Source: Nannocystis bainbridge (GTDB taxonomy: Bacteria > Myxococcota_A > Polyangia > Nannocystales > Nannocystaceae). From it: a stretch of DNA of 64,000 bases. The notes beneath the pieces were generated by a model, which made no database searches, had not been told where the DNA came from, and saw only the letters and a list, made by a program, of their open reading frames with translations. Shown piece after piece: positions 1-64,000 of this stretch; position 1 is the stretch's first letter; each line of letters opens with the position of its first letter. The DNA is taken from positions 1,472,001 through 1,536,000 of the forward strand of contig NZ_JAQNDL010000001.1 in assembly GCF_028368995.1 (NCBI RefSeq), given 5' to 3'. The translations under genes and the position numbers were made by a program.

Positions 1-293
1 GATCCGGTTCCGTGGCGTCGTCACCGTCACAGCAATTGGGTGACGGCCCCATCCGCCCCGGGATCGAGGTCACTCGTCGCCTCGTCCGCGGCGGATGAGG
101 ACACGCATCGAGTCCCATGAAACTCGCGGCCGGGAGTCGAAGCAGCCGCGCATCCGCTTACCGTCCGCTCTCCCGTTCGGACTACCAACGTCCGCCCGCA
201 GCCTCGTGGTGAAGGGCCCGGTCGGCTCCGAGCGCCCGACCCTCGGCGACCTCGCCATTGCGCCCCGGGGCCGTTGTTTGCGACCCTCGCGGC

Positions 294-1274
294 ATGCTCC
301 GCCGCCTCGTCGCCCTCCTCGCCGCCTCCGGTCTCGCCTGCGCCGGCGAGGCGGCCAAGTCGGTCGCTCCCGAGGTCGCCGCGCCGCCGCCCGTCGCGCC
401 GCCCGCACCTGCATCACCTGTCCCCGAGGACAGCCAGCCGCCCGCGCTCGAGAAGACCAGCGTCGCGGTCGACGGTCACAGCATCGCCGTGCACGTCAAG
501 CGCCCCGCGGCGCCGTGGGGCGCGATCGTCCTGGTCCACGGCCGCACCTGGAGCGCCCTGCCCGACTTCGACCTGCAGGTGCCCGGCGCGCGCGTCTCGT
601 TGATGGACAACCTCGCCGCCGAGGGCCTGGCGGTCTATGCCGTCGACCTGCGCGGCTACGGGGCCACCGCGCGCGACCCCAGCGGCTACACCGACCCGAT
701 CCAGGCCGCCGACGATCTCGCCGCCGTCGCTCGCCTCGCGGGCACCGGGCTGCCGACCCGGCCCGCCGTGCTCGGCTGGTCGCTCGGCGCCCGGGTCGCA
801 GCGCTCGCCGCCGAGCGCCACGACGACGCCATCGGCCCGCTGATCCTCTACGGCTCGCCGTGCCCGCCCAAGACCCCGCCGCCCGCCAAGCCTCCGGCGC
901 CGCCGGCCAAGACCAGCAACACCGAGGCCGCCGCGCGCTCCGACTTCATCACCCCCGACACGCTCGAGCCCGGGGTCGCCGACGCCTTCGCCGCCGCAGC
1001 CCTGGCCGCCGACCCGGTCAAGGCCGACTGGCGCGACCTCCACGTGTGGGCCGACTTCGCCCGCCTCTCCACGCCGGTGCTGGCGATCCACGGCGACCGC
1101 GACCCGGTCGTCACGCCGGCGTGCCTGCAAGAGCGGCTGGCGCAGGTCCCCGGCGGCGCCCAGATCGAGGTCCTCGCCGGCTACGACCACGCGGCCCACC
1201 TCGAGCGCGCGGCCCCGCAGTTCGTCGCCGCCGTGGTCGGCTTCCTCCGCAAGCACAGCGCCCCGCGCGGCTGA
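294..1274 (+). CDS. Alpha/beta-fold hydrolase, probable lipoprotein
   Basis: Signal peptide with lipobox-like GLAC, HG oxyanion motif (VLVHGR), nucleophile elbow GWSLG, HGDRD, C-terminal catalytic His (DHAAH). Confidence 0.85.
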   Translation: MLRRLVALLAASGLACAGEAAKSVAPEVAAPPPVAPPAPASPVPEDSQPPALEKTSVAVDGHSIAVHVKRPAAPWGAIVLVHGRTWSALPDFDLQVPGARVSLMDNLAAEGLAVYAVDLRGYGATARDPSGYTDPIQAADDLAAVARLAGTGLPTRPAVLGWSLGARVAALAAERHDDAIGPLILYGSPCPPKTPPPAKPPAPPAKTSNTEAAARSDFITPDTLEPGVADAFAAAALAADPVKADWRDLHVWADFARLSTPVLAIHGDRDPVVTPACLQERLAQVPGGAQIEVLAGYDHAAHLERAAPQFVAAVVGFLRKHSAPRG

Positions 1275-1291
1275 CCACGCGGATTTGAGCG

Positions 1292-1313
1292 CACATGTCC
1301 TTCAGGACATGTG
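1292..1313. repeat. Intergenic palindromic repeat CACATGTCC-N4-GGACATGTG (REP-like family)
   Basis: Perfect 9-bp inverted repeat just after a stop codon; related copies elsewhere in the window. Confidence 0.7.
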
Positions 1314-1448
1314 ATTCCTCGGCGACGCTCGACCTCCCCGGCTCCAGCGAGACACCGACCGAAACTCTGCCACCGCGCCGTCCTGCTCCGACAAGACAAC
1401 GACCGACCCCTGCCACCGCGCCGTTCGCCCGGGTACCCTCGATCACCG

Positions 1449-2474
1449 ATGCGACTCCTGCTGCTCCTCGGCGCCCTCGTCGCCTGCACCCCCGCGATCC
1501 CGGAGCCGATCTGGGAGGGCGAGTTCCTCCACTACAGCACGACCATCGACGCGCCGGTCTGTCGCGGCTCGTTCGTCCTCCAGGAGCGCCACGCCGTCGA
1601 GGTGGCGGCCCTGATGGGCTTCGAGTTGCCCGAGGTGATCCACTTCACCCGCATCAAGCAGCGGCAGGTCCGCAAGTACTGCCGACAGCGCGCTCGCGGG
1701 TGCGCCTGGGACGACGCGCCCTACGCGTTCTTCGCCGAGAGCAGCTTCAACTTCCACGAGCTCACCCACGTCGTCGCCAACCTCGGCGGCCTGTCCGGAC
1801 CGAGAGCCTTCAACGAGGGGCTCGCCGAGGTCTTCGCGGACACCTCGGCCTCCATCCTCAGCGGCACCCCGCTCGCCCGGGTGCTCCACGGCGACATCGA
1901 CGATATCGCCGACTATCACACCGCCGGCCGGTTCGTCCGCTTCCTGATCGAGCGCCACGATCTCTCGGTGTTCGTCGAGTTCATGCGCTCGACCTGGCGC
2001 GAGGCCGAGTTCGACGAGTTCGCCCCGATCTTCGCCGAGGTGTTCGGCGAGCCGATCGAGGACGCGATGGCCGACTTCGCCGACTATCCGAGCTGCAGCA
2101 GCACGAGCAACCGGATCGCCGTGCTCGACTGCAACCTGCCGCTGCAGCCGTGGGACGGCGCGACGCTGTCCCTCACCGCGAACCTCGCGTGCGACCAGGC
2201 CGACGTGCTCGGCCCCGACAGGCACGGCCTGATGTTCACGAGCCGCGGCTTCGAGATCGCGCAAGAAGGCACCTACCGCATCACGCCATCCGCGTCGTCC
2301 GAATGGGCGCTCTTCAGGATCATCCGCTGCGGCTCGTGCTGGGACGATCTCGAGATCGGTATCATGCCCGGGACGACCGAGGAGCTCGTACTCCCGCCCG
2401 GCCGCTACTACGCGCAGTTCGGCCGCAGGACCCGCGAGCCCGCCGAGCTCGGCCTGCAGATCGAGCAGCGCTGA
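1449..2474 (+). CDS. Lipoprotein with gluzincin-like metallopeptidase motif
   Basis: MRLLLLLGALVAC lipoprotein signal; HELTH followed by downstream NEGLAE (HExxH...E); Cys-containing C-terminal domain. Confidence 0.7.
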   Translation: MRLLLLLGALVACTPAIPEPIWEGEFLHYSTTIDAPVCRGSFVLQERHAVEVAALMGFELPEVIHFTRIKQRQVRKYCRQRARGCAWDDAPYAFFAESSFNFHELTHVVANLGGLSGPRAFNEGLAEVFADTSASILSGTPLARVLHGDIDDIADYHTAGRFVRFLIERHDLSVFVEFMRSTWREAEFDEFAPIFAEVFGEPIEDAMADFADYPSCSSTSNRIAVLDCNLPLQPWDGATLSLTANLACDQADVLGPDRHGLMFTSRGFEIAQEGTYRITPSASSEWALFRIIRCGSCWDDLEIGIMPGTTEELVLPPGRYYAQFGRRTREPAELGLQIEQR

Positions 2475-2596
2475 CGACCGCGCATCGACCTGCCTCGCAA
2501 AGGTTGCAGTACGGCGCTCGAATGGCGTTCACGCGACCATGCACGCGCCGCGCTTGGCCATGCCTCGCCACGCCTGTACCCTGCTCGCGGGTCGCC

Positions 2597-3274
2597 ATGC
2601 CTCGAAGCTCTCGTCTTGCATTGGTCCTCGCAGCGCGCCTCGGCTCGGCGCTCGCCTTCTCGCTCGCCGCCTGTCGCCCCGCCGAGAGCGCCGCGCCGCC
2701 GAGCCCCGCGCCCGAGCCGCCCGCGGCCGCCGCGCCGGCCAGCGCCACCCCTCCCGGCCAGGCGGCGAGCCCCGAGTCCCCGCCAGCCACCAGCGCCCCT
2801 GCCGACGCGACCTCGTCCGCCGCGCCTTCCCGGCCCGCTGGCGCCGCGCCTTCGGCTTCGTCTTCGACCGGCAGCCTGCCTTCCGCCGATCCCGGCGCCG
2901 CCGATCCGCTGCGCAGCTCGGGCCACTTCGTGGCCACCGACAGCCCTGCCGGCAGCTGGCGCACCGACCTGCCTGGCAGCCTCGACAAGGACGTCGTCCG
3001 CCGCGTCGTCCGCAGCGGCATCGCCGGCGTCCGCGACTGCTACACGGCCGGCCTGGCCCACACCCCGACCCTCGCCGGGCGCGTCACGATCCAGTTCACG
3101 ATCGGCGGCGACGGCGTGGTGAAGCTGGCGGTGGTCCAGGACTCGACCCTCCCCGCCGCCGGCCAGGCGGTCGCCGAATGCATCGCCGGCGTCGCCGCGG
3201 GCTGGCGCTTCCCTCCGCCCGAGGGCGGCGGCATCGTCATCGTCAGCTACCCATTCGTGCTCGAGCCCGAATAG
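2597..3274 (+). CDS. Lipoprotein with AgmX/PglI (TonB-C-like) C-terminal domain
   Basis: LAAC lipobox, Pro/Ala/Ser linker, GSLDKDVVRRVV...CY...GRVTIQFTI...WRFPPPEGGGIVIVSYPF signature. Confidence 0.8.
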   Translation: MPRSSRLALVLAARLGSALAFSLAACRPAESAAPPSPAPEPPAAAAPASATPPGQAASPESPPATSAPADATSSAAPSRPAGAAPSASSSTGSLPSADPGAADPLRSSGHFVATDSPAGSWRTDLPGSLDKDVVRRVVRSGIAGVRDCYTAGLAHTPTLAGRVTIQFTIGGDGVVKLAVVQDSTLPAAGQAVAECIAGVAAGWRFPPPEGGGIVIVSYPFVLEPE

Positions 3275-3328
3275 CGGCAGAGCCGGCCCGCGGCGGGCTC
3301 GATCCGGGCTCCGCTCGTCCTCGCGGCT

Positions 3329-4462
3329 TCACGCGCCCTGCCACACCGGCAGGTAGCCCCGCCGGCGGATCATCGCCGCCACGGCCCGGGGCGGGCGTTC
3401 GTCGGCGATGTGGAACTGCTCGCCGGGCTGCTCGCGCACGGGTGTCCATTCGTCCTGTGCGAAATCACTGTAGCCGCCCGGCTCGGTGCTCGCGCCGGCG
3501 CTCATCGTCGTCACGCCGATCGTCACCATGCGGTCGCGCAGCGGCGCCGACTCGCGGGTCGACACGACGATGTCGGCCGCGGGCAAGAACAGCCGCAGCG
3601 CGCAGACGATCGCCAAAAATTCTTCGTCGTTCGGCACGTACTGCGGGTCGGGCTGGAACGCGCCGGCCGCCGGCCGCAAGCGCGGCAGGCTGATCGCAAG
3701 CTGCACTTCGGGGCAGGTGCGCCGCAGGTGATCGGCGTGCGCCGCCAGCGACAGCGCCTCGAAGCGGAAATCTTGGAGCCCGTACAGCGCGCCGATCCCG
3801 AGGCGGCGAAACCCGCCGGCCAGGCCCCGCTCCGGCGCGTCCAGGCGCCACGCGTAGCGCTTCTTCGGCCCCGCCGTATGGACCGCGCGGTACGTCGGCT
3901 CGTGGTAGGTCTCCTGATACACCACCAGCCCGGCGCAGCCGGCCGCCACCATCGGCACATAGGCCTGGCTCTCGAGCGGACCGATCTCGATCGAAACCTC
4001 GGGCATGATCGGCAGCACCGCGCGGATCACCGCCTCGACGTACCCGTTCGACACGAACTTCGGATGCTCGCCGGCGACGATCAGCAGCGAGCCGATGCCG
4101 CGCGCCCGCAACGCTTGGACCTCGCGCACCGCCTGCTCGCCCGCGATCGTGATCCGCGGGATCGGGTTGGTGCGCGAGAAACCGCAGTAGGAGCAGACGT
4201 TGACGCACTCGTTCGAAAGATAGAGCGGCGCGAACAGGCGGATCGAGCGCCCGAAATGGCGCTGCGCGAGCTCGCCGGAGCGCGCGGCCACGGCCGGCAA
4301 GCGCTCGATCGCCGCCGGCGACAGCAGCGCCGCGACCTCCTCGAGGCTCTCGGCGTGCCCGCGGCGGAGGATCGGCTCGAGCTCCGCCGGCGTGGTAGCG
4401 AGCGAGCGCGCGACCCACGCGGCGATGGGCAAGGTCGGATAAACGGTGGAGAACGTCGGCAT
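3329..4462 (-). CDS. thiH: 2-iminoacetate synthase ThiH (radical SAM tyrosine lyase family)
   Basis: FAPLYLSNECVNVCSYCGF (CxxxCxxC), YQETY, SLPRLRP, STRE, MSAGASTEPGGY, QFHIADER motifs. Confidence 0.85.
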   Translation of the reverse strand: MPTFSTVYPTLPIAAWVARSLATTPAELEPILRRGHAESLEEVAALLSPAAIERLPAVAARSGELAQRHFGRSIRLFAPLYLSNECVNVCSYCGFSRTNPIPRITIAGEQAVREVQALRARGIGSLLIVAGEHPKFVSNGYVEAVIRAVLPIMPEVSIEIGPLESQAYVPMVAAGCAGLVVYQETYHEPTYRAVHTAGPKKRYAWRLDAPERGLAGGFRRLGIGALYGLQDFRFEALSLAAHADHLRRTCPEVQLAISLPRLRPAAGAFQPDPQYVPNDEEFLAIVCALRLFLPAADIVVSTRESAPLRDRMVTIGVTTMSAGASTEPGGYSDFAQDEWTPVREQPGEQFHIADERPPRAVAAMIRRRGYLPVWQGA

Positions 4463-4536
4463 GGCGTTTGTCTCTGCGAACGAGAGATGATGGGCGCTCA
4501 CCGCGGGCCCTGCAGGATTCGACGCGCAGGCGAAGT

Positions 4537-4558
4537 CATATGTCCCCGAGGACATGTG
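4537..4558. repeat. REP-like palindrome CATATGTCC-N4-GGACATGTG
   Basis: Same family as 1292-1313. Confidence 0.65.
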
Positions 4559-4807
4559 CGACGATCGAGCCCAGCCTTGGCGGAGGCGTCCGCGGGCGCT
4601 CACCCTGTGCATTCGCGGCGGCATCGCGCGAGCTGCCGTGGTTGTGCCGCCCAAAGATCAGGTGTCCTGCGACCGCGATTCAATTGCCCCGGTGCCCGAT
4701 TTATCGCCGAACCCGGGCAGCGCCTTCTCCGGGACGAACCCGCCGATCCCACAACGCGCACGCAACGGCATGCGACCGCAGACCGCCGCCCCTCGCCCGA
4801 CCCTGCA

Positions 4808-5764
4808 TCAGCGCATGCGACGATCGCCGCGGCACGCCCGAGCCTCCGTATACACCCCGGCCTCCGGCAGCTCGGCCTCGATGAACGTGCGCCCCTTCAC
4901 CGCCAATTCGAGCGCCGCCAGTTGGGCGCCGAGCACATCCGGCGGACACGGGGCGCTGCAGTCCACGCTGTCACCCCCGCGCACGAAGCTCCCCATCGAC
5001 CCGGCCATGGCCATGTTCGGACCTTGCGGATACGCCGTCAGGCGGCTGCAACGGCTGCAGCGACGTGGTTGACCGTCGACGCACTGCTCCTCCCGCACGC
5101 TCGCCTCGCTGCACACGATCTTCAGCGTGTACGCGGCAGCGCCGAAGTACGCGGCCCCCGCCTTGACCTCGAAGGCGGGCCCGTCGGCCAGCGTGGCGAA
5201 CGACCCGAGCCCGAACTCGCCGTCCGGCTGCCAGCGACCGCGAGCGTCGCGTTCGAACGCCTCGCCGTGCGGCCCTGTGGTGATGATCCCACGCTCGGTG
5301 ATGTCGACGCCCTCGTAGCGCACGGTCTTCCGGGTGCCCGCGACCGTGGCGACCTCGCGCGCGCGACCGAAGAACCCGTCGTCTTCCCACCCGCCACGCA
5401 CCGCGAAGCAGCGGTCGCCGCGGGCCCGCACCCACAGCCTCGTGCGAGCGCCGACGAGCCGGCGGAACTCCGCCCACCGCTCCTCCTCGTCCCCCGCCTC
5501 CCGGTGCTCCGCCAGCTCCGGCAACGTCGCCACCGCCCAAGCCCAGCGCGCCGACACCTCCATCGCCTCGACCTCGGCGAGCAGCCGCGACGACTCGCTC
5601 ACCGCCTCCGCCGGCTGCGGCTCAGGCGCGAGCGCCGGTTCGGCTTCCACCACCACCGCTACAGCCGGCTCCGAGGGCGGAGGCACCGGCATCGCCGCCC
5701 CGGCCGGCGCGCGCGCGCACGCCAGCAGGACCGCAGGAGCGACGAGGACCAGGCCAGCTCGCAT
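4808..5764 (-). CDS. Hypothetical Cys-containing lipoprotein
   Basis: MRAGLVLVAPAVLLAC lipobox; GC-rich codon usage; several Cys near the C-terminus. Confidence 0.6.
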   Translation of the reverse strand: MRAGLVLVAPAVLLACARAPAGAAMPVPPPSEPAVAVVVEAEPALAPEPQPAEAVSESSRLLAEVEAMEVSARWAWAVATLPELAEHREAGDEEERWAEFRRLVGARTRLWVRARGDRCFAVRGGWEDDGFFGRAREVATVAGTRKTVRYEGVDITERGIITTGPHGEAFERDARGRWQPDGEFGLGSFATLADGPAFEVKAGAAYFGAAAYTLKIVCSEASVREEQCVDGQPRRCSRCSRLTAYPQGPNMAMAGSMGSFVRGGDSVDCSAPCPPDVLGAQLAALELAVKGRTFIEAELPEAGVYTEARACRGDRRMR

Positions 5765-6380
5765 CGTCGCCCCGAACGCGGTCACGCGCCCCACTATTCC
5801 ACGAGCGGCCCACGAACGCCACCGCGAAGCGCCACCGCGAGCCCCGACGCACGCATAGGGCGGGCCGCCGGCCCCTCGCGCAGCCGCACGACGAGACTTA
5901 GAGACGTGTCTCGCAGTTCTCCAAGTGGCCGACTTTAGGCGCGTTGCGCTCACTGCATTTGCAGAGTTCCCGACCGCTCGGCACACCCACTACGGACAAA
6001 CCCGCGCGCAACGATGTTGTATGTTGAAAATGCGGAATTCCTATGCTCAGCATAAAGCGCATCCATCGTCGGCTCTATCGTTAGCGGCACGAACACGACC
6101 CTCACCTATATTACCGTGAATGATATAAAGGTACGCCCGCTGATTCCGCTCGATAGCCCTCGTACCCGAGTGCGTAGGCGATGCGTAGGCAAACCCGCCC
6201 CCCCCCGACCATGAAGGGCCCACCTCCCATTCGAGGGCAATCGGTTGCGCGCTGCCGATCGACCCGACTATTTTGAACGAAGTCGTCGAGGCCAGCTATG
6301 GGTGAGGACCGTGAGAGAAAGCTAGTCGACACTGTGGGCCGCAGCAACTCATTCATGTCTTGCCGATGTAGACATGCACC

Positions 6381-7070
6381 ATGTCCCTGGTTGCGGTGCT
6401 CGTCGCGCTAGCTCTCGCTGCTCAACCTGTTGGTGCGCCACTTCTCTGCCCCAAAAACACCACCTCGTGTGCTTCAGGGGGATGCGTACCGCTGGGTGAT
6501 GTATGTCCCTCGACGGCCGAGCTCCATCCACCTGCGCGACCTGCGCCCACCGCTGCGCTCGCACCGCTCCCTCAAGCCCAGGAAAGCGAGGTAGAGGTGT
6601 TCGACGATCCGGCGCCGGCCAAGTCGGCAGCCGAGCGCTGCGCTGACGACGAAAAATCTGAGCTCCAGCCCCGCCGTTTCAAACTCAGATTTGGTCTGGC
6701 CCTGGGGAGTACGAGTGCGTTCCTTATCTCGAGTCTCACATTCGTCTTCGCACGAAAGCCGCTCGAGACCCAGTCCCAGACTGGGTTTGCTCATGAATCC
6801 GGGGTGGACGGTGTGAATCTTCGGGTGAACTGCATGAAGGGCAAACCGTGCGGCAACAGTTGCATTTCCTGGGATAAGGAGTGCCATGTCGACGACAGCG
6901 ATGGCGTCGGCTCGCTCGGAAAGCTGACGCCAGCCGGCTGGGTCGTCGGAACCACGTTCTTTGTCATTGGTGTAGGACTGCTCGTCGCGGCCTTCGTGGC
7001 CCCGCCCAGACTCAAGCCGCGACGCGCTCAGTGTGGTCTAAGCGGATGCTCTTTGAAGTTCCAGTTCTGA
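6381..7070 (+). CDS. Hypothetical membrane protein with Cys-rich motifs, atypical codon usage
   Basis: Signal peptide, two hydrophobic segments flanking CMKGKPCGNSCISWDKECH; many A/T third positions. Confidence 0.6.
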   Translation: MSLVAVLVALALAAQPVGAPLLCPKNTTSCASGGCVPLGDVCPSTAELHPPARPAPTAALAPLPQAQESEVEVFDDPAPAKSAAERCADDEKSELQPRRFKLRFGLALGSTSAFLISSLTFVFARKPLETQSQTGFAHESGVDGVNLRVNCMKGKPCGNSCISWDKECHVDDSDGVGSLGKLTPAGWVVGTTFFVIGVGLLVAAFVAPPRLKPRRAQCGLSGCSLKFQF

Positions 7071-7218
7071 CCCTCACTACTCTGTGAGCCGCTCGCGCTC
7101 ACCATGCGTCGCCACAATGCCGTCACCGACGACAGCTCACTCACGGTGAACCTCTCCGAGCTCCGGAGACGCCGCACGCGGAACAAGGAACGAGGACGAA
7201 CGCATACACATCCCCGCC

Positions 7219-8151
7219 TCACCCCGGCGCGCGCGGCGGCTTCGGCAGGCACCCTGGCCACACCGACAGGAACTTCTGCAGCGTCGCCACGAAGCTGCTG
7301 AGGCGCGCCGGCACGTGGCGGCTCCTCGCATAGACCGCGTACATCTGCTCCACCGCCGGGCAGTAGCTGTCGAGCACCGGCACCACCCGGCCCTCCGAGA
7401 TCGCCGGCGCCGCCAGGTACTCCGGCAGCCGGGCGATCCCGCAGCCTGACACCGCCAGGTCGCGGATCAGCGGCCAGCTGTTGGCGGTCGCGTGGCGGTG
7501 CACGATCGCCGGGCGGGCCGAGCCCTTCGAGAAGCGCCACGTCGTCGCCTCGCGGCGCGTGCCCATCACCAGGCACACGTGCTTCGCCAGCTCGCGCGGG
7601 TGCGTCGGCGCGCCGCGGCGCGCCAGGTACTCCGGGCTCGCCACCAGGCGGTACTTCGCCGGCGCCCCGAGCTTGCGCGCCACCAGCGACGCGCTCGCGG
7701 CCGGCTCGGCCTGGATCACCACGTCGAAGCCGTCGCGCAGCGGGTCGAGCTGCCCGGCGCACAGCTCGATCTCCACCTCGACGTGCGGGTGTTCGCGGGC
7801 GAACTGGCCGAGCACGCGCCCCAGCACCCCCTCGCCGAAGCCGCCCGGCGCGGCGATCCGCAGGCGACCGCGCGCCTCCCCGCGCGCCTCGGCGATCGTG
7901 CGCTCGGCCTCGGTGACCACGTCGAGGCCGGCGCGGACCTGCTCGAAGTACCGCTGGCCCTCGTCGGTGAGGCGCACGCGCCGGGTCGTGCGCTCGAACA
8001 GGCGGGTCCCCAGCCGCTCCTCGAGCCGGCTGACCTGGACGCTGACCGTCGACACCGGCGCCGCCAGGGCCAGCGCGGCCGCGCGGAAGCTGCCGGCCTC
8101 GGCGACGCGGACGAACGCCTCGACGGCGGCGAAGTCGGGGCGGCTGTTCAT
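7219..8151 (-). CDS. LysR family transcriptional regulator (CrgA/DmlR-like)
   Basis: FVRVAEAGSFRAAA..L...VS..V..LEERLGTRLFERTTRRVRLT HTH; divergent from the GST gene. Confidence 0.92.
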   Translation of the reverse strand: MNSRPDFAAVEAFVRVAEAGSFRAAALALAAPVSTVSVQVSRLEERLGTRLFERTTRRVRLTDEGQRYFEQVRAGLDVVTEAERTIAEARGEARGRLRIAAPGGFGEGVLGRVLGQFAREHPHVEVEIELCAGQLDPLRDGFDVVIQAEPAASASLVARKLGAPAKYRLVASPEYLARRGAPTHPRELAKHVCLVMGTRREATTWRFSKGSARPAIVHRHATANSWPLIRDLAVSGCGIARLPEYLAAPAISEGRVVPVLDSYCPAVEQMYAVYARSRHVPARLSSFVATLQKFLSVWPGCLPKPPRAPG

Positions 8152-8156
8152 GGCCG

Positions 8157-8190
8157 TGAACAGATTGATCAATCGCCCGGGATTGTTCAA
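8157..8190. promoter_or_regulatory. Candidate LysR operator in a divergent promoter
   Basis: AT-rich stretch with perfect palindrome GATTGATCAATC (8163-8174) between divergent lysR and gst starts. Confidence 0.4.
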
Positions 8191-8216
8191 GCGCCGCGGG
8201 CGGCGTAGATCGGGGC

Positions 8217-8840
8217 ATGACCACCGAAGCGCTGCGACTCTACTACTACCCCGGCGTGTGCTCCCTCGCCCCGCACATCGCCCTGCGCGAGGCCGGCGCG
8301 ACCTTCGAGCTGGCGCGCGTCGACCTGCGCACCCGCAAGACCGAGGCCGGCGAAGATTTCGCGGCCGTCAACCCCAAGGGCTACGTCCCGGCCCTGCGGC
8401 TGCCCGACGGCGAGGTGCTGACCGAGACCGCCGTGCTGCTGCAGTACGTCGCCGACACCTGGCCCGAGGCCGGGCTCGCGCCGCTCCACGGCGGGCTGGA
8501 GCGGGTCCGCTTCGACGAGCGGCTGATCTTCATCGCCACCGAGCTGCACAAGGGCTTCGCCCCGTTCACGATCATGCCGAACGCCGGCGACGAGGCCAAG
8601 CGCTGGGCGTCCCAGCGGCTGACCGCGCGCGTCGAGCTGCTGGCGCGCGACCTCGGCGAGCGGCCGTTCTTCCACGGCGACGCGTTCACGGTGCTCGACG
8701 CCTACGCCTTCTTCGCGCTGCGCGTCTACCCCAAGCTGTTCGCCGCCGAGCTGCCGGCCAACCTCGCCGCCTTCCAGGCCCGCGTCGCCGCGCGGCCCGC
8801 GGTGGTCGCCGCGTTCGCGGCCGAGGGGCTCAAGGCGTAG
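8217..8840 (+). CDS. Glutathione S-transferase (beta class, GstA-like)
   Basis: YYPGVCSLAPHIALRE, NPKGYVPAL, LTE, FIATELHKGF motifs. Confidence 0.92.
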   Translation: MTTEALRLYYYPGVCSLAPHIALREAGATFELARVDLRTRKTEAGEDFAAVNPKGYVPALRLPDGEVLTETAVLLQYVADTWPEAGLAPLHGGLERVRFDERLIFIATELHKGFAPFTIMPNAGDEAKRWASQRLTARVELLARDLGERPFFHGDAFTVLDAYAFFALRVYPKLFAAELPANLAAFQARVAARPAVVAAFAAEGLKA

Positions 8841-8921
8841 CGGTCCCGGCCCGTGGTGACGATGTAAATGGACGGCCGCGTCGGTCGGTGGCGACGACCC
8901 GTCGGTACGACGAGAGGGCCT

Positions 8922-10043
8922 TCACTCCGCGGCGTCCACGGCTCGCTCTTCGTGAGCGCGGAGGCTCTCGACGATCGAGTCGCGGATCCTCCGGAAGAGC
9001 GCTTCATCTCTGGCAGACTCCTCGTCGTCGTCGTCGGGCTCCGCGGACCGATGCGCCGAATCCCACAGCTCGAGGGCCTCGACGAGGCGTGCCCGGTCGC
9101 CCCCCGCGTGTTCGTGGAGGTGTGCGGCGAGCATCCTGCGCGTCGCCGGTTCGTCGGGGCGGAGCGCCAGCGCGGCGCGGAGGCGCCGTTCGGCTTCGTC
9201 ATGGTGGCCGAGCTCGTTGCAAAGCACGGCGAGCGCGCGCGCCAGGAATGAGTCTTCGGAGTCGCCGACGTGGGCGACCCATGGGTCCACCTCGGCGATC
9301 GTGGTGGCGACGAGTTCCGGGTGCGCCTCGACGAATCTGAAAGCCATGAGGACGGCTCGCATGTGCTCCTCGCCGAGCGGGAGGCGGACGCCACCGATCT
9401 CGCCGGCGCTGTCCGACCCGCCGCGCCCGCGCACCGCCGCGAGAAAGCGGAGCCGAGCGGTGAGACACCCGACCATGTCGTCGTCGCGCAGGTCGTCGGC
9501 GTCCGCCAGGAGCGCCAGCAACGACTCGAGCGGCGGATCTTCCGGACGAAGCCGTCGCCACAACTCGACGGCGGCGAGCCCGAGGAAATCGCGGTCCGCC
9601 GCCGACACGCGCGACCCGAGGGCGGGTAACCAGTGAATCCGCGACATTCGCCAGGCAGAGCCGCCGGCGGGCATCCGGGCGATGTGAGCCAGGACGTCGG
9701 CTCGAGAGAGGACGAGGCCGCGGTCGGCGAGGCCGGTGAACAGGGCGTCGTCGGCGAGCGCGGCGACCTCCGCGTGCGTCCAGAAGCCGGGCATCTCGTG
9801 CCGCCAACGCCACGGCGTGCCACGGACGACGAGCTCGCGCTCACGCTCACGCTGCGTCAGATAGGGATGCACGTCGGTGTCCTCGTCAGCGCTGAGCACT
9901 CGCCCGTCACGGGCGAGTGGGCGCGGAGGCGCGGGGGTGGACCCGTCCTTGCGCGCGACGGTCCGGGCCTTCCGGCGCTCGACCTCCCGAAGGTGTCGCT
10001 TCTCGGCGCGGCGTCGGGCGCTGCGATGCTGCTGCTGGCTCAT
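8922..10043 (-). CDS. Hypothetical helical/TPR-like protein
   Basis: Protein-like part of a longer ORF starting at MSQQQHR; TPR-like ELGHHDEAERRLRAALALRPD near the C-terminus. Confidence 0.55.
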   Translation of the reverse strand: MSQQQHRSARRRAEKRHLREVERRKARTVARKDGSTPAPPRPLARDGRVLSADEDTDVHPYLTQRERERELVVRGTPWRWRHEMPGFWTHAEVAALADDALFTGLADRGLVLSRADVLAHIARMPAGGSAWRMSRIHWLPALGSRVSAADRDFLGLAAVELWRRLRPEDPPLESLLALLADADDLRDDDMVGCLTARLRFLAAVRGRGGSDSAGEIGGVRLPLGEEHMRAVLMAFRFVEAHPELVATTIAEVDPWVAHVGDSEDSFLARALAVLCNELGHHDEAERRLRAALALRPDEPATRRMLAAHLHEHAGGDRARLVEALELWDSAHRSAEPDDDDEESARDEALFRRIRDSIVESLRAHEERAVDAAE

Positions 10044-10203
10044 GGCACGACCCATAGCCCGTGAGCGTTTCCGCGCCAAGCGCCGCGAGGGGTGTTTGAA
10101 AGCTTCTAGATGGTTGCGCGGCTCCTCGACGCCGCCATCGAGAATCCACCCGGGCGTACGGACTCTCGAGTCAAAGCGCGACCCGGCTCGACATGGCGAT
10201 CGA

Positions 10204-10254
10204 GACATGTCCTTAAGAACATGTCCGTGGGGACATGCCCTTTCGCGCATGTCC
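10204..10254. repeat. REP-like array of (G/A)ACATG(T/C)CC units
   Basis: GACATGTCCTTAAG-AACATGTCCGTGGG-GACATGCCC...CATGTCC, about 14-bp period, just past the 3' end of the sulfatase-fold gene. Confidence 0.7.
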
Positions 10255-10264
10255 GCTCTCGCCG

Positions 10265-12394
10265 TCAGTCGACGAAGTTCGGCGGCCCGGTGCGCTCGAG
10301 GTACCCGTCGAGCGCGCCCTGCAGCCGCTCGATCTTCGGATCGCCGTAGGGCAGCGGCTTGTCGCCTTGCTGCTTGCGGGCCGACAGCGCCTCGTCGAGC
10401 AGGTTGCACACCAGCTTGTAGGTGCCGTCGAACACCGTGACCATGTTGTGGGTCGCGGCGCCGTTGGCGGTGAAGCGCCAGGTCTCGGCCACCAGCACCC
10501 GGTTCTTGTTGGAGGCCGGGTTGGAGAGGATGCCGGCGAGGTCGCGGCCGTCGAGGCCCTCGGGCGCCGGGGTCTCGGTCCACTTGAGGATCGTCGGCAT
10601 CACGTCGACGGTGCCGACCAACTGCTTCGAGGTGGTGCCGGGCGCGAAGCCGGGGCCGCGCACGACCAGCGGCACGCGGATGTCGTCCTCGCCGACGCCG
10701 ACGCCGTGGGTGCGGCGCTTGGCGCCGAGGCTCTCGCCGTGGTCGGCGGTGATGATGACGGCGATCTCGCGCTCCTTGGCGAGCTCGTCGATGCGCTCGA
10801 GCAGGCGGCCGACGTGCTTGTCGGTCCACGCGATCTCGTGGTCGTACTTGCCGGCGACGCTGTTGCCCCACCGCGGCACCCCGCGGTGCCACGAGTGGCC
10901 GCCGTGCGGGCCGAAGTAATGGGCCCACAGGAAGAACGGGCGGTCCTTGGGCTGGGCGTCGAGGATCTTGATCGCGGCGTCGGTGACGGCGACGTCGAGC
11001 GCCTTGCCCGAGACCTCCTCGTACTCGTCGAAGTCGGGGTAGGCGCCGGTCGAGGCGTCGAGGAAGCCGGTCGAGCCGTCGTCGATGACCGCGGCGGTGT
11101 ACATGCCGCGCCGCTTCAAGAACGTCTGCAGCGGCACGTACTTCTCGGCCGCGGGCAGGCCGAACTTGAGCTTGAGCAGCTCGCCGTCGTCGAGCTGATC
11201 GATCTCGGTGCTGCGCAGCAGGCGGAACTTGTTGGTCTCGAAGAACGGGTTCCACACCAGCCGCCGCGGGTACACGCCGCGGAACATCGACGACAGCGCC
11301 AGGCTGGTCCACGAGCCGCCGGTGTAGGCGCGGATGAAGCGGGTCCCGCTCTCGGACCACTTCTTCATCTCGGGGGTGGTGTTGCGCTTGCCGCCCCAGC
11401 TGACGTGGTCGGCGCGCAGGGTGTCGATGGTGATGAGGACGACGCTGGTCGGCGGCGGCTTGTCGGGCACCGGCGGGTCGGCGACCGGCTCCTCGACCGG
11501 CGCGTCGCCGAGGACGCAGTTGTCGTCGACGCCGTTGCCGGGCAGCTCGCGCGCGAACGGGTGGACCGCGGCGTTGAACGGGGCGCAGTCGCCACCGCCG
11601 AGGATCGGCGAGTAACCGTCGCGGTCGACGTCGCCGAGGGTCCGCAGCGTCCGCAGCGACAGGCTCGAGAACGGCCGCTCGAGCAGGCCCGCGAGCAGGT
11701 CGCGGTCGCCGTCGACGACCACGAGCGCCCACACGAACGGCAACGCCAGCACGCCCGCGCCGACCGGGCGCCCCCACGCGGGCACGCGCAGGCGGCGGGG
11801 CCAGTAGCGCAGGCAGGCGACGCCGACGATCGTCAGCATCAGCACCGCCATCACCCGCAGGGCCGTGTGCGCCGCCGGATAGTTGTCGACCCCGACCCGG
11901 CGATCGGCGACGATGAAGCCGACCGCCGCCAGCGCCAGCAGCGGGCCGGTCCACAGCGGCCGCTTCCACGTGCGCGACAGCCAGGCCGGCTGGGTCGCCG
12001 ACGGCTGGGCGACGAACCCCAGCAGCGCCAGCCCCAGCCCCGCGCCCACGCCGGCGATCGCCGCGGCCACGGCGTCGGCGTGGTCCTTGCCGCCGAAGCG
12101 GGCGATCACCCCGAGCTGGTCCATGAGCCAGACGGTCAGCCCGGCGCCGACCGCCAGCCACGCGAGCGCCCGCCCCCACGTCGGCAGCCGTTGCAGCCCG
12201 CGCAGCACCCCGGCGAACACGCCCCCGAGCACCGCGCCGGCGCCGACGCCGACGCCGAGAGCGGCGATCGCCGCCGACGCACCCACACCCTGCCCGCCGC
12301 TGACGAAATCGATCAGGGAGGCCAGGCCGGCGACCGCGGCGGCAAACGGGATATGGGCCAAAAACGCCGTTCTGGGCGGATCTTCGACGGACAT
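10265..12394 (-). CDS. Membrane-anchored sulfatase-like hydrolase/transferase
   Basis: N-terminal multi-TM region; DGY..GGDC....GNGVDDNC metal-binding-type repeat; LITIDTLRADH, HYFGPH, ITADHGE alkaline-phosphatase-superfamily motifs. Confidence 0.85.
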   Translation of the reverse strand: MSVEDPPRTAFLAHIPFAAAVAGLASLIDFVSGGQGVGASAAIAALGVGVGAGAVLGGVFAGVLRGLQRLPTWGRALAWLAVGAGLTVWLMDQLGVIARFGGKDHADAVAAAIAGVGAGLGLALLGFVAQPSATQPAWLSRTWKRPLWTGPLLALAAVGFIVADRRVGVDNYPAAHTALRVMAVLMLTIVGVACLRYWPRRLRVPAWGRPVGAGVLALPFVWALVVVDGDRDLLAGLLERPFSSLSLRTLRTLGDVDRDGYSPILGGGDCAPFNAAVHPFARELPGNGVDDNCVLGDAPVEEPVADPPVPDKPPPTSVVLITIDTLRADHVSWGGKRNTTPEMKKWSESGTRFIRAYTGGSWTSLALSSMFRGVYPRRLVWNPFFETNKFRLLRSTEIDQLDDGELLKLKFGLPAAEKYVPLQTFLKRRGMYTAAVIDDGSTGFLDASTGAYPDFDEYEEVSGKALDVAVTDAAIKILDAQPKDRPFFLWAHYFGPHGGHSWHRGVPRWGNSVAGKYDHEIAWTDKHVGRLLERIDELAKEREIAVIITADHGESLGAKRRTHGVGVGEDDIRVPLVVRGPGFAPGTTSKQLVGTVDVMPTILKWTETPAPEGLDGRDLAGILSNPASNKNRVLVAETWRFTANGAATHNMVTVFDGTYKLVCNLLDEALSARKQQGDKPLPYGDPKIERLQGALDGYLERTGPPNFVD

Positions 12395-12645
12395 CGCGGC
12401 AGCGCCGCATTGTGCCCGACGTCGCGGCGTGACGGAAGCGTGACGTTGTTTGCCGGCGCTCCCCCATGCAGAGGTCACCCCCGCCGAAGGGCCGTCAGCG
12501 GCCCGTCAGACGGCTTTCGGCCCCGGGCCGGGCCCGCCCGCTCCGGCGCATGCCGTAGCGCACGAGGGGCGGCGATCTCCGCGACGCAGGCGACATCGCG
12601 CGTGACGCGCGATGCGCCGCTTGCGAGCGCGGCGAACGGCGTCCG

Positions 12646-12746
12646 CATGCTGTCCCGCGGGACATGTCGCATCGGTCATGTCGCTCACGCGGGCCCTCTT
12701 CACCGCTCGTTCGGGACATGTCCGTATCGACATGTCCCGAAGAACA
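12646..12746. repeat. REP-like ACATGTCC cluster
   Basis: TGTCCCGCGGGACATGTCG and GGACATGTCCGTATCGACATGTCC downstream of the Sel1 gene stop. Confidence 0.65.
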
Positions 12747-12748
12747 GC

Positions 12749-13663
12749 TCAATTCTCCTCGTCCTCGCCGTCCTCGTCCTCGTCCGCGTCGCCGTACGGA
12801 TCGTAGTCGTCGTCCGCTTCGATCTCCGCGATCGCGTGCATCTCCGCGATCTCCTCGTCGCCGGCCCCCAGCACCTCGGCCAGGCTGGCCCACGGGAACC
12901 CGCCTGCGTGGGCCAGGCCGAGGTACTTGGCGATGACCTCCGGGTCGCGCGCGTGGCCGCGGCCCTGATAGCACTTGATACCGACCAGCGCCCCCGCCTT
13001 GACGTGCCCGAGGTCGGCGGCCTTGCGGTACCACGCGAACGCGGCCGCGTCGTCCTGGGCCACGCGGTCGCCGGTCTCGGCGTAGTAGCCCTCGTTGAAG
13101 ATCGCCCGCGCCTGCCCGAGCGCCGCCGCCCTGGCGTTGTAGGCCCGGCCCGCCTCGGGGTCGCTGCGCCCGACCAGCACCGCGGCCTCGAACAGCCCGT
13201 CGGCGTGGCCCTTCTCGGCCGAGCGCACCGCCGCCGCGCGGGCCTCGTCCTCGTCGCCCTCGCAGCCGTCGGGCCCGGCCAGCCCGCGCGTCCACATGTA
13301 GCTGAGCAGCACGTCGAGCGCGCCGGTATTGTCGGCCGCGGCCGCGCGCGTCAGCGTCGACCACGACGCCCCCGCCAGCTGCGAGTCCTCCCGTTGCACG
13401 ATCCGCCGCGCCAGCCCGAGCGCCGCCTCGTGATGCCCGCCGGCGGCCGCCTGCGCCTGCGCCTGCCACGACAGCGCGCGCAGCTCCTCGACCAGCGCCT
13501 CGTCGACCGGCGGCAGCCCGGCGATCGCGTCGGACTCGCGGAACTCGAGCGCGACCACGGCGAGGCGATGGTGGTCGTACAGCTCCTCGGCGGAGCCCTG
13601 CCCGGCCAGCCCGGCCTTCAGCGCCGCGATCTTGTCGCGCGTGTCCTTCTCGCGTTCGTCCAT
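12749..13663 (-). CDS. Sel1-repeat (tetratricopeptide-like) protein
   Basis: AFAWYRKAADLGHVKA, SAEKGHADG, GIKCYQGRG Sel1 motifs; acidic tail. Confidence 0.8.
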   Translation of the reverse strand: MDEREKDTRDKIAALKAGLAGQGSAEELYDHHRLAVVALEFRESDAIAGLPPVDEALVEELRALSWQAQAQAAAGGHHEAALGLARRIVQREDSQLAGASWSTLTRAAAADNTGALDVLLSYMWTRGLAGPDGCEGDEDEARAAAVRSAEKGHADGLFEAAVLVGRSDPEAGRAYNARAAALGQARAIFNEGYYAETGDRVAQDDAAAFAWYRKAADLGHVKAGALVGIKCYQGRGHARDPEVIAKYLGLAHAGGFPWASLAEVLGAGDEEIAEMHAIAEIEADDDYDPYGDADEDEDGEDEEN

Positions 13664-13790
13664 CGCTCGACGCTACCGCGACTGCCGGTGAAATTCGCGG
13701 CGCGCACGTGTGAGGAATTCATGGCTCTGCGCCCGGCGATGGCGTCGCCCACATCTCGCATCGGCGACTGCCCGAGCCGGCCCACCGATG

Positions 13791-13847
13791 AGATGTCCCT
13801 CGGGACAGGTCGCATCGACGTCGGGACATGTCCTTCGAGACATGCCC
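13791..13847. repeat. REP-like ACATGTCC cluster
   Basis: AGATGTCCCTCGGGACAGGT...GGACATGTCCTTCGAGACATGCCC. Confidence 0.65.
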
Positions 13848-14087
13848 ATCCGCCGGCGATCGCCGTTCGCCGCCGGAGCCCCCGCGAGCGACCGGCGACC
13901 CGCGGCGGAATGACCACACCGTCGGCTCGCCGCCCGCGGCCCCGGGATCGCAAGACGGGCGATTTCGCGCCCCCCGTCGAGCCCCGTGCCCTCGCCCTCG
14001 GGGACCTTCGCAGCGCAGGGCTTCGCGGCTACTGTGGCCGCGCCGCCGGGCCCGGGGCGCGGCGGCGGATTGGCTAGAGGAACCACG

Positions 14088-14615
14088 ATGCAGCTTATGA
14101 GATGGAACACCATGGAGGCCCACGGCCCGCCGCGGCCCGGCTGGTGGGCGACCCTCGCCGCCGTCGCCCTGCTGGGCGGATGCGCCGACGACACGACCAC
14201 GGTCACCGACACGGCCCAGGGCACGACCACGCAGACGACCGTCGAATCGACCGTCACCACCGACGAGCCGACCACCACCGTCGCGCCGACCACCACCGAC
14301 GCGCCGACCTCGACCACCACCGAGACCGGCTCGACCACCGCGGTCGAGCCGACCACCACCGTCGAACCGACCACCACCGATTCGACGACGACGACGACGA
14401 CGACGACCGACACCACCGACACCGACAGCACCACCGGCGACGAGCTCGTCGGCAAGTCGATCACCCAGACCGTCAACAGCGGCACCGTCGCCCAGAGCCC
14501 CAACTTCCGCATGGTCTTCACGCTGGGTCAGCCGACCCAGAACCAGGGCCTCTACACCTCCGATAACTTTCGTCTGCAGGGCGGCCTCATCGGCGCCAAC
14601 GGGAACCCTCCATGA
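14088..14615 (+). CDS. Thr-rich lipoprotein, copy 1 (partner of the collagen-like protein)
   Basis: LLGGC lipobox, Thr-rich linker, conserved C-terminal ~55 aa; ATGA overlap with the next gene. Confidence 0.75.
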
Positions 14616-15835
14616 CCCTCCGTCGCCTCTCCTCCGTCTCGACCCTGAAGCCGTGGTGGCTCGCGCCGATCCTCGCCGCCGTGACGCTGACGCCGCTCGA
14701 GGCCAGCGCGCTCGCCGTACCGGCCCTCGTCACCCACCAGGGCCGCCTGTTCGACGCCAACGGCGCGCTCGTCAGCGGCGCCCACGACCTCACCTTCGCC
14801 ATCTACGACGCCGAGCTCGCCGGCAACGAGATCTGGTCCGAGACCGTCACCGTCGATTTCGACGACGGTTACTTCTCGGTGCGCCTCGGCGAGCAACTGG
14901 TGCTCGACGAGAACGTCTTCGACGGCTCGACCCGCTGGCTCGGCATCACCGTCGACGCCGACCCGGAGATGACCCCGCGCGCAGCGATCGTCAGCGTCCC
15001 GTATGCGATGTTCGCCGGCGATGTCCGCGGTGAGATCAACCCGACCAATGTCAACATCCAGGGCTTCGGCGCGGTCATCGATCAGAACGGCAAATGGGTC
15101 GGCGACCCCTCGGGCCTGCTCGGTCCCGCCGGCCCGCCCGGACCCGCCGGTCCCGCCGGTCCCGCCGGCACCGAGGGCCCCGCCGGTCCCGAGGGCCCCG
15201 CCGGCCCGCCTGGACCCGCCGGTCCCGCCGGTCCGTCCGGCCCGTCCGGTCCTGCCGGCGCGCAGGGTCCCCAGGGCCCGATGGGCCTCGCTGGCCCTGC
15301 CGGCCCCGCCGGTCCTGCCGGTCCTGCAGGCGGCGTCGGCCCTGCCGGTCCTGCCGGTCCCGCCGGCCCCGCCGGCCCCGCCGGAGCCCAGGGCCCGAGC
15401 GGCCCCGTCGGCCCCGCCGGCCCGGAGGGTCCGACCGGCATCATCGCCACCGCCAGCTTCGCCGGCGCCATCGAGGACATCCCGCTCGACCCGGCGTGGG
15501 TGTTCGTCGGCCCGACCGCGGTCATCTCCGTCGAAGCCGGCCAGCGCCTGACCGGCACCGCCACCGCGGGTCTGGCCCACGGCACCACCCTCACCTGGCG
15601 CCGCGTCGACCTCGACCTCTGTTATCGCCAGGGCGCGCAGGCCCTGAAGAACTTCAGCGGCGTCAATTTCGTGTCGCCGCGCATCGAGCAGTTCGCCAAC
15701 TCGTTCACCGCCGCCGGCACGATCGTGCCCGGCGCCGGCTCGTGGACCGTCGGCCTTTGCATTCGCAACAACTACGGCGGCGAGATCCTCGACGAGAACA
15801 ACCGCGTCAACGGGTGGATCCAGCTCACCAATTGA
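14612..15835 (+). CDS. Secreted collagen-like (Gly-X-Y) protein, copy 1
   Basis: Signal peptide, HQGRL...SVPYA N-terminal domain, about 36 uninterrupted Gly-X-Y triplets (mostly GPA), globular C-terminal head. Confidence 0.9.
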
Positions 15836-16332
15836 GCGCATGAGCGCAGCGCCCGGATCACCTAACCCAAAAGTCAGGTGACCCGGGCGCGGCGTGACCC
15901 CGATCGCGCACGCGCTCGAGCGAGCGCCCATTGCTACGACCCCCTGGGTCGCACCCGCGGCACTGCCATCATTGCCACGCTGAATGCGGCCAGGCGCGCG
16001 CGCGGGCGTTTTCGGGCGCGGCGCAGCCCGGCGATCGTCTCCATCGGCCCCCGGCGGGCGCGCGCATGCTGTCGCGGTCGTCACGATCGAAGCCGCGAGC
16101 CGGCGCCGACATCGCGCCATCGCGAAGATCGGCGCGGAGCCATACGAACGGCGTTCGATGGCCCGACCTGGCCGCTCCTCCGCGTGGCCGCCAGCCTCGA
16201 TTCCGCGCCGCCGCCGGCGTGCATGGTCCCGCGCGGACCGCACTCGGAGACCTTCAGCGAGCTCCGACTTCGTGGATAGTCTGCCCCCACCGACGCACCC
16301 CATGGGCGCGTCGGCGATTGCATGGAGGAGGA

Positions 16333-16884
16333 ATGCACGGGATGACATGGATTGGAATTACCGCCCATGGGCCGCCGCGCCCGTGGCTGGCGCTCGGCGT
16401 CGCCGCGCTGCTGACAGCAGCGTGCGCCGACGACACGACCACGGTCACGGACACCGCCCAGGGCACGAGCACGCAGACCACGGACGACCCTGACCCCACC
16501 GATTCGCCGCCGACCACCACGGTCCCGACGACCACCGATTCGCCGCCGACCACCTCGGTGACGGGCACCGATTCGACCACCGCGGTCGACCCGACCGACC
16601 CGACCACCACCGATACCACCGACACCACCGACACGACCACGACCACCACGACGACCACCACGACGACCACGGACACCACGGATACCGACACTGACGGCAC
16701 CACCGGCAACGAGCTCGTCGGCAAGTCGATCACCCAGACCGTCAACAGCGGCACCGTCGCCCAGAGCCCCAACTTCCGCATGGTCTTCACCCTGGGTCAG
16801 CCGACCCAGAATCAGGGCGTCTACACCTCGAATAACTTTCGCCTGCAGGGCGGCCTCATCGGCGCCAACGGGAACCCTCCATGA
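16333..16884 (+). CDS. Thr-rich lipoprotein, copy 2
   Basis: GGAGGA RBS, LTAAC lipobox, Thr-rich linker, C-terminus nearly identical to copy 1; ATGA overlap. Confidence 0.75.
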
Positions 16885-18716
16885 CCCTCCGTCGCTCCTC
16901 CTCCGTCTCGTCCCTCAAAAAATGGTGGCTCGCCCCGGCCCTCGCGGCCGCGTGGCTGCTGCCGCTCGAGGCCAGCGCGCTCGCCGTGCCGGAGCTCGTC
17001 ACCCACCAGGGCCGCCTGTTCGACGCCAACGGTCTGCCCGTCGACGGCACCCAGGACCTCATTTTCACCATTTACGACGACGAGGTCGCCGGCAACGAGA
17101 TCTGGTCCGAGACCATCACCGTCGATTTCGACGAGGGCTTCTTCTCGGTCCGCCTCGGCGAGCAGCTTGTGCTCGACGAGAACGTCTTCGACGGCACGAC
17201 CCGCTGGCTCGGCATCACCGTCGGCGGCGACCCGGAGATGACCCCGCGCGCCGCCATCGTCAGCGTCCCGTATGCGATGTTCGCCGGCGATGTCCGCGGT
17301 GAGATCAACCCGACCAATGTCAACATCCAGGGCTTCGGTGCGGTGATCGATCAGAACGGCCAGTGGGTCGGCGATCCCTCGGGCCTGATCGGCCCCGCCG
17401 GCCCGCCCGGACCCGCCGGTCCTGCCGGTCCCGCCGGCTCGGAGGGCGCCGCTGGTCCCGAGGGCCCCGCCGGTCCTGCCGGCCCCGCCGGCGCGGCCGG
17501 TCCCGAAGGCCCCGCCGGCCCCGACGGCCCGCCCGGGCCCGACGGCCCCGCCGGCCCGGCCGGTCCCGCCGGTCCCGCCGGCCCCGAAGGCCCGCCGGGC
17601 CCCTCCGGCGACCTCGGCCAGGTCGGCCCGGCCGGTCCCGCCGGCCCCGAAGGCCCCCAGGGCGCCCAGGGACCGCAAGGCACCCAGGGCCCGCAGGGCG
17701 CCCAGGGGCCGCAGGGTGAGACCGGTCCGCAGGGCATCCAGGGCCCGCAGGGCGACCTCGGTCCCGCCGGCCCCGCCGGCCCGCAGGGCGAGATGGGTGC
17801 GCAGGGCGCTCAGGGCCCGCAAGGCGACCCCGGCCCCGCCGGTCCCGCCGGCCCGCAGGGCGAGATGGGCTCCGCCGGTCCTGCCGGCCCGCAGGGCGAT
17901 CCTGGCCCCGCCGGCCCCGCCGGCCCGCAGGGCGACGCCGGTCCCGCCGGCCCGGCCGGCCCGCAGGGCGAAATGGGCGCTCAGGGCGCTCAGGGCGCGC
18001 AGGGCGACCCCGGCCCTGCCGGCCCTGCCGGCCCTGCTGGCGCCGTCGGCCCCGCCGGTCCCTCCGGTCCGCAGGGCGACGCAGGTCCTGCCGGTCCTGC
18101 CGGCCCCGCGGGTGCCGTCGGTCCCGCCGGTCCTTCCGGGCCGCAGGGCGCTGTCGGCCCGGTCGGCCCGATCGGTCCCATGGGCCCCGCCGGCCCCGCC
18201 GGTGCGGTCGGTCCCGCCGGTCCTGCCGGTCCCGCCGGTCCTGCAGGCCCCGCGGGCGCCGTCGGCCCCGTCGGTCCCCAGGGCGCCGTCGGCCCGCAAG
18301 GCCCGCAGGGTCCCACCGGCGTCGTCGCCGTGGCCCGCTTCGTCAGCCAGGTCGGCAACATCGCCCCCAACGCCACCTGGACCTTCGGTGGCACCCCGGT
18401 CGTGGTCAACACCGTGGGCAACCAGCGGCTCACCGGCACGGCCACCTCGTCGCTCGGCTACCTCAACGCCGGGGCGCAGTTCAGCTTCGTCGACCTCTGT
18501 TATCAGAACGCGGCCAACCCTGGCGCCCTGACCCCGTTCTCGAACAACAACGGCGTCGAGCACCTGTTCACGACCAACCCCTACCCGATCGGCGCCACCG
18601 GCTCGGTCATCCCGGGGGCCGGCAGCTGGAACGTCGGCCTGTGTGTCGCCAACACCAGCCTCAACACCATCAACAACAACGGCTTCGTCACCGGCTGGGT
18701 GATGATCACCAACTGA
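16881..18716 (+). CDS. Secreted collagen-like protein, copy 2
   Basis: N-domain nearly identical to copy 1, about 100 Gly-X-Y triplets, divergent C-terminal head ending GWVMITN. Confidence 0.9.
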
Positions 18717-18783
18717 GCACACGGCGCCGGACCCCGCGCCGTCGCTGGTCGCGGGGTCCCGGCTCCGGCATGCTCCGCGTCCC

Positions 18784-19227
18784 GTGTCGACCTCGACGGC
18801 CATCCTCCTCGCCGGCGCCCTGATCGGCCTCGGCCTGTTCCTCGGCCTGCGCAGCCTCGCCCCGCGCGAGCTGCCGGTCGCGGCCCCGGAGCCGTCCGCC
18901 GCCGGCGCCCCGCCGCCGGCTGGCCCCGCGTTCGACCTGGCGACCTCCCAACAGCACGCCGCCAACGCCCTCGCCTACCACGTCGAGGCGCTGCGCCAGG
19001 CCTGCTACCTGCCCGCGGTCGTCGGCGAGACCCCGCCGCCGCCCGTGGTCCTCGAATTCAACTACACCTTCGACGCCGAGGGCCAGCAGATCGCCCGCGG
19101 CTCGCTCGAGAAGCGCGGCGCCTCGCGCCCGGCCGTCACCGAGTGCGTGCTCGCCAAACTCCCACCGCTGCGGATCCCCCGACCCGGCCAGACCGTCACC
19201 GCCAGCCCCACGCTGACCTTCCCCTGA
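18784..19227 (+). CDS. Hypothetical membrane-anchored protein (TonB-C/AgmX-like fold possible)
   Basis: N-terminal TM, Pro linker, LRQAC...FDAEG...EC... domain; paralog of the next gene. Confidence 0.6.
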   Translation: MSTSTAILLAGALIGLGLFLGLRSLAPRELPVAAPEPSAAGAPPPAGPAFDLATSQQHAANALAYHVEALRQACYLPAVVGETPPPPVVLEFNYTFDAEGQQIARGSLEKRGASRPAVTECVLAKLPPLRIPRPGQTVTASPTLTFP

Positions 19228-19338
19228 CGGCTTTTCCATCGACCTGTCCCGAGGAACATCCTTGGCATCACGCGGCGACCTTCCCCTGACGGCTCTTCCA
19301 TCGACCTGTCCCGAGGACCACCCTTGGCATCACGCGGC
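19215..19338 (+). repeat. 62-bp tandem duplication
   Basis: 19215-19276 and 19277-19338 differ at 3 positions; spans the stop codon of the upstream gene. Confidence 0.9.
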
Positions 19339-20022
19339 ATCTATCTCGTGAGCGCGGCCCTGCTCGGCGGCGGCGGCCTCTTGCTGTGGCTCGTGCTCGC
19401 CGACCGGCCCGCGCCGTCGGCAGCTTCTGCGACCGCTCCTGGCACCGCCGTAAACGTCGACGGCCGCCCGCTCGGGGTCGCCGGTGCCGACTACGACCCC
19501 GCCAGCCCGCGCGTCGAAGGCGACCCCGCCGAGCCGCGCCGCGCCGACCCCGACGGCGTCGCCCGCGAGCGCGACACCGTCGCCCAGCGGCCCGCTGCCC
19601 CGCCTGCGCCCGAGCAGCCGCCCGGGCCGCCGGTCGTCGGCAGCCCCGGCCTCAACGCCGCCAGCGAGGCCAGCGAGGCCGTGCGCCCGCAGGTCCTCGC
19701 CGCCGTCAGCGCCGAGCTCGCCAGCCGCCGCGCCGCCCTGCGCCAGGCCTGCTGGCCGCCGGGCTCCGACTTCAGCGCCACCTTCACCGTCGAGGCCAGC
19801 TACGCCAGCGACGGCGCGCTGCTGACTCTCGGCGTGTCCGACGTGCCCGGCATGCCCGGCGTCGGCGCCTGTCTCACGGGCCAGATCGCCCAGAAGCCGC
19901 CGACCCTCGCCGCGCCGCCCGGCGCCGACGTGACCGTGGCCGTGCCCGTCGAGTTCGCCGGGACCGAGAAGCCGCCGACCCCGGCCCCACGCGGCCTCGA
20001 CGACACCGGCCCCTCGCGCTGA
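19324..20022 (+). CDS. Hypothetical membrane-anchored protein, paralog of 18784-19227
   Basis: N-terminal TM, LRQACW...YASDG...GACL...PP...DVTVAVPVEF. Confidence 0.6.
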   Translation: MASRGIYLVSAALLGGGGLLLWLVLADRPAPSAASATAPGTAVNVDGRPLGVAGADYDPASPRVEGDPAEPRRADPDGVARERDTVAQRPAAPPAPEQPPGPPVVGSPGLNAASEASEAVRPQVLAAVSAELASRRAALRQACWPPGSDFSATFTVEASYASDGALLTLGVSDVPGMPGVGACLTGQIAQKPPTLAAPPGADVTVAVPVEFAGTEKPPTPAPRGLDDTGPSR

Positions 20023-20094
20023 GCGCCCGCGGACGCGAAGGCCGTCGATTCGCGGCAGGACGCGAGCAGCGTCGGCCGCGACTCGCGGGGTCAT

Positions 20095-20468
20095 GATTCG
20101 CGGCTGCACCGGCTATGACTCGAAGCGACGATTCGCTGCAGCTTCGGCCGCGACCCCGGAGCCCCGATTCGCTGCAGCTTCGGCCGCGACCCCGGTGCTC
20201 TGTTTAGCAGCCGCATCGGCTGCGACTCGAGGGCCATGATTCCCAACAGCGCTTGCCGCGTCCCGGTGCTTTGATTCGCAGCAGCGTCAGCTGCGACTCG
20301 AGGGCCATGATTCGCTGCGGCGCTGGCCGCGACCCCGGTGCTCTGTTTAGCAGCCGCGTCGGCTGCGACTTGAAGGCTATAGTTCGCAGCACCGACGGCC
20401 GCGACGCCGGTGCCCCGATTCGCGGCAACGCCGGCCGCGACGCCGGTGCCTGATTCGCCGCCGCACTC
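20095..20468. repeat. Degenerate 35-36-bp tandem repeat array (about 10.5 units)
   Basis: Units such as GATTCGCTGCAGCTTCGGCCGCGACCCCGGTGCTCT are head to tail with no unique spacers. Confidence 0.85.
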
Positions 20469-20627
20469 TCGTGCACGAGGCGACGCCCCGCGCCGCGCTG
20501 CCGCGCCCCTGTCGCCGCGATGCGACACCTAACATCGATTCATAACTGCGTTCGGGGGTTCTCCACCTCGAGCGACCTCGACCTTGGAAGCTTGCCCGAT
20601 TGGCCCTTGCACCCGACGATGGTGCCC

Positions 20628-21755
20628 ATGCAGAACGACCCCGGGTATCTCCAGCGCGCGCGGCGGATCGTCGACGACATCATCGTCCCGCACGCCTGCG
20701 ACGTCGATCGCGGCGTGTATCCGCGGACCGCCCTGCGCGGCCTCGGCGACGCCGGCTTGCTCGGGCTCCTCGGCGCCGAGGACGTGGGCGGCGCTGGCCT
20801 CGACCTGCGCGCCGCGGCCCGCGTCGTCGAGCTCGTCGGCGGCGCCTGCGGCTCGACCGGCATGGTCCTCTGCATGCATTACTGCGGCGCCGCCGTGATC
20901 GAGCGCCACGGCCCGCGCGCGGTTCGCCAGGCGATCGCCGCGGGCCGGCACATCACCACCCTCGCCTTCTCCGAGGCCGGCTCGCGCAGCCACTTCTGGG
21001 CCCCGGTCGGCACCGCCCGCGCCGTCGCCGGCGGCCAGATCCGCCTCGACGCCGAGAAGAGCTGGTCGACCTCCGCCGGCGAGGCCGACAGCTACGTGTG
21101 GTCGAGCCAGCCGGTCACCGCCCAGGAGCTCAGCACCTTGTGGCTCGTCCCCGCCGCCAGCCCGGGTCTCACCATTCCGCGCCCGTTCGACGGCCTCGGC
21201 CTGCGCGGCAACTCCTCTGCCCCGATCCGCGCCGACGACGTCCGCCTCGACCCCGCCGCCATGCTCGGCCTCGACGGCGGCGGCCTCGACATCATGATGA
21301 CGATCGTCCTGCCGCACTTTCAGGTGCTGTCGGCCGCCTGCTACATCGGCATCGTCGACGCCGCCGTGGCCGGCGCGGTCGCCCACGCCAGCCGGGCCCG
21401 CTTCTCGCACACCGACCAGACCCTGGCCGACCTGCCGACCATCCGCGCCTTCGTGGCCCGCTGCGTCCTCAAGCGCGACATGGCCCGCGCCCTGCTGGCC
21501 GACACCCTCGCCGCCCTCGAGGACGGCCGCCCCGACGCTCAGCTCCGCGTGCTCGAGGTCAAGGCCGCCGCCGCCGAGGTCGCCACCGAGGTCACCGAGC
21601 TCGCCATGCGGATCTGCGGCGGCGCGGCCTATCGCAAGGACGTCGGCGTGGAGCGCCAATTCCGCGACGCCCACGCGGCGACGGTGATGTCGCCGACGAC
21701 GGACCTGCTCTACGAGTTCATCGGCAAGCACGCGTGCGGCCTGCCGATGCTGTGA
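20628..21755 (+). CDS. Acyl-CoA dehydrogenase family protein
   Basis: TLAFSEAGS, K-S-W-S-T-S, GLGLRGNSS, ICGGAAY, ERQFRDA motifs. Confidence 0.88.
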   Translation: MQNDPGYLQRARRIVDDIIVPHACDVDRGVYPRTALRGLGDAGLLGLLGAEDVGGAGLDLRAAARVVELVGGACGSTGMVLCMHYCGAAVIERHGPRAVRQAIAAGRHITTLAFSEAGSRSHFWAPVGTARAVAGGQIRLDAEKSWSTSAGEADSYVWSSQPVTAQELSTLWLVPAASPGLTIPRPFDGLGLRGNSSAPIRADDVRLDPAAMLGLDGGGLDIMMTIVLPHFQVLSAACYIGIVDAAVAGAVAHASRARFSHTDQTLADLPTIRAFVARCVLKRDMARALLADTLAALEDGRPDAQLRVLEVKAAAAEVATEVTELAMRICGGAAYRKDVGVERQFRDAHAATVMSPTTDLLYEFIGKHACGLPML

Positions 21756-21770
21756 AGCGACCCCGCGACG
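21717..21770 (+). repeat. 54-bp direct repeat, copy 1 (3' end of the acyl-CoA dehydrogenase gene)
   Basis: TTCATCGGCAAGCACGCGTGCGGCCTGCCGATGCTGTGAAGCGACCCCGCGACG; 52/54 identical to 25380-25433. Confidence 0.9.
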
Positions 21771-22379
21771 TGCACCCCATTCCCGGCTTCCTGGGTTCCC
21801 TGTGCACCAAGACGGCGTTCCGAGCGGGGAAGCGATTCCCCCATCTGCCCCGATCTAACCCGCGTTCCGTCAGGCAACAGAGGCCGATCGAGGCAACAGC
21901 CATTGCGCGGGTCGATGCCTGCCACGTCGTCGTAGACGTGGTCGCGCTCGCGCCGGGGAGCCGGGCCGCGAGGGTCTCGCGGATGTACTCGCTGATCGCG
22001 GCCTCGTACTCCTGACCGAGCGCGTGCAGCCCTATCGACTTGTCGTCGTCGGGTAGGTGCCGCGCCCGCTGGCCGGCCTAGATTGGGTGATCGAGTCCCC
22101 ACCGGGGATCCACGCCGCGCCGGGCTGTCCCTGAGGGCGCTCATGAATGGGCTTAGGGCGGTGTCGCATCCATGGACGTGGCCGTGTCCGCAACGTCGGC
22201 GACAACGCCGAACCATCGAGATCGACGAGCAATTGGGCGGCTTCGTCGCCTCGCGCGAGCCTCTGCCACGAATACGAATACGTCGAACACTGCACGACTG
22301 TTCCCCTCTCGCGCGTGCGCGCATTGGGGAGATAAAGTGTCCCGCGCGCGTTCGATCGCGCCGGATTTCGGGGGAATGC

Positions 22380-25337
22380 ATGATCGTGCGACGCAGGACG
22401 CGAATCGTCGTGGGGGCGGCGCTCGCCGCCGTGACAGCGTGGTTGCTGTGGTCGCGGCCGACGAAGGAGCCTTATCGCGACCGGGCGGCGGCGGGAGCCG
22501 TCCCTGAACCGCGCGTGGTGCTCTCCGCGGATCCTGAGGATACGGGCGACCCGCGGCGGATCGGGTTCGCCACGATCTCCGGGAAGGTCACCGATCCGGA
22601 CGGGCGGGCGATCGCGGGCGCGCAGGTCTGCGCGTTCACCAGCTCGCGCCGGCTCGACGTGGCCGCGTTGCGGCAGCCGACATGCGTGGAGACGGGGCGC
22701 GACGGCGGTTACGTGCTCGCGGGGCTGTGGGCGGTCCGCCACCGCGTCAGCGCGAGCGCGCCGGGCCACATCCCGGCTTTTTACGTGCAGGGTGAGGGGG
22801 CGGCGCGGCGCGATACGATCGACCTGCGCCCGGCCGTCGACGTGCGCGGCATCGACATCGTGCTGCCGGGCGGCGGGGTCGAGATCCGCGGCACGATCAA
22901 GGACCTCAGCGGCGGCGCGATCGAGGGCGCGCTCGTGACGTCCGGTGGGGGTATCGAGGGGACCGGCGTCGCGGCGACGACGTCGGGGCCGGAGGGCGAA
23001 TTCTCGCTGTGGGTGCCGCCGGGTCGACCCAGGGTGCGGGCGACGGCCGAGGGTTACGCCGATGGGCAGGACTACGGGGTCGCGCCCGGGCACACCTTCG
23101 AGGTGTTCTTGACGCCGGAGGCTGTGCTGGTCGGCAAGGTCGTGCGCGCGGGCGACGGTTCGCCGATCGAGGGGGCGGAGGTGACGGCGGAGCGCGGCGA
23201 CGCGTTCGCCGAAGGCGGACGGGCGCGCACCGACGCGGGCGGCAATTTCCGGATCGATCGCCTGGCGGCGGGGGCGTACAAGCCGAAGGCGACGACCGAC
23301 GACGTGTACGGGGTGGCGACGGAGCAGGTCGTGCTCGGGCTCGGCGAGACGTCAGCGCCGATCGTGATTCGGGCGCACCCGGCGTTTTACGTCGAGGGAC
23401 GGGTGTTCGTGGCCGGCGGGACGTCGTGCAATAAGGGATCGGTGAGGCTGCGCGATCCGGCCCAGGGCCGCGAGCACTGGGTGGAGATCGAGGCCGACGG
23501 GGTGGCGCACGCTGACGGGCTCTTGCCGGGGACCTACGAGGTGACTGTCGACTGCCGCGGCTTCGTGTCGGCGGAGCGGTACGAGCCGGTGGTTGTCGCC
23601 GACGCGAACGCGACCGGGCTGCGCTGGGAAGTGACGCGCGGCCAGGCGATCCGCGGCGTCATCGTCACGGCGAAGGGCGAGCCGATGCAGGGCCTCCGGC
23701 TATCGGCACACTCGAAACAAGACCCCGCGCAGCCGCGGGCGCGGACGATTCGCGCGCGAGACAGCCAGTCGGACGCACAGGGGCGCTTCGAGCTCCCGGG
23801 GCTGCTGCCCGGGACTTATCAGGTCTACGCGTCTGCGATAAACCAGAAGCGGGTGACGCCGGACAAGCCGACCGAGGTAACGGTGCCCGAAGGACAGGAC
23901 GTGGAGGGCGTGCGGCTGGTGGCGCCGACGTCCGGCGAGGTCCGCGGCGAGGTCCGCGACGCGCATGGGAAGGGGCTTGCGCGCGTGGGGGTGCAGTTTC
24001 TCGGAGCGCGACCCGGCCCGCAGGTGACCACGGCCGACGACGGCACCTTCGTCGTCCGCGAGATCGCGCCGGGCGAGTACCGGGTCCTCGCTGCCAAGGA
24101 CGATGTGTTGCGGGCACCGGGCGCCGGTCCGGACGACGCGCAGGGGGTGAAGCTCGAGGTCCGCCCCGGGGCGGTGGAGACGGTCAAGCTGGTCGTCGAG
24201 GCAGGTTCGGAGACGATCGTCGGGACGGTCCGCGGCGAGCACGGCGAGGTCGTGCCCGACGCATTCGTCGAGGCGATCCGCGAGTCGGAGGAATGGGGCG
24301 CCGCGGGGCGAGGGGCCGGGCTGCTGACGGGGCGATTCGACCGCGACTCCGAACGGCCGCGCCTGACCGACGGCGACGGCCGGTTTTCGCTCGATGGGCT
24401 GTTCCCGGGCAAGTACACCGTGCGCGCATACCGGCGCGGCGGCGGCGAGGCGATCGCCGAGCAGGTCGCGCCCGGCAGCGAGGTCGTGCTGACGATCGCC
24501 GAGACGGGGCGGCTCGGCGGCACGGTGGCGCTGCCCGGCGGCAGGGCGCCGCAGGAGTTCACTGTCAAGGTGGAGGACATCAGGACCGGGTTCCGCCGGA
24601 TGGACTCGTTCTTCCGCACCGACGGGGCGTGGAGCTTCGCGGAGCTGCCGCCCGGGACCTACCGGGTGCAGGTGTCGGCGTCCGAGGGGACGCGGACGAT
24701 GGATATGTCCCTCGGGCCAGGCGAGGAGAACACCGGGATCCGCGTCGAGCTCGCGGCGAAGGTGACGGTGCGTGGCACGGTAGTCGACCTCGAGGGCAGG
24801 CCGGTGCCGGGTGTCGCCGTGCAGATCCTCGAGAGCACCATCGTCCGCTTCGGCGGAGAACCCGGCGACAAGAAGCACGTCAGCGACGCGGCGGGGCGGT
24901 TCGAGGTCGCGCGGGCGCCGACGGGCCTGGTGATGGTGCAGGCCTCCCCGGAGGAGGCGGAGACGTACGCGTCGGCCTCGATCAACACGCGGCTCGAGGG
25001 CGGGCCGGTGATCGAGCTGCCGCCGATCCGGCTGGTGAAGAAGGCCGTCCGCAGCGGTGAGTCGGGGGGCGACCTCGGGATCGGACTCAAGCAGGCCGAA
25101 CCGGGGGCGGACCCGCTGCAGCGGCGGTTGACCGTCGCGGTGGTGCGCCCGGGCAGCCCGGCGGCCGCGGCCGCGCTGCAGGTCGGCGACGAGATCGTCG
25201 CGGTCGGCGGGCAGGACGTCACCGGCGCGAACTACTACCTGTACTGGCCGCTGACGCTGGTGTCGCCGGGTACGACGGTGCGGCTGGGCCTCGCCCGCGG
25301 GGTGACGGTCGAGCTCGTCGCCGACGCGCCACTCTGA
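22380..25337 (+). CDS. Membrane-anchored protein with multiple carboxypeptidase-regulatory-like (beta-sandwich) domains and a C-terminal PDZ domain
   Basis: N-terminal TM; repeated G.V.D..G.PI.GA.V / TD..G.F.L..L.PG.Y units; PDZ VRPGSPAAAAALQVGDEIVAVGG. Confidence 0.85.
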   Translation: MIVRRRTRIVVGAALAAVTAWLLWSRPTKEPYRDRAAAGAVPEPRVVLSADPEDTGDPRRIGFATISGKVTDPDGRAIAGAQVCAFTSSRRLDVAALRQPTCVETGRDGGYVLAGLWAVRHRVSASAPGHIPAFYVQGEGAARRDTIDLRPAVDVRGIDIVLPGGGVEIRGTIKDLSGGAIEGALVTSGGGIEGTGVAATTSGPEGEFSLWVPPGRPRVRATAEGYADGQDYGVAPGHTFEVFLTPEAVLVGKVVRAGDGSPIEGAEVTAERGDAFAEGGRARTDAGGNFRIDRLAAGAYKPKATTDDVYGVATEQVVLGLGETSAPIVIRAHPAFYVEGRVFVAGGTSCNKGSVRLRDPAQGREHWVEIEADGVAHADGLLPGTYEVTVDCRGFVSAERYEPVVVADANATGLRWEVTRGQAIRGVIVTAKGEPMQGLRLSAHSKQDPAQPRARTIRARDSQSDAQGRFELPGLLPGTYQVYASAINQKRVTPDKPTEVTVPEGQDVEGVRLVAPTSGEVRGEVRDAHGKGLARVGVQFLGARPGPQVTTADDGTFVVREIAPGEYRVLAAKDDVLRAPGAGPDDAQGVKLEVRPGAVETVKLVVEAGSETIVGTVRGEHGEVVPDAFVEAIRESEEWGAAGRGAGLLTGRFDRDSERPRLTDGDGRFSLDGLFPGKYTVRAYRRGGGEAIAEQVAPGSEVVLTIAETGRLGGTVALPGGRAPQEFTVKVEDIRTGFRRMDSFFRTDGAWSFAELPPGTYRVQVSASEGTRTMDMSLGPGEENTGIRVELAAKVTVRGTVVDLEGRPVPGVAVQILESTIVRFGGEPGDKKHVSDAAGRFEVARAPTGLVMVQASPEEAETYASASINTRLEGGPVIELPPIRLVKKAVRSGESGGDLGIGLKQAEPGADPLQRRLTVAVVRPGSPAAAAALQVGDEIVAVGGQDVTGANYYLYWPLTLVSPGTTVRLGLARGVTVELVADAPL

Positions 25338-25379
25338 TCGCGCCGCATGAAGCGGGGTCGAACGCGCCACGAGATGTCC

Positions 25380-25433
25380 TTCATCGGCAAGCACGTGTGC
25401 GGCCTGCCGATGCTGTGACGCGACCCCGCGACG
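25380..25433 (+). repeat. 54-bp direct repeat, copy 2
   Basis: Matches 21717-21770 with 2 mismatches. Confidence 0.9.
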
Positions 25434-25560
25434 AACGCCCGTCGAGGTCGTCACGCGGCTCCCTGTCCGCCCGGATGCTCACGTCACCTGGACCGCGACG
25501 ACGCGCCGTCCCTGCGCGCCGCCCTGTCGCGCGGGTGTCGCCCGCATCGTGAGGCCGCGA

Positions 25561-25611
25561 GGACATGTCGTCATGAACATGCCTTTTTAGACATGTCCAA
25601 GGAGACATCCC
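25561..25611. repeat. REP-like ACATG array
   Basis: GGACATGTCGTCATGAACATGCCTTTTTAGACATGTCCAAGGAGACATCCC, about 14-bp period. Confidence 0.65.
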
Positions 25612-25760
25612 ATCATCGGCGGCCGGATCGGGCCCGACGCTACGGGAACGATCCGCGGGGGACGAATCAGCAGGCCGCGGCTGCCTCGGCATTCGCCGAG
25701 TAGCAATGCTCTGATCCGAGCCCGACACAAGCGTGCCCATGGAGGCGCTCGATCCGCCGA

Positions 25761-25952
25761 TCATCGTCGAAGAAGCTCTGGGCTGCCGAGATCGCGGAGG
25801 ATCCAGCCAGCGTCCCAGAACAGCACGGCGTGCTCGGACGACGCGGTGCGGCCCTTCAGGGGCAATCGTGCTCGATGCGAGCGGCCGATCACGGTGCGAC
25901 CGGTCAGCGTGACGCGGTGGTCGCTCGCAATTTCGCGCAAGGAGCCCACCAC
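25761..25952 (-). pseudogene. Truncated FHA-domain gene fragment
   Basis: TVIGRS...ASSEHA...WILRDLGS are FHA motifs, but the sequence breaks before the expected xNGT strand. Confidence 0.6.
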
Positions 25953-26083
25953 CGCAGTCTATCACCCCAGCGCGGGCCGTTCCCACTCCTCCACGCCCAT
26001 CTCCGCGACCGGGGCGAGGCCGTTCGGCCGAACGCCCCGGACTCTTCACGATGCGGCAGACCGGACGATTACGGCGCGAAGGT

Positions 26084-27646
26084 TCAGGGCGCGGCCGCCT
26101 CGTCCTCGTCGAAATCGTCGCCCCCCGCGGGGCGGACGACCAGGTGACGGAAGGGCTCGTGGCCCTCCGAGTAGACCTCGACGTGATGGTGCCGGGCCGC
26201 GACCCGGTGCTGCACCTTGCGAAGCGGCGGCGGCTGGGCCCCTAGCGCCACGGTGATGTTCTCGCTCACGGCCCGGTCGATCGCCTGCTCGATCTCGAGG
26301 ATGGCCTCGCGGACGACCTCGTCGTCCATGCCCGGCACCGTCGGGAAGGCGGCCTGCAGCACGCGACGCAGCTCCGAGCCGCTGTTGCGCTTGACCGTGT
26401 GCACCGGCCGACCCGCCTCTGCCAGCCGGCGGATCTTCTGGTCGTCCGCCCGGGCGCGCAGCGCGAAGATGATGTCCGAATGCTCGGGGTTGTTCACGAT
26501 CCGCGCGTCCACCGAGACGTCGCGGAGCGCACGGACCAGGAGGTCGCGGCTGATCGCGTGCAGGTAGATCAGCACCGGGCCCTCCCACGTGGCCGGGTTC
26601 CCCGCCCGGGAGCGCCTGGCGGGGCCGGGGGCCTCGGGCGCGGCCGCGGGGACGTCGGGCGTCGGTGCGCGGCCCGGCTGCCGGCGCTCGCCTCTCACGG
26701 CATCACCGGCGAGCAGCCGGTCGACCGCGGCGCCGGCGTCGTGGTGCACCACGACCTCGTCGCGTCCGACCATCTCGACCACGACATCGAAAGTGGGAGC
26801 CCCCCGGCGCTCGGTGACCGTCTTCGGGGAATGCCGCCGCCGGGCCTCGTCGTCGCCGAGCGTGACGGTGTGCACGCCGCCGACCAGGTCCGAGAGGGTC
26901 GGGTTCAGCACCAGGTTCTCGAGCGTGTTGCCGTGCGCCGTGCCGATCAACTGCACTCCGCGCTCGGCGATGGTGCGCGCGGCCGCGGCCTCGGCCGAGG
27001 TGCCGATCTCGTCGACGACGATCACCTCGGGCATGTGGTTCTCGACCGCTTCGATCATCACGGCGTGCTGGCGGTCGGGCCGCGGCACCTGCATCCGCCG
27101 CGCGGCACCGATGCCGGGGTGCGGCACGTCGCCGTCGCCGCCGATCTCGTTGGAGGTGTCGACCACGACGACGCGCCGCCCCAGGTCGTCGGCCAGCACG
27201 CGCGCGATCTCCCGCAGCTTGGTCGTCTTGCCGACGCCTGGCCGGCCCAGCAGCAGCACGTTCTGCCCGGTCTCGACCAGGTCCCGCAACAGCTCGACCG
27301 CGCCGACCACCGCCCGCCCCACGCGCAGGGTCAGGCCCACGACTTCGCCGCGCCGGTTCCGGATGACCGAGATCCGGTGCAGCGTGCCCTCGATGCCGGT
27401 GCGGTTGTCCTCGCCCACCGGGCTCAACTCGGTGAGCACGGCGTCGATGTCCGCGCGGCCGACGGGCGTGCCGGCCAGGCGTTCGGCGCGGCCCTCGAGC
27501 CGGGCCTCGGGCGTGCGACCGAGGTCCATCACCACCTCGAGCAATTGAGCCGGCGCGAGCGCGCGCACGGCGCTCTGCAGCTCGGCGGGCAGGACCCCGA
27601 TGAGGAGTCCGAGTTCGTGGTCCGATGTGCTCGTCACCGGCGACAC
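26084..27646 (-). CDS. AAA+ ATPase of the SpoIIIAA/Ycf45 type with a C-terminal R3H-like domain
   Basis: GRPGVGKTT Walker A, VVVDTSNEIGGDGD, AVENHMPEVIVVDEIG, IGTAHG; R3H-like RKVQH...SEGHEPFR. Confidence 0.88.
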   Translation of the reverse strand: MSPVTSTSDHELGLLIGVLPAELQSAVRALAPAQLLEVVMDLGRTPEARLEGRAERLAGTPVGRADIDAVLTELSPVGEDNRTGIEGTLHRISVIRNRRGEVVGLTLRVGRAVVGAVELLRDLVETGQNVLLLGRPGVGKTTKLREIARVLADDLGRRVVVVDTSNEIGGDGDVPHPGIGAARRMQVPRPDRQHAVMIEAVENHMPEVIVVDEIGTSAEAAAARTIAERGVQLIGTAHGNTLENLVLNPTLSDLVGGVHTVTLGDDEARRRHSPKTVTERRGAPTFDVVVEMVGRDEVVVHHDAGAAVDRLLAGDAVRGERRQPGRAPTPDVPAAAPEAPGPARRSRAGNPATWEGPVLIYLHAISRDLLVRALRDVSVDARIVNNPEHSDIIFALRARADDQKIRRLAEAGRPVHTVKRNSGSELRRVLQAAFPTVPGMDDEVVREAILEIEQAIDRAVSENITVALGAQPPPLRKVQHRVAARHHHVEVYSEGHEPFRHLVVRPAGGDDFDEDEAAAP

Positions 27647-27786
27647 ATAATGCTCCCCGGCGGTTCCGCCATGGATCGGGGCAAGATTGGGCGCGAGCGC
27701 CTACGTGGCAGCGAGCGCGGGACACGCCGCGGCCAGCCGCCCGACCGCCGTGGCACCTGAGACTTCGGCTCGACGCACGGAGGGAG

Positions 27787-28371
27787 TCAGGTCGGCGGCG
27801 TCCACACGGCGCCGGTCTCACAGTCGACGTGCCGCAGGCCGACGCGCTCCGGCGTGATGTCGAGGACGCCGAACACGATGGGCAGTTGAAACCGACGCGG
27901 GCCGATCGACCCGGGGTTGAACACCGCGATGCCGCGGTCGCGGCCGATGAAGGGCACGTGCGAATGCCCGCAGACGACCAGCGAGGCATCCTCGGCCCGG
28001 GCGAACCGGGCAGCGTCGGCCCGCAGCCGCGGACCGGCCACGGCGATGTGCAGCATGGCGATCGTGAGCCGCACGGCGTCGCCGTCGCGGACCTCGAGGG
28101 TGCGCAGGTCCGGCAGCGTCGCCGCCTTCGCGTCGATGTTGCCGCGTACGGCGAACACCGGGGCGATCCGCTCGAGCTCGGTCAGCACCGCGAGCTCGCC
28201 GACGTCGCCGGCATGCAAGATGTACTGCGGCTCGAGCGCGGCGATGTGAGCCATGGCCCCGGGGTGCGGTCGACTGTGCGTGTCCGCGACCGCGACGATG
28301 CGCAGCGCCCCGTCGCGCAGGTGCAGCGCCTCGCGGCGGACGCTTTGAGGTTCGGCGCGGGCGTAGGCCAC
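27787..28371 (-). CDS. Metallophosphoesterase (YfcE/calcineurin-like)
   Basis: ADTH, HAGD, VRGNID, CGHSHVP, NPGS motifs. Confidence 0.88.
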
Positions 28372-28414
28372 GGTGCCGGGAGGAATACACCGTCCGCGGC
28401 CCGCAGCCCACGGG

Positions 28415-28888
28415 TCACCGCCGAAACCCCAGCGTGGGCCCCGGGTCGCGCCGTGGCGGATCGGCGGCGAACCACGCGCGCGTCGCCTCCCGGAAATCGG
28501 CGAGCGCGAGCCCCCCGGCGTCCGGCGCGCACGCGTCGAGCTTGGCCATCCCGCGCGCGAGCAGCCGCGCAGCGCTCTCGGGTTTGCCTTGCACATGCAG
28601 CTTGTGGTGAGCCGCGGCGACCTGGATGAGGCCCTGCAGCAGGCGGCGTTCGTCGGGGTCGGTGGCCACGCGCCAGCGGTCCTCCCAGGCCTCGTGGGCC
28701 GCGAAGTGATCGCCGGCGTTGAACAGCGCGAGGCCGCGGGCGAGGGCCGCATCGGTGCCAAGGCTCGGCTCGCCCCGCGAGTCACCCTCGGATCTCAGCC
28801 GCTCGGCGGAGGCGTCCCCTGCTCGGCGGTCGTCGGGGCGGTCGATGATGTCTTGCTCGAGTTTCGCCTTCTCGGGATCGGCTCGCAC
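28415..28888 (-). CDS. DUF309 domain protein
   Basis: LFNAGDHFAAHEAWEDRW...LQGLIQVAAAHHK. Confidence 0.8.
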   Translation of the reverse strand: MRADPEKAKLEQDIIDRPDDRRAGDASAERLRSEGDSRGEPSLGTDAALARGLALFNAGDHFAAHEAWEDRWRVATDPDERRLLQGLIQVAAAHHKLHVQGKPESAARLLARGMAKLDACAPDAGGLALADFREATRAWFAADPPRRDPGPTLGFRR

Positions 28889-29105
28889 CGCGCCATCGTA
28901 TCCTCGGCAGACCACTCGCCACCTGAAAAGGTGGATTCGCCGGACCGCGGCGAGCTTCGCGGGGCCGGCTGAGTTTTCCGCGCCCCGAGCGCGCAAGCGG
29001 CGATGAACATGGTGAGGTGATGGGTATTGCCGCACGGGTCATTGAGCTCGAGCGGGCCGATGACCCGCTCGCGCGGCTGAGCGGGGCCCGGTAGAGCGAT
29101 TGCCG

Positions 29106-29852
29106 TCAATTCTCGAGCGCGCGCTTGGTGAAGCGGTCGTCGGGCAGCGGCGCGTTGACCTGCCACGATTTGCGCACGAGCCGGGTCTGGCCGCCCTTGA
29201 CGCTGTCGACCATCCTGGACTCGGCGGGCGCGCACACGTTGCCCTCGCAGGAGTAGCCGGTGCGGGTCTCGATCTTGAGCTGCTTGCCCTGGGCGTCGAA
29301 GTACTTGAGCTCGCCGGGCAGCTTGCGGTCCTTGTTGACGGCGATCTCGATGCGGGCGTACGGCGCCTCGACGCCGGCCTTCGGCGTGAGCACCAGCTTC
29401 CAGGTGGTGGCATCCTCGCCGGTACGGGTAGCCGTGTAGCGCGCGCCGTAGGCGGTGGTCGTGAGGTCGGTCTGGCTGTAAGCGAGGCCGAAGAAGCCTT
29501 GATCGGCCACGGAGCTGGCGATCCGGCGGACCTTCCCGAACGAGGGCAAGAACACGTACATCTCCGTCGGCGAGAGCGTGAGGGACTTGGTGCCCTTCAT
29601 GTCGGCCGGGGCGCTGAACTCGAAGAGGTGCTTCTTGGCCTTCCTCGCCAGCTGCATGGCCATCTTGCGCTCGGGCTTGCCCGCCTCCTGGTTCAAGACC
29701 TCGAAGTCGATCACGAGGGTCTGGGCGCGGTTCAACGCCGCGTCCATATCGGCGAGCAGCTGATCGCCGGCCGGGTCGGCTGCGGCAACGGTGGAATGGG
29801 CAAAAACCGCGACAGACGCGGCGACGAGCACGACGACACGATGCATCTTCAT
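29106..29852 (-). CDS. Outer-membrane lipoprotein-sorting (LolA-like) protein
   Basis: Signal peptide; F.APADMKGT..L....MYVFLPSFGKVRRIA...FFG..YS..D; C-terminal N..LPDDRFTKRALE. Confidence 0.8.
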   Translation of the reverse strand: MKMHRVVVLVAASVAVFAHSTVAAADPAGDQLLADMDAALNRAQTLVIDFEVLNQEAGKPERKMAMQLARKAKKHLFEFSAPADMKGTKSLTLSPTEMYVFLPSFGKVRRIASSVADQGFFGLAYSQTDLTTTAYGARYTATRTGEDATTWKLVLTPKAGVEAPYARIEIAVNKDRKLPGELKYFDAQGKQLKIETRTGYSCEGNVCAPAESRMVDSVKGGQTRLVRKSWQVNAPLPDDRFTKRALEN

Positions 29853-29899
29853 GGGGAGTTCGATCGGCGACGAGAGTACGAGCGCGCTTCGCGGCTCAC

Positions 29900-30154
29900 G
29901 GGTGAAGAGCCTGGACCCTCTCGCTGCGATCCAAAATAACTCGAAATTTTCCGCAGCCCTGCAGGCAGATCGGGGTCGACCCGTTCCGTAGCCGACCCAG
30001 ACGGACTCTCCATGGCCGGGCGCCCAGTAGCGCTTCGAGGCCCACAGGGCGGCTCTGCTGCCCCTGCCGCCGACGCCGTGGAGGTCGCCAGCGAGGGCGC
30101 GAAAATAGTTCGAAGTTTTTTGGATCGCAACCGGAGGGTCCTGGCTCTTCACCC
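29900..30154. promoter_or_regulatory. Mirrored ~46-bp element upstream of both divergent genes
   Basis: 29900-29945 is the near reverse complement of 30109-30154; each lies about 50 bp from its start codon. Confidence 0.7.
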
Positions 30155-30206
30155 TCAAGCCTCGGATCCGGGCGGGCCCATCACCCCGAGGCTCGACGAG
30201 AATTTC

Positions 30207-32156
30207 ATGACCCTTCAGAAGAGACCTTCGCCTGGCAACGACCGGTCCCCTGCCGCGCTGACGATCGATCGGCGCGGCTTCCTCAAGGTGGGGGCCACGC
30301 TCGGCGCGGGTTTTCTGCTGCCCGGGCTCACTGGTTGCAGTCCGGGGGACGACGGCGATCCGCGACCGGTCGCCAATGGCGAGCTCTTCACGCCCGCCAG
30401 CGTCCGCTCGCGCGACGGCGTGCTCGACATCGAGGTGACCATCACCGAGACCGAAGTGACGGTGGGCCAGTATACGTTCATGACCCGGGCGTACACGGGG
30501 CTCAAGGTCCTTCGCGGCGAGGCGAGCTTCGGCGATGCGACGTATACGGGGGTGGTCCCGGGCCCGAGCATCGAGCTCCGCCCGGGCGATCGGCTCAAGC
30601 TGAAGCTCATCAACGGCCTCCCGGACGACAACAGCGCCGTGGACCCCCCCGACTGCGCCATGGGCGGCGGCAGCGGCGGCGGGCACGGAGCGGGCGGCCA
30701 CGGCCCGGGCACGCACAACAACTCGACCAACCTCCATACGCACGGCCTGCACGTCGACCCCGGGCCGCCCGGCGATGATGTCTTCCTGATCATCGGTCCT
30801 GGTGAGAGCTACGACTTCGTCTTCGATATCCCGCGAGACATCGCCATGCCGGACGGCTCGAAGGCCAACCATCCGGCCGGGACCTATTGGTACCACCCGC
30901 ACATGCACGGATCGACGGCGATCCAGGTGGCAGGCGGCATGGTCGGGGCGCTCATCATTCGCGACGAGGAGAGAGACGACCTCGACAGGCTGTTCTCGCC
31001 CGAGCCCGGGCCGGGGCAGGGCAAGGAGCAGCTCCTCGTCGTCGGCGAGTACATGATCCAGACCCAGGATTCGTGCGATGGCAAGACCCGCCTCGCGACG
31101 TACGGGGAGATGGGCCATTCCGGTCCGCTTCCTCCGGGCGTCGAAGATTTCTTCCACGTCAACGGACAGATCGATCCGGTCCTTCGCATGCGCCCGGGCG
31201 AGGTGCAGCGGCTTCGGCTGCTTCACACCGGCTTTCGTGCGCCGCTGGACGTCGCCTTCCTCCGCGTGCCGGACGATCAGGCCGACACCGCGACCTCGCT
31301 GCCGAAGCCCGGCTACGATCCGTTCGGCTACTCCTGCGCCGCCTCGGGCGGCCCGCCCATGCTCGATCGGGACGCGCTGAGGGCGAAGTCGGCCACGTAC
31401 TACCAGGTAGCGACCGACGGGATCACGTACGGCGCACCCCTGAAGATGCCGCTCGCCGACCCCGTGTCCGAGGTCGAGTACGTCATCCCGCCGGGGGGCC
31501 GCGTGGACATGCTGGTCCAATTCGAAGCGGGCACCTACCAGATGGTGGCGCTCGGCTACCTCGATTTCGTCTGCTGGGCGCCGCAGGTCCTCGCCACCGT
31601 GGTCGTCTCGGGCAAGCCGGACACGAGCCTGCAGATCCCGCAGGTGCTGACGCCGCCAGCGCTCTACCCGTCGTTCGACGACATGTCGAAGCCCGGCAAC
31701 GCGATCACGAACACTCGCCAGGTCGAGTTCGCGGTGAACGTGGACGCTGACGGCGCGCACTTCCTCATCGACGGCAGGACGTTCTGCATGAGCCGTATCG
31801 ACCAGTGCATCGCCCTCGACGCCGTGGAGGAGTGGACGCTCGTCAACAAGTTCAGCGATACCGGGGGTGAGACGGTTCATCCCTTCCACATCCACGTCAA
31901 CTCGTTCCTGGTGACGAGCATCAACGGGAAGAGCCCGAGTCAGGCGATCTGGCGCGACACCTGTCTCATCCCCACGAGCGGCACGAACGCCGACGGCACC
32001 CTCAAGTTCCTGTCGCGCTTCCCGCATTTCCAGGGGCAGTACGTGCTGCACTGCCACATCTTGGAGCACGAGGACGAAGGCATGATGCAGATCGTCGAGG
32101 TGCAGCAGGCAACATGCCCGCCGCCGCCGACGGGCGACACTTGCGAGGCCGTATGA
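30207..32156 (+). CDS. Tat-exported multicopper oxidase (laccase-like lipoprotein)
   Basis: RRGFLK Tat motif plus LTGC; TNLHTHG, YWYHPHMH, HPFHIH, HCHILEHEDEGMM copper ligands. Confidence 0.93.
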   Translation: MTLQKRPSPGNDRSPAALTIDRRGFLKVGATLGAGFLLPGLTGCSPGDDGDPRPVANGELFTPASVRSRDGVLDIEVTITETEVTVGQYTFMTRAYTGLKVLRGEASFGDATYTGVVPGPSIELRPGDRLKLKLINGLPDDNSAVDPPDCAMGGGSGGGHGAGGHGPGTHNNSTNLHTHGLHVDPGPPGDDVFLIIGPGESYDFVFDIPRDIAMPDGSKANHPAGTYWYHPHMHGSTAIQVAGGMVGALIIRDEERDDLDRLFSPEPGPGQGKEQLLVVGEYMIQTQDSCDGKTRLATYGEMGHSGPLPPGVEDFFHVNGQIDPVLRMRPGEVQRLRLLHTGFRAPLDVAFLRVPDDQADTATSLPKPGYDPFGYSCAASGGPPMLDRDALRAKSATYYQVATDGITYGAPLKMPLADPVSEVEYVIPPGGRVDMLVQFEAGTYQMVALGYLDFVCWAPQVLATVVVSGKPDTSLQIPQVLTPPALYPSFDDMSKPGNAITNTRQVEFAVNVDADGAHFLIDGRTFCMSRIDQCIALDAVEEWTLVNKFSDTGGETVHPFHIHVNSFLVTSINGKSPSQAIWRDTCLIPTSGTNADGTLKFLSRFPHFQGQYVLHCHILEHEDEGMMQIVEVQQATCPPPPTGDTCEAV

Positions 32157-32697
32157 CCCTCACGACCTCTCGAGCGCGCTGACCCGAGCACCACCACTGC
32201 CTTGAATGCCCGTGGTGAACCGGGGAGCGCAGACGACCATCCTGCGATGGTGCGTGCAATCGCACTCGACATTCGCCAGCCGGGCGCCCATCGGGCGCCC
32301 ATCGGGCGCCCGCCCGTGGATCGATGACGGCAGCACCACGACTCGTTCGATTTCCCCCGATAAGTCCGCCATTTCGCAACCCTGCGAATATCGAGAGAAA
32401 TATGGCAGGAGTGGCGACGCGCCCCCGACAGGGCGTGAAACGACGTCGGGGGCCCGATGATGTCCTTTCTCTCTTCAGAGACGAGCCGAATAGGAGCGCA
32501 GTTTTTTTCGATGTCGGCAAGCTCCGGGTCACTGCAGGGCGGCCGCGAGGGCGGTACCGCCACCGCAATCGCGGCTGAGGAGACGAGGTTGCCGAATTCG
32601 ATCACGAGGGCCGGTGGATCCAGGGTTCGACCCGCGGACACGGGCGTGGTGCATCCCGTGATCGGCGCGACGCTCGCCACGGCGAGCGCGCGGATGA

Positions 32698-35600
32698 ATG
32701 CCAGGGCATCGGTCAGGAATTAACATGAGCATGCACGACGAGAGCCGGGACGTTCGAGGGTTCGAGCCGAGGACTGAACAGAATGTCGCTGCGCAGCAGG
32801 ATGCAGGCAGCCCCGCCGACGCGGGGGACGTGCTCCGCTGGGCCGGCATGGCCGACCCGAACAGCCCGATCGGTCGCCTGCCTCAGTTCGCCTCGGACGA
32901 GCTGCGTCAGCTTGCGGCGTGGAACGACACGGCGGTGGCGTATCCACCGGCGCGGTGCATCCACCAGCTCTTTGAAGATCAGGCCGCGCGCACGCCCGAC
33001 GCCGTGGCGCTGGTGTTCGGCGATCAGCGACTGTCGTACCACGAGCTCGACGAGCGCGCGAACCAGCTGGCCCATCACCTCTGCGGGCTGGGCGTCAGCC
33101 CGGAGGTACTGGTCGGACTGTGTGTCGAGCGCTCGCTCGAGATGGTCGTCGGCCTGCTGGCGATCCTCAAGGCAGGCGGGGCCTATGTGCCGCTCGACCC
33201 GGGCTATCCGCGCGAGCGGCTGGCCTTCATGCTGAAGGACGCGCGGCCCGCCGTGCTGCTCACGCAGGCGCACCTGCGAGACAGCCTCCCGCCGCACGAC
33301 GTTGCGATCGTGCAGCTCGACGAGGGCGATTGGCAGCACCAGCCGCGTACGCCTCCTGCGGTCGACGTCGGCCCCGATCACGCGATCTACGTCATCTATA
33401 CCTCGGGCTCGACCGGGCAGCCCAAGGGCGTGCTCAACACCCATCGTGGCCTCTACAACCGCCTGCGCTGGATGCAGCGGGCCTACGGTCTGAAGGCGAG
33501 CGACGCGATCTTGCAGAAGACGCCGCTGTCGTTCGACGTGTCCGGCTGGGAGCTGTGGTGGCCGCTCATCGAGGGCGCCCGCATGGTGATCGCCGCGCCC
33601 GAGGGGCACAAGGATCCGCGTTACCTCGCGGCGATCCTCGCGGCGGCCGACGTCACCGTGGTCCATTTCGTGCCGTCGATGCTCGCCGTGTTCCTGGCCG
33701 CGACCGAGCCCCGCGAGCGCGCTTCGCTGCGCCTCGTGTTCGCCAGCGGCGAGGCCTTGCCCGAGCACCTGCGCGCCGCCTGGTATGCGGGCAACCGCGG
33801 CGAGCTCCACAACCTCTACGGCCCCACCGAGGCCGCCATCGACGTCACGAGCCACGCCTGCCGGCCCGACGAGACGGGGCCGGTGCCGATCGGCAAGCCG
33901 ATCGACAACACCCGCACCTACGTGCTCGACGCTGCATTTCGGCCGGTCCCCGTCGGCGTCGCTGGGGAGCTGTATCTCTCGGGCGTCCAGCTCGCGCGCG
34001 GCTACCTTCATCGCCCAGGACTCACGGCGGAGCGATTCGTGCCCGATCCGCTCGTGCCCGGCGCTCGGATGTACCGCACCGGCGACCTTGCCCGCTTTCG
34101 CGACGATGGCGCGCTCGAGTTCCTCGGCCGCATCGACCACCAGGTCAAGATCCGCGGCTTCCGCATCGAGCTCGGCGAGATCGAGGCCGCCATCGCCGCG
34201 CATCCCTCGGTGCGCGACTGCGTCGTCGTGGCGCGCGAGGATGCAACCGGTGACAAGCGGCTGGTGGCTTACGTGGTCGGCAAAGACGCCACCGCGAGCG
34301 AGCTGCGAGAGCGCCTCGGCGCGACGGTGCCGGAGTACATGGTGCCCTCGGCGTTCGTCTTCCTCGACGCGCTGCCGCTCAATCCCAGCGGCAAGGTCGA
34401 TCGCAAGGCCCTGCCCGCCCCCGAAACGACGCGTAGCGCGACAGAGACCTACGTCGCGCCGCGCACCGACGTCGAGCGCGCCCTCGTGGCCATCTGGGAG
34501 GAGCTGCTCGAGGTCCGCCCCATCGGCGTGCGCGATGATTTCTTCCTGCTGGGTGGTCATTCGCTGCTCGCCTTTCGCGTCCTGTCCGCCATCCAGGCCC
34601 GATTCGGGAGCGCGCCGAGCCTGACCGCGCTGCTTCGCAACCCGACGATCGAGGCGCTGGCGGTGCTCTGGGACCCGCGGGCAGAGCGACCGGCGCCCCC
34701 GATCAGCCTATTGCCGCGAGCGGACGGCGAGGCGCCGTTCGCGGGCCTGTCGGGCACGGAGCGGCGGATCTGGTTCCTCGAGAAGCTGTCGCCGCAGGCG
34801 CGGTCGTACCAGATCCCGCACGTGTTCGAGGTTGCGTCCGCGCTGTGTGTCCGGGCCCTGCGGGACAGCGTGGACGCGTTGGTCTTGCGTCACGCGATCC
34901 TCCGTACGACCTATCCGGAGGTCGACGGCGCGCCGCGGCGAGAAGTGGCGGACGACGTGTCGATCCCGATCCGCGTCGAGGACGTCTCGGCGCTGCCCGC
35001 AGCGCAGCGCGATCCGGCGTTGCGGGCCATGCTCGCCGCGGAGGTGGAGTCCCGCTTCGACCTCGAGCGCGGGCCCCTGACCCGGGTCCTGGCCGTGACG
35101 ACCGCCGCGGACCGGCACGTCGTCGTCGTGCATCAGCATCACATCATCACCGACGAGTGGTCCTGGGGGCTGCTGCTCGCGGAGCTGTCGTCCCTTTACG
35201 AAGCATCGCGCCGCGGGCAGACGACCGCGCTGGCTCCCCTCGCCTACCAGTATTCGGATTATGCGCGTGCAGAGCGAGCGGCGCTCGCGGGCGACGGGTT
35301 GGCGGCGTCGCGGGCCTACTGGAAGCAGGCCCTCGTCGAAGTCCCGCGGCTCGACCTCTCGATCGTCGCTCCCGCTGCGGGAGCGGTCTCGGGGCCCGAA
35401 GGTTTTGTCTCGCTCCGCCTGTCGCCAGAGGCGAGCCGCCAGCTCCAGGCGCTCGCCCACGAGAGCGCCGCGACCCCCTTCATGGCCTGGTATGCCGCGC
35501 TCGCGGCTGTGCTGTCGCGCTACAGCGGCCAGCAGGACTTCGGGCTCGGCGCGGTGGTGGCCAACCGCCAGATCGCCGGGACCGAGGGGATGCTGGGGTT

Positions 35601-38600
35601 CTTCACCAACACGGTGGTGCTGCGCACCGACCTCGCGGGCGATCCGACCTTCGCCGAGCTGCTCGCGCGGGCGCGACGGACCGCGCTCGATGCCTACGAG
35701 CACCAGGCGCTGCCTTTCGACGTCGTCGTGCAAGATCAGGGGCTGGCGCGACAGGCCGGAGAGAATCCGCTGTTCGACGTCACCTTCTTCGAGGTGACGC
35801 CGCCGACGACGGGCGCCGCGGCCGGCTGGTCGCCGCGCCTCGGCGCGGTGCCGGAGGGCGTGACTACCGCCAAGAATGCGCTGGCAGTGTCGGTGCAGCA
35901 CACGGCCGAGGGGACTGTCGTCGAAGTCCTGTACGACACCACACGCGTCTCGAGAATCGCGGCCGAGCGGTTGTGTGGGCACCTGAGCACGCTGGTCACC
36001 GACGCCGCCGCGCATCCGGACCGACGGGTCTCCGAGCTCGAGCTGCTGACCGACGAAGAGATCGAGAAGCTCGCGGCTTGGAACGACTCGCCGCCGACCG
36101 ATCCTGCCGCGCGGTGCATTCACGAATTGATCGCCGAGCAGGCGGTCAGAGCACCGCAGGCCGTGGCGCTCGAGCAGGACGGGCAGCCGCTGAGTTACGG
36201 CGAATTCGAGGCACAGGTCAACCGGCTGGCGCACCACCTGCGCGCGCTCGGCGTCGGGCCCGAGGTCCGCGTCGCTTTGTGCGTGCAGCGATCGTTCGAC
36301 ATGGTGATCGGCCTGGTCGCCATCCTGAAGGCCGGGGGCGCCTTTGTGCCACTCGATCCCTCGTATCCGCCGGACCGGCTCTCGCTGCTGCTGGCCGAGG
36401 CGGGGGCGCCGGTACTGCTGACGCACGCGGCCATCGAGGGTCGTCTCGCAACACCAAACGTGACGGTGGTGCGCCTCGATGTCGACGCGGCGCAGTGGGC
36501 CTCGTTACCCACCACCCCGCCCGCGAGCGGCGTGACCCTCGACCACGCCAACTACGTCGTCTTCACCTCGGGCTCCACCGGCAAGCCCAAGCCGGTGATC
36601 AACGAACATCGAGGCCTCGCCGCCCGCGTCGCCTTCCAGCGCCGGCACATAGCAGTCCACCCCGGCGATCGAATCCTCTTCAGCGCCGCCATCGCTTTTG
36701 ACGGCGCGATCGTCGACTGGATGCTCTCGCTGTGCAACGGCGCCACCTGCGTGTTGCCCAGCAACGCCCTCGACGCCGTCGAGGGCATCGCCGAGTGCCT
36801 CGAGCACCGCGCCATCACCTTCTCCTTCATCCCGCCTGCGATGCTGCGTGTGCTCCGCTGCCGCGCGCCGGCGCTGCGCCACATCACCCTCGCGGGTGAC
36901 AAGACATCGCCCGCGCTGGTGGCTCAGTGGGCCGAGGGCCGCCAGGTCCTCAACTCCTACGGCCCCACCGAATTCAGCATCTTCGCTGCGCAGGCCTGGT
37001 TTGATCCGTCGCGGCCGGAGCGGTTCTCGATCGGCCGGCCCGTGCATGGCGTTCGAATCCACCTGCTCGATGGCAAGATGCGACAGGTCCCGATCGGCAT
37101 GCCGGGTGAGATCCACCTCGCCGGCGTCGGCCTGGCCCGCGGTTATTTGAATCGCCCCGCCATGACCGCCGAGCGGTTCTTGCCGGATCCCTTCGCGAGC
37201 CAGCCCGGCGCCCGCATGTATTGCACCGGCGACCTCGCCCGCTGGAACGAGGACGGGGAGCTCGAGTTCCTCGGCCGCGTCGATCATCAGGTCAAGATCC
37301 GCGGCTTCCGCGTCGAGCTCGGCGAGGTCGAGGCGGCGCTCGCGTCTCACCCCGCGGTCGCATCGTCCGTCGTCGTCGCGCGCGAGGACTCGCCGGGCAG
37401 CACCCGCCTCGTCGCCTATGTCGTGGCGAAGCACGAGGCGCTCACGGCGGCCTCGCTGCGCGAGCACCTGCGAGGCGACCTGCCCGACTACATGCTCCCG
37501 TCGGCGTTCGTCTTCCTCGACGCCCTGCCGCTGTCCAACAACGGCAAGATCGATCGCAAGGCCCTGCCCGCTCCCGAGGCGATGCGCGGCGCCGACGAGG
37601 CCTTCGTCGCTCCGCGCACCGCAGCGGAGCGAGCGCTCGCCGAGGTCTGGTCGGAGGTGCTGCGCATCGCGGCGGTGGGGCTCCACGACAACTTCTTCGC
37701 CCTGGGCGGAGACTCGATCCTGGCGATCCAGGTGGTCGGCCGGGCCAAGCGAGCCGGCTTGCACGTGACAGTGCGCGACATGTTCATGCACCAGACGGTC
37801 GCGGAGTTGGTGCAGGTGGCGCGCAGCTCGAGCGCGGCCGTGGCCGAGCAGGCGGTGACCGGCACGGCCGCGCTGACGCCGAGCCAGCAGTGGTTTTTCA
37901 GCAAGAACCCCGAGGAGGCCCACCACTTCAATCAGGCCTGGATGTGGACACCGTCGCCCGCGCTGTCGCCCGCGCTCGTGGCCGAGGCGCTGCAGGTCGT
38001 CTTGCGGCAGCACGACGCGCTGCGCTTGCGGTATGATCATAGTGAATCCGGGTGGGTCCAGATCCACGCGGAGGACGCGGCGCTGCCGCTCGCGCGCATC
38101 GACCTCTCGGCGCTGCCACCCGACGTGCGCAGGGCGGCCGTGGAGGCGTCGGCGGACGACCTGCAAGGCAGCCTGTCGCTGTCCGCGGGTCCGGTGGCCC
38201 GCGCGGCGTGGCTGGACCTGGGCGAGCAGGGCACGCGGCTGCTGCTCGTGGTGCACCACCTCGTGGTGGACGGGGTGTCTTGGCGGATCTTGCACGAGGA
38301 CCTGGAGCGCGTGTGCGAGGCCCTGCTGGCCGGACGGACCCCGGCGCTCGCTGCCAAGACGACCTCGTTCCGGCAGTGGTCGGAGCGGCTTCACACATTC
38401 GTCGCCGCCGGCGGCCTGTCGCAGGAGCTGGACTTCTGGCGAGCCCAGTGCGCGCGCGGCATCACGCCGCTGCCGCGAGATCGCGAGGCGGCGCCGGGCA
38501 CCGTCGGTGACAGTCGCACGGTCGACGTGGAGCTGTCCGAGGCAGAGACCCGGGCGCTGCTTCACGACGTGAGCGCGGCCTACCGCACCGAGATCAATGA

Positions 38601-41600
38601 TGTCCTGCTCTCGGCGCTCGCGGCGGCGCTGAGCAAGTTCTGCGACACGGACACGGTGTGCGTCACCCTCGAGGGGCACGGCCGCGAGGCGCTGATCGAG
38701 GACGTGGAAGTGTCCCGCACCGTCGGCTGGTTCACTTCGATGTTCCCGGTGTGGCTGACGGTCCCGGCGACCGACGACCCCGGGACATTGCTGAAGGGGA
38801 TCAAGGAGCAGCTCCGCTCGGTGCCGAACCGGGGCGTCGGCTACGGCTGGCTGCGGTACGCACATTCGGACGAGGCGGTGCGCGCCGCACTCTCGGTCGA
38901 TCCGCCGGTGGTGTTCAACTACCTCGGGCAGTTCGACATGGGGACGCAAGGCCGGTCGATGTTCGCACCGGCGGCGGAGCCGACGGGGAGGACCACGAGC
39001 TCGCGAATGGCGCTGTGGCACGCGCTGGCGGTGAACGGCGGCGTGTGGCAGGGCCGGCTGCGGTTCGAATGGACGTACAGCGCGGCGATTCACGACGAAG
39101 CGACGGTGGCGCGGCTCGCCGCGCGGTTCGTCGCCTCGCTGCGGCGAATCATCGATCATTGCGCGGCGGGCGAAGCGTTCGGATACACGCCCTCGGACTT
39201 CCCGCTGGCGCGGATCGAGCAACCAGCCCTGGACGGACTGTTCGGGGCGATGCGCGACGTCGAGAGCGTCTACCCGCTTTCGCCGCTGCAGGCTGGGCTG
39301 CTTTTCCACGCCCTGAACGAGCCGGAGTCGCCGACCTACACCGTCCAGCTCGCGCTGCAATTGGGCGGCGACGTCGACGCGACGGCGCTCGAGAGCGCGT
39401 GGAAGACCGTGCTCGCGCGCCACGCGGTGTATCGCACGGCCTTCTTGTGGCAGGGGGTCCCGGAGCCGCTGCAGGTGGTGCGGAGGAGCGTCGAATTCGC
39501 GATGCCGACGCACGACTGGTCCTCGCTGGAAGTCGCCGAGGCGGAGGCGCGGTGGGAGGCGCTGCGGCGCGAGGAGCGGGCGGCCGGCTTCGATCTGGGG
39601 CGGGCCCCGCTGGCGCGAGTCGTGCTCGTGCGTTTGCCTGGCGGCCGGACGTGGATGCTCAAGACGACGCATCACATCCTGGCCGACGGCTGGTCGATGC
39701 CGGTCGTGCTCGGCGAGCTGCAGGCCGCCTATGCCGCGAACCGGGGCGGGCGCCGGCTCGCGCTGCCGGAGCCGGTGGCCTACGAGCGGTACATCGCCTG
39801 GCTCGCGACGCGCGACCAGGCGGCGTCGTCGGCGTTCTTCGCAGCGTACCTGGCCGGCGTCGAGGAGCCGACCCGGCTGCCGTTCCCGCCGCCCGCACAG
39901 GCGCCCGCAGAGGCGACGCGAGAGCACGAGCAGCGGGATGCCTCGCTGACCGCGGCCGAGACCGAGGCGCTCACGGCCTTTGCGCGGCGGCACGGGCTGA
40001 CCCTGAACACGGTGGTGCAAGGGGCGCTCGCGCAGCTCCTCGGCCGCACCACGGGGCGCACGGATGTCGTCTTCGGCGTGACGACCTCCGGTCGCAGCGC
40101 GCCGCTCCGCGGCATCGAGCGGATGGTGGGCCTGTTCATCAACACGTTGCCGCTGCGGGCCCGCTGGTCCGGCTCGGAGATCGTGCTCGAATGGCTGCAG
40201 CGACTGCAAGCCGAGCAGGTCGAGCTGCGCGTGCACGAGGCGACCCCGCTTTACGAGGTGCAGCGCGCGAGCGCGGTGGGTGGCGGTCGCGCGCTGTTCG
40301 ACACGCTGCTGGTGTTCGAGAACTACCCGGTGGACGAGGCGGCGCAGCAGGCCGAGGCCCTGCCGATCGTGGACTTCCAGGCCTTCGAGCAGACGAGCTA
40401 TCCGCTGGCCATCACGGTGGCGGTGGGGACGACCCTCGACCTGCGCTGGATGTGGGAACCCGCGGCGCTGCGCGGCGAGGACATCGAGCAGCTGTGGGGG
40501 CACCTGCGAACGGTCCTCCTCGACATGGTCGCGCACCCGGGCAGGCGCTTGTCCGAGCTCGGCCTGCTGACAGAGGCGGAGCACGCGACGCTGGCGGCGT
40601 GGAACGACACGGTGGTGGCGTATCCGCCGGCGCGGTGCATCCACGCGCTGTTTGAAGAACAGGCCGCGCGCACGCCCGACGCCGTGGCGCTGGTGTTCGG
40701 CGATCAGCGACTGTCGTACCGCGAGCTCGACGAGCGCGCGAACCAGCTGGCCCATCACCTCTGCGGGCTGGGCGTCAGCCCGGAGGTACTGGTCGGACTG
40801 TGTGTCGAGCGCTCGCTCGAGATGGTCGTCGGCCTGCTGGCGATCCTCAAGGCGGGCGGGGCCTATGTGCCACTCGACCCGGGCTATCCGCGCGAGCGGC
40901 TGGCCTTCATGCTGAAGGACGCGCGGCCCGCCGTGCTGCTCACGCAGGCGCGCCTGCGAGACAGCCTCCCGCCGCACGACGTTGCGACCGTGCAGCTCGA
41001 CGAGGGCGATTGGCAGCGTCAACCGCGTACGTCCCCGGCGGTCGACGTCGGCCCCGATCACGCGATCTACGTCATCTACACCTCGGGCTCGACCGGGCAG
41101 CCCAAGGGCGTGCTCAACACGCATCGCGGCCTCTACAACCGCCTGCGCTGGATGCAGCGGGCCTACGCTCTGAAGGCGAGCGACGCGATCTTGCAGAAGA
41201 CGCCGCTGTCGTTCGATGTGTCCGGCTGGGAGCTGTGGTGGCCGCTCATCGAGGGCGCCCGCATGGTGATCGCCGCGCCCGAGGGGCACAAGGATCCGCG
41301 CTACCTCGCGGCCGTCCTCGCGGCGGCCGACGTCACCGTGGTCCACTTCGTGCCGTCGATGCTCGCCGTGTTCCTGGCGGCGACCGAGCCCCGCGAGCGC
41401 GCTTCGCTGCGCCTCGTGTTCGCCAGCGGCGAGGCGTTGCCCGAGCACCTGCGCGCCGCCTGGTATGCGGGCAACCGCGGTGAGCTCCACAACCTCTACG
41501 GCCCCACCGAGGCCGCCATCGACGTCACGCGCCACGCCTGCCGGCCCGACGAGACGGGGCCGGTGCCGATCGGCAAGCCGATCGACAACACCCGCACCTA

Positions 41601-44600
41601 CGTGCTCGACGCTGCATTTCGGCCGGTCCCCGTCGGCGTCGCTGGGGAGCTGTATCTCTCGGGCGTCCAGCTCGCGCGCGGCTACCTTCATCGCCCAGGA
41701 CTCACGGCGGAGCGATTCGTGCCCGATCCGCTCGTGCGCGGCGCTCGGATGTACCGCACCGGCGACCTTGCCCGCTTTCGCGACGACGGCGCGCTCGAGT
41801 TCCTCGGCCGCATCGACCACCAGGTCAAGATCCGCGGCTTCCGCATCGAGCTCGGCGAGATCGAGGCCGCCATCGCCGCGCATCCCTCGGTGCGCGACTG
41901 CGTGGTCGTGGCGCGCGAGGATGCCACCGGCGACAAGCGGCTGGTGGCTTACGTGGTCGGCGACCAAGCCATCGTGAGCGAGCTGCGAGAGCGCCTCGGC
42001 GCGACGGTGCCGGAGTACATGGTGCCCTCGGCGTTCGTCTTCCTCGACGCGCTGCCGCTCAATCCCAGCGGCAAGGTCGATCGCAAGGCCCTGCCCGCCC
42101 CCGACGCGAGCCGCGGTCCGGCCGAGACGTTCACGGCGCCGCGCACCGACGTCGAGCGCGCCCTCGTGGCCATCTGGGAGGAGCTGCTCGAGGTCCGCCC
42201 CATCGGCGTCCGCGATGATTTCTTCGCGCTCGGCGGCCACTCGCTGCTGGCGGTGCGCGTCGTCTCGGCGGTGAAGGCTCGGCTCGGGTTCGGGCTGACG
42301 CTCGCCACCTTGCTGCGACGACCGACGATCGCGGCCCTGGCGGCGTCACTCGCCGGGATCGAGACACAACCGGGACCCGCGCTCTCGCCCGCCCCGCGCG
42401 GCGCGGCCGAGCCCGCGTACGACGGCCTCTCGGGGACCGAGCGGCGGATCTGGTTCGTCGACAAGCTCGCGCCCGAGGCCCGGTCGTACCAGGTCCCGCA
42501 CGTGTTCGTCGTCCGCGGCGCGCTCTCGCTGCCGGCGCTGCGCCAAAGCGTGGAGCGGCTGGCGGAGCGGCAGGAGATCTTGCGCACCACCTACCCCGAG
42601 GTCGACGGCGCGCTGATGCGAAGGGTGGCGGACAGTGTGGCGATCCCGCTGCGCGTGGAGGACGTCTCGGCGCTGTCCGATTCGGCGCGAGAGGTGGCCC
42701 TGCGCGCCCACCTCGAGGCCGAGATCGCCGTCCCCTTCGATCTCGCGACCGGCCCGCTGACGCGCGCCCTGGTCGTGAGCCTGGCGGCCGAGCACCACGT
42801 CGTGCTCGTCCTTCAGCACCACATCATCACCGACGAGTGGTCCAGCGGCGTGCTGCTGTCCGAGCTCTCACGCCTTTACGAGGCGTGCTGCCGCGGCGAG
42901 GCGGCGGAGCTGCCGGCGCTCGCCTACCAGTTCGCCGACTACGCCCGCGCCGAGCAAGCGGCGCTCACGACCGGTGGCTTCGCGGCGTCTCGGGCGTACT
43001 GGAAGCACCAGCTCGCGGGCGTGCCGCGGCTCGAGCTGCCCATCGTTCGCACCGGCCCGGAGCGCGGCCCCGAGGCGAGCGTCACGCTCGGCGTCCCGCC
43101 GGCGGCGAGCCGCGCCTTGCAAGCGCTCGCGCGCGACCACGGATGCACGCCCTTCATGGCCTGGTACGCGGCGCTCACGGCGGTGCTGTCGCGCTACAGC
43201 GGCCAGACGGACTTCGGGCTCGGCGCGGTGATCGCCAACCGCGAGGTCGCGGGCACGGCCGATTTACTCGGGTTCTTCACCAACACGGTGGCGCTGCGCA
43301 CCGACCTCGCGGGCGACCCGAGCTTCGCCGAGCTGCTCGCGCGGGCGCGACGCACTGCCCTCGATGCCTACGAGCACCAGGCGCTGCCGTTCGACGTCGT
43401 CGTGCAAGAGCAGGGGCTGGCGCGACAGGCCGGAGAGAATCCGCTGTTCGACGTGACCTTCTTCGAGGTGACGCCAGCGAAGGGCGACGCCGCGGCCGGC
43501 TGGTCGCCGATTTCCGGTCCGGTGCCGCGAGGTGTGACGACGGCCAAGAATGCGCTGGCCGTGTCCGTGCAGCACACGGCCGAGGGGACTGTCGTCGAGG
43601 TGCTGTACGACACCACACGCGTCTCACGAGTCGCGGCCGAGCGGTTGTGCGGGCACCTGAGCACGCTGGTGACCGACGCCGCTGCGCATCCGAATCGACG
43701 GGTCTCCGAGCTCGATCTGCTGACGGATGAGGAGACCGAGAAGCTCGCCGCGTGGAACGACACGCCACGCACCGATCCTGCCGCACGATGCATTCACGAG
43801 TTGATCGCCGAGCAGGCGGTCAGAGCACCGCAGGCCGTCGCGCTCGAGCAGGACGGGCAGCCGCTGAGTTATGGCGAATTCGAGGCACAGGTCAACCGGC
43901 TGGCGCACCACCTGCGCGCGCTCGGTGTCGGGCCCGAGGTCCGTGTGGTCCTCTGCGTCGAGCGATCGTTCGACATGGTGATCGGTCTGGTCGCCATCCT
44001 GAAGGCCGGGGGCGCCTTCGTGCCGCTCGACCCCTCGTATCCATCGGACCGGCTCTCGCTGCTGCTGGCCGAGGCCGGCGCGCCGGTACTGCTGACGCAC
44101 GCGGCCATCGAGGATCGTCTCGCAACACCAAACGTGAAGGTGGTGCGCCTCGATGTCGACGCGGCGCAGTGGGCCTCGCAACCGAGCACGCCGCCCGCGA
44201 GCGGCGTGACCCTCGACCACGCCAACTACGTCGTCTTCACCTCGGGCTCCACTGGCAAGCCCAAGCCGGTAGTCAACGAGCATCGAGGCCTCGCCGCCCG
44301 CGTCGCCTTCCAGCGCCGGCACATCGTCGTCCATCCCGGCGATCGCATCCTCTTCAGCGCCGCGATCGCCTTTGACGGCGCGATCGTCGACTGGATGCTC
44401 TCCCTCTGCAACGGCGCCACCTGCGTATTGCCCAGCAACGCCCTCGATGCCGTCGAGGGCATCGCCGAGTGCCTCGAGCACCGCGCCATCACCTTCTCCT
44501 TCATCCCGCCTGCGATGTTGCGTGTGCTCCGCTGCCGCGCGCCGGCGCTGCGTCACATCACCCTCGCGGGTGACAAGACATCACCCTCACTGGTGGCTCA

Positions 44601-47600
44601 GTGGGCCGAGGGCCGACAGGTCCTCAACTCCTACGGCCCCACCGAGTTCAGCATCTTTGCGGCCCAGGCCTGGTTCGATCCGTCGCGCCCGGAGCGGTTC
44701 TCGATCGGCCGGCCCGTGCACGGCGTTCGAATCCACCTGCTCGATGGCAAGATGCGACAGGTCCCGCTCGGCATGCCCGGCGAGATCCACCTCGCCGGCG
44801 TCGGTCTGGCCCGCGGCTATTTGAATCGCCCTGCCATGACCGCCGAGCGGTTCGTGCCGGATCCCTTCTCGAACCAGCCCGGCGCCCGCATGTATTGCAC
44901 CGGCGACCTCGCGCGCTGGAACGAGGACGGCGAGCTCGAGTTCCTCGGCCGCGTCGATCATCAGGTCAAGATCCGCGGCTTCCGCGTCGAGCTCGGCGAG
45001 GTCGAGGCGGCGCTCGCGTCTCATCCCGCGGTCGGATCGGCCGTCGTCGTCGCGCGCGAGGACTCGCCAGGGAGCATGCGCCTCGTCGCTTATGTCGTGG
45101 CGAAGCAAGACGACCTTACGCCAGCTTCGCTGCGTGAGCACCTGCGGAGCGACCTGCCCGACTACATGCTCCCGTCGGCGTTCGTCTTCCTCGACGCCCT
45201 GCCGCTGAGCACCAACGGCAAGGTCGACCGCAAGGCCCTGCCCTCTCCCGAGGCGATGCGTGGCGCCGACGAAGCCTTTGTCGCCCCGCGCAACGACGTC
45301 GAGCGCGCCCTCGTGGCCATCTGGGAACAGCTGCTCGAGGTGCGCCCCATCGGCATCGACGACGACTTCTTCGCGCTCGGCGGCCACTCGCTGCTGGCGG
45401 TGCGCGTCGCGTCGGCAGTCAAGACGAGGCTCGGGCTCGGGCTGACGCTCGCCACCTTGCTGCGACGGCCGACGATCGCGGCCCTGGCGGCGTCGCTCGT
45501 CGAGATGGAGACGCGGCCCGGACCCGCGCTCTCACCTTCCCCGCGCGGCGCGGCCGCTCCCGCATACAGCGGCCTCTCGGGGACCGAGCGGCGGATCTGG
45601 TTCGTCGACAAGCTCGCGCCCAAGGCCCGGTCGTACCAGGTCCCGCACGTGTTCGTCGTCCGTGGCGCGCTCTCGCTGCCGGCGCTGCGTCACAGCGTGG
45701 AGCGGCTGGCAGAGCAGCAGGAGATCCTTCGCACCACCTATCCCGAGATCGACGGCGTGCTGATGCGAAGGGTGGCGGACAGCGCCTCGATCCCGCTGCG
45801 CATCGAGGACGTCTCGACGCTGCCCGAGGCAATCCGAGAAGCCGCCTTGCGCGCCCACCTCGAGTCCGAGATCGGGACCCGCTTCGATCTCGCTACCGGC
45901 CCGCTGACGCGCGCACTGGTCGTGAGCCTGGGAGCCGAGCACCACGTCGTGCTCGTCATTCAGCACCACATCATCACCGACGAGTGGTCCAGCGGCGTGC
46001 TGCTGTCCGAGCTCTCACGCCTTTACGAGGCGTGCTGCCGCGGCGAAGCGGCGGAGTCGCCGGCGCTCGCCTACCAGTTCGCCGACTATGCCCGCGCCGA
46101 GCAGGAGGCGCTCACGACCGGCGGCTTCGCGGCGTCGCGGACCTACTGGAAAAACCAACTGGCGAACGTGCCGCGGCTGGAGCTGCCCATCGTTCGCGCC
46201 GCTCCGGCGCGCGGTCCCGGCCTCGAAGCGAGCGCCGCGCTGCGGATCCCGCTGGCGGTGAGCCGCGGGCTGCAGGCGCTCGCGCGGGCCCACGGCTGCA
46301 CGCTTTTCATGGCCTGGTATGCCGCCTTCGCGGCGGTGCTGTCGCGGTACAGCGGCCAGCAGGACTTCGGGCTCGGCGCCGTGATCGCAAACCGCGAGGT
46401 GCCGGGCGCGGCCGAATTGCTGGGGTTCTTCACCAACACGGTGGTGCTGCGCACCGACCTCGCGGGCGATCCCTCGTTCGCCGAGCTGCTCGCGCGGGCG
46501 CGGCGGACCGCGCTCGAGTCCTACGAGCACCAGGCGCTGCCGTTCGACGTCGTCGTGCAAGATCAGGGGCTGGCGCGCCAGGCCGGCGAGAGCCCGCTGT
46601 TCGACGTGACCTTCTTCGAGGTGACGCCGCCGACGACGAGCGCCGGGGCCGGTTGGTCGCCGCTCGTCGAAGCGATGCCGACCGGCCTGGTGACCGCGAA
46701 GCAAGCGCTGGCGCTCGGGGTGCTTCACGACGCGGAGGGGACCGAGGTCTCCCTGGCCTACGACACGACCCGCGTCGACGCCGGCGCGGTCGAGCGGCTC
46801 GCCAGGCACCTGCAGGCGCTGGTGCAGGACGGGGTGCTTCACCCGGACAAGCGCCTGTCGCAGCTGGACCTGCTGACGGCGGCGGAGCACACGGAGCTCG
46901 CGGCGTGGAACGACACGACGGCGGCCTATCCCGCCGAGAGCTGCGTGCACGAGCTGTTCGCGGCGCAAGCCAGGCGCACGCCGGCCGCCGTGGCGCTGGT
47001 GTTCGGCGCGCAGCAGCTGACCTACCAGGAGCTCGACGAGCGCTCGAACCAGCTGGCTCATCACCTGCGCGGCCTGGGCGTCGGTCCGGAGGTGCTGGTG
47101 GCGCTGTGCGTCGAGCGGTCGCTCGAGATGGTCGTGGGGCTGCTCGGGATCCTCAAGGCGGGCGGGGCCTATGTGCCGCTCGACCCGAGCTATCCGCGCG
47201 AGCGGCTGGCCTTCATGCTGACGGACGCAAGGCCCGCCGTGCTGCTCACGCAGGCGCGCCTGCGTGACAGCCTCCCGCCGCACGAGGTCGTGACCGTGCA
47301 CCTCGACGCGGGCGCGCCCGCGTGGAAACAGCCGCGCACGCCCCACGCGGTCGCCGTGGGGCCGGACCACCCGAGCTACGTGCTCTACACGTCGGGTTCG
47401 ACGGGGCGGCCCAAGGGCGTCCAGATCCTTCACGCGGCGCTGACGAACCTGCTGCACGCGTTCGCCGAGCAGACGGCGATCGGGCCCCAGGACGCGCTGC
47501 TGGCCGTGACCTCGATGTCGTTCGACATCGCCGGGCTCGAGCTCTTCATGCCCCTGATCCGGGGGGCCGCGATCCACCTGGTGTCCCGCGACGACGCGAG

Positions 47601-50016
47601 CGACGGCGAAGCGCTGGTGAGCGCCCTCGATCGCGCGACGATGATGCAGGCGACGCCGGCCACGTGGCGCATGGTGCTGGACGCCGGCTGGAAAGGTGAG
47701 CGGCCGCTGCAGGTGCTGTGCGGCGGCGAGGCGATGACGCCAGATCTGGCGCTCGAGCTGACGCGCAGGGCATCCCGGGTGTGGAACGCGTATGGCCCGA
47801 CCGAGACGACGATCTGGTCCGCGCTGTCGCGCGTCGACGCGGGCCCCAGCCCCGTGCGGCTCGGGCGAGGGATCGCCAATACGCAGCTCCACGTGGTCGA
47901 CAAAGATCTGAGACAGACGCCGGTGGGCGTCCCGGGCGAGCTTTACATCGGCGGGACCGGGCTCGCGCGCGGGTACCTGGGGCGGCCTGAATTGACCGCG
48001 GAGCGCTTCGTGCCGGACCCGTTCTCCGCGGTGCCCGGGGCGCGGATGTATCGCACGGGCGACCTCGTGCGCTGGGACGCGAACGGACAGCTCGAGTTCC
48101 TCGGGCGCATCGATCACCAGGTCAAGATCCGCGGCTTCCGCATCGAGCTCGGGGAGATCGAAGCAGTACTGTCGTCGCACCCGTCGGTGCGAGCGTGCGC
48201 CGTGGGCGTGTGGGAGCCCGCGCCCGGTGACAGGCGCCTGGTCGCGCACGTGGTGCCCGGCGAGGGCGCATGCACCGACGACACATTGCGCGAGCACCTC
48301 GGCGCCGCGCTGCCGACATACATGGTCCCCTCGCTGTTCGTGCGGCTCACGGCGCTGCCGCTGAGCCCCAGCGGCAAGGTCGATCGCAAGGCGCTGCCGC
48401 CGCCCGACGCGACGCGCGACGCGGTCGAGACTTCCTGCGTGGCGCCGCGGAGCGAGGCCGAGCGCGTGCTCGCCGAGCTGTGGTCGGCGGTGCTGCAGGT
48501 GTCGCCGCTGGGGATCCACGACAACTTCTTCTCGCTCGGCGGGGACTCGATCCTGGCGCTGCAGGTGATCGGTCGCGCCAAGCGAGCCGGCCTCCATCTC
48601 ACGGCGCGCGACATGTTCACGCATCAGACGGTGGCCGAGCTCGCGCTGGTGGTGCGGCGAGAGAGCGCCGTGCTGGCCGAGCAGGACGCCGTGCACGGGA
48701 CGGTGCCGCTGACGCCGATCCAGCGCTGGTTCCTGGACGCGGATCCCGTCGATGCTCATCACTACTGTCCCGCGATGCGCTGGACGCCGCCTGCCGGGCT
48801 CTCGCCCGAGGTCGCCGCAGAGGCGCTGCGCATCGTCGCGGCCCAGCACGACGCGGTGCGATTGCGATATCGTCGCAGCGAGTCCGGGTGGGTTCAGGAG
48901 CACGAGGCGGGGGCGACCCTCGCGCTCGAGCGGGTCGATCTTTCGGCGGTGGACGGCGAGGCCCGCGACGCCGCCGCGCTCGAGGCGGTGGCGAGGCTGC
49001 AGCGCGCCATGAACCTCTCCAGCGGCCCGATCTGCCGCGCTGCGTGGCTGGACCTGGGCGAGGCGGGCGCGCAGCTGGTGCTCGTCCTGCACCACCTCGT
49101 CACCGACGGCGTGTCGTGGCGCATCGTGTGCGAGGACCTGCAGCGCGCATGCGAGGCGCTGAGCGCCGGACGGACGCCGGAGCTCGGACCCAAGACGACG
49201 TCGCTGCGCCAGTGGTCCGAGCGACTGCACGCGTTCGTCGCCGGCGGCGGCCTGGCGGAGGAGCTCGGGTACTGGCAGGCGCAGTGCGCTCGCCGCATGA
49301 CCGCGATCGTGCGCGACCGCGACGTCGCGCCGGGCAGCTTCGGCGACAGCCGCACCGTGGAGGTGGAGCTCTCGCCGGCGGATACCAGCGCCCTGCTGCG
49401 CGCGGTGGGCTCGGCGCACGGGACGGAGATCGACGCCGTCCTGCTGTCGGCCCTTGCATCGGCGCTGAGCACCGCCTCCGCGACAGACACGGTCTGCGTG
49501 GCGCTGCAGCACCACGGCCGCGAGCCTGTCGTGGCCGACGTGGAAGTGTCCCGCACCGTGGGATGGTTCTCGACGCTGTTCCCGCTGTGGCTGAGCGTGC
49601 AGCCGGACAACGACCCCGCCGTATTGCTGCGCGACGTGCAAGCGCAACTGCGGTCCGTGCCCGGCCGCGGCCTCGGCTACGGCTGGCTGCGCTATGCGCA
49701 TCCGGACGCGAGCGTGCGCGCGTCGCTCTCGGTGCCCATGCCGGTGGTGTTCAACTACCTCGGGCAGTACGAGGCCGGCTCGCCGTGGTCCTTCGCCGGC
49801 ACGGCGCCCTCGAGCATCAGCCCCAACATGGCGCTGTTTCACGAGCTCGTGGTGAGCTGCATCGTGGTGGACGGGCGGCTGCGGCTCGGCTGGAGCTTCA
49901 GCAGCGCCGTCCACGACACCGCGACGATCGAGCGGATCGCAGCCGCGTTCCTGTCGTCGCTACGGCGAATCATCGAATGCGCGCGCGGGCGGAGGGAGGA
50001 CACGTCTTGCAACTGA
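32698..50016 (+). CDS. Five-module NRPS: A-T-C-A-T-E-C-A-T-C-A-T-C-A-T-E*, no TE (start may be 32724 or 32848)
   Basis: Five TSGSTGxPK A domains, T motifs GGHSL/GGDSI, C motifs HHIITDEWS (x3) and HHILADGWS, E domains HHLVVDGVSW/EGHGRE and terminal HHLVTDGVSW/QHHGRE. Confidence 0.97.
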   Translation: MPGHRSGINMSMHDESRDVRGFEPRTEQNVAAQQDAGSPADAGDVLRWAGMADPNSPIGRLPQFASDELRQLAAWNDTAVAYPPARCIHQLFEDQAARTPDAVALVFGDQRLSYHELDERANQLAHHLCGLGVSPEVLVGLCVERSLEMVVGLLAILKAGGAYVPLDPGYPRERLAFMLKDARPAVLLTQAHLRDSLPPHDVAIVQLDEGDWQHQPRTPPAVDVGPDHAIYVIYTSGSTGQPKGVLNTHRGLYNRLRWMQRAYGLKASDAILQKTPLSFDVSGWELWWPLIEGARMVIAAPEGHKDPRYLAAILAAADVTVVHFVPSMLAVFLAATEPRERASLRLVFASGEALPEHLRAAWYAGNRGELHNLYGPTEAAIDVTSHACRPDETGPVPIGKPIDNTRTYVLDAAFRPVPVGVAGELYLSGVQLARGYLHRPGLTAERFVPDPLVPGARMYRTGDLARFRDDGALEFLGRIDHQVKIRGFRIELGEIEAAIAAHPSVRDCVVVAREDATGDKRLVAYVVGKDATASELRERLGATVPEYMVPSAFVFLDALPLNPSGKVDRKALPAPETTRSATETYVAPRTDVERALVAIWEELLEVRPIGVRDDFFLLGGHSLLAFRVLSAIQARFGSAPSLTALLRNPTIEALAVLWDPRAERPAPPISLLPRADGEAPFAGLSGTERRIWFLEKLSPQARSYQIPHVFEVASALCVRALRDSVDALVLRHAILRTTYPEVDGAPRREVADDVSIPIRVEDVSALPAAQRDPALRAMLAAEVESRFDLERGPLTRVLAVTTAADRHVVVVHQHHIITDEWSWGLLLAELSSLYEASRRGQTTALAPLAYQYSDYARAERAALAGDGLAASRAYWKQALVEVPRLDLSIVAPAAGAVSGPEGFVSLRLSPEASRQLQALAHESAATPFMAWYAALAAVLSRYSGQQDFGLGAVVANRQIAGTEGMLGFFTNTVVLRTDLAGDPTFAELLARARRTALDAYEHQALPFDVVVQDQGLARQAGENPLFDVTFFEVTPPTTGAAAGWSPRLGAVPEGVTTAKNALAVSVQHTAEGTVVEVLYDTTRVSRIAAERLCGHLSTLVTDAAAHPDRRVSELELLTDEEIEKLAAWNDSPPTDPAARCIHELIAEQAVRAPQAVALEQDGQPLSYGEFEAQVNRLAHHLRALGVGPEVRVALCVQRSFDMVIGLVAILKAGGAFVPLDPSYPPDRLSLLLAEAGAPVLLTHAAIEGRLATPNVTVVRLDVDAAQWASLPTTPPASGVTLDHANYVVFTSGSTGKPKPVINEHRGLAARVAFQRRHIAVHPGDRILFSAAIAFDGAIVDWMLSLCNGATCVLPSNALDAVEGIAECLEHRAITFSFIPPAMLRVLRCRAPALRHITLAGDKTSPALVAQWAEGRQVLNSYGPTEFSIFAAQAWFDPSRPERFSIGRPVHGVRIHLLDGKMRQVPIGMPGEIHLAGVGLARGYLNRPAMTAERFLPDPFASQPGARMYCTGDLARWNEDGELEFLGRVDHQVKIRGFRVELGEVEAALASHPAVASSVVVAREDSPGSTRLVAYVVAKHEALTAASLREHLRGDLPDYMLPSAFVFLDALPLSNNGKIDRKALPAPEAMRGADEAFVAPRTAAERALAEVWSEVLRIAAVGLHDNFFALGGDSILAIQVVGRAKRAGLHVTVRDMFMHQTVAELVQVARSSSAAVAEQAVTGTAALTPSQQWFFSKNPEEAHHFNQAWMWTPSPALSPALVAEALQVVLRQHDALRLRYDHSESGWVQIHAEDAALPLARIDLSALPPDVRRAAVEASADDLQGSLSLSAGPVARAAWLDLGEQGTRLLLVVHHLVVDGVSWRILHEDLERVCEALLAGRTPALAAKTTSFRQWSERLHTFVAAGGLSQELDFWRAQCARGITPLPRDREAAPGTVGDSRTVDVELSEAETRALLHDVSAAYRTEINDVLLSALAAALSKFCDTDTVCVTLEGHGREALIEDVEVSRTVGWFTSMFPVWLTVPATDDPGTLLKGIKEQLRSVPNRGVGYGWLRYAHSDEAVRAALSVDPPVVFNYLGQFDMGTQGRSMFAPAAEPTGRTTSSRMALWHALAVNGGVWQGRLRFEWTYSAAIHDEATVARLAARFVASLRRIIDHCAAGEAFGYTPSDFPLARIEQPALDGLFGAMRDVESVYPLSPLQAGLLFHALNEPESPTYTVQLALQLGGDVDATALESAWKTVLARHAVYRTAFLWQGVPEPLQVVRRSVEFAMPTHDWSSLEVAEAEARWEALRREERAAGFDLGRAPLARVVLVRLPGGRTWMLKTTHHILADGWSMPVVLGELQAAYAANRGGRRLALPEPVAYERYIAWLATRDQAASSAFFAAYLAGVEEPTRLPFPPPAQAPAEATREHEQRDASLTAAETEALTAFARRHGLTLNTVVQGALAQLLGRTTGRTDVVFGVTTSGRSAPLRGIERMVGLFINTLPLRARWSGSEIVLEWLQRLQAEQVELRVHEATPLYEVQRASAVGGGRALFDTLLVFENYPVDEAAQQAEALPIVDFQAFEQTSYPLAITVAVGTTLDLRWMWEPAALRGEDIEQLWGHLRTVLLDMVAHPGRRLSELGLLTEAEHATLAAWNDTVVAYPPARCIHALFEEQAARTPDAVALVFGDQRLSYRELDERANQLAHHLCGLGVSPEVLVGLCVERSLEMVVGLLAILKAGGAYVPLDPGYPRERLAFMLKDARPAVLLTQARLRDSLPPHDVATVQLDEGDWQRQPRTSPAVDVGPDHAIYVIYTSGSTGQPKGVLNTHRGLYNRLRWMQRAYALKASDAILQKTPLSFDVSGWELWWPLIEGARMVIAAPEGHKDPRYLAAVLAAADVTVVHFVPSMLAVFLAATEPRERASLRLVFASGEALPEHLRAAWYAGNRGELHNLYGPTEAAIDVTRHACRPDETGPVPIGKPIDNTRTYVLDAAFRPVPVGVAGELYLSGVQLARGYLHRPGLTAERFVPDPLVRGARMYRTGDLARFRDDGALEFLGRIDHQVKIRGFRIELGEIEAAIAAHPSVRDCVVVAREDATGDKRLVAYVVGDQAIVSELRERLGATVPEYMVPSAFVFLDALPLNPSGKVDRKALPAPDASRGPAETFTAPRTDVERALVAIWEELLEVRPIGVRDDFFALGGHSLLAVRVVSAVKARLGFGLTLATLLRRPTIAALAASLAGIETQPGPALSPAPRGAAEPAYDGLSGTERRIWFVDKLAPEARSYQVPHVFVVRGALSLPALRQSVERLAERQEILRTTYPEVDGALMRRVADSVAIPLRVEDVSALSDSAREVALRAHLEAEIAVPFDLATGPLTRALVVSLAAEHHVVLVLQHHIITDEWSSGVLLSELSRLYEACCRGEAAELPALAYQFADYARAEQAALTTGGFAASRAYWKHQLAGVPRLELPIVRTGPERGPEASVTLGVPPAASRALQALARDHGCTPFMAWYAALTAVLSRYSGQTDFGLGAVIANREVAGTADLLGFFTNTVALRTDLAGDPSFAELLARARRTALDAYEHQALPFDVVVQEQGLARQAGENPLFDVTFFEVTPAKGDAAAGWSPISGPVPRGVTTAKNALAVSVQHTAEGTVVEVLYDTTRVSRVAAERLCGHLSTLVTDAAAHPNRRVSELDLLTDEETEKLAAWNDTPRTDPAARCIHELIAEQAVRAPQAVALEQDGQPLSYGEFEAQVNRLAHHLRALGVGPEVRVVLCVERSFDMVIGLVAILKAGGAFVPLDPSYPSDRLSLLLAEAGAPVLLTHAAIEDRLATPNVKVVRLDVDAAQWASQPSTPPASGVTLDHANYVVFTSGSTGKPKPVVNEHRGLAARVAFQRRHIVVHPGDRILFSAAIAFDGAIVDWMLSLCNGATCVLPSNALDAVEGIAECLEHRAITFSFIPPAMLRVLRCRAPALRHITLAGDKTSPSLVAQWAEGRQVLNSYGPTEFSIFAAQAWFDPSRPERFSIGRPVHGVRIHLLDGKMRQVPLGMPGEIHLAGVGLARGYLNRPAMTAERFVPDPFSNQPGARMYCTGDLARWNEDGELEFLGRVDHQVKIRGFRVELGEVEAALASHPAVGSAVVVAREDSPGSMRLVAYVVAKQDDLTPASLREHLRSDLPDYMLPSAFVFLDALPLSTNGKVDRKALPSPEAMRGADEAFVAPRNDVERALVAIWEQLLEVRPIGIDDDFFALGGHSLLAVRVASAVKTRLGLGLTLATLLRRPTIAALAASLVEMETRPGPALSPSPRGAAAPAYSGLSGTERRIWFVDKLAPKARSYQVPHVFVVRGALSLPALRHSVERLAEQQEILRTTYPEIDGVLMRRVADSASIPLRIEDVSTLPEAIREAALRAHLESEIGTRFDLATGPLTRALVVSLGAEHHVVLVIQHHIITDEWSSGVLLSELSRLYEACCRGEAAESPALAYQFADYARAEQEALTTGGFAASRTYWKNQLANVPRLELPIVRAAPARGPGLEASAALRIPLAVSRGLQALARAHGCTLFMAWYAAFAAVLSRYSGQQDFGLGAVIANREVPGAAELLGFFTNTVVLRTDLAGDPSFAELLARARRTALESYEHQALPFDVVVQDQGLARQAGESPLFDVTFFEVTPPTTSAGAGWSPLVEAMPTGLVTAKQALALGVLHDAEGTEVSLAYDTTRVDAGAVERLARHLQALVQDGVLHPDKRLSQLDLLTAAEHTELAAWNDTTAAYPAESCVHELFAAQARRTPAAVALVFGAQQLTYQELDERSNQLAHHLRGLGVGPEVLVALCVERSLEMVVGLLGILKAGGAYVPLDPSYPRERLAFMLTDARPAVLLTQARLRDSLPPHEVVTVHLDAGAPAWKQPRTPHAVAVGPDHPSYVLYTSGSTGRPKGVQILHAALTNLLHAFAEQTAIGPQDALLAVTSMSFDIAGLELFMPLIRGAAIHLVSRDDASDGEALVSALDRATMMQATPATWRMVLDAGWKGERPLQVLCGGEAMTPDLALELTRRASRVWNAYGPTETTIWSALSRVDAGPSPVRLGRGIANTQLHVVDKDLRQTPVGVPGELYIGGTGLARGYLGRPELTAERFVPDPFSAVPGARMYRTGDLVRWDANGQLEFLGRIDHQVKIRGFRIELGEIEAVLSSHPSVRACAVGVWEPAPGDRRLVAHVVPGEGACTDDTLREHLGAALPTYMVPSLFVRLTALPLSPSGKVDRKALPPPDATRDAVETSCVAPRSEAERVLAELWSAVLQVSPLGIHDNFFSLGGDSILALQVIGRAKRAGLHLTARDMFTHQTVAELALVVRRESAVLAEQDAVHGTVPLTPIQRWFLDADPVDAHHYCPAMRWTPPAGLSPEVAAEALRIVAAQHDAVRLRYRRSESGWVQEHEAGATLALERVDLSAVDGEARDAAALEAVARLQRAMNLSSGPICRAAWLDLGEAGAQLVLVLHHLVTDGVSWRIVCEDLQRACEALSAGRTPELGPKTTSLRQWSERLHAFVAGGGLAEELGYWQAQCARRMTAIVRDRDVAPGSFGDSRTVEVELSPADTSALLRAVGSAHGTEIDAVLLSALASALSTASATDTVCVALQHHGREPVVADVEVSRTVGWFSTLFPLWLSVQPDNDPAVLLRDVQAQLRSVPGRGLGYGWLRYAHPDASVRASLSVPMPVVFNYLGQYEAGSPWSFAGTAPSSISPNMALFHELVVSCIVVDGRLRLGWSFSSAVHDTATIERIAAAFLSSLRRIIECARGRREDTSCN

Positions 50017-50726
50017 CAGATCCATCACAAGCTCGGCTGCTGTGCGCCGAGCAGCTCGACGAGCAGAGCGCCGGTCTGCCGGCAGCGACGCGCGCGCAGC
50101 TGCTGGAGGTGCGGACGTGGCTCAAGACGTTCATCTCCAGACCGAACCCGATCATCGGTCGCAAGGGGTCCGTGTGTCCCTTCGTCGAGCCCGGCCTGAA
50201 CCGCTTCCGATCGATCCGCTTTCACGTGTACGACGGAGAGCTCCACCCCGCAGCCGTGGAGTCGGTGATGCGCGCGCTGGTGGCACGCTTTCCCACCGAG
50301 CTCCCGATCGCCGGCGTGGGTCGAGAGTTCCGCGCCATCCTTACCCTGTTCCCCGGGCTGCCGAACGACGCGGGGCCGCGGTTCATCGACCCCGTGCAAC
50401 AGGCGCTCAAGCCCGAGATCACCGCGCAGGGTCTGATGATCGGCCAGTTCTATCCCGGCTGCCACGAGCCCGGTTTGCACAACCCGGACTACCGCCCGCT
50501 CGAAGCACCGCACCCGATGCTGGTGATTCGCCCGATGCAGCTCACCGATCTGATGTTCCTGTTCTCCCGCCCGGAGTACCTGTCGGCCTACGTGCGGAGG
50601 TTCGGCGTCACCGCCCGCGACGAGCTCACGGCGCGCATCGCCGCCGCCGGCGTCCCGCAGCTGCCGGTGAACTGGGAGGCGGTGCTCGACGCAGCGTTCC
50701 CACCGAGCCAGGCGGAGCTGCGATGA
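50007..50726 (+). CDS. Uncharacterised protein with GRxGxVCPF motif (DUF6875-like), probable tailoring protein
   Basis: TTG start after GGAGGA overlapping the NRPS stop; W...F..RP...GRKGSVCPFV and GLMIGQFYP...PGLHN..P..MLVIRPM. Confidence 0.7.
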   Translation: MQLTDPSQARLLCAEQLDEQSAGLPAATRAQLLEVRTWLKTFISRPNPIIGRKGSVCPFVEPGLNRFRSIRFHVYDGELHPAAVESVMRALVARFPTELPIAGVGREFRAILTLFPGLPNDAGPRFIDPVQQALKPEITAQGLMIGQFYPGCHEPGLHNPDYRPLEAPHPMLVIRPMQLTDLMFLFSRPEYLSAYVRRFGVTARDELTARIAAAGVPQLPVNWEAVLDAAFPPSQAELR

Positions 50727-50761
50727 GCACCGCGCGCCCGGCCTCGATCATCCCGAGCAGG

Positions 50762-52390
50762 TCACGGAGTGGCCGCGGAGACCTGGACGCTGCGGATCTG
50801 CCCCTGCTCCATCGTGATGACCCGATCTGCGCAGGAGAAATAGCGGTCGTCGTGGCTGACCGCGAGCACGGTCTTTCCGCGGGCCCGGAGCGTGGGCAGC
50901 AGCTCGGTGTAGAAGTATTTGCGGAACTCGGGGTCCTGGTCGGCGGCCCACTCGTCGAAGACGTAGATCGGGCGGTCTTCGAGCAGCGCGACGATCATCG
51001 CCAGGCGCTTGCGCTGGCCGGTCGACAGCTCGCGCTTGGTGAAGCGCCCCTCGGCGAAGGAGGTCTGGCTGCGGAGGTGCATCTGCCCGAGCAGCCGGTG
51101 AACCTCGCCGGCGTCGACGTCGGCGAGGCCGTAGAGGCGCGAGAACAGGTGGAAGTCGGAGTAGATCGTCGTGAACAGCTCGCGGTAGGTGGCGGCGTTG
51201 CGCGGGTCGACAGTGACGCCGTCGACCGACAGTCGCCCGCCGCTCGGCGCGTACAGGCCCGTGAGCGTCTTGATCAGGGTCGTCTTGCCGCTGCCGTTGC
51301 CGCCGACGATGAACAGCACCTCGCCGGCCTTCACGGTGAGGTCGATCGGGCCGATGTGAAAGCCCTGCTCGCTGCCCCCGGCGTGGCCGTATTGCAGGCC
51401 GCGCAGCTCGATCGACGAGATGCGCCCGCCCCAGGGGTCCTCGCCGGGCTCGGAGCTCTCGAGGCCGGCCGCGTCGAGCTTGGCCTCGAGCGCCGCGATC
51501 TCGCCCAGCGCCTGGTTGGAGCGAGTGAACGCGGACACGCCGTTGATGATGCCGCTGAGCGGACCCCAGATGAACATCGTGCCGGCGACGAGCGTGCCGG
51601 TCATCGCCGTGTCCGTCTGCACGTACTGGGGCAGCACGAACACCACGGTGCCGAGCAGCGCGAACAGGCTGCAGTTGGCGAAGATCCAGTTGTCGTCGAA
51701 GATGCGGCCGGACTGGACCGTCGCGCGCCGCATCCGCTCGGAGTGCGCGACGATGCCGGCGCGCAGCTCGCTGCCGCGGCGACGGCTGTACTTCACCTCT
51801 TTGAAGCCGCGCAGCAGATCCGTCAGCGAGTCGAAGAAGCGCAGGCGCGTCTGGGCCTTCTCCTGGAAGTAGCCGTCGAGCTCGCGGATCCTGGCGCGGT
51901 AGATGCTCACGCTGATCGCGGTCAGCACCGCGAGCAAGATGAACGCGGTCGGCGACACGTACGCGAGGTAGAGGCAGGCGAACACGGAGATGCTGGCCGA
52001 CTGCAGCACGTGGGCCATGTTGCCTGCCCACCCGGAGATCACGGCCGCGTTCTCGGTGAGGCGGTCGAAGATCTCGGCGGAGCCGATGCGCTCGATGCTG
52101 GCCAGATCGGCGCGCTCGACCTTGTCGACGATCCGCGTCTTCATGCGGTGCAGCGCCGACTCGACGATGGCCACACAGCGGTGGTACGTGGCGCGCCCCG
52201 CCACGGCGTAGAGGATGACGCCCAGGGCGAACATCGCAAACACGCGAAACTCGGTCGGGTCGGACGAAGCGCTCGCTGTATTGACCAGCGCGAGCACCAG
52301 CACGTTGGCGACGCCGGCGAGGCTGGCCGCGGCCAGCACCGCGCGTCGCTCCCGCCCTGCCTCGTCGAGGAACAGTTCGACGATAGTCAT
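50762..52390 (-). CDS. Cyclic peptide export ABC transporter (PvdE/SyrD/YojI family)
   Basis: TM domain, GFKEVK, GGNGSGKTT, IYSDFHLF, LSTGQRKRLA, VFDEWAADQDPEFR, SHDDRYF. Confidence 0.93.
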   Translation of the reverse strand: MTIVELFLDEAGRERRAVLAAASLAGVANVLVLALVNTASASSDPTEFRVFAMFALGVILYAVAGRATYHRCVAIVESALHRMKTRIVDKVERADLASIERIGSAEIFDRLTENAAVISGWAGNMAHVLQSASISVFACLYLAYVSPTAFILLAVLTAISVSIYRARIRELDGYFQEKAQTRLRFFDSLTDLLRGFKEVKYSRRRGSELRAGIVAHSERMRRATVQSGRIFDDNWIFANCSLFALLGTVVFVLPQYVQTDTAMTGTLVAGTMFIWGPLSGIINGVSAFTRSNQALGEIAALEAKLDAAGLESSEPGEDPWGGRISSIELRGLQYGHAGGSEQGFHIGPIDLTVKAGEVLFIVGGNGSGKTTLIKTLTGLYAPSGGRLSVDGVTVDPRNAATYRELFTTIYSDFHLFSRLYGLADVDAGEVHRLLGQMHLRSQTSFAEGRFTKRELSTGQRKRLAMIVALLEDRPIYVFDEWAADQDPEFRKYFYTELLPTLRARGKTVLAVSHDDRYFSCADRVITMEQGQIRSVQVSAATP

Positions 52391-52426
52391 GGTTCGATGC
52401 CGTCGTACGCCGGTGGCCGGACGGGC

Positions 52427-52645
52427 TCAGCCCGCGGCCTTGGCCATGGCGATCCGCAGGGACAGCGGCCGCATGTCGGTCCACACTTCATCGATGTGGG
52501 CGAGGCACTCTCGCTTGGTGCCACGCTTGCCCGCCTTGCGCCATCCGGCCGGCAGCTCGCGGTCGGCGGCCCAGATCGAGTACTGCTCCTCGTGGTTGAG
52601 GACCACCTCGTAACGCAGGGTGTCATCCGTCTCGTCGTCGCGCAT
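52427..52645 (-). CDS. mbtH: MbtH-like NRPS accessory protein
   Basis: [12 protein letters not shown]....PAGW......[18 protein letters not shown]. Confidence 0.95.
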
Positions 52646-53215
52646 CGAAGTATTCCTGCTCAGTCGGCATCCAGCGGTGAAACGCGACAGCACGCTCGCA
52701 CGTCGGCCGGTCGCCGTCAACATTCATTACGCGTCGCGCGGCGCACGACAGTGAACTGGTCCGGTGAAACACGCGGCGTCACCGATCGCGAGACGCGGCG
52801 TCCGCTACTCACATCCCATCTCCAGGCATTGCCGGCGAGTCGGGCGAATCTGCGCGAACCGCCGAACTGGCTCGCGTACCCGCACCGCGGGCCGCTCCTG
52901 GCCACATGCTTGCACACGAACGTGAGCAGAACGAGGGGTCGGCAGGCGACGATCTGACTCTTGTCATAAGCGCCGAGCAAGCATACGAGCGTCGCATCCG
53001 GTGCTCCGGGAAAGCGCTGCCCGCGGGCGCGTCCCGGAGGCTTTGCAGCGCAATGATCGTCGCATGGTCGTATCCGACGACCGTGCCGGCGTGCGCGTTC
53101 ATGCGTGCCAGACGGGCCAGAGCGGGCTCTTGGCGACAGCCGCGCAGCGCACGCGGCCGAGAAATCGATGCAACGAACCTTGACATTCAAACCCAAATGC
53201 AGTGAGGTACTATCC

Positions 53216-53755
53216 ATGGTGAGCGAGACGACACAAACGAACGAAGTGACCCCTGACCCGGAGGCTCGGCTGATGAAGGCCGACGCGATCATCCATCGCA
53301 ACGTCCTGTGGGCGCTCGGCGCGGGGGTGGTACCGATCCCCATCGCCGACGTGCTCGCCGTCAGCGCGGTGCAGGTCAAGCAGCTCAAGGAGCTGTCCGA
53401 GCTCTACGGCATCACGTTCCGCGAGGACCTCGCCAAGAAGCTCGTCGGTTCGCTGCTCGTCGGCATGGGCGGCGTCGGGGTCGGCGCGGCGCTCGGCATG
53501 AGCTTCGCCAAGCTGATCCCGGTGGTCGGTCAGGCGCTGGGCATCGTCAGCGTGTCGGTCGCGTCCGGCGCCTTCACGCACGCCATCGGCCGCGTGTTCG
53601 TCATGCACTTCGAGTCCGGCGGCACCTTCCTCGACTTCGATCCGCACCGGATGCGCGAGCACTTCAGGCGCGAGTTCGAGGACGCGAAGGACAAGGTCGC
53701 CGAGCTGCGCAATCGGCCCGGCGCGTCGAGCGAGTCGCCCCAGAAGCCGGCGTAG
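53216..53755 (+). CDS. YcjF/DUF697 family protein
   Basis: GVVPIPIAD...VQ...L.ELYG..F, KLIPVVG, T.AIG.VF..HFESGG. Confidence 0.8.
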   Translation: MVSETTQTNEVTPDPEARLMKADAIIHRNVLWALGAGVVPIPIADVLAVSAVQVKQLKELSELYGITFREDLAKKLVGSLLVGMGGVGVGAALGMSFAKLIPVVGQALGIVSVSVASGAFTHAIGRVFVMHFESGGTFLDFDPHRMREHFRREFEDAKDKVAELRNRPGASSESPQKPA

Positions 53756-53771
53756 TCCGAAGGAGCCGGCG

Positions 53772-53960
53772 ATGGAATTGACCCTGCTCTTCGTCTACGC
53801 GCTGCCGATCGTGACCGTGCTGGCGCTCGGGCTGCTCGGCACGACGCGGCGCCTCGGCTTCTGGTGGACAGCGCTGCTGTCGATCGTGCTGACGCCGATC
53901 GGCGGATTCATCGCCGCGCAGCTCTCGGGCGCGCGCAAGGCCAAACGGCGAGCAGGCTGA
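53772..53960 (+). CDS. Small membrane protein
   Basis: AGGAG RBS; two hydrophobic helices, RRLGFW...SIVLTPIGG. Confidence 0.65.
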   Translation: MELTLLFVYALPIVTVLALGLLGTTRRLGFWWTALLSIVLTPIGGFIAAQLSGARKAKRRAG

Positions 53961-53966
53961 AATTCT

Positions 53967-55031
53967 ATGGCGAGCACCGAGGAGACGAAGGAGGTCGACG
54001 ACCGTTCGCCCTTCCGCGAATGGAGCGAGAGGACGCTCGGTCAGTTCGAATACCTCACTTACACCGCGCTGGTCGTGGTGCTGCTGATGCTCGGCTTCCT
54101 GTGGCCGCGGATGTTCATCACCATCCCGACCGGGAGCCAGGGGGTGATGTACCGCTATTTCGCCGGAGGCACCGTGACGGAGAGGGTGTGGGGCGAAGGG
54201 CTGCACGTCATCCCGCCGTGGGACCACCTGACGGTGTACGAGGTGCGCCTGCAGCAGAAGACGCTGAAGTTCGACGTCCTCAGCGACGAGGGGCTCAACC
54301 TGCAGGTCGCCATCTCGGTGAAGTTCCGGCCGGACAGCGACATGCTCGGGCATCTGCACCGCGACATCGGCCCCGATTACTTCGCGCGGATCATCGAGCC
54401 GGACATCCAGGCCCACGTCCGGCGGGCCTTCGGCGATCGGCCGGCGTACAAGATCTATTCGAGCGCCAATGACCTGATGGCTGAATTGCGGCGGATCTCC
54501 TCGCTCGCGCGCGACGAACTCGGCGACGGCGAAGAGGAGAAGCCGTACGTGCAGATCCAGGAGATCGAGCTGGTCGACCTCGATCTGCCGGAGGTCGTGC
54601 TCGCCGCGATCGCCGAGCGGTACCGCCAGGAGCAGCTCACGCTCGAGTATCGCCACAGGCTCGAGCGCGAGGAGGCGGAGGCCCAGCGCAAGCGGACCGA
54701 GGCGAGCGGCATCCGCGACTACAATACGATCATCGGCGAGCTCTCCCCCGATGTACTGCGCTGGCGCGACCTCGAAGCGACGTCGGAGCTGGCCAAGGCG
54801 AACAACTCCAAGGTGCTCGTGCTCGGCGGAGGGGCCGGCTCGGGCTCCTCGCTGCTTTTCAACGTCGGTGGTGACTCGTTGCCGGCCGCCGCGCCGGCGG
54901 CCGCCGAATCGGCGGCCTCCAAGTCGACGGCCGCCACTTCGACGGCCTCCAAGTCGACGGCCACCAACTCGACGGCTTCCAATTCGACGGCCGCCACTTC
55001 GGCGTCCACCACGTCGTCCGCGGCTCGCTGA
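53967..55031 (+). CDS. Prohibitin/SPFH (band 7) family protein with a Ser/Thr/Ala repeat tail
   Basis: TM anchor, G..GV.Y..F.G, EGLH..PW, SDEGL.L.V.ISV.FRP, coiled-coil EAEAQRKRTEASG. Confidence 0.85.
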   Translation: MASTEETKEVDDRSPFREWSERTLGQFEYLTYTALVVVLLMLGFLWPRMFITIPTGSQGVMYRYFAGGTVTERVWGEGLHVIPPWDHLTVYEVRLQQKTLKFDVLSDEGLNLQVAISVKFRPDSDMLGHLHRDIGPDYFARIIEPDIQAHVRRAFGDRPAYKIYSSANDLMAELRRISSLARDELGDGEEEKPYVQIQEIELVDLDLPEVVLAAIAERYRQEQLTLEYRHRLEREEAEAQRKRTEASGIRDYNTIIGELSPDVLRWRDLEATSELAKANNSKVLVLGGGAGSGSSLLFNVGGDSLPAAAPAAAESAASKSTAATSTASKSTATNSTASNSTAATSASTTSSAAR

Positions 55032-55166
55032 GCGCTCGGCGTGAATGCGGCCCCGGAGAATGATCGCCTGCTCGTTTGACGCTCTGGAGCCCGTGTACGA
55101 GGATGCCTTCGCAATGCCCATAGATGCCCCAGTACGCGCGGGTCGCCGCGATTCGGGATGTGCGTG

Positions 55167-56696
55167 ATGGAGACGGCGATTCGCATCGGCCTCGCCCTCG
55201 CGCTGTCTTTCCTCGTGGTCGCGCTGTTCAGGCTCGGCCGCCGCAAACCGGCCTCGCGCAAGGATCCGGTGCGCCGCCGGGGATGGAGCTCCATCCTCGG
55301 TAACGCGCTGTTCCTCGGCGCCTTGTGGGTCGTGGTCGGCGTCATCGCGGCGTTCATGGCGCTCGGCGGCAACCTGGTCGACGCCGTCCCGCCGGTCGCC
55401 GAGCTCGTCGAGGTCCGCGACGAGCTCGGCGAAGCACCGATCGAGTGCGGCCCGCCTGGCCCGCGTGGCCAGCCGACCCTCGTCGAGGTCATCCACAGCA
55501 TCGACCAGGGTCCCTGGCTCACGCAGGCCGCCAGCGCCTTCATGGAGGAGTGCCCGAACGTCCAGCTGCAACTGACCGCGCGCGACGATTTCGACGCTGC
55601 CAGCGCCATTCTCCGCGGTGAGCTGCGACCGACGTTGTGGGCGCCGGCCGAGGAGCTGTCGCTGCGCTACCTCGAGATCCGCTGGGGCGAGCAGTCGAGC
55701 GAATCGCTGTTCCGGATCGACGAGCGGCGCCCCCTCGTGCGCTCGCCGCTGGTCGCCCTGCTGCACGAGGAGCAGTTCCGGGCGCTGCAGGCGATCCGCG
55801 AGGCCGACCGCGACGGGGTGGGGTTCTGGGTCGACGCGCTCTGTCCGACGATCCCTCGCGCGCCCGCGCTCGAAGACGTGCTGCAGGAGGACATGCTCCC
55901 GGGCACCTGGATCGACTGGTACCTGCAGCGCAAGCCGGCGCAGCCCGCTCCGCCGGTCGTGACGAAGAAGGGGCGCGCCGCCGCTGCGGTCCCGTCGAAG
56001 CCCGCCGCTCCGACGATTCCGACGCCCGATGCGCTGCGCTCCTGGGGCCGCGTCAAGCTGGGGTTCCCCGCGCCGACGTCGTCCGCCGGCGGCATTGCGA
56101 CGCTCTCGCTGATGGCCCGGCAGCACCTCCTCGCCGGCGGCGCCGGGGACCTCGCGCCCGCGCTCGAGCGCGAGGGCGAGGTCTTGCAGCGGTGGCTGCG
56201 GCGCTGCAACGCCGGGCGCGACGATTGGTTCGCCTCCGCGATCCTGCTGACCGATCACGTCTTCGACCTCGGGCCGAAGAGCTACGACGGCGTCATCACC
56301 TACGAGAGCCTCGTCTTCCCGATCCTCGGGCGGCTCCAATCCGAACATCTCGGCGAGGTCCGGGTATACTACCCGCCGACGACCTACGTCGCCGAGCACC
56401 CCGCGGTGCTGATGTGGCCCGACGACGAAATGCGCGCCCGTGAACTCGAGGCCGCGCAGCACTGGTTGCAATACCTCGAGAGCGAAGCGGTGCAGCGCAG
56501 CGCGGTCTCGTATGGCCTGCGCCCGGGACGGCTCGACCGCCCGCTCAGCGCATTCGACCTCGAGAAGAACCCCTTCCTCGATCTGCGTCGCTTCGGCATC
56601 GAGCTCGACCCGGAGCTCTCGGAGCCGCCGCGGCCCGACGGGTCGGCGCTGCGCAAGCTGCTCGAGCTGTGGCGCGACGCGACCGGCCGGAGTTGA
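55167..56696 (+). CDS. Membrane-anchored extracellular solute-binding-domain protein
   Basis: Two N-terminal TMs; PTLWAPA, LVRSPLVA, P.SSAGG, YESLV, HPA, GLRP motifs typical of periplasmic-binding-fold proteins. Confidence 0.65.
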   Translation: METAIRIGLALALSFLVVALFRLGRRKPASRKDPVRRRGWSSILGNALFLGALWVVVGVIAAFMALGGNLVDAVPPVAELVEVRDELGEAPIECGPPGPRGQPTLVEVIHSIDQGPWLTQAASAFMEECPNVQLQLTARDDFDAASAILRGELRPTLWAPAEELSLRYLEIRWGEQSSESLFRIDERRPLVRSPLVALLHEEQFRALQAIREADRDGVGFWVDALCPTIPRAPALEDVLQEDMLPGTWIDWYLQRKPAQPAPPVVTKKGRAAAAVPSKPAAPTIPTPDALRSWGRVKLGFPAPTSSAGGIATLSLMARQHLLAGGAGDLAPALEREGEVLQRWLRRCNAGRDDWFASAILLTDHVFDLGPKSYDGVITYESLVFPILGRLQSEHLGEVRVYYPPTTYVAEHPAVLMWPDDEMRARELEAAQHWLQYLESEAVQRSAVSYGLRPGRLDRPLSAFDLEKNPFLDLRRFGIELDPELSEPPRPDGSALRKLLELWRDATGRS

Positions 56697-56740
56697 GCCC
56701 GGGGGCTCCACCGGGCAGCCAGGAATTTGGCACTGGCCAA

Positions 56741-58411
56741 TCACGTGAGCAGCTCGGCGAGGGGGAGCGTGCGGCAACCCCTCGTGCGCAGCCACGCCTC
56801 GACGTCCGCGCCTTCGGCGGTGTGAAAGCCGGCGGCGATCGAGGCGAGCCCTCGCGCGAGCCGCCAGGGCTCGGCGGACTGCTCGAGCATGTCGCAGACG
56901 CGGAAGGCCGCGCTGATGCCCGCCAGCGGCGGTTCGACCAGCGCGGCGCGCAGCGCCTGAATCAGCGGTGATTGAGCCGGCGCGAGCCAGAACAGCCGCG
57001 AAGCGAACGGCGAGCCGGCGGGCAGCTGCCCGGCGATCGCCGCCGGCAGCTCCGACGGCCGGCCGACGGCGATCCACTCGTCCGCCGGCGCGGTCGCCTG
57101 CGTGGCCGACCCGCCGCGCGCCGGCCCGAGTTCGAGCGCCGTGAGTTGCCCCGGGGCCAGGTCCGCGAGCGCGACTTCGAGGCAATGTTCGCCGGGCCCG
57201 GGGGCTTCGCTGCCGTACTTGAGGCCGTCCGGATGGTGGTAGAGCACGAATTGCTGCCACTCGTCGTCGCTGCGATCGACCACGAAGATCCCGCGCCCCA
57301 CGGCCGCCAGCGGGCGACGCAAACCGGAGTTGACCACGCGGCTCCGCATCTGGACCGTGTCGAGCGCCGCGCCGTCGGCCGCACGCACAGTGAAGAACGA
57401 CAGTTGCGCGAACCAGCGGTCGATCGGGAGCAACTGACACCCGCGCCGCCGCAACCACGCCTCGACCGCGTCGGCGCTGCCCGTGTGAAAGCCAGTCGTC
57501 ACCTGGATCGTGCGGCGACCGCCGATCGCCTGCTGCTCGGGCGCGATCAGGTCGGTGAGGCAAAAGGCGTGCCCGGCGATCCTGCCCATCTCCTCGGCGA
57601 TCCGGCGCCCGTCGTCGCTGGCGTCGCACACGGGCTCGGGGATGGCCGCGAACAGCTCGTCGGGGATCGAGGAGCTCGCGGCCACCAGGAAGAACAGCTT
57701 GTCCGCCAGCGGGCCAGCTGCGGGCACCGGCTCGGTGAACGCCGGCGGCAGGTCGCGGAGGCGATACACGAGCAGCCGTTCGCCCGCGAGCAGGCTGGTG
57801 ATGTCGACCGCGCGACACTTCGCGGCGTTGCCCACCCGGCGGACTTCGAAGCCCGGGAACAGCACCGGCAACACCGCCTGCATTCGCCCCTGCGAGTCCT
57901 CCACGCGGAGATGACGGCCGCGCGGCTGGTAGAGGAACATGTGCTGCCAATAGGCCCAGCCGCGCGCCTCGAGCAGCGCGTCGAGGTAGACGCTGAACGA
58001 ATTCGTCAGCGCTCGCGCCTCGCCGGAGTCCTCCTCGACCAGCGAGAAGCCGCCAGAGCGGCGCGCGAGCCCGAGGTAGCTGGTGTCGTACGGAAAATCG
58101 ATCGGGATCCAGCGACCGCCGCCGATGCGCTCGGCGACCCGCGCGAGCGCACCGACGGGGAGCATCCGGATCGCCCCGCGCGCGCCGAAATCACGCCACC
58201 GCTCCTGGCGATGCGACCAGCGAATCTCGACCCCGTCGAGCTCGGCGTAGAACGCCCGCAGCGCGGCAGGCAGGCGCCGGCCGAGCTCGGCCTCGGCCCC
58301 GTCGAGCTCGGCCCCCGACGTCGGTGCCCCCAGCGTCTGCTTGTCGGTCGTGATGTCGGGGTGCGCGGCGAGCTCGTCGATCAGCGCATGGAAGCGGGCC
58401 CGCAACGTCAT
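56741..58411 (-). CDS. SMI1/KNR4 (SUKH) domain protein with a duplicated C-terminal domain
   Basis: GAPTS.AEL..AEAELGRRLPAALRAFYAELDG; two copies of GFHT....VEAWLR.RGC..LP. Confidence 0.75.
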   Translation of the reverse strand: MTLRARFHALIDELAAHPDITTDKQTLGAPTSGAELDGAEAELGRRLPAALRAFYAELDGVEIRWSHRQERWRDFGARGAIRMLPVGALARVAERIGGGRWIPIDFPYDTSYLGLARRSGGFSLVEEDSGEARALTNSFSVYLDALLEARGWAYWQHMFLYQPRGRHLRVEDSQGRMQAVLPVLFPGFEVRRVGNAAKCRAVDITSLLAGERLLVYRLRDLPPAFTEPVPAAGPLADKLFFLVAASSSIPDELFAAIPEPVCDASDDGRRIAEEMGRIAGHAFCLTDLIAPEQQAIGGRRTIQVTTGFHTGSADAVEAWLRRRGCQLLPIDRWFAQLSFFTVRAADGAALDTVQMRSRVVNSGLRRPLAAVGRGIFVVDRSDDEWQQFVLYHHPDGLKYGSEAPGPGEHCLEVALADLAPGQLTALELGPARGGSATQATAPADEWIAVGRPSELPAAIAGQLPAGSPFASRLFWLAPAQSPLIQALRAALVEPPLAGISAAFRVCDMLEQSAEPWRLARGLASIAAGFHTAEGADVEAWLRTRGCRTLPLAELLT

Positions 58412-60186
58412 GCGGCGCCCTGCCCTGTCGCTTGCGAGAGCACGGCGGACCAGATCGACGGGAGCAGTTGCACGCCGGCCCCGGTCCCGTCGGGCGGACG
58501 GGCGAGCAACATCGAGTCGGCCTTGTCGCCGGCGAGCGCGTCCAGGGCCGCGAGCGCGCCGCCCGGATCGGCGGGGAGGAAGGCGGCGGCGACCTGCCGC
58601 GCGACGGTGTGGCGGTCCGCGGGGGTGACCTTCCTGGCGGCCTTGAGCGCGAGCTCCGGCTGCCCGTGGCGCATCGCGCGGTGCACCAGCGAGCTCGTGA
58701 CTGCGTTCTTGCCGTAGGTGTCCTTCGCGTAGGCCTGAATGCGCGGCAGATCGGCGAGGTCGGCCTCGAGCGCCGCCGCCACCGCGGACCGATCGCCCTG
58801 CGCGGCCACGATGCGGAGCCGCAGGTCCGCGAGCTGGCTGCGCATGCTCGCCTCGATCCCGACGTCGTATTGCGTCCGCTTCTTGGAAGCGAGAAGACCC
58901 TCGATGGCCGCCAGGATCGGGTCGAGCTCGGCGTGTTCTCCCCGCTCGAGTGCCAGCCCCGCGAGGTCGCTCAAGGCTCCCACCTGCGCCATCACGCTGC
59001 CACCGGTCCGCGGATTCAGCTGGCGCAGCCGCTCGCGCGCCTGAGCCACCGTCTCGACGCCCAGGCGGATCCTGTACAGGGTGAACTTGTCGGACTCGGG
59101 CCAGAGCTCCGGGTCGCGCGCGAGCCGCTTCGCCGCCTCGATCTCGCCGAGCAGGAGGTGGCGCTCGACGAGCTCCGAGGCCAGCGGCTCCTCTTCGGCG
59201 CGGGGCGCCAGCACGTGCCGCGCTTCGGCGTCGCGACCCGCCGCCAGGAGGTGCCTGCCCAGCGGGATGGCCGCGTCCGACTCGAGCGCGACGAGCGTGT
59301 CGAGGTGCTCGCGTGCCCAGGTCGCGCACGCCCGCACTCCGTCGCCTCGCTTCAGCGCGATGTGGCGGTAACCGGCTTCGATGGCGTTGATCAGCGCGAG
59401 CGTGGTCTTCGGATCGTCGACGGCGATCCACAGCAGCGAGTCTGCGTACTGCAGGACCTCGCCGAGCGACTCCGGGTCCTCGCGCAGCCAGCGATCGAGC
59501 GTGCGACGCACCGACTTCGCGGCGCCGTTCGCGACCTGCGCGCGCAACAGCGGCACGAGCGCGGTGAAGCGGTCGGACTCGCCCCACTCCGGCTCGCCCG
59601 CGAACGCCTCGTCGATCACCGCGTCGACGAGCTGCTCCAGCGCGGCCCCCCGCCCGCCGGCACCGACAAGAGCGAGCGCCTCGACGGCGTTGGCGGCCCA
59701 CAACGGGCGGCCCCTGGGGTCCTTGGCCGCGCTCTTCACGAACGCGTCGAGCGCCGCGTCCACGGAGCCGGCTCCGGCCGCCGCGGCGATAGCGAGGGTG
59801 GGTGCCCGCAGGTCGGCGCGGAGCCCCTGGGCGAGCGAGGCCGCCAGCTCGGGCCGTCCGGCGGCGACGCAGCGGCGCGCCGCCTCCTCGATCGCAGCCG
59901 ACTCGCGCAGACGTTCGACGCTGCCCGCGGCCTTGCGGCTCCGGTCCAGCAGCGCCTCGACCGTGAGCGTCTGAGCCGCGGCGGACGCTTTTCCCGGCCG
60001 CGCGGGCTTCGGCTTCGCGGGCGCGGCGGACTTTGCCTTCGCGGTCGCGGGGACCTTCTTCGCGGCAGACTTCGTGGACTTTACCTTCGCAGTCGCGGGG
60101 ACCTTCTTCGCGGACTTTGCCTTCGCAGTCGCGGGGACCTTCTTCGCGGCAGACTTCGCGGACTTCTTCTTCGGCGTGGCACTCAT
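58408..60186 (-). CDS. Hypothetical helical-repeat protein with a histone-H1-like Lys/Ala N-terminus
   Basis: KKVPATAKAKSA repeats at the N-terminus; Ala/Leu-rich helical body; stop overlaps the SMI1 gene start (ATGA). Confidence 0.65.
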   Translation of the reverse strand: MSATPKKKSAKSAAKKVPATAKAKSAKKVPATAKVKSTKSAAKKVPATAKAKSAAPAKPKPARPGKASAAAQTLTVEALLDRSRKAAGSVERLRESAAIEEAARRCVAAGRPELAASLAQGLRADLRAPTLAIAAAAGAGSVDAALDAFVKSAAKDPRGRPLWAANAVEALALVGAGGRGAALEQLVDAVIDEAFAGEPEWGESDRFTALVPLLRAQVANGAAKSVRRTLDRWLREDPESLGEVLQYADSLLWIAVDDPKTTLALINAIEAGYRHIALKRGDGVRACATWAREHLDTLVALESDAAIPLGRHLLAAGRDAEARHVLAPRAEEEPLASELVERHLLLGEIEAAKRLARDPELWPESDKFTLYRIRLGVETVAQARERLRQLNPRTGGSVMAQVGALSDLAGLALERGEHAELDPILAAIEGLLASKKRTQYDVGIEASMRSQLADLRLRIVAAQGDRSAVAAALEADLADLPRIQAYAKDTYGKNAVTSSLVHRAMRHGQPELALKAARKVTPADRHTVARQVAAAFLPADPGGALAALDALAGDKADSMLLARPPDGTGAGVQLLPSIWSAVLSQATGQGAA

Positions 60187-60630
60187 GGACGTGGACTCGG
60201 TTCGCTGGAGGTTGGTGACCGGGTGCGAGCAATGCGAGGTCTGGTCGTCTTCGCAGAGGATAACCTCGTAGAAGGTGCCGGTGAGGTTCTTCGCCGTTTC
60301 GCGGGTCGCGGGGAGAGACACGGCGCTCGACAGGCCCTCTCACGGCAGGACGCAGCGAGGAGCTCGACCGTCTCACGAAATTTGTCGAGCCCCGGACCTA
60401 CGGCCCCGCCTCATGCCCTGCCCTACCGAGAACACGGGCGACCGGGCACCTCACGTGTGTTCAGGGAGACGCATGACCAGCGGCGACTCGCCGCTCGTCA
60501 CGCTCTACTGGATGCCCTCGAATCCAGGTCGGCCGTCGCGGTCATCGACGCTGAGCGCGACCTCGAAGCGCTGCTCGTGGCGAGCTCCGACGCCATCACG
60601 CAGCCGAACATCCGGCATACTCTGCGCGGC

Positions 60631-61035
60631 ATGTCCTCCCTCGAGCTCGTGGCCCTGATCGTCGACGACTACGACCCCGCGATCGAATTCTTCGTCGGCG
60701 CGCTCGGCTTCACATTGGTCGAGGACTCGCCGGCGCACACCAACGACGGGCGCTCGAAGCGTTGGGTGGTCGTGCGGCCGCCCGGGGCGCAGACGGCGAT
60801 CTTGCTCGCGCGCGCCGACGGGCCGCGTCAGGCCGCGGCTGTCGGCGAGCAGTTCGCCGGCCGCGTCGGCCTGTTCCTGCGCGTCGACGACTTCGAGGCC
60901 GCACACGCGCGCATGCTCGCGGCCGGCGTCGAGTTCGTGTCTGCCCCGCGCACCGAGCCGTACGGGCGCGTCGCCGTGTTCCGCGACATCGCCGGCAACC
61001 GCTGGGACATGCTCGGCCCGGACCCGCGCCGCTGA
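60631..61035 (+). CDS. VOC/glyoxalase family protein
   Basis: VDDYDPAIEFFVGALGF, RWVVV.P, LFLRVDDF, EPYGRVAVFRDIAGNRWD. Confidence 0.9.
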   Translation: MSSLELVALIVDDYDPAIEFFVGALGFTLVEDSPAHTNDGRSKRWVVVRPPGAQTAILLARADGPRQAAAVGEQFAGRVGLFLRVDDFEAAHARMLAAGVEFVSAPRTEPYGRVAVFRDIAGNRWDMLGPDPRR

Positions 61036-61061
61036 GCTGCCACCTCGTGGCGCACGCGAGT

Positions 61062-61083
61062 GACATGTCCTTTCGGACATGCC
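61062..61083. repeat. REP-like palindrome GACATGTCC-N4-GGACATG
   Basis: Lies between convergent stop codons. Confidence 0.7.
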
Positions 61084-61086
61084 GCG

Positions 61087-62205
61087 TCACTCGGCGGCGA
61101 GCACCGCCAGCGCGTCCGACGACTCGTAGTAGACGGCGTCGAGCCCACGCAGCAGCGCGGCCCGCTGTTCGCGGGAGAACACCGGCTCTAGCGACTTCAA
61201 GACGCGAGGGTCGTAGAAGCGGAAATACACGCGGTCCGCCTCGCCCTCGACCTCGACCATCAAGAACTGTCGCAGGTGCCGCCGCACCGCCTCGAGCGGC
61301 TTCTTGCTGACGAGGAACACGCCCCACGCGTCGCCCCAGCCCTCATGGACCAGGCGCTCGAGCAGCAGGGAGTCGGCCCGCAGCTGGACCACGTACGGCG
61401 CCACGTCGTCGAACGCGCGGCCCCTCTCGCCGTCGAACAGCGAGGCGTAGGGATCGACGCTCTCCTCGATGAGCTGGAGCGCCCGCTCGGAGCGCGCGGC
61501 GTCGACGACCGCGTAGAGCGTGCCCGCGTCGCACGGGGCCCGGAGCGTGGCGAGAGCGGCGAGCCCCGCCTCGCTCGGCGTGACCGGCCCGGGCGGCGGC
61601 GTGTAGTCCTCGACGAGGAAGCGGAAGCTCGTGCGGCCGGCCGTCATCCACCCGCGGCTGGCCAGCTCGCCGACGAAGCACGGCTCGCCGTCGACGGCGA
61701 TCCGGTGCGGGTCGAGGGCCTGCACGTGGGCGCACACGCCGTCCCACACGATCTGGAAGTGCGGCGAGCCGCCGGCATCGGCGTGGACCACGAAATCGGA
61801 CCGCGCAGTGCCCACGGTGCGCGGCTCACCCGGCTCGAGGATCAGCTTGTGGTAGCTCTCGCGGCCCGACCATACTTGCAAGATCGCTCGACGCCTCGTC
61901 GCCGGCCCGAGCGGCAGCAGGTGATAGCGCGCGAACGTGTAGTCGAGCTCGCCGAGCGCGTCGGCGTATTCGGGGTCGAGCTCGCCGAACTCGCGGAGGC
62001 CGAGCGGACCGAGGTTGGTGCGCGCGCGATCGTCAGGGTGAGGGATCCGGCCGCGGGCGGTGGTCCGGGCCATGAACTCGAGCTGGACGGCGATCGTTCG
62101 CAGCGCGGGCCAGCGCGAGGGGTCGAGCGCGCGGGTGTGGGCGCGGGCCTCGGCGAGCACCTCCGCGAAGGCGTCGCGCGACGTGATCCGCATCAGCTCG
62201 GACAC
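61087..62205 (-). CDS. Fusion of a Tsi6-like immunity domain, a degenerate FHA domain and a DUF4123 T6SS adaptor
   Basis: N-terminal QL.F......NLG....REF.E.DPEY...L....Y (Tsi6-like); central beta-rich FHA-like segment; C-terminal LYAVVDAA, APY.V.L, WG, HLR, YFRFYDPRVL (DUF4123). Confidence 0.75.
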   Translation of the reverse strand: MSELMRITSRDAFAEVLAEARAHTRALDPSRWPALRTIAVQLEFMARTTARGRIPHPDDRARTNLGPLGLREFGELDPEYADALGELDYTFARYHLLPLGPATRRRAILQVWSGRESYHKLILEPGEPRTVGTARSDFVVHADAGGSPHFQIVWDGVCAHVQALDPHRIAVDGEPCFVGELASRGWMTAGRTSFRFLVEDYTPPPGPVTPSEAGLAALATLRAPCDAGTLYAVVDAARSERALQLIEESVDPYASLFDGERGRAFDDVAPYVVQLRADSLLLERLVHEGWGDAWGVFLVSKKPLEAVRRHLRQFLMVEVEGEADRVYFRFYDPRVLKSLEPVFSREQRAALLRGLDAVYYESSDALAVLAAE

Positions 62206-62208
62206 GCG

Positions 62209-63198
62209 TCAGCCCCACGGGTGAAAGCGCTTGGGGATCATGACCTGCGTGGCGCCGCCCTTGCAGTGCACGGGATCCGCGAGCGACCAATCGTCGACGA
62301 TGGGGGCGGCGGTGCTCTGGAGGCCGAGAGCGGGATCGCCGAAGGTGACCTCGCGCGGCTCGCGGACCACGGGCGGCGGGCTCGGCTTGCCGTCGACGAG
62401 CGCGTAGGCGGAAGACGAGCAGCCGACCTCCTCCGGCGTGATCGACGGGTCGAGCGTGAAGTACTGGCCGGTGCCGGCGCCCGGGATGCTGCGCTGAAAC
62501 AGGGTCTGCTCGCTGAACGAGCGCACCGAGACGGGCCGGCTCAGGTCGATGCCCTTGATGTGCGAGAGGATCTGGCTCGGCTTCATCTTGCTGGGCCCGT
62601 GCGCGGCGTAGAACTGATAGGCGACGGCGTAGCGGGTCTGCACGCGCAGCTCCGCGAGGCCGTCGTCCGCGTCGTCCTGGGCGGCGAGCTCGTGCTTCGA
62701 GACGTCGAGGTCGGCGAAGGCGTCGCGGCCGCTGCGGGCGCCGGGCGGCGGCTCGTCGTCGTCGAGGGTCGCGCTGCCCGGGTCGGACGCGATCGGCTCG
62801 GCGGAGTCGTCGAAGGTGTCGACCGCGACGCGCTGGCGCTCGCACTCCTCACAGAAGGGCGTCCCGCGGCGCGCGGCGACCCGGAGCGCGAAGCTCTGCG
62901 GGGTGTCGCCGATGATCACGGTCGGGCAGCCGGCCGTGATCATGTCGCCCGAGGCGTGCACGGCGGGATCGGTGCGGCGCGCGGCCTGGCGGTGATTGAT
63001 CAGCACGGTCGCCGAGCCCTGCTTGATCTTGTCGGTCGGACCGACCGGGAAGCACACGACGCGATCGTCCTTCCGCGCCGCCGGGAGGAAGCCGACGATC
63101 ACGTCGGCGCTGCCCGAATAGATCGGCCCGCCGACGTGCGGCACGGGCCCGTCTTTGGGGCAGCTGTGATAGTCGCTGATCCGGGCGGCTTCGGGCAT
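62209..63198 (-). CDS. PAAR-domain effector with a C-terminal Tse6-like (Ntox46) NAD(P)+ glycohydrolase toxin
   Basis: AARISD.H.CP..H..GPI..GS..V.....PAAR; PFCEEC linker; SHIKGIDLSRPV, GQYFT, LQSTAAPIVDDWS, GGATQ. Confidence 0.8.
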   Translation of the reverse strand: MPEAARISDYHSCPKDGPVPHVGGPIYSGSADVIVGFLPAARKDDRVVCFPVGPTDKIKQGSATVLINHRQAARRTDPAVHASGDMITAGCPTVIIGDTPQSFALRVAARRGTPFCEECERQRVAVDTFDDSAEPIASDPGSATLDDDEPPPGARSGRDAFADLDVSKHELAAQDDADDGLAELRVQTRYAVAYQFYAAHGPSKMKPSQILSHIKGIDLSRPVSVRSFSEQTLFQRSIPGAGTGQYFTLDPSITPEEVGCSSSAYALVDGKPSPPPVVREPREVTFGDPALGLQSTAAPIVDDWSLADPVHCKGGATQVMIPKRFHPWG

Positions 63199-63389
63199 GA
63201 CAACGGCCTTCTGCGGGTTCGTGGCAGCCTAACAGAAGACGCGGAGGGCGACACACGAACGGCGATGTGGCCATGGGACGCATCATGCGCGCCGCGGTCC
63301 GCGGATGCGTGCGCGACGCGGGCGCGCGCGCGCTTTCGTCGGCGCAATGGACAGACGCGGGTCATCGCGGGCATGATGGTCGGACGCCC

Positions 63390-64000
63390 GTGTCCGGTTC
63401 GTTCTCTCCGCGCGTCGGTGACCGCGTCCGCGAACGCTTCGAGCTGATGGCGCCGCTGCGCGAGGGCGGATCGACGCAGGTGTTCCTGGCCGTCGATCAT
63501 CAGGTCGGCCGCGAGGTGGAGCTGCTGCTGTTCGACCCGACCTGCGTCCGGGCCGAGTCGTGGAGCGCGTTCGCTCGAGCGGTCCGCGCGGCGGCCGCGG
63601 CCAAGATCCCGGGCCTGGTGCTGCCCCGGGGCTTGACGGAGGCCGCCCCCGCCCCGCCGTATTGCGCGACGGACGTACAAGCGGCGTCCAGCCTGGCGCG
63701 GCTGGTCGAGCGCGGCCCCACGCCCTGGCAGCGCGCGCTGACCCTGTGCGAGCGGATCGCGGCGATCGTCGAGCGCGCGCACGCGGCCACGGGCGTGGCC
63801 CACCGCGCGCTGACGCCGTCGCGCTGCGTCGTGACCGGGCGCGACGAGGTGCGGGTGCTCGACTACGGGGTCGTCGAGGTGACGGGCGTCGAGGACTCGC
63901 CGTACCGCGCACCGGAGCAGCAAGGCGACAGCGGCGATCCGCGGAGCGATGTCCGGGCGATCGGGGTGATGCTCTGTGAATTGATCACGGGCCAGCGCGT
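63390..64000 (+). CDS. Ser/Thr protein kinase-like protein, probable pseudokinase (runs off the window)
   Basis: RFEL...L.EGG...VFLA.D, HRALTPSR in place of HRDLKPxN, VLDYG, YRAPEQ, D.RSDV.AIGV.LCELITG. Confidence 0.7.
   Translation, partial: MSGSFSPRVGDRVRERFELMAPLREGGSTQVFLAVDHQVGREVELLLFDPTCVRAESWSAFARAVRAAAAAKIPGLVLPRGLTEAAPAPPYCATDVQAASSLARLVERGPTPWQRALTLCERIAAIVERAHAATGVAHRALTPSRCVVTGRDEVRVLDYGVVEVTGVEDSPYRAPEQQGDSGDPRSDVRAIGVMLCELITGQR

Follow-up and report, generated by a model that had tools for sequence, protein, structure and literature searches.

A PAAR-Ntox46 toxin gene in Nannocystis is followed by a gene fusing a Tsi6-like domain, a degenerate FHA fold and a DUF4123 adaptor lobe

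Can a single polypeptide both neutralise a type VI secretion system (T6SS) toxin and load it for delivery? The question is raised by a pair of genes in a soil myxobacterium of the genus Nannocystis, where the original prediction saw a PAAR toxin of the Tse6 type followed by one protein that joins a Tsi6-like immunity domain, an FHA-like segment and a DUF4123 adaptor domain. We analysed this pair within the window (the whole 64-kb stretch of DNA under study) and lean towards reading it as an orphan T6SS cassette of two genes, in which a predicted NADase, carried on a PAAR protein without transmembrane helices, is accompanied by a Tsi6/degenerate-FHA/DUF4123 fusion that would neutralise and load it.

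The ORF listing places both genes, P0001 and P0002, on the minus strand exactly where the original prediction had put them (Table 1), and the junction TGA-CGC-GTG leaves the 3-nt gap that it had read between toxin and fusion. The cassette lies between a glyoxalase gene that converges on it and a kinase-like gene that diverges from it, and it holds no other ORF able to serve as immunity. No vgrG was found in the 64-kb window, and the linkage to vgrG seen with DUF4123/Tap genes is accordingly absent at this locus; the nearest of the 13 VgrG genes in the host genome lies ~253 kb from the cassette and the three TssC loci are all on other contigs, which bears out the description of the module as an orphan. 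A promoter and terminator scan of the minus strand gave nothing useful, and an NCBIfam search returned only weak sub-threshold matches (T6SS_PAAR_dom, 29 bits; Tla1, 46 bits).

Table 1 Features of the cassette, in window coordinates, with the evidence for each.
Feature	Coordinates	Strand	Details or evidence
PAAR-Ntox46 effector gene P0001	62209..63198	-	329 aa, ATG start, stop 62209-62211
PAAR spike-tip domain, residues 1-97	62908..63198	-	Pfam PAAR_motif; phmmer against PDB
Post-PAAR extension, residues 98-127, motif TPFCEECER	62818..62907	-	AF2 helices and conservation
Acidic disordered linker, residues 128-190	62629..62817	-	Low pLDDT, low conservation
Tse6-family (putative NAD(P)+ glycohydrolase) toxin domain, residues 191-329	62212..62628	-	Pfam, phmmer, Foldseek
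Tsi6-FHA-DUF4123 fusion gene P0002	61087..62205	-	372 aa, GTG start, stop 61087-61089
Tsi6-like helical (putative immunity) domain, residues 1-100	61906..62205	-	Pfam, profile against PDB, VIA
Degenerate FHA-fold domain, residues 101-205	61591..61905	-	VIA, Foldseek
DUF4123 conserved lobe, residues 206-372	61090..61590	-	Pfam 113 bits; VIA to Tap3

P0001 matches Pfam PAAR_motif (PF05488; 56.6 bits, cut-off 27, residues 17-81) and, in the HMM search that had been proposed as a check, Ntox46 (PF15538; 43.8 bits, cut-off 25, residues 195-321), an architecture that recurs in at least 70 Nannocystis clusters. By sequence the toxin domain matches Tse6 (4zv0_A, phmmer against the PDB, E 4.6e-9), and by fold it has just three PDB matches at E <= 0.001 in Foldseek, all of them Tse6 (4zv4_C with E 5.5e-12 and TM 0.80, 4zv0_A with E 6.2e-9 and rmsd 3.1 Å), in keeping with the predicted Tse6/Ntox46 type; the two motif strings quoted with that prediction were recovered at residues 212-219 (SHIKGIDL) and 293-305 (LQSTAAPIVDDWS). 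Q235 and D302 are invariant in all 41 sequences and both align with Tse6, whose Gln Q333, the counterpart of Q235, presumably plays a role alongside the catalytic Asp. D302 aligns with the second Asp of the Tse6 motif TDDFWS and, provided that residue 430, matching the length listed for Tse6 in a supplementary table of PMC7714669, is the last of the 163-residue chain, it would correspond to Asp396, the residue changed in D396A, which bioRxiv 10.1101/2022.09.14.507963 describes as a catalytic-dead allele. On these sequence grounds the domain is predicted to be an NADase.

The pair resembles Tse6 (Tne1)-Tsi6 of Pseudomonas aeruginosa (PDB 4ZV0, 4ZV4, 4ZUY) in that a PAAR-led protein ends in a toxin of the same Pfam family and fold, with the aligned Asp (Tse6 D396) conserved, and in that the sequence directly 3' encodes a small helical domain of the Tsi6 type whose plug position is occupied by a basic residue. 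Unlike Tse6, P0001 has no transmembrane helix (maximum 19-residue Kyte-Doolittle mean, 1.08), as had been predicted; the helices flanking the PAAR domain that belong to Tse6-type delivery are therefore missing, the cassette consists of two genes only, and an Eag-type chaperone would not be needed. Instead, the PAAR domain of P0001 is followed by a conserved extension and then by an acidic linker. The linker, with pLDDT <50 over residues 129-164 of the AF2 model, is the least conserved part between paralogues (45-67% identity). The extension is predicted to form two helices (residues 100-111 and 117-127, at a low-to-middling pLDDT of about 46-57), and among the 41 sequences its G112, T113, P114, C116 and E117-R121 show either no variation or conservation of at least 90%. 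The Nannocystis cassette further differs from Tse6-Tsi6 in that it is not beside a vgrG gene, and in that the putative immunity function is the N-terminal third of a 372-aa fusion rather than a stand-alone protein of 90-100 aa.

This fusion is real and conserved. The AF2 model of P0002 has three domains (pLDDT 90.6, pTM 0.85), which VIA-align matches to Tsi6 (Z 11.4), FHA (Z 14.3) and Tap3/DUF4123 (Z 11.9). The Nannocystis family comprises 75 clusters derived from genomes and metagenomes, 368-408 aa long and 54-93% identical, all with PF13503 and PF18660, and this constancy of length and architecture, shared by four paralogues in the host genome, supports the single ORF originally read. Pairing with the toxin is strict, since the host genome contains exactly four Ntox46 matches, 4/4 above the cut-off, and four fusion genes, each directly 3' of a toxin gene; the order Tse6-family toxin gene, Tsi6-type gene is also found at loci L020-L022 and L034. 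A survey of Tsi6-DUF4123 architectures, which the original prediction had recommended, thus showed the fusion to be genus-wide and multi-copy (1-5 copies per genome in six of ten other genomes of the genus), with further examples in deeper Myxococcota lineages at ~40% identity, so that the copy in the window is not unique.

The risk of a sequencing error, also named at the outset, was examined at the domain junctions. An RNA-library contig of 1699 nt, ~95% identical, spans 61512-63204 and has as its sole indel an in-frame insertion of 6 nt at 62217, inside the toxin gene, so that the fusion frame is intact, and independent contigs across the domain junctions carry no frame-breaking indels. One N. 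pusilla fusion copy is frameshifted. When intact stand-alone close relatives of the N-terminal domain were sought among shorter proteins, all four matches turned out to be truncated or frameshifted fusion copies, and the truncated copies look like pseudogenes rather than a preferred form. As to read coverage, parts of the stretch are uncovered in some runs, and several "joints" occur at 90% likeness in metagenome contigs; we attach no weight to either.

Tsi6 proteins are normally small and stand-alone, as the original prediction held: among the best 150 representative clusters of Tsi6 relatives, 130 are of 150 aa or less. The N-terminal domain of the fusion is Tsi6-like. All 41 homologues of P0002 match Pfam Tsi6 at E <= 0.1 (best E 1.7e-9), and the best two PDB matches of the family profile are Tsi6 (4zuy_A, E 0.0017; 4zv0_B, E 0.004); the Tsi6 HMM search that had been suggested therefore succeeded for the family and fell short for P0002 alone, which scores 21.1 bits (E 3.4e-4) against a cut-off of 26.9. 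In VIA, 4zuy_A is the best match of the domain among 48,161 chains (Z 11.4, rmsd 4.3 Å, 94/96 residues, 23% identity), at a Z that can be common for helical bundles. R71, at least 90% conserved in the 41 sequences and present in 9/10 of alignment A3, aligns with Tsi6 Lys62, which PMC10539506 describes as plugging the toxin active site. Judged from these alignments, the domain would confer immunity.

The middle domain has the predicted FHA fold (GarA 6i2q_B, VIA Z 14.3, rmsd 2.1 Å over 93 residues; 2lc1, Foldseek E 1.3e-6), and a Pfam FHA match is found in one of 41 family members. The residues that we take to be the canonical phosphothreonine contacts are the Arg of GR, the Ser of SxxH and the Asn of TNG; aligned with canonical FHA-DUF4123 relatives, P0002 has G-T, Gly and His at these three positions and keeps only the structural His. 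Distant FHA-DUF4123 relatives retain the contact Arg, Ser and Asn, whereas the fused family has replaced all three, which makes phospho-dependent docking unlikely; the suggestion that the protein docks via its FHA domain thus fails in its usual sense. Among the additional domains that occur in DUF4123 proteins, FHA is the most frequent (noted in PMC4557670; 1.1% in PMC7714669), and neither an FHA function nor an immunity domain is named for FHA-DUF4123 fusions in these two papers; unlike those fusions, the protein described here has a degenerate FHA domain and a Tsi6 domain added in front.

The C-terminal domain reaches 113 bits for DUF4123 (cut-off 25.8) and adopts the Tap3 fold (9r8g_B, VIA Z 11.9 over 146 residues), which upholds its assignment. 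Model residues 219-372 lie on chain residues 13-184 of 290, so that P0002 ends, at residue 372, at Tap3 residue 184 and the variable C-terminal effector-binding lobe is absent; the Pfam DUF4123 match itself ends at residue 349. DUF4123 is above the Pfam cut-off in 41/41 homologues with an invariant FR.YDPR motif, and Nei-Gojobori dN/dS is 0.40-0.65 in six pairs, values that are inflated and hard to read at a GC3 of ~95%; we list both as support for an adaptor part that would be under constraint. P0002 shares the conserved alpha/beta lobe of the DUF4123/Tap adaptors described in PMC4557670 and PMC11582642 (Tap-1/TEC, Tap6, Tap14 and Tap3; PDB 9R8G), and its relatives are likewise encoded in vgrG clusters. 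Unlike these adaptors, it combines the lack of the variable lobe with extra N-terminal domains, its gene lies 3' of the effector gene and not before it, and the partner effector is PAAR-fused.

As described in PMC11582642, the conserved DUF4123 lobe binds the C-terminal helix-turn-helix of VgrG, and TecT, which is this conserved lobe alone, binds the C-terminal extension of its PAAR. TecT/co-TecT with PAAR and TseT is thus a conserved-lobe-only system too, in which the effector grip comes from another polypeptide module; there, however, the co-chaperone is separate and the effector is not PAAR-fused, while here an immunity domain fused in cis would be the second module and the PAAR protein is itself the effector. 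The parallel is a putative one. In the host genome, a PFCEEC-like motif is present in 6/6 PAARs with an FHA-DUF4123 gene at most 3.2 kb away and in 0/2 PAARs without one, and all six DUF4123 genes lie 1.2-3.2 kb 3' of a PFCEEC-bearing PAAR. A same-strand PAAR gene is found upstream at 60 of 79 related loci, and at 33 of the 34 with a detected FHA domain. These associations suggest the post-PAAR extension as a candidate docking site for the DUF4123 lobe, and are consistent with a loading role of the fusion. Two considerations count against such a role: a PAAR-fused toxin can in principle sit on VgrG unaided, so that an adaptor is not obviously needed, and, in vgrG-linked relatives, unannotated ORFs 3' of FHA-DUF4123 could be its real cargo.

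Relatives of the cassette indicate how the fusion may have arisen. In Minicystis rosea a PAAR-toxin gene is accompanied by a stand-alone Tsi6 of 94 aa, which at 34.7 bits is above the cut-off that P0002 misses, and by a separate FHA-DUF4123 gene; in a Polyangiaceae MAG, PAAR-Ntox46 (52 bits), a 111-aa Tsi6-like ORF and FHA-DUF4123 are again separate genes. Since the three parts are separate neighbours in these two genomes, we propose that an immunity gene was joined to the adjacent adaptor gene, with the unfused examples not the nearest relatives in the tree. The adaptors of the unfused loci L034 and L037 were expected to be sister to the fused clade and the tree places them elsewhere; the fused forms make up two groups within an unresolved clade and form a single clade in 0/200 bootstrap trees. 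Other relatives have the order vgrG, PAAR-toxin, an unrelated immunity-sized ORF and FHA-DUF4123, and linkage to vgrG was seen at L023, L024, L025, L033 and L034, as well as for two FHA-DUF4123 genes of the host genome that sit in vgrG clusters. In the vgrG-linked relatives additional ORFs without annotation, one small and one of 370-650 aa, lie 3' of FHA-DUF4123, and neither these nor the immunity-sized ORFs gave a Pfam match; no comparable gene follows P0002 in the window.

In the cassette reading towards which we lean, the first gene would yield a protein running from a spike-tip PAAR through a helix-turn-helix-like extension and an acidic disordered linker to a Tse6-family toxin, and the second, presumably translationally coupled to it, a single cytoplasmic protein of three domains. 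The Tsi6-type domain would bind the toxin and block its active site, with R71 in place of Tsi6 Lys62, and would supply the effector grip normally given by the missing Tap lobe; the FHA fold would probably be a spacer or a protein-protein module; and the DUF4123 lobe would dock either on the VgrG C-terminal helix-turn-helix or, in the manner of TecT and its PAAR, on the post-PAAR extension. Until it is fired, the toxin would be held inactive and in position on one of the 13 VgrG spikes, and the fusion would also protect against toxin injected by kin. NADase activity and immunity are predicted here; the loading role and the docking site are more conjectural still. More tentatively, and short of claiming it as probable, we suggest that the immunity domain replaced the Tap effector-binding lobe, so that one protein would clamp the PAAR toxin at both ends, with Tsi6 holding the catalytic domain and the DUF4123 lobe holding the post-PAAR helix-turn-helix, the toxin riding neutralised and being stripped only at firing.

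The most serious competitor, which we regard as unlikely, holds that the fusion functions as immunity through its Tsi6 domain alone, and that FHA-DUF4123 is a vestigial remnant, left from a neighbouring adaptor gene, that takes no part in loading the toxin. In its favour, PAAR toxins can do without a tether, the window contains neither vgrG nor a further cargo gene, the ligand-binding residues of the FHA domain are lost, and DUF4123 is the domain in which paralogues agree least (58-63% identity), with the highest dN/dS in four of six pairs. Against a mere relic, the full DUF4123 domain with its invariant FR.YDPR scores above the cut-off in every one of the 41 homologues, the architecture persists at 1-5 copies in six of the ten other Nannocystis genomes and, at ~40% identity, in deeper Myxococcota, and the copies that have been truncated look like pseudogenes.

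The converse, an adaptor whose Tsi6-like domain merely grips cargo while protection comes from elsewhere or is not needed, appears improbable. It would accord with the sub-cut-off Tsi6 score of P0002 and with the absence of the cargo-binding lobe usual in adaptors; yet the cassette offers no alternative immunity ORF, the basic plug residue is conserved, unfused relatives carry a bona fide stand-alone Tsi6 at the same position, and binding at the active site would in any case neutralise the toxin. Slightly less credible again is a role of the FHA domain in docking or regulation that depends on phosphorylation, along the lines of the PpkA-Fha1 pathway and perhaps via the adjacent kinase-like gene. 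The fold is clear (Z 14.3) and a divergent kinase-like ORF does run from 63267 onward (Pkinase 24.6 bits, below the cut-off), but none of the three residues that contact phosphothreonine (Arg, Ser and Asn) survives in the fused family, Pfam recognises FHA in only 1/41 members, and a coarse GC3-filtered ORF listing, made without domain searches, revealed no evident kinase gene next to the three other paralogues. Given this lack of conservation and the lost binding residues, the kinase-like neighbour was rejected as an FHA partner.

It is very improbable that the cassette serves an extracellular contractile injection system (eCIS) instead of a T6SS. The PAAR domain does match SalCis10 best in the PDB (9rce_c, phmmer E 7.5e-18, against 5.4e-6 for the T6SS PAAR 8gra_J), and the supplementary survey table of PMC7714669 gives Nannocystis exedens both T6SS and eCIS; DUF4123, however, is a T6SS adaptor family, and homologous PAAR genes lie directly 3' of T6SS-type VgrG (TIGR03361, above cut-off) in the host genome and at five related loci. 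An assembly or sequencing artefact joining two genes, a general possibility that the frameshifted N. pusilla copy brings to mind, is already refuted by the frame kept in 75 independent clusters, four host paralogues and junction-spanning contigs.

The immunity-adaptor fusion is apparently undescribed. No published description of a Tsi6-FHA-DUF4123 fusion was found in the literature, in agreement with the original prediction, whose claim of novelty is narrowed by two records: NCBI automatically names the family "immunity protein Tsi6 family protein", and a supplementary table of the 2020 survey (PMC7714669) has an entry for a PAAR-Ntox46 of Nannocystis exedens with DUF4123 encoded alongside, Tsi6 being unmentioned in that table. 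A Stenotrophomonas paper containing both "Tsi6" and DUF4123 was set aside, because there "Tsi6" is a local name for an unrelated protein.

All components belong to known families, and the advance lies in architecture and mechanism rather than in a new system. T6SS immunity proteins and loading adaptors are usually treated as separate functions, and here a natural, conserved, multi-copy fusion joins both, with an unfused counterpart available in a cultured relative. The fusion gives a handle on what becomes of an immunity protein during the loading and firing of a cytoplasmic toxin, and is a compact three-domain protein for structural work, while the cassette shows a Tse6-family PAAR toxin managing without transmembrane helices and brings out a candidate post-PAAR docking motif common to toxins with unrelated warheads. 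If the two-end clamp is true, immunity proteins can be integral components of the machinery that loads the T6SS, and the PFCEEC extension would act as a transferable tag on which adaptors dock, shared by a whole class of polymorphic PAAR toxins in Myxococcota.

P0002, the Tsi6-FHA-DUF4123 fusion protein, is encoded immediately behind P0001, the PAAR-Ntox46 effector, across the junction TGA CGC GTG, and this gap of 3 nt fits translational coupling. A word-index search gave 127 matching proteins (E ≤ 0.001), among them 75 clusters (P0003-P0077; 368-408 aa, 54-93% identity) that each carried both PF13503 and PF18660; all their named members were from Nannocystis, and the NCBI names of the fusion proteins were 'immunity protein Tsi6 family protein' or 'DUF4123 domain-containing protein'. 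When residues 1-100 were compared with shorter proteins, only four matches were found, all of which entered the FHA segment before being truncated or frameshifted. A root-metagenome RNA-seq contig (1699 nt, ~95% identical to the window) runs from within the FHA through the Tsi6 domain and across the gene junction to take in the entire toxin gene, and its sole indel was an in-frame 6-nt insertion, leaving the reading frame intact in an independent relative. This contig is compatible with a single transcript, a contig of this kind being no proof of transcription. The 75 clusters, the four copies in the source genome and the in-frame contig thus bear out a single-ORF fusion, as originally predicted, and not a sequencing error. 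One N. pusilla copy (P0124) is split by a frameshift within the FHA; its annotation reads 'Tsi6 family protein', with a length of 186 aa.

In Pfam, P0001 scored 56.6 bits for PAAR_motif and 43.8 bits for Ntox46, both above cut-offs. Among PDB sequences its C-terminal domain matched the toxin domain of Tse6 (4zv0_A, E 4.6e-9), in an alignment that takes in LQSTAAPIVDDWS vs LRSTAAPTDDFWS. The AF2 model, built from 41 homologues, was confident at residues 170-329 (pLDDT ~90), and three Tse6 chains were the only PDB fold matches of the toxin domain at E ≤ 0.001 (4zv4_C, E 5.5e-12, TM 0.80; 4zv0_A, rmsd 3.1 Å), with Tne2 and other NADases ranking far below. The Tse6/Ntox46 toxin type is therefore upheld, as is the predicted lack of a transmembrane segment (maximum Kyte-Doolittle mean 1.08). 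D302 and Q235, the latter presumably the glutamine with a role in Tse6-type toxins, were invariant in 41/41 sequences. D302 lies opposite the second Asp of Tse6 TDDFWS, which corresponds to Asp396 given a chain of 163 residues and a Tse6 of 430 aa (PMC7714669 supplement table); Asp396 is reported as required for hydrolysis, and D396A has been used as a catalytic-dead allele (bioRxiv 10.1101/2022.09.14.507963). The PAAR domain, poorly modelled by AF2 (pLDDT 35-45), had SalCis10 (9rce_c, E 7.5e-18) as its closest solved relative, the T6SS PAAR 8gra_J being far weaker (E 5.4e-6). Between PAAR and toxin lies a strongly conserved stretch, GD.PQSF..R.AA.RGTPFCEECER, for which the model gives, with low confidence, helices at 100-111 and 117-127; an acidic disordered linker follows it. 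The same PAAR and PFCEEC head also occurs in fusion with warheads of unrelated kinds (RelA/SpoT-like, Zeta toxin and HNH; P0217, P0231, P0245). Proteins with this head make up a class of polymorphic PAAR toxins in Myxococcota.

In the confident AF2 model of P0002 (pLDDT 90.6, pTM 0.85), residues 10-92 form a helical domain, 107-198 a beta sandwich and 212-369 an alpha/beta domain; a structural search, run throughout against representative structures, gave three sets of matches. For the N-terminal domain, Pfam Tsi6 matched residues 25-90 (E 3.4e-4) at 21.1 bits, below the cut-off of 26.9, but all 41 aligned homologues matched it at E ≤ 0.1 (best 1.7e-9), so that the predicted HMM match holds for the family and falls short for P0002 itself. 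Consistently, the two best PDB sequences for a profile of the 41 homologues were Tsi6 (E 0.0017 and 0.004), and in the profile alignment Tsi6 Lys62, reported as the basic residue filling the Tse6 catalytic site (PMC10539506), aligned to R71, which is at least 90% conserved. Superposition on the Tsi6 structure gave Z 11.4 (rmsd 4.3 Å, 94/96 residues), a value that can occur by chance among helical bundles, so the Tsi6 identity rests on sequence, fold, plug residue and gene position together; at the family level, the sequence signal for Tsi6 is solid.

The middle segment is FHA-like in fold, as predicted (Z 14.3, rmsd 2.1 Å). Canonical FHA contacts are made by the Arg of G-R, the Ser of S-x-x-H and the Asn of S-T-N-G. 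In an alignment of the fused family to FHA-DUF4123 relatives that keep these motifs (e.g. P0119-P0122), no Arg follows the Gly in the fused family, the Ser and the Asn are replaced by Gly and His, respectively, and the structural His is the sole canonical residue kept; only 1/41 members matched Pfam FHA. With the contact residues replaced and Pfam matches so rare, the FHA of P0002 is degenerate; docking via FHA had been raised as a possibility, but a phospho-dependent form of it is unlikely. FHA as an additional domain on DUF4123 proteins has already been reported (PMC4557670, PMC7714669). The predicted DUF4123 part was present (113 bits, residues 230-349; Z 11.9 to the adaptor Tap3 from the Tke5-Tap3 complex, with residues 219-372 of the model superposed on 13-184 of the 290-residue chain), but as the conserved lobe alone: P0002 ends at the point where the variable second lobe of adaptors would start. 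In reported adaptors, the conserved lobe binds the VgrG C-terminal helix-turn-helix or, in the split adaptor TecT, the C-terminal extension of a PAAR protein, while the effector is bound by the variable second lobe or by co-TecT (PMC11582642). P0002 resembles TecT in having a conserved lobe without the variable effector-binding lobe.

To place this architecture, we compared a profile of 10 N domains, fused and stand-alone, with 1.84 billion cluster representatives, which returned 326 clusters at E ≤ 0.001. Among the best 150 of these, 130 were 150 aa or shorter, 10 were 151-330 aa, 6 were 331-400 aa and 4 exceeded 400 aa, in agreement with the premise that Tsi6 is normally small and stand-alone. 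The Tsi6-FHA-DUF4123 layout was found in five of the six clusters of 331-400 aa (P0040, P0085, P0267, P0272, P0353), the large Nannocystis family occupying few entries because the clusters are made at 50% identity. Other architectures included P0386 (306 aa; Tsi6 with ankyrin repeats), P0264 (838 aa; N-terminal Tsi6 domain, the rest unannotated) and P0273, P0278 and P0330 (1269-1370 aa), which lack Pfam matches at E ≤ 0.001 and hold 4-5 distinct Tsi6-like stretches each; these three may be tandem immunity-domain arrays in a single polypeptide. The literature surveyed, in which papers on both Tsi6 and DUF4123 were represented mostly by titles and abstract openings, yielded no account of a fusion between Tsi6 and DUF4123 or between any immunity protein and an adaptor; in the supplements of PMC7714669, a 337-aa PAAR-Ntox46 protein of N. 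exedens appears among the DUF4123-associated effectors, and neither 'Tsi6' nor 'FHA' occurs there. The fusion is apparently undescribed in print, but a Nannocystis effector of this type had been tabulated and the Tsi6 family name assigned automatically by NCBI.

Features of the cassette, its surroundings and related loci (L numbers; positions within each locus)
Feature	Position	Strand	Remarks
P0001, PAAR-Ntox46 effector	62209-63198	-	ORF, 329 aa
PAAR domain of P0001	62908-63198	-	
P0002, Tsi6-FHA-DUF4123 fusion	61087-62205	-	ORF, 372 aa, GTG start
Region covered by RNA-seq contig	61512-63204		
Glyoxalase/VOC gene	60622-61035	+	convergent, downstream border of cassette
Kinase-like ORF	63267 onward	+	divergent, upstream; Pkinase 24.6 bits, below cut-off
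Unannotated ORF	58408-60321	-	637 aa
SMI1/KNR4 (SUKH-1)-like ORF	56741-58420	-	24.4 bits, just below cut-off 25.4
Longest ORF of window, by far	32698-50016	+	5772 aa
Gene after fusion, L014 (paralogous cassette)	5935-7119	-	Peptidase_M15_3 match, 25.3 bits
ORFs after FHA-DUF4123, L016 (source genome)	6591-7370	-	
ORFs after FHA-DUF4123, L015 (source genome)	9403-10173	-	
ORFs after FHA-DUF4123, L023	4836-7039		
ORFs after FHA-DUF4123, L024	5283-7085		
ORFs after FHA-DUF4123, L025	5176-7352		
ORFs after FHA-DUF4123, L030	3305-4763		
N. pusilla frameshifted copy, L022	4001-5109		P0124
Tandem DUF4123 lobes, L064, L071, L078, L088, L093	~4000-5370		

In the source genome (11.05 Mb, 5 contigs), contigs 2 and 5 hold the three TssC loci, and 13 VgrG genes exceeded the TIGR03361 cut-off, the closest of them ~253 kb from the cassette, which confirms the cassette as an orphan module. 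Within the window, G+C was ~70-73% all through, with no compositional break. The genome holds exactly four Ntox46 matches and four full-length fusion genes, every one of the latter directly 3' of a PAAR-Ntox46 gene. Across these four paralogous pairs, identity was 49-75% for the toxin, 60-76% for the Tsi6 domain, 66-73% for FHA, 58-63% for DUF4123 and 69-82% for PAAR, and Nei-Gojobori dN/dS was 0.2-0.8 in all three domains (6 pairs), values hard to read at a GC3 of ~95%. Two more DUF4123 genes, without a Tsi6 domain, lie in clusters of vgrG, PAAR(-effector), X and FHA-DUF4123. All six DUF4123 genes carried FHA (family-specific HMMs) and followed, by 1.2-3.2 kb, a PAAR with a PFCEEC-like motif, and the two PAARs without this motif had no DUF4123 nearby. 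The gene after the fusion in one paralogous cassette (L014) could encode a cell-wall-acting effector, judging from its Peptidase_M15_3 match. Some 3 kb from the window cassette, the SMI1/KNR4-like ORF adjoins the unannotated 637-aa ORF; the SMI1/KNR4 family often provides the immunity protein of polymorphic toxins.

The N-domain query matched 6/10 other Nannocystis genomes, at 1-5 copies per genome (the four without a match were 64-84% complete), and none of 14 other genera of the family or 16 sampled genomes of the class. We then compared 79 related loci from species-representative genomes, scanned with HMMs of the five parts. A fused gene followed PAAR-Ntox46 also in N. punicea, Nannocystis sp. 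RBIL2, N. pusilla (the frameshifted copy) and a Myxococcota MAG, in the last with vgrG immediately before the PAAR gene. Two loci were unfused: in Minicystis rosea DSM 24000, a PAAR-toxin gene is accompanied by a separate 94-aa Tsi6 (34.7 bits, above cut-off) and, 8 nt further on, a 295-aa FHA-DUF4123 whose FHA exceeded the cut-off; a Polyangiaceae MAG has vgrG, PAAR-Ntox46 (52 bits) and a 111-aa Tsi6-like ORF (18 bits) overlapped by an FHA-DUF4123 ORF. Further relatives showed vgrG, PAAR with another toxin (e.g. Zeta-toxin-like), an immunity-sized ORF and FHA-DUF4123. This shared gene order indicates that the fusion arose by the joining of two adjacent genes. In an ML tree built on 55 rows of the FHA-DUF4123 region, with none dropped, 14/14 fused forms fell within one 17-member clade (support 93/97), a polytomy that also holds three unfused proteins and in which the fused forms make two groups; they were monophyletic in 0/200 bootstrap trees, and no well-supported branch spoke against one origin. 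The adaptors of both unfused Tsi6 loci were placed elsewhere, so recombination between toxin-immunity cassettes and adaptors has occurred on more than one occasion, and the unfused loci known so far are analogues of the fusion rather than its direct ancestors. Some Polyangiales/Myxococcales loci had two tandem DUF4123 lobes after the PAAR gene, with FHA between the lobes in two cases.

PAAR-adaptor linkage was found in 60/79 loci, and in 33/34 of those with a detected FHA. A putative role of the fusion in loading draws on conservation, this tight linkage and the TecT precedent, and is weakened since a PAAR toxin requires no tether and since, in relatives, genes downstream of the adaptor are alternative cargo candidates. 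FHA-DUF4123 genes were often trailed by a small ORF (115-259 aa, common N-terminal pattern) and a large unannotated ORF (367-649 aa). Pfam gave no match above cut-off for either ORF, and the two may represent the classical cargo of the adaptor together with a co-factor. The immunity half of the proposal draws on homology and gene position. In the most economical scheme, the Tsi6 domain would neutralise the toxin and double as the effector grip that the adaptor lacks, the DUF4123 lobe would dock on the post-PAAR extension or the VgrG tail, and the degenerate FHA would link the two.
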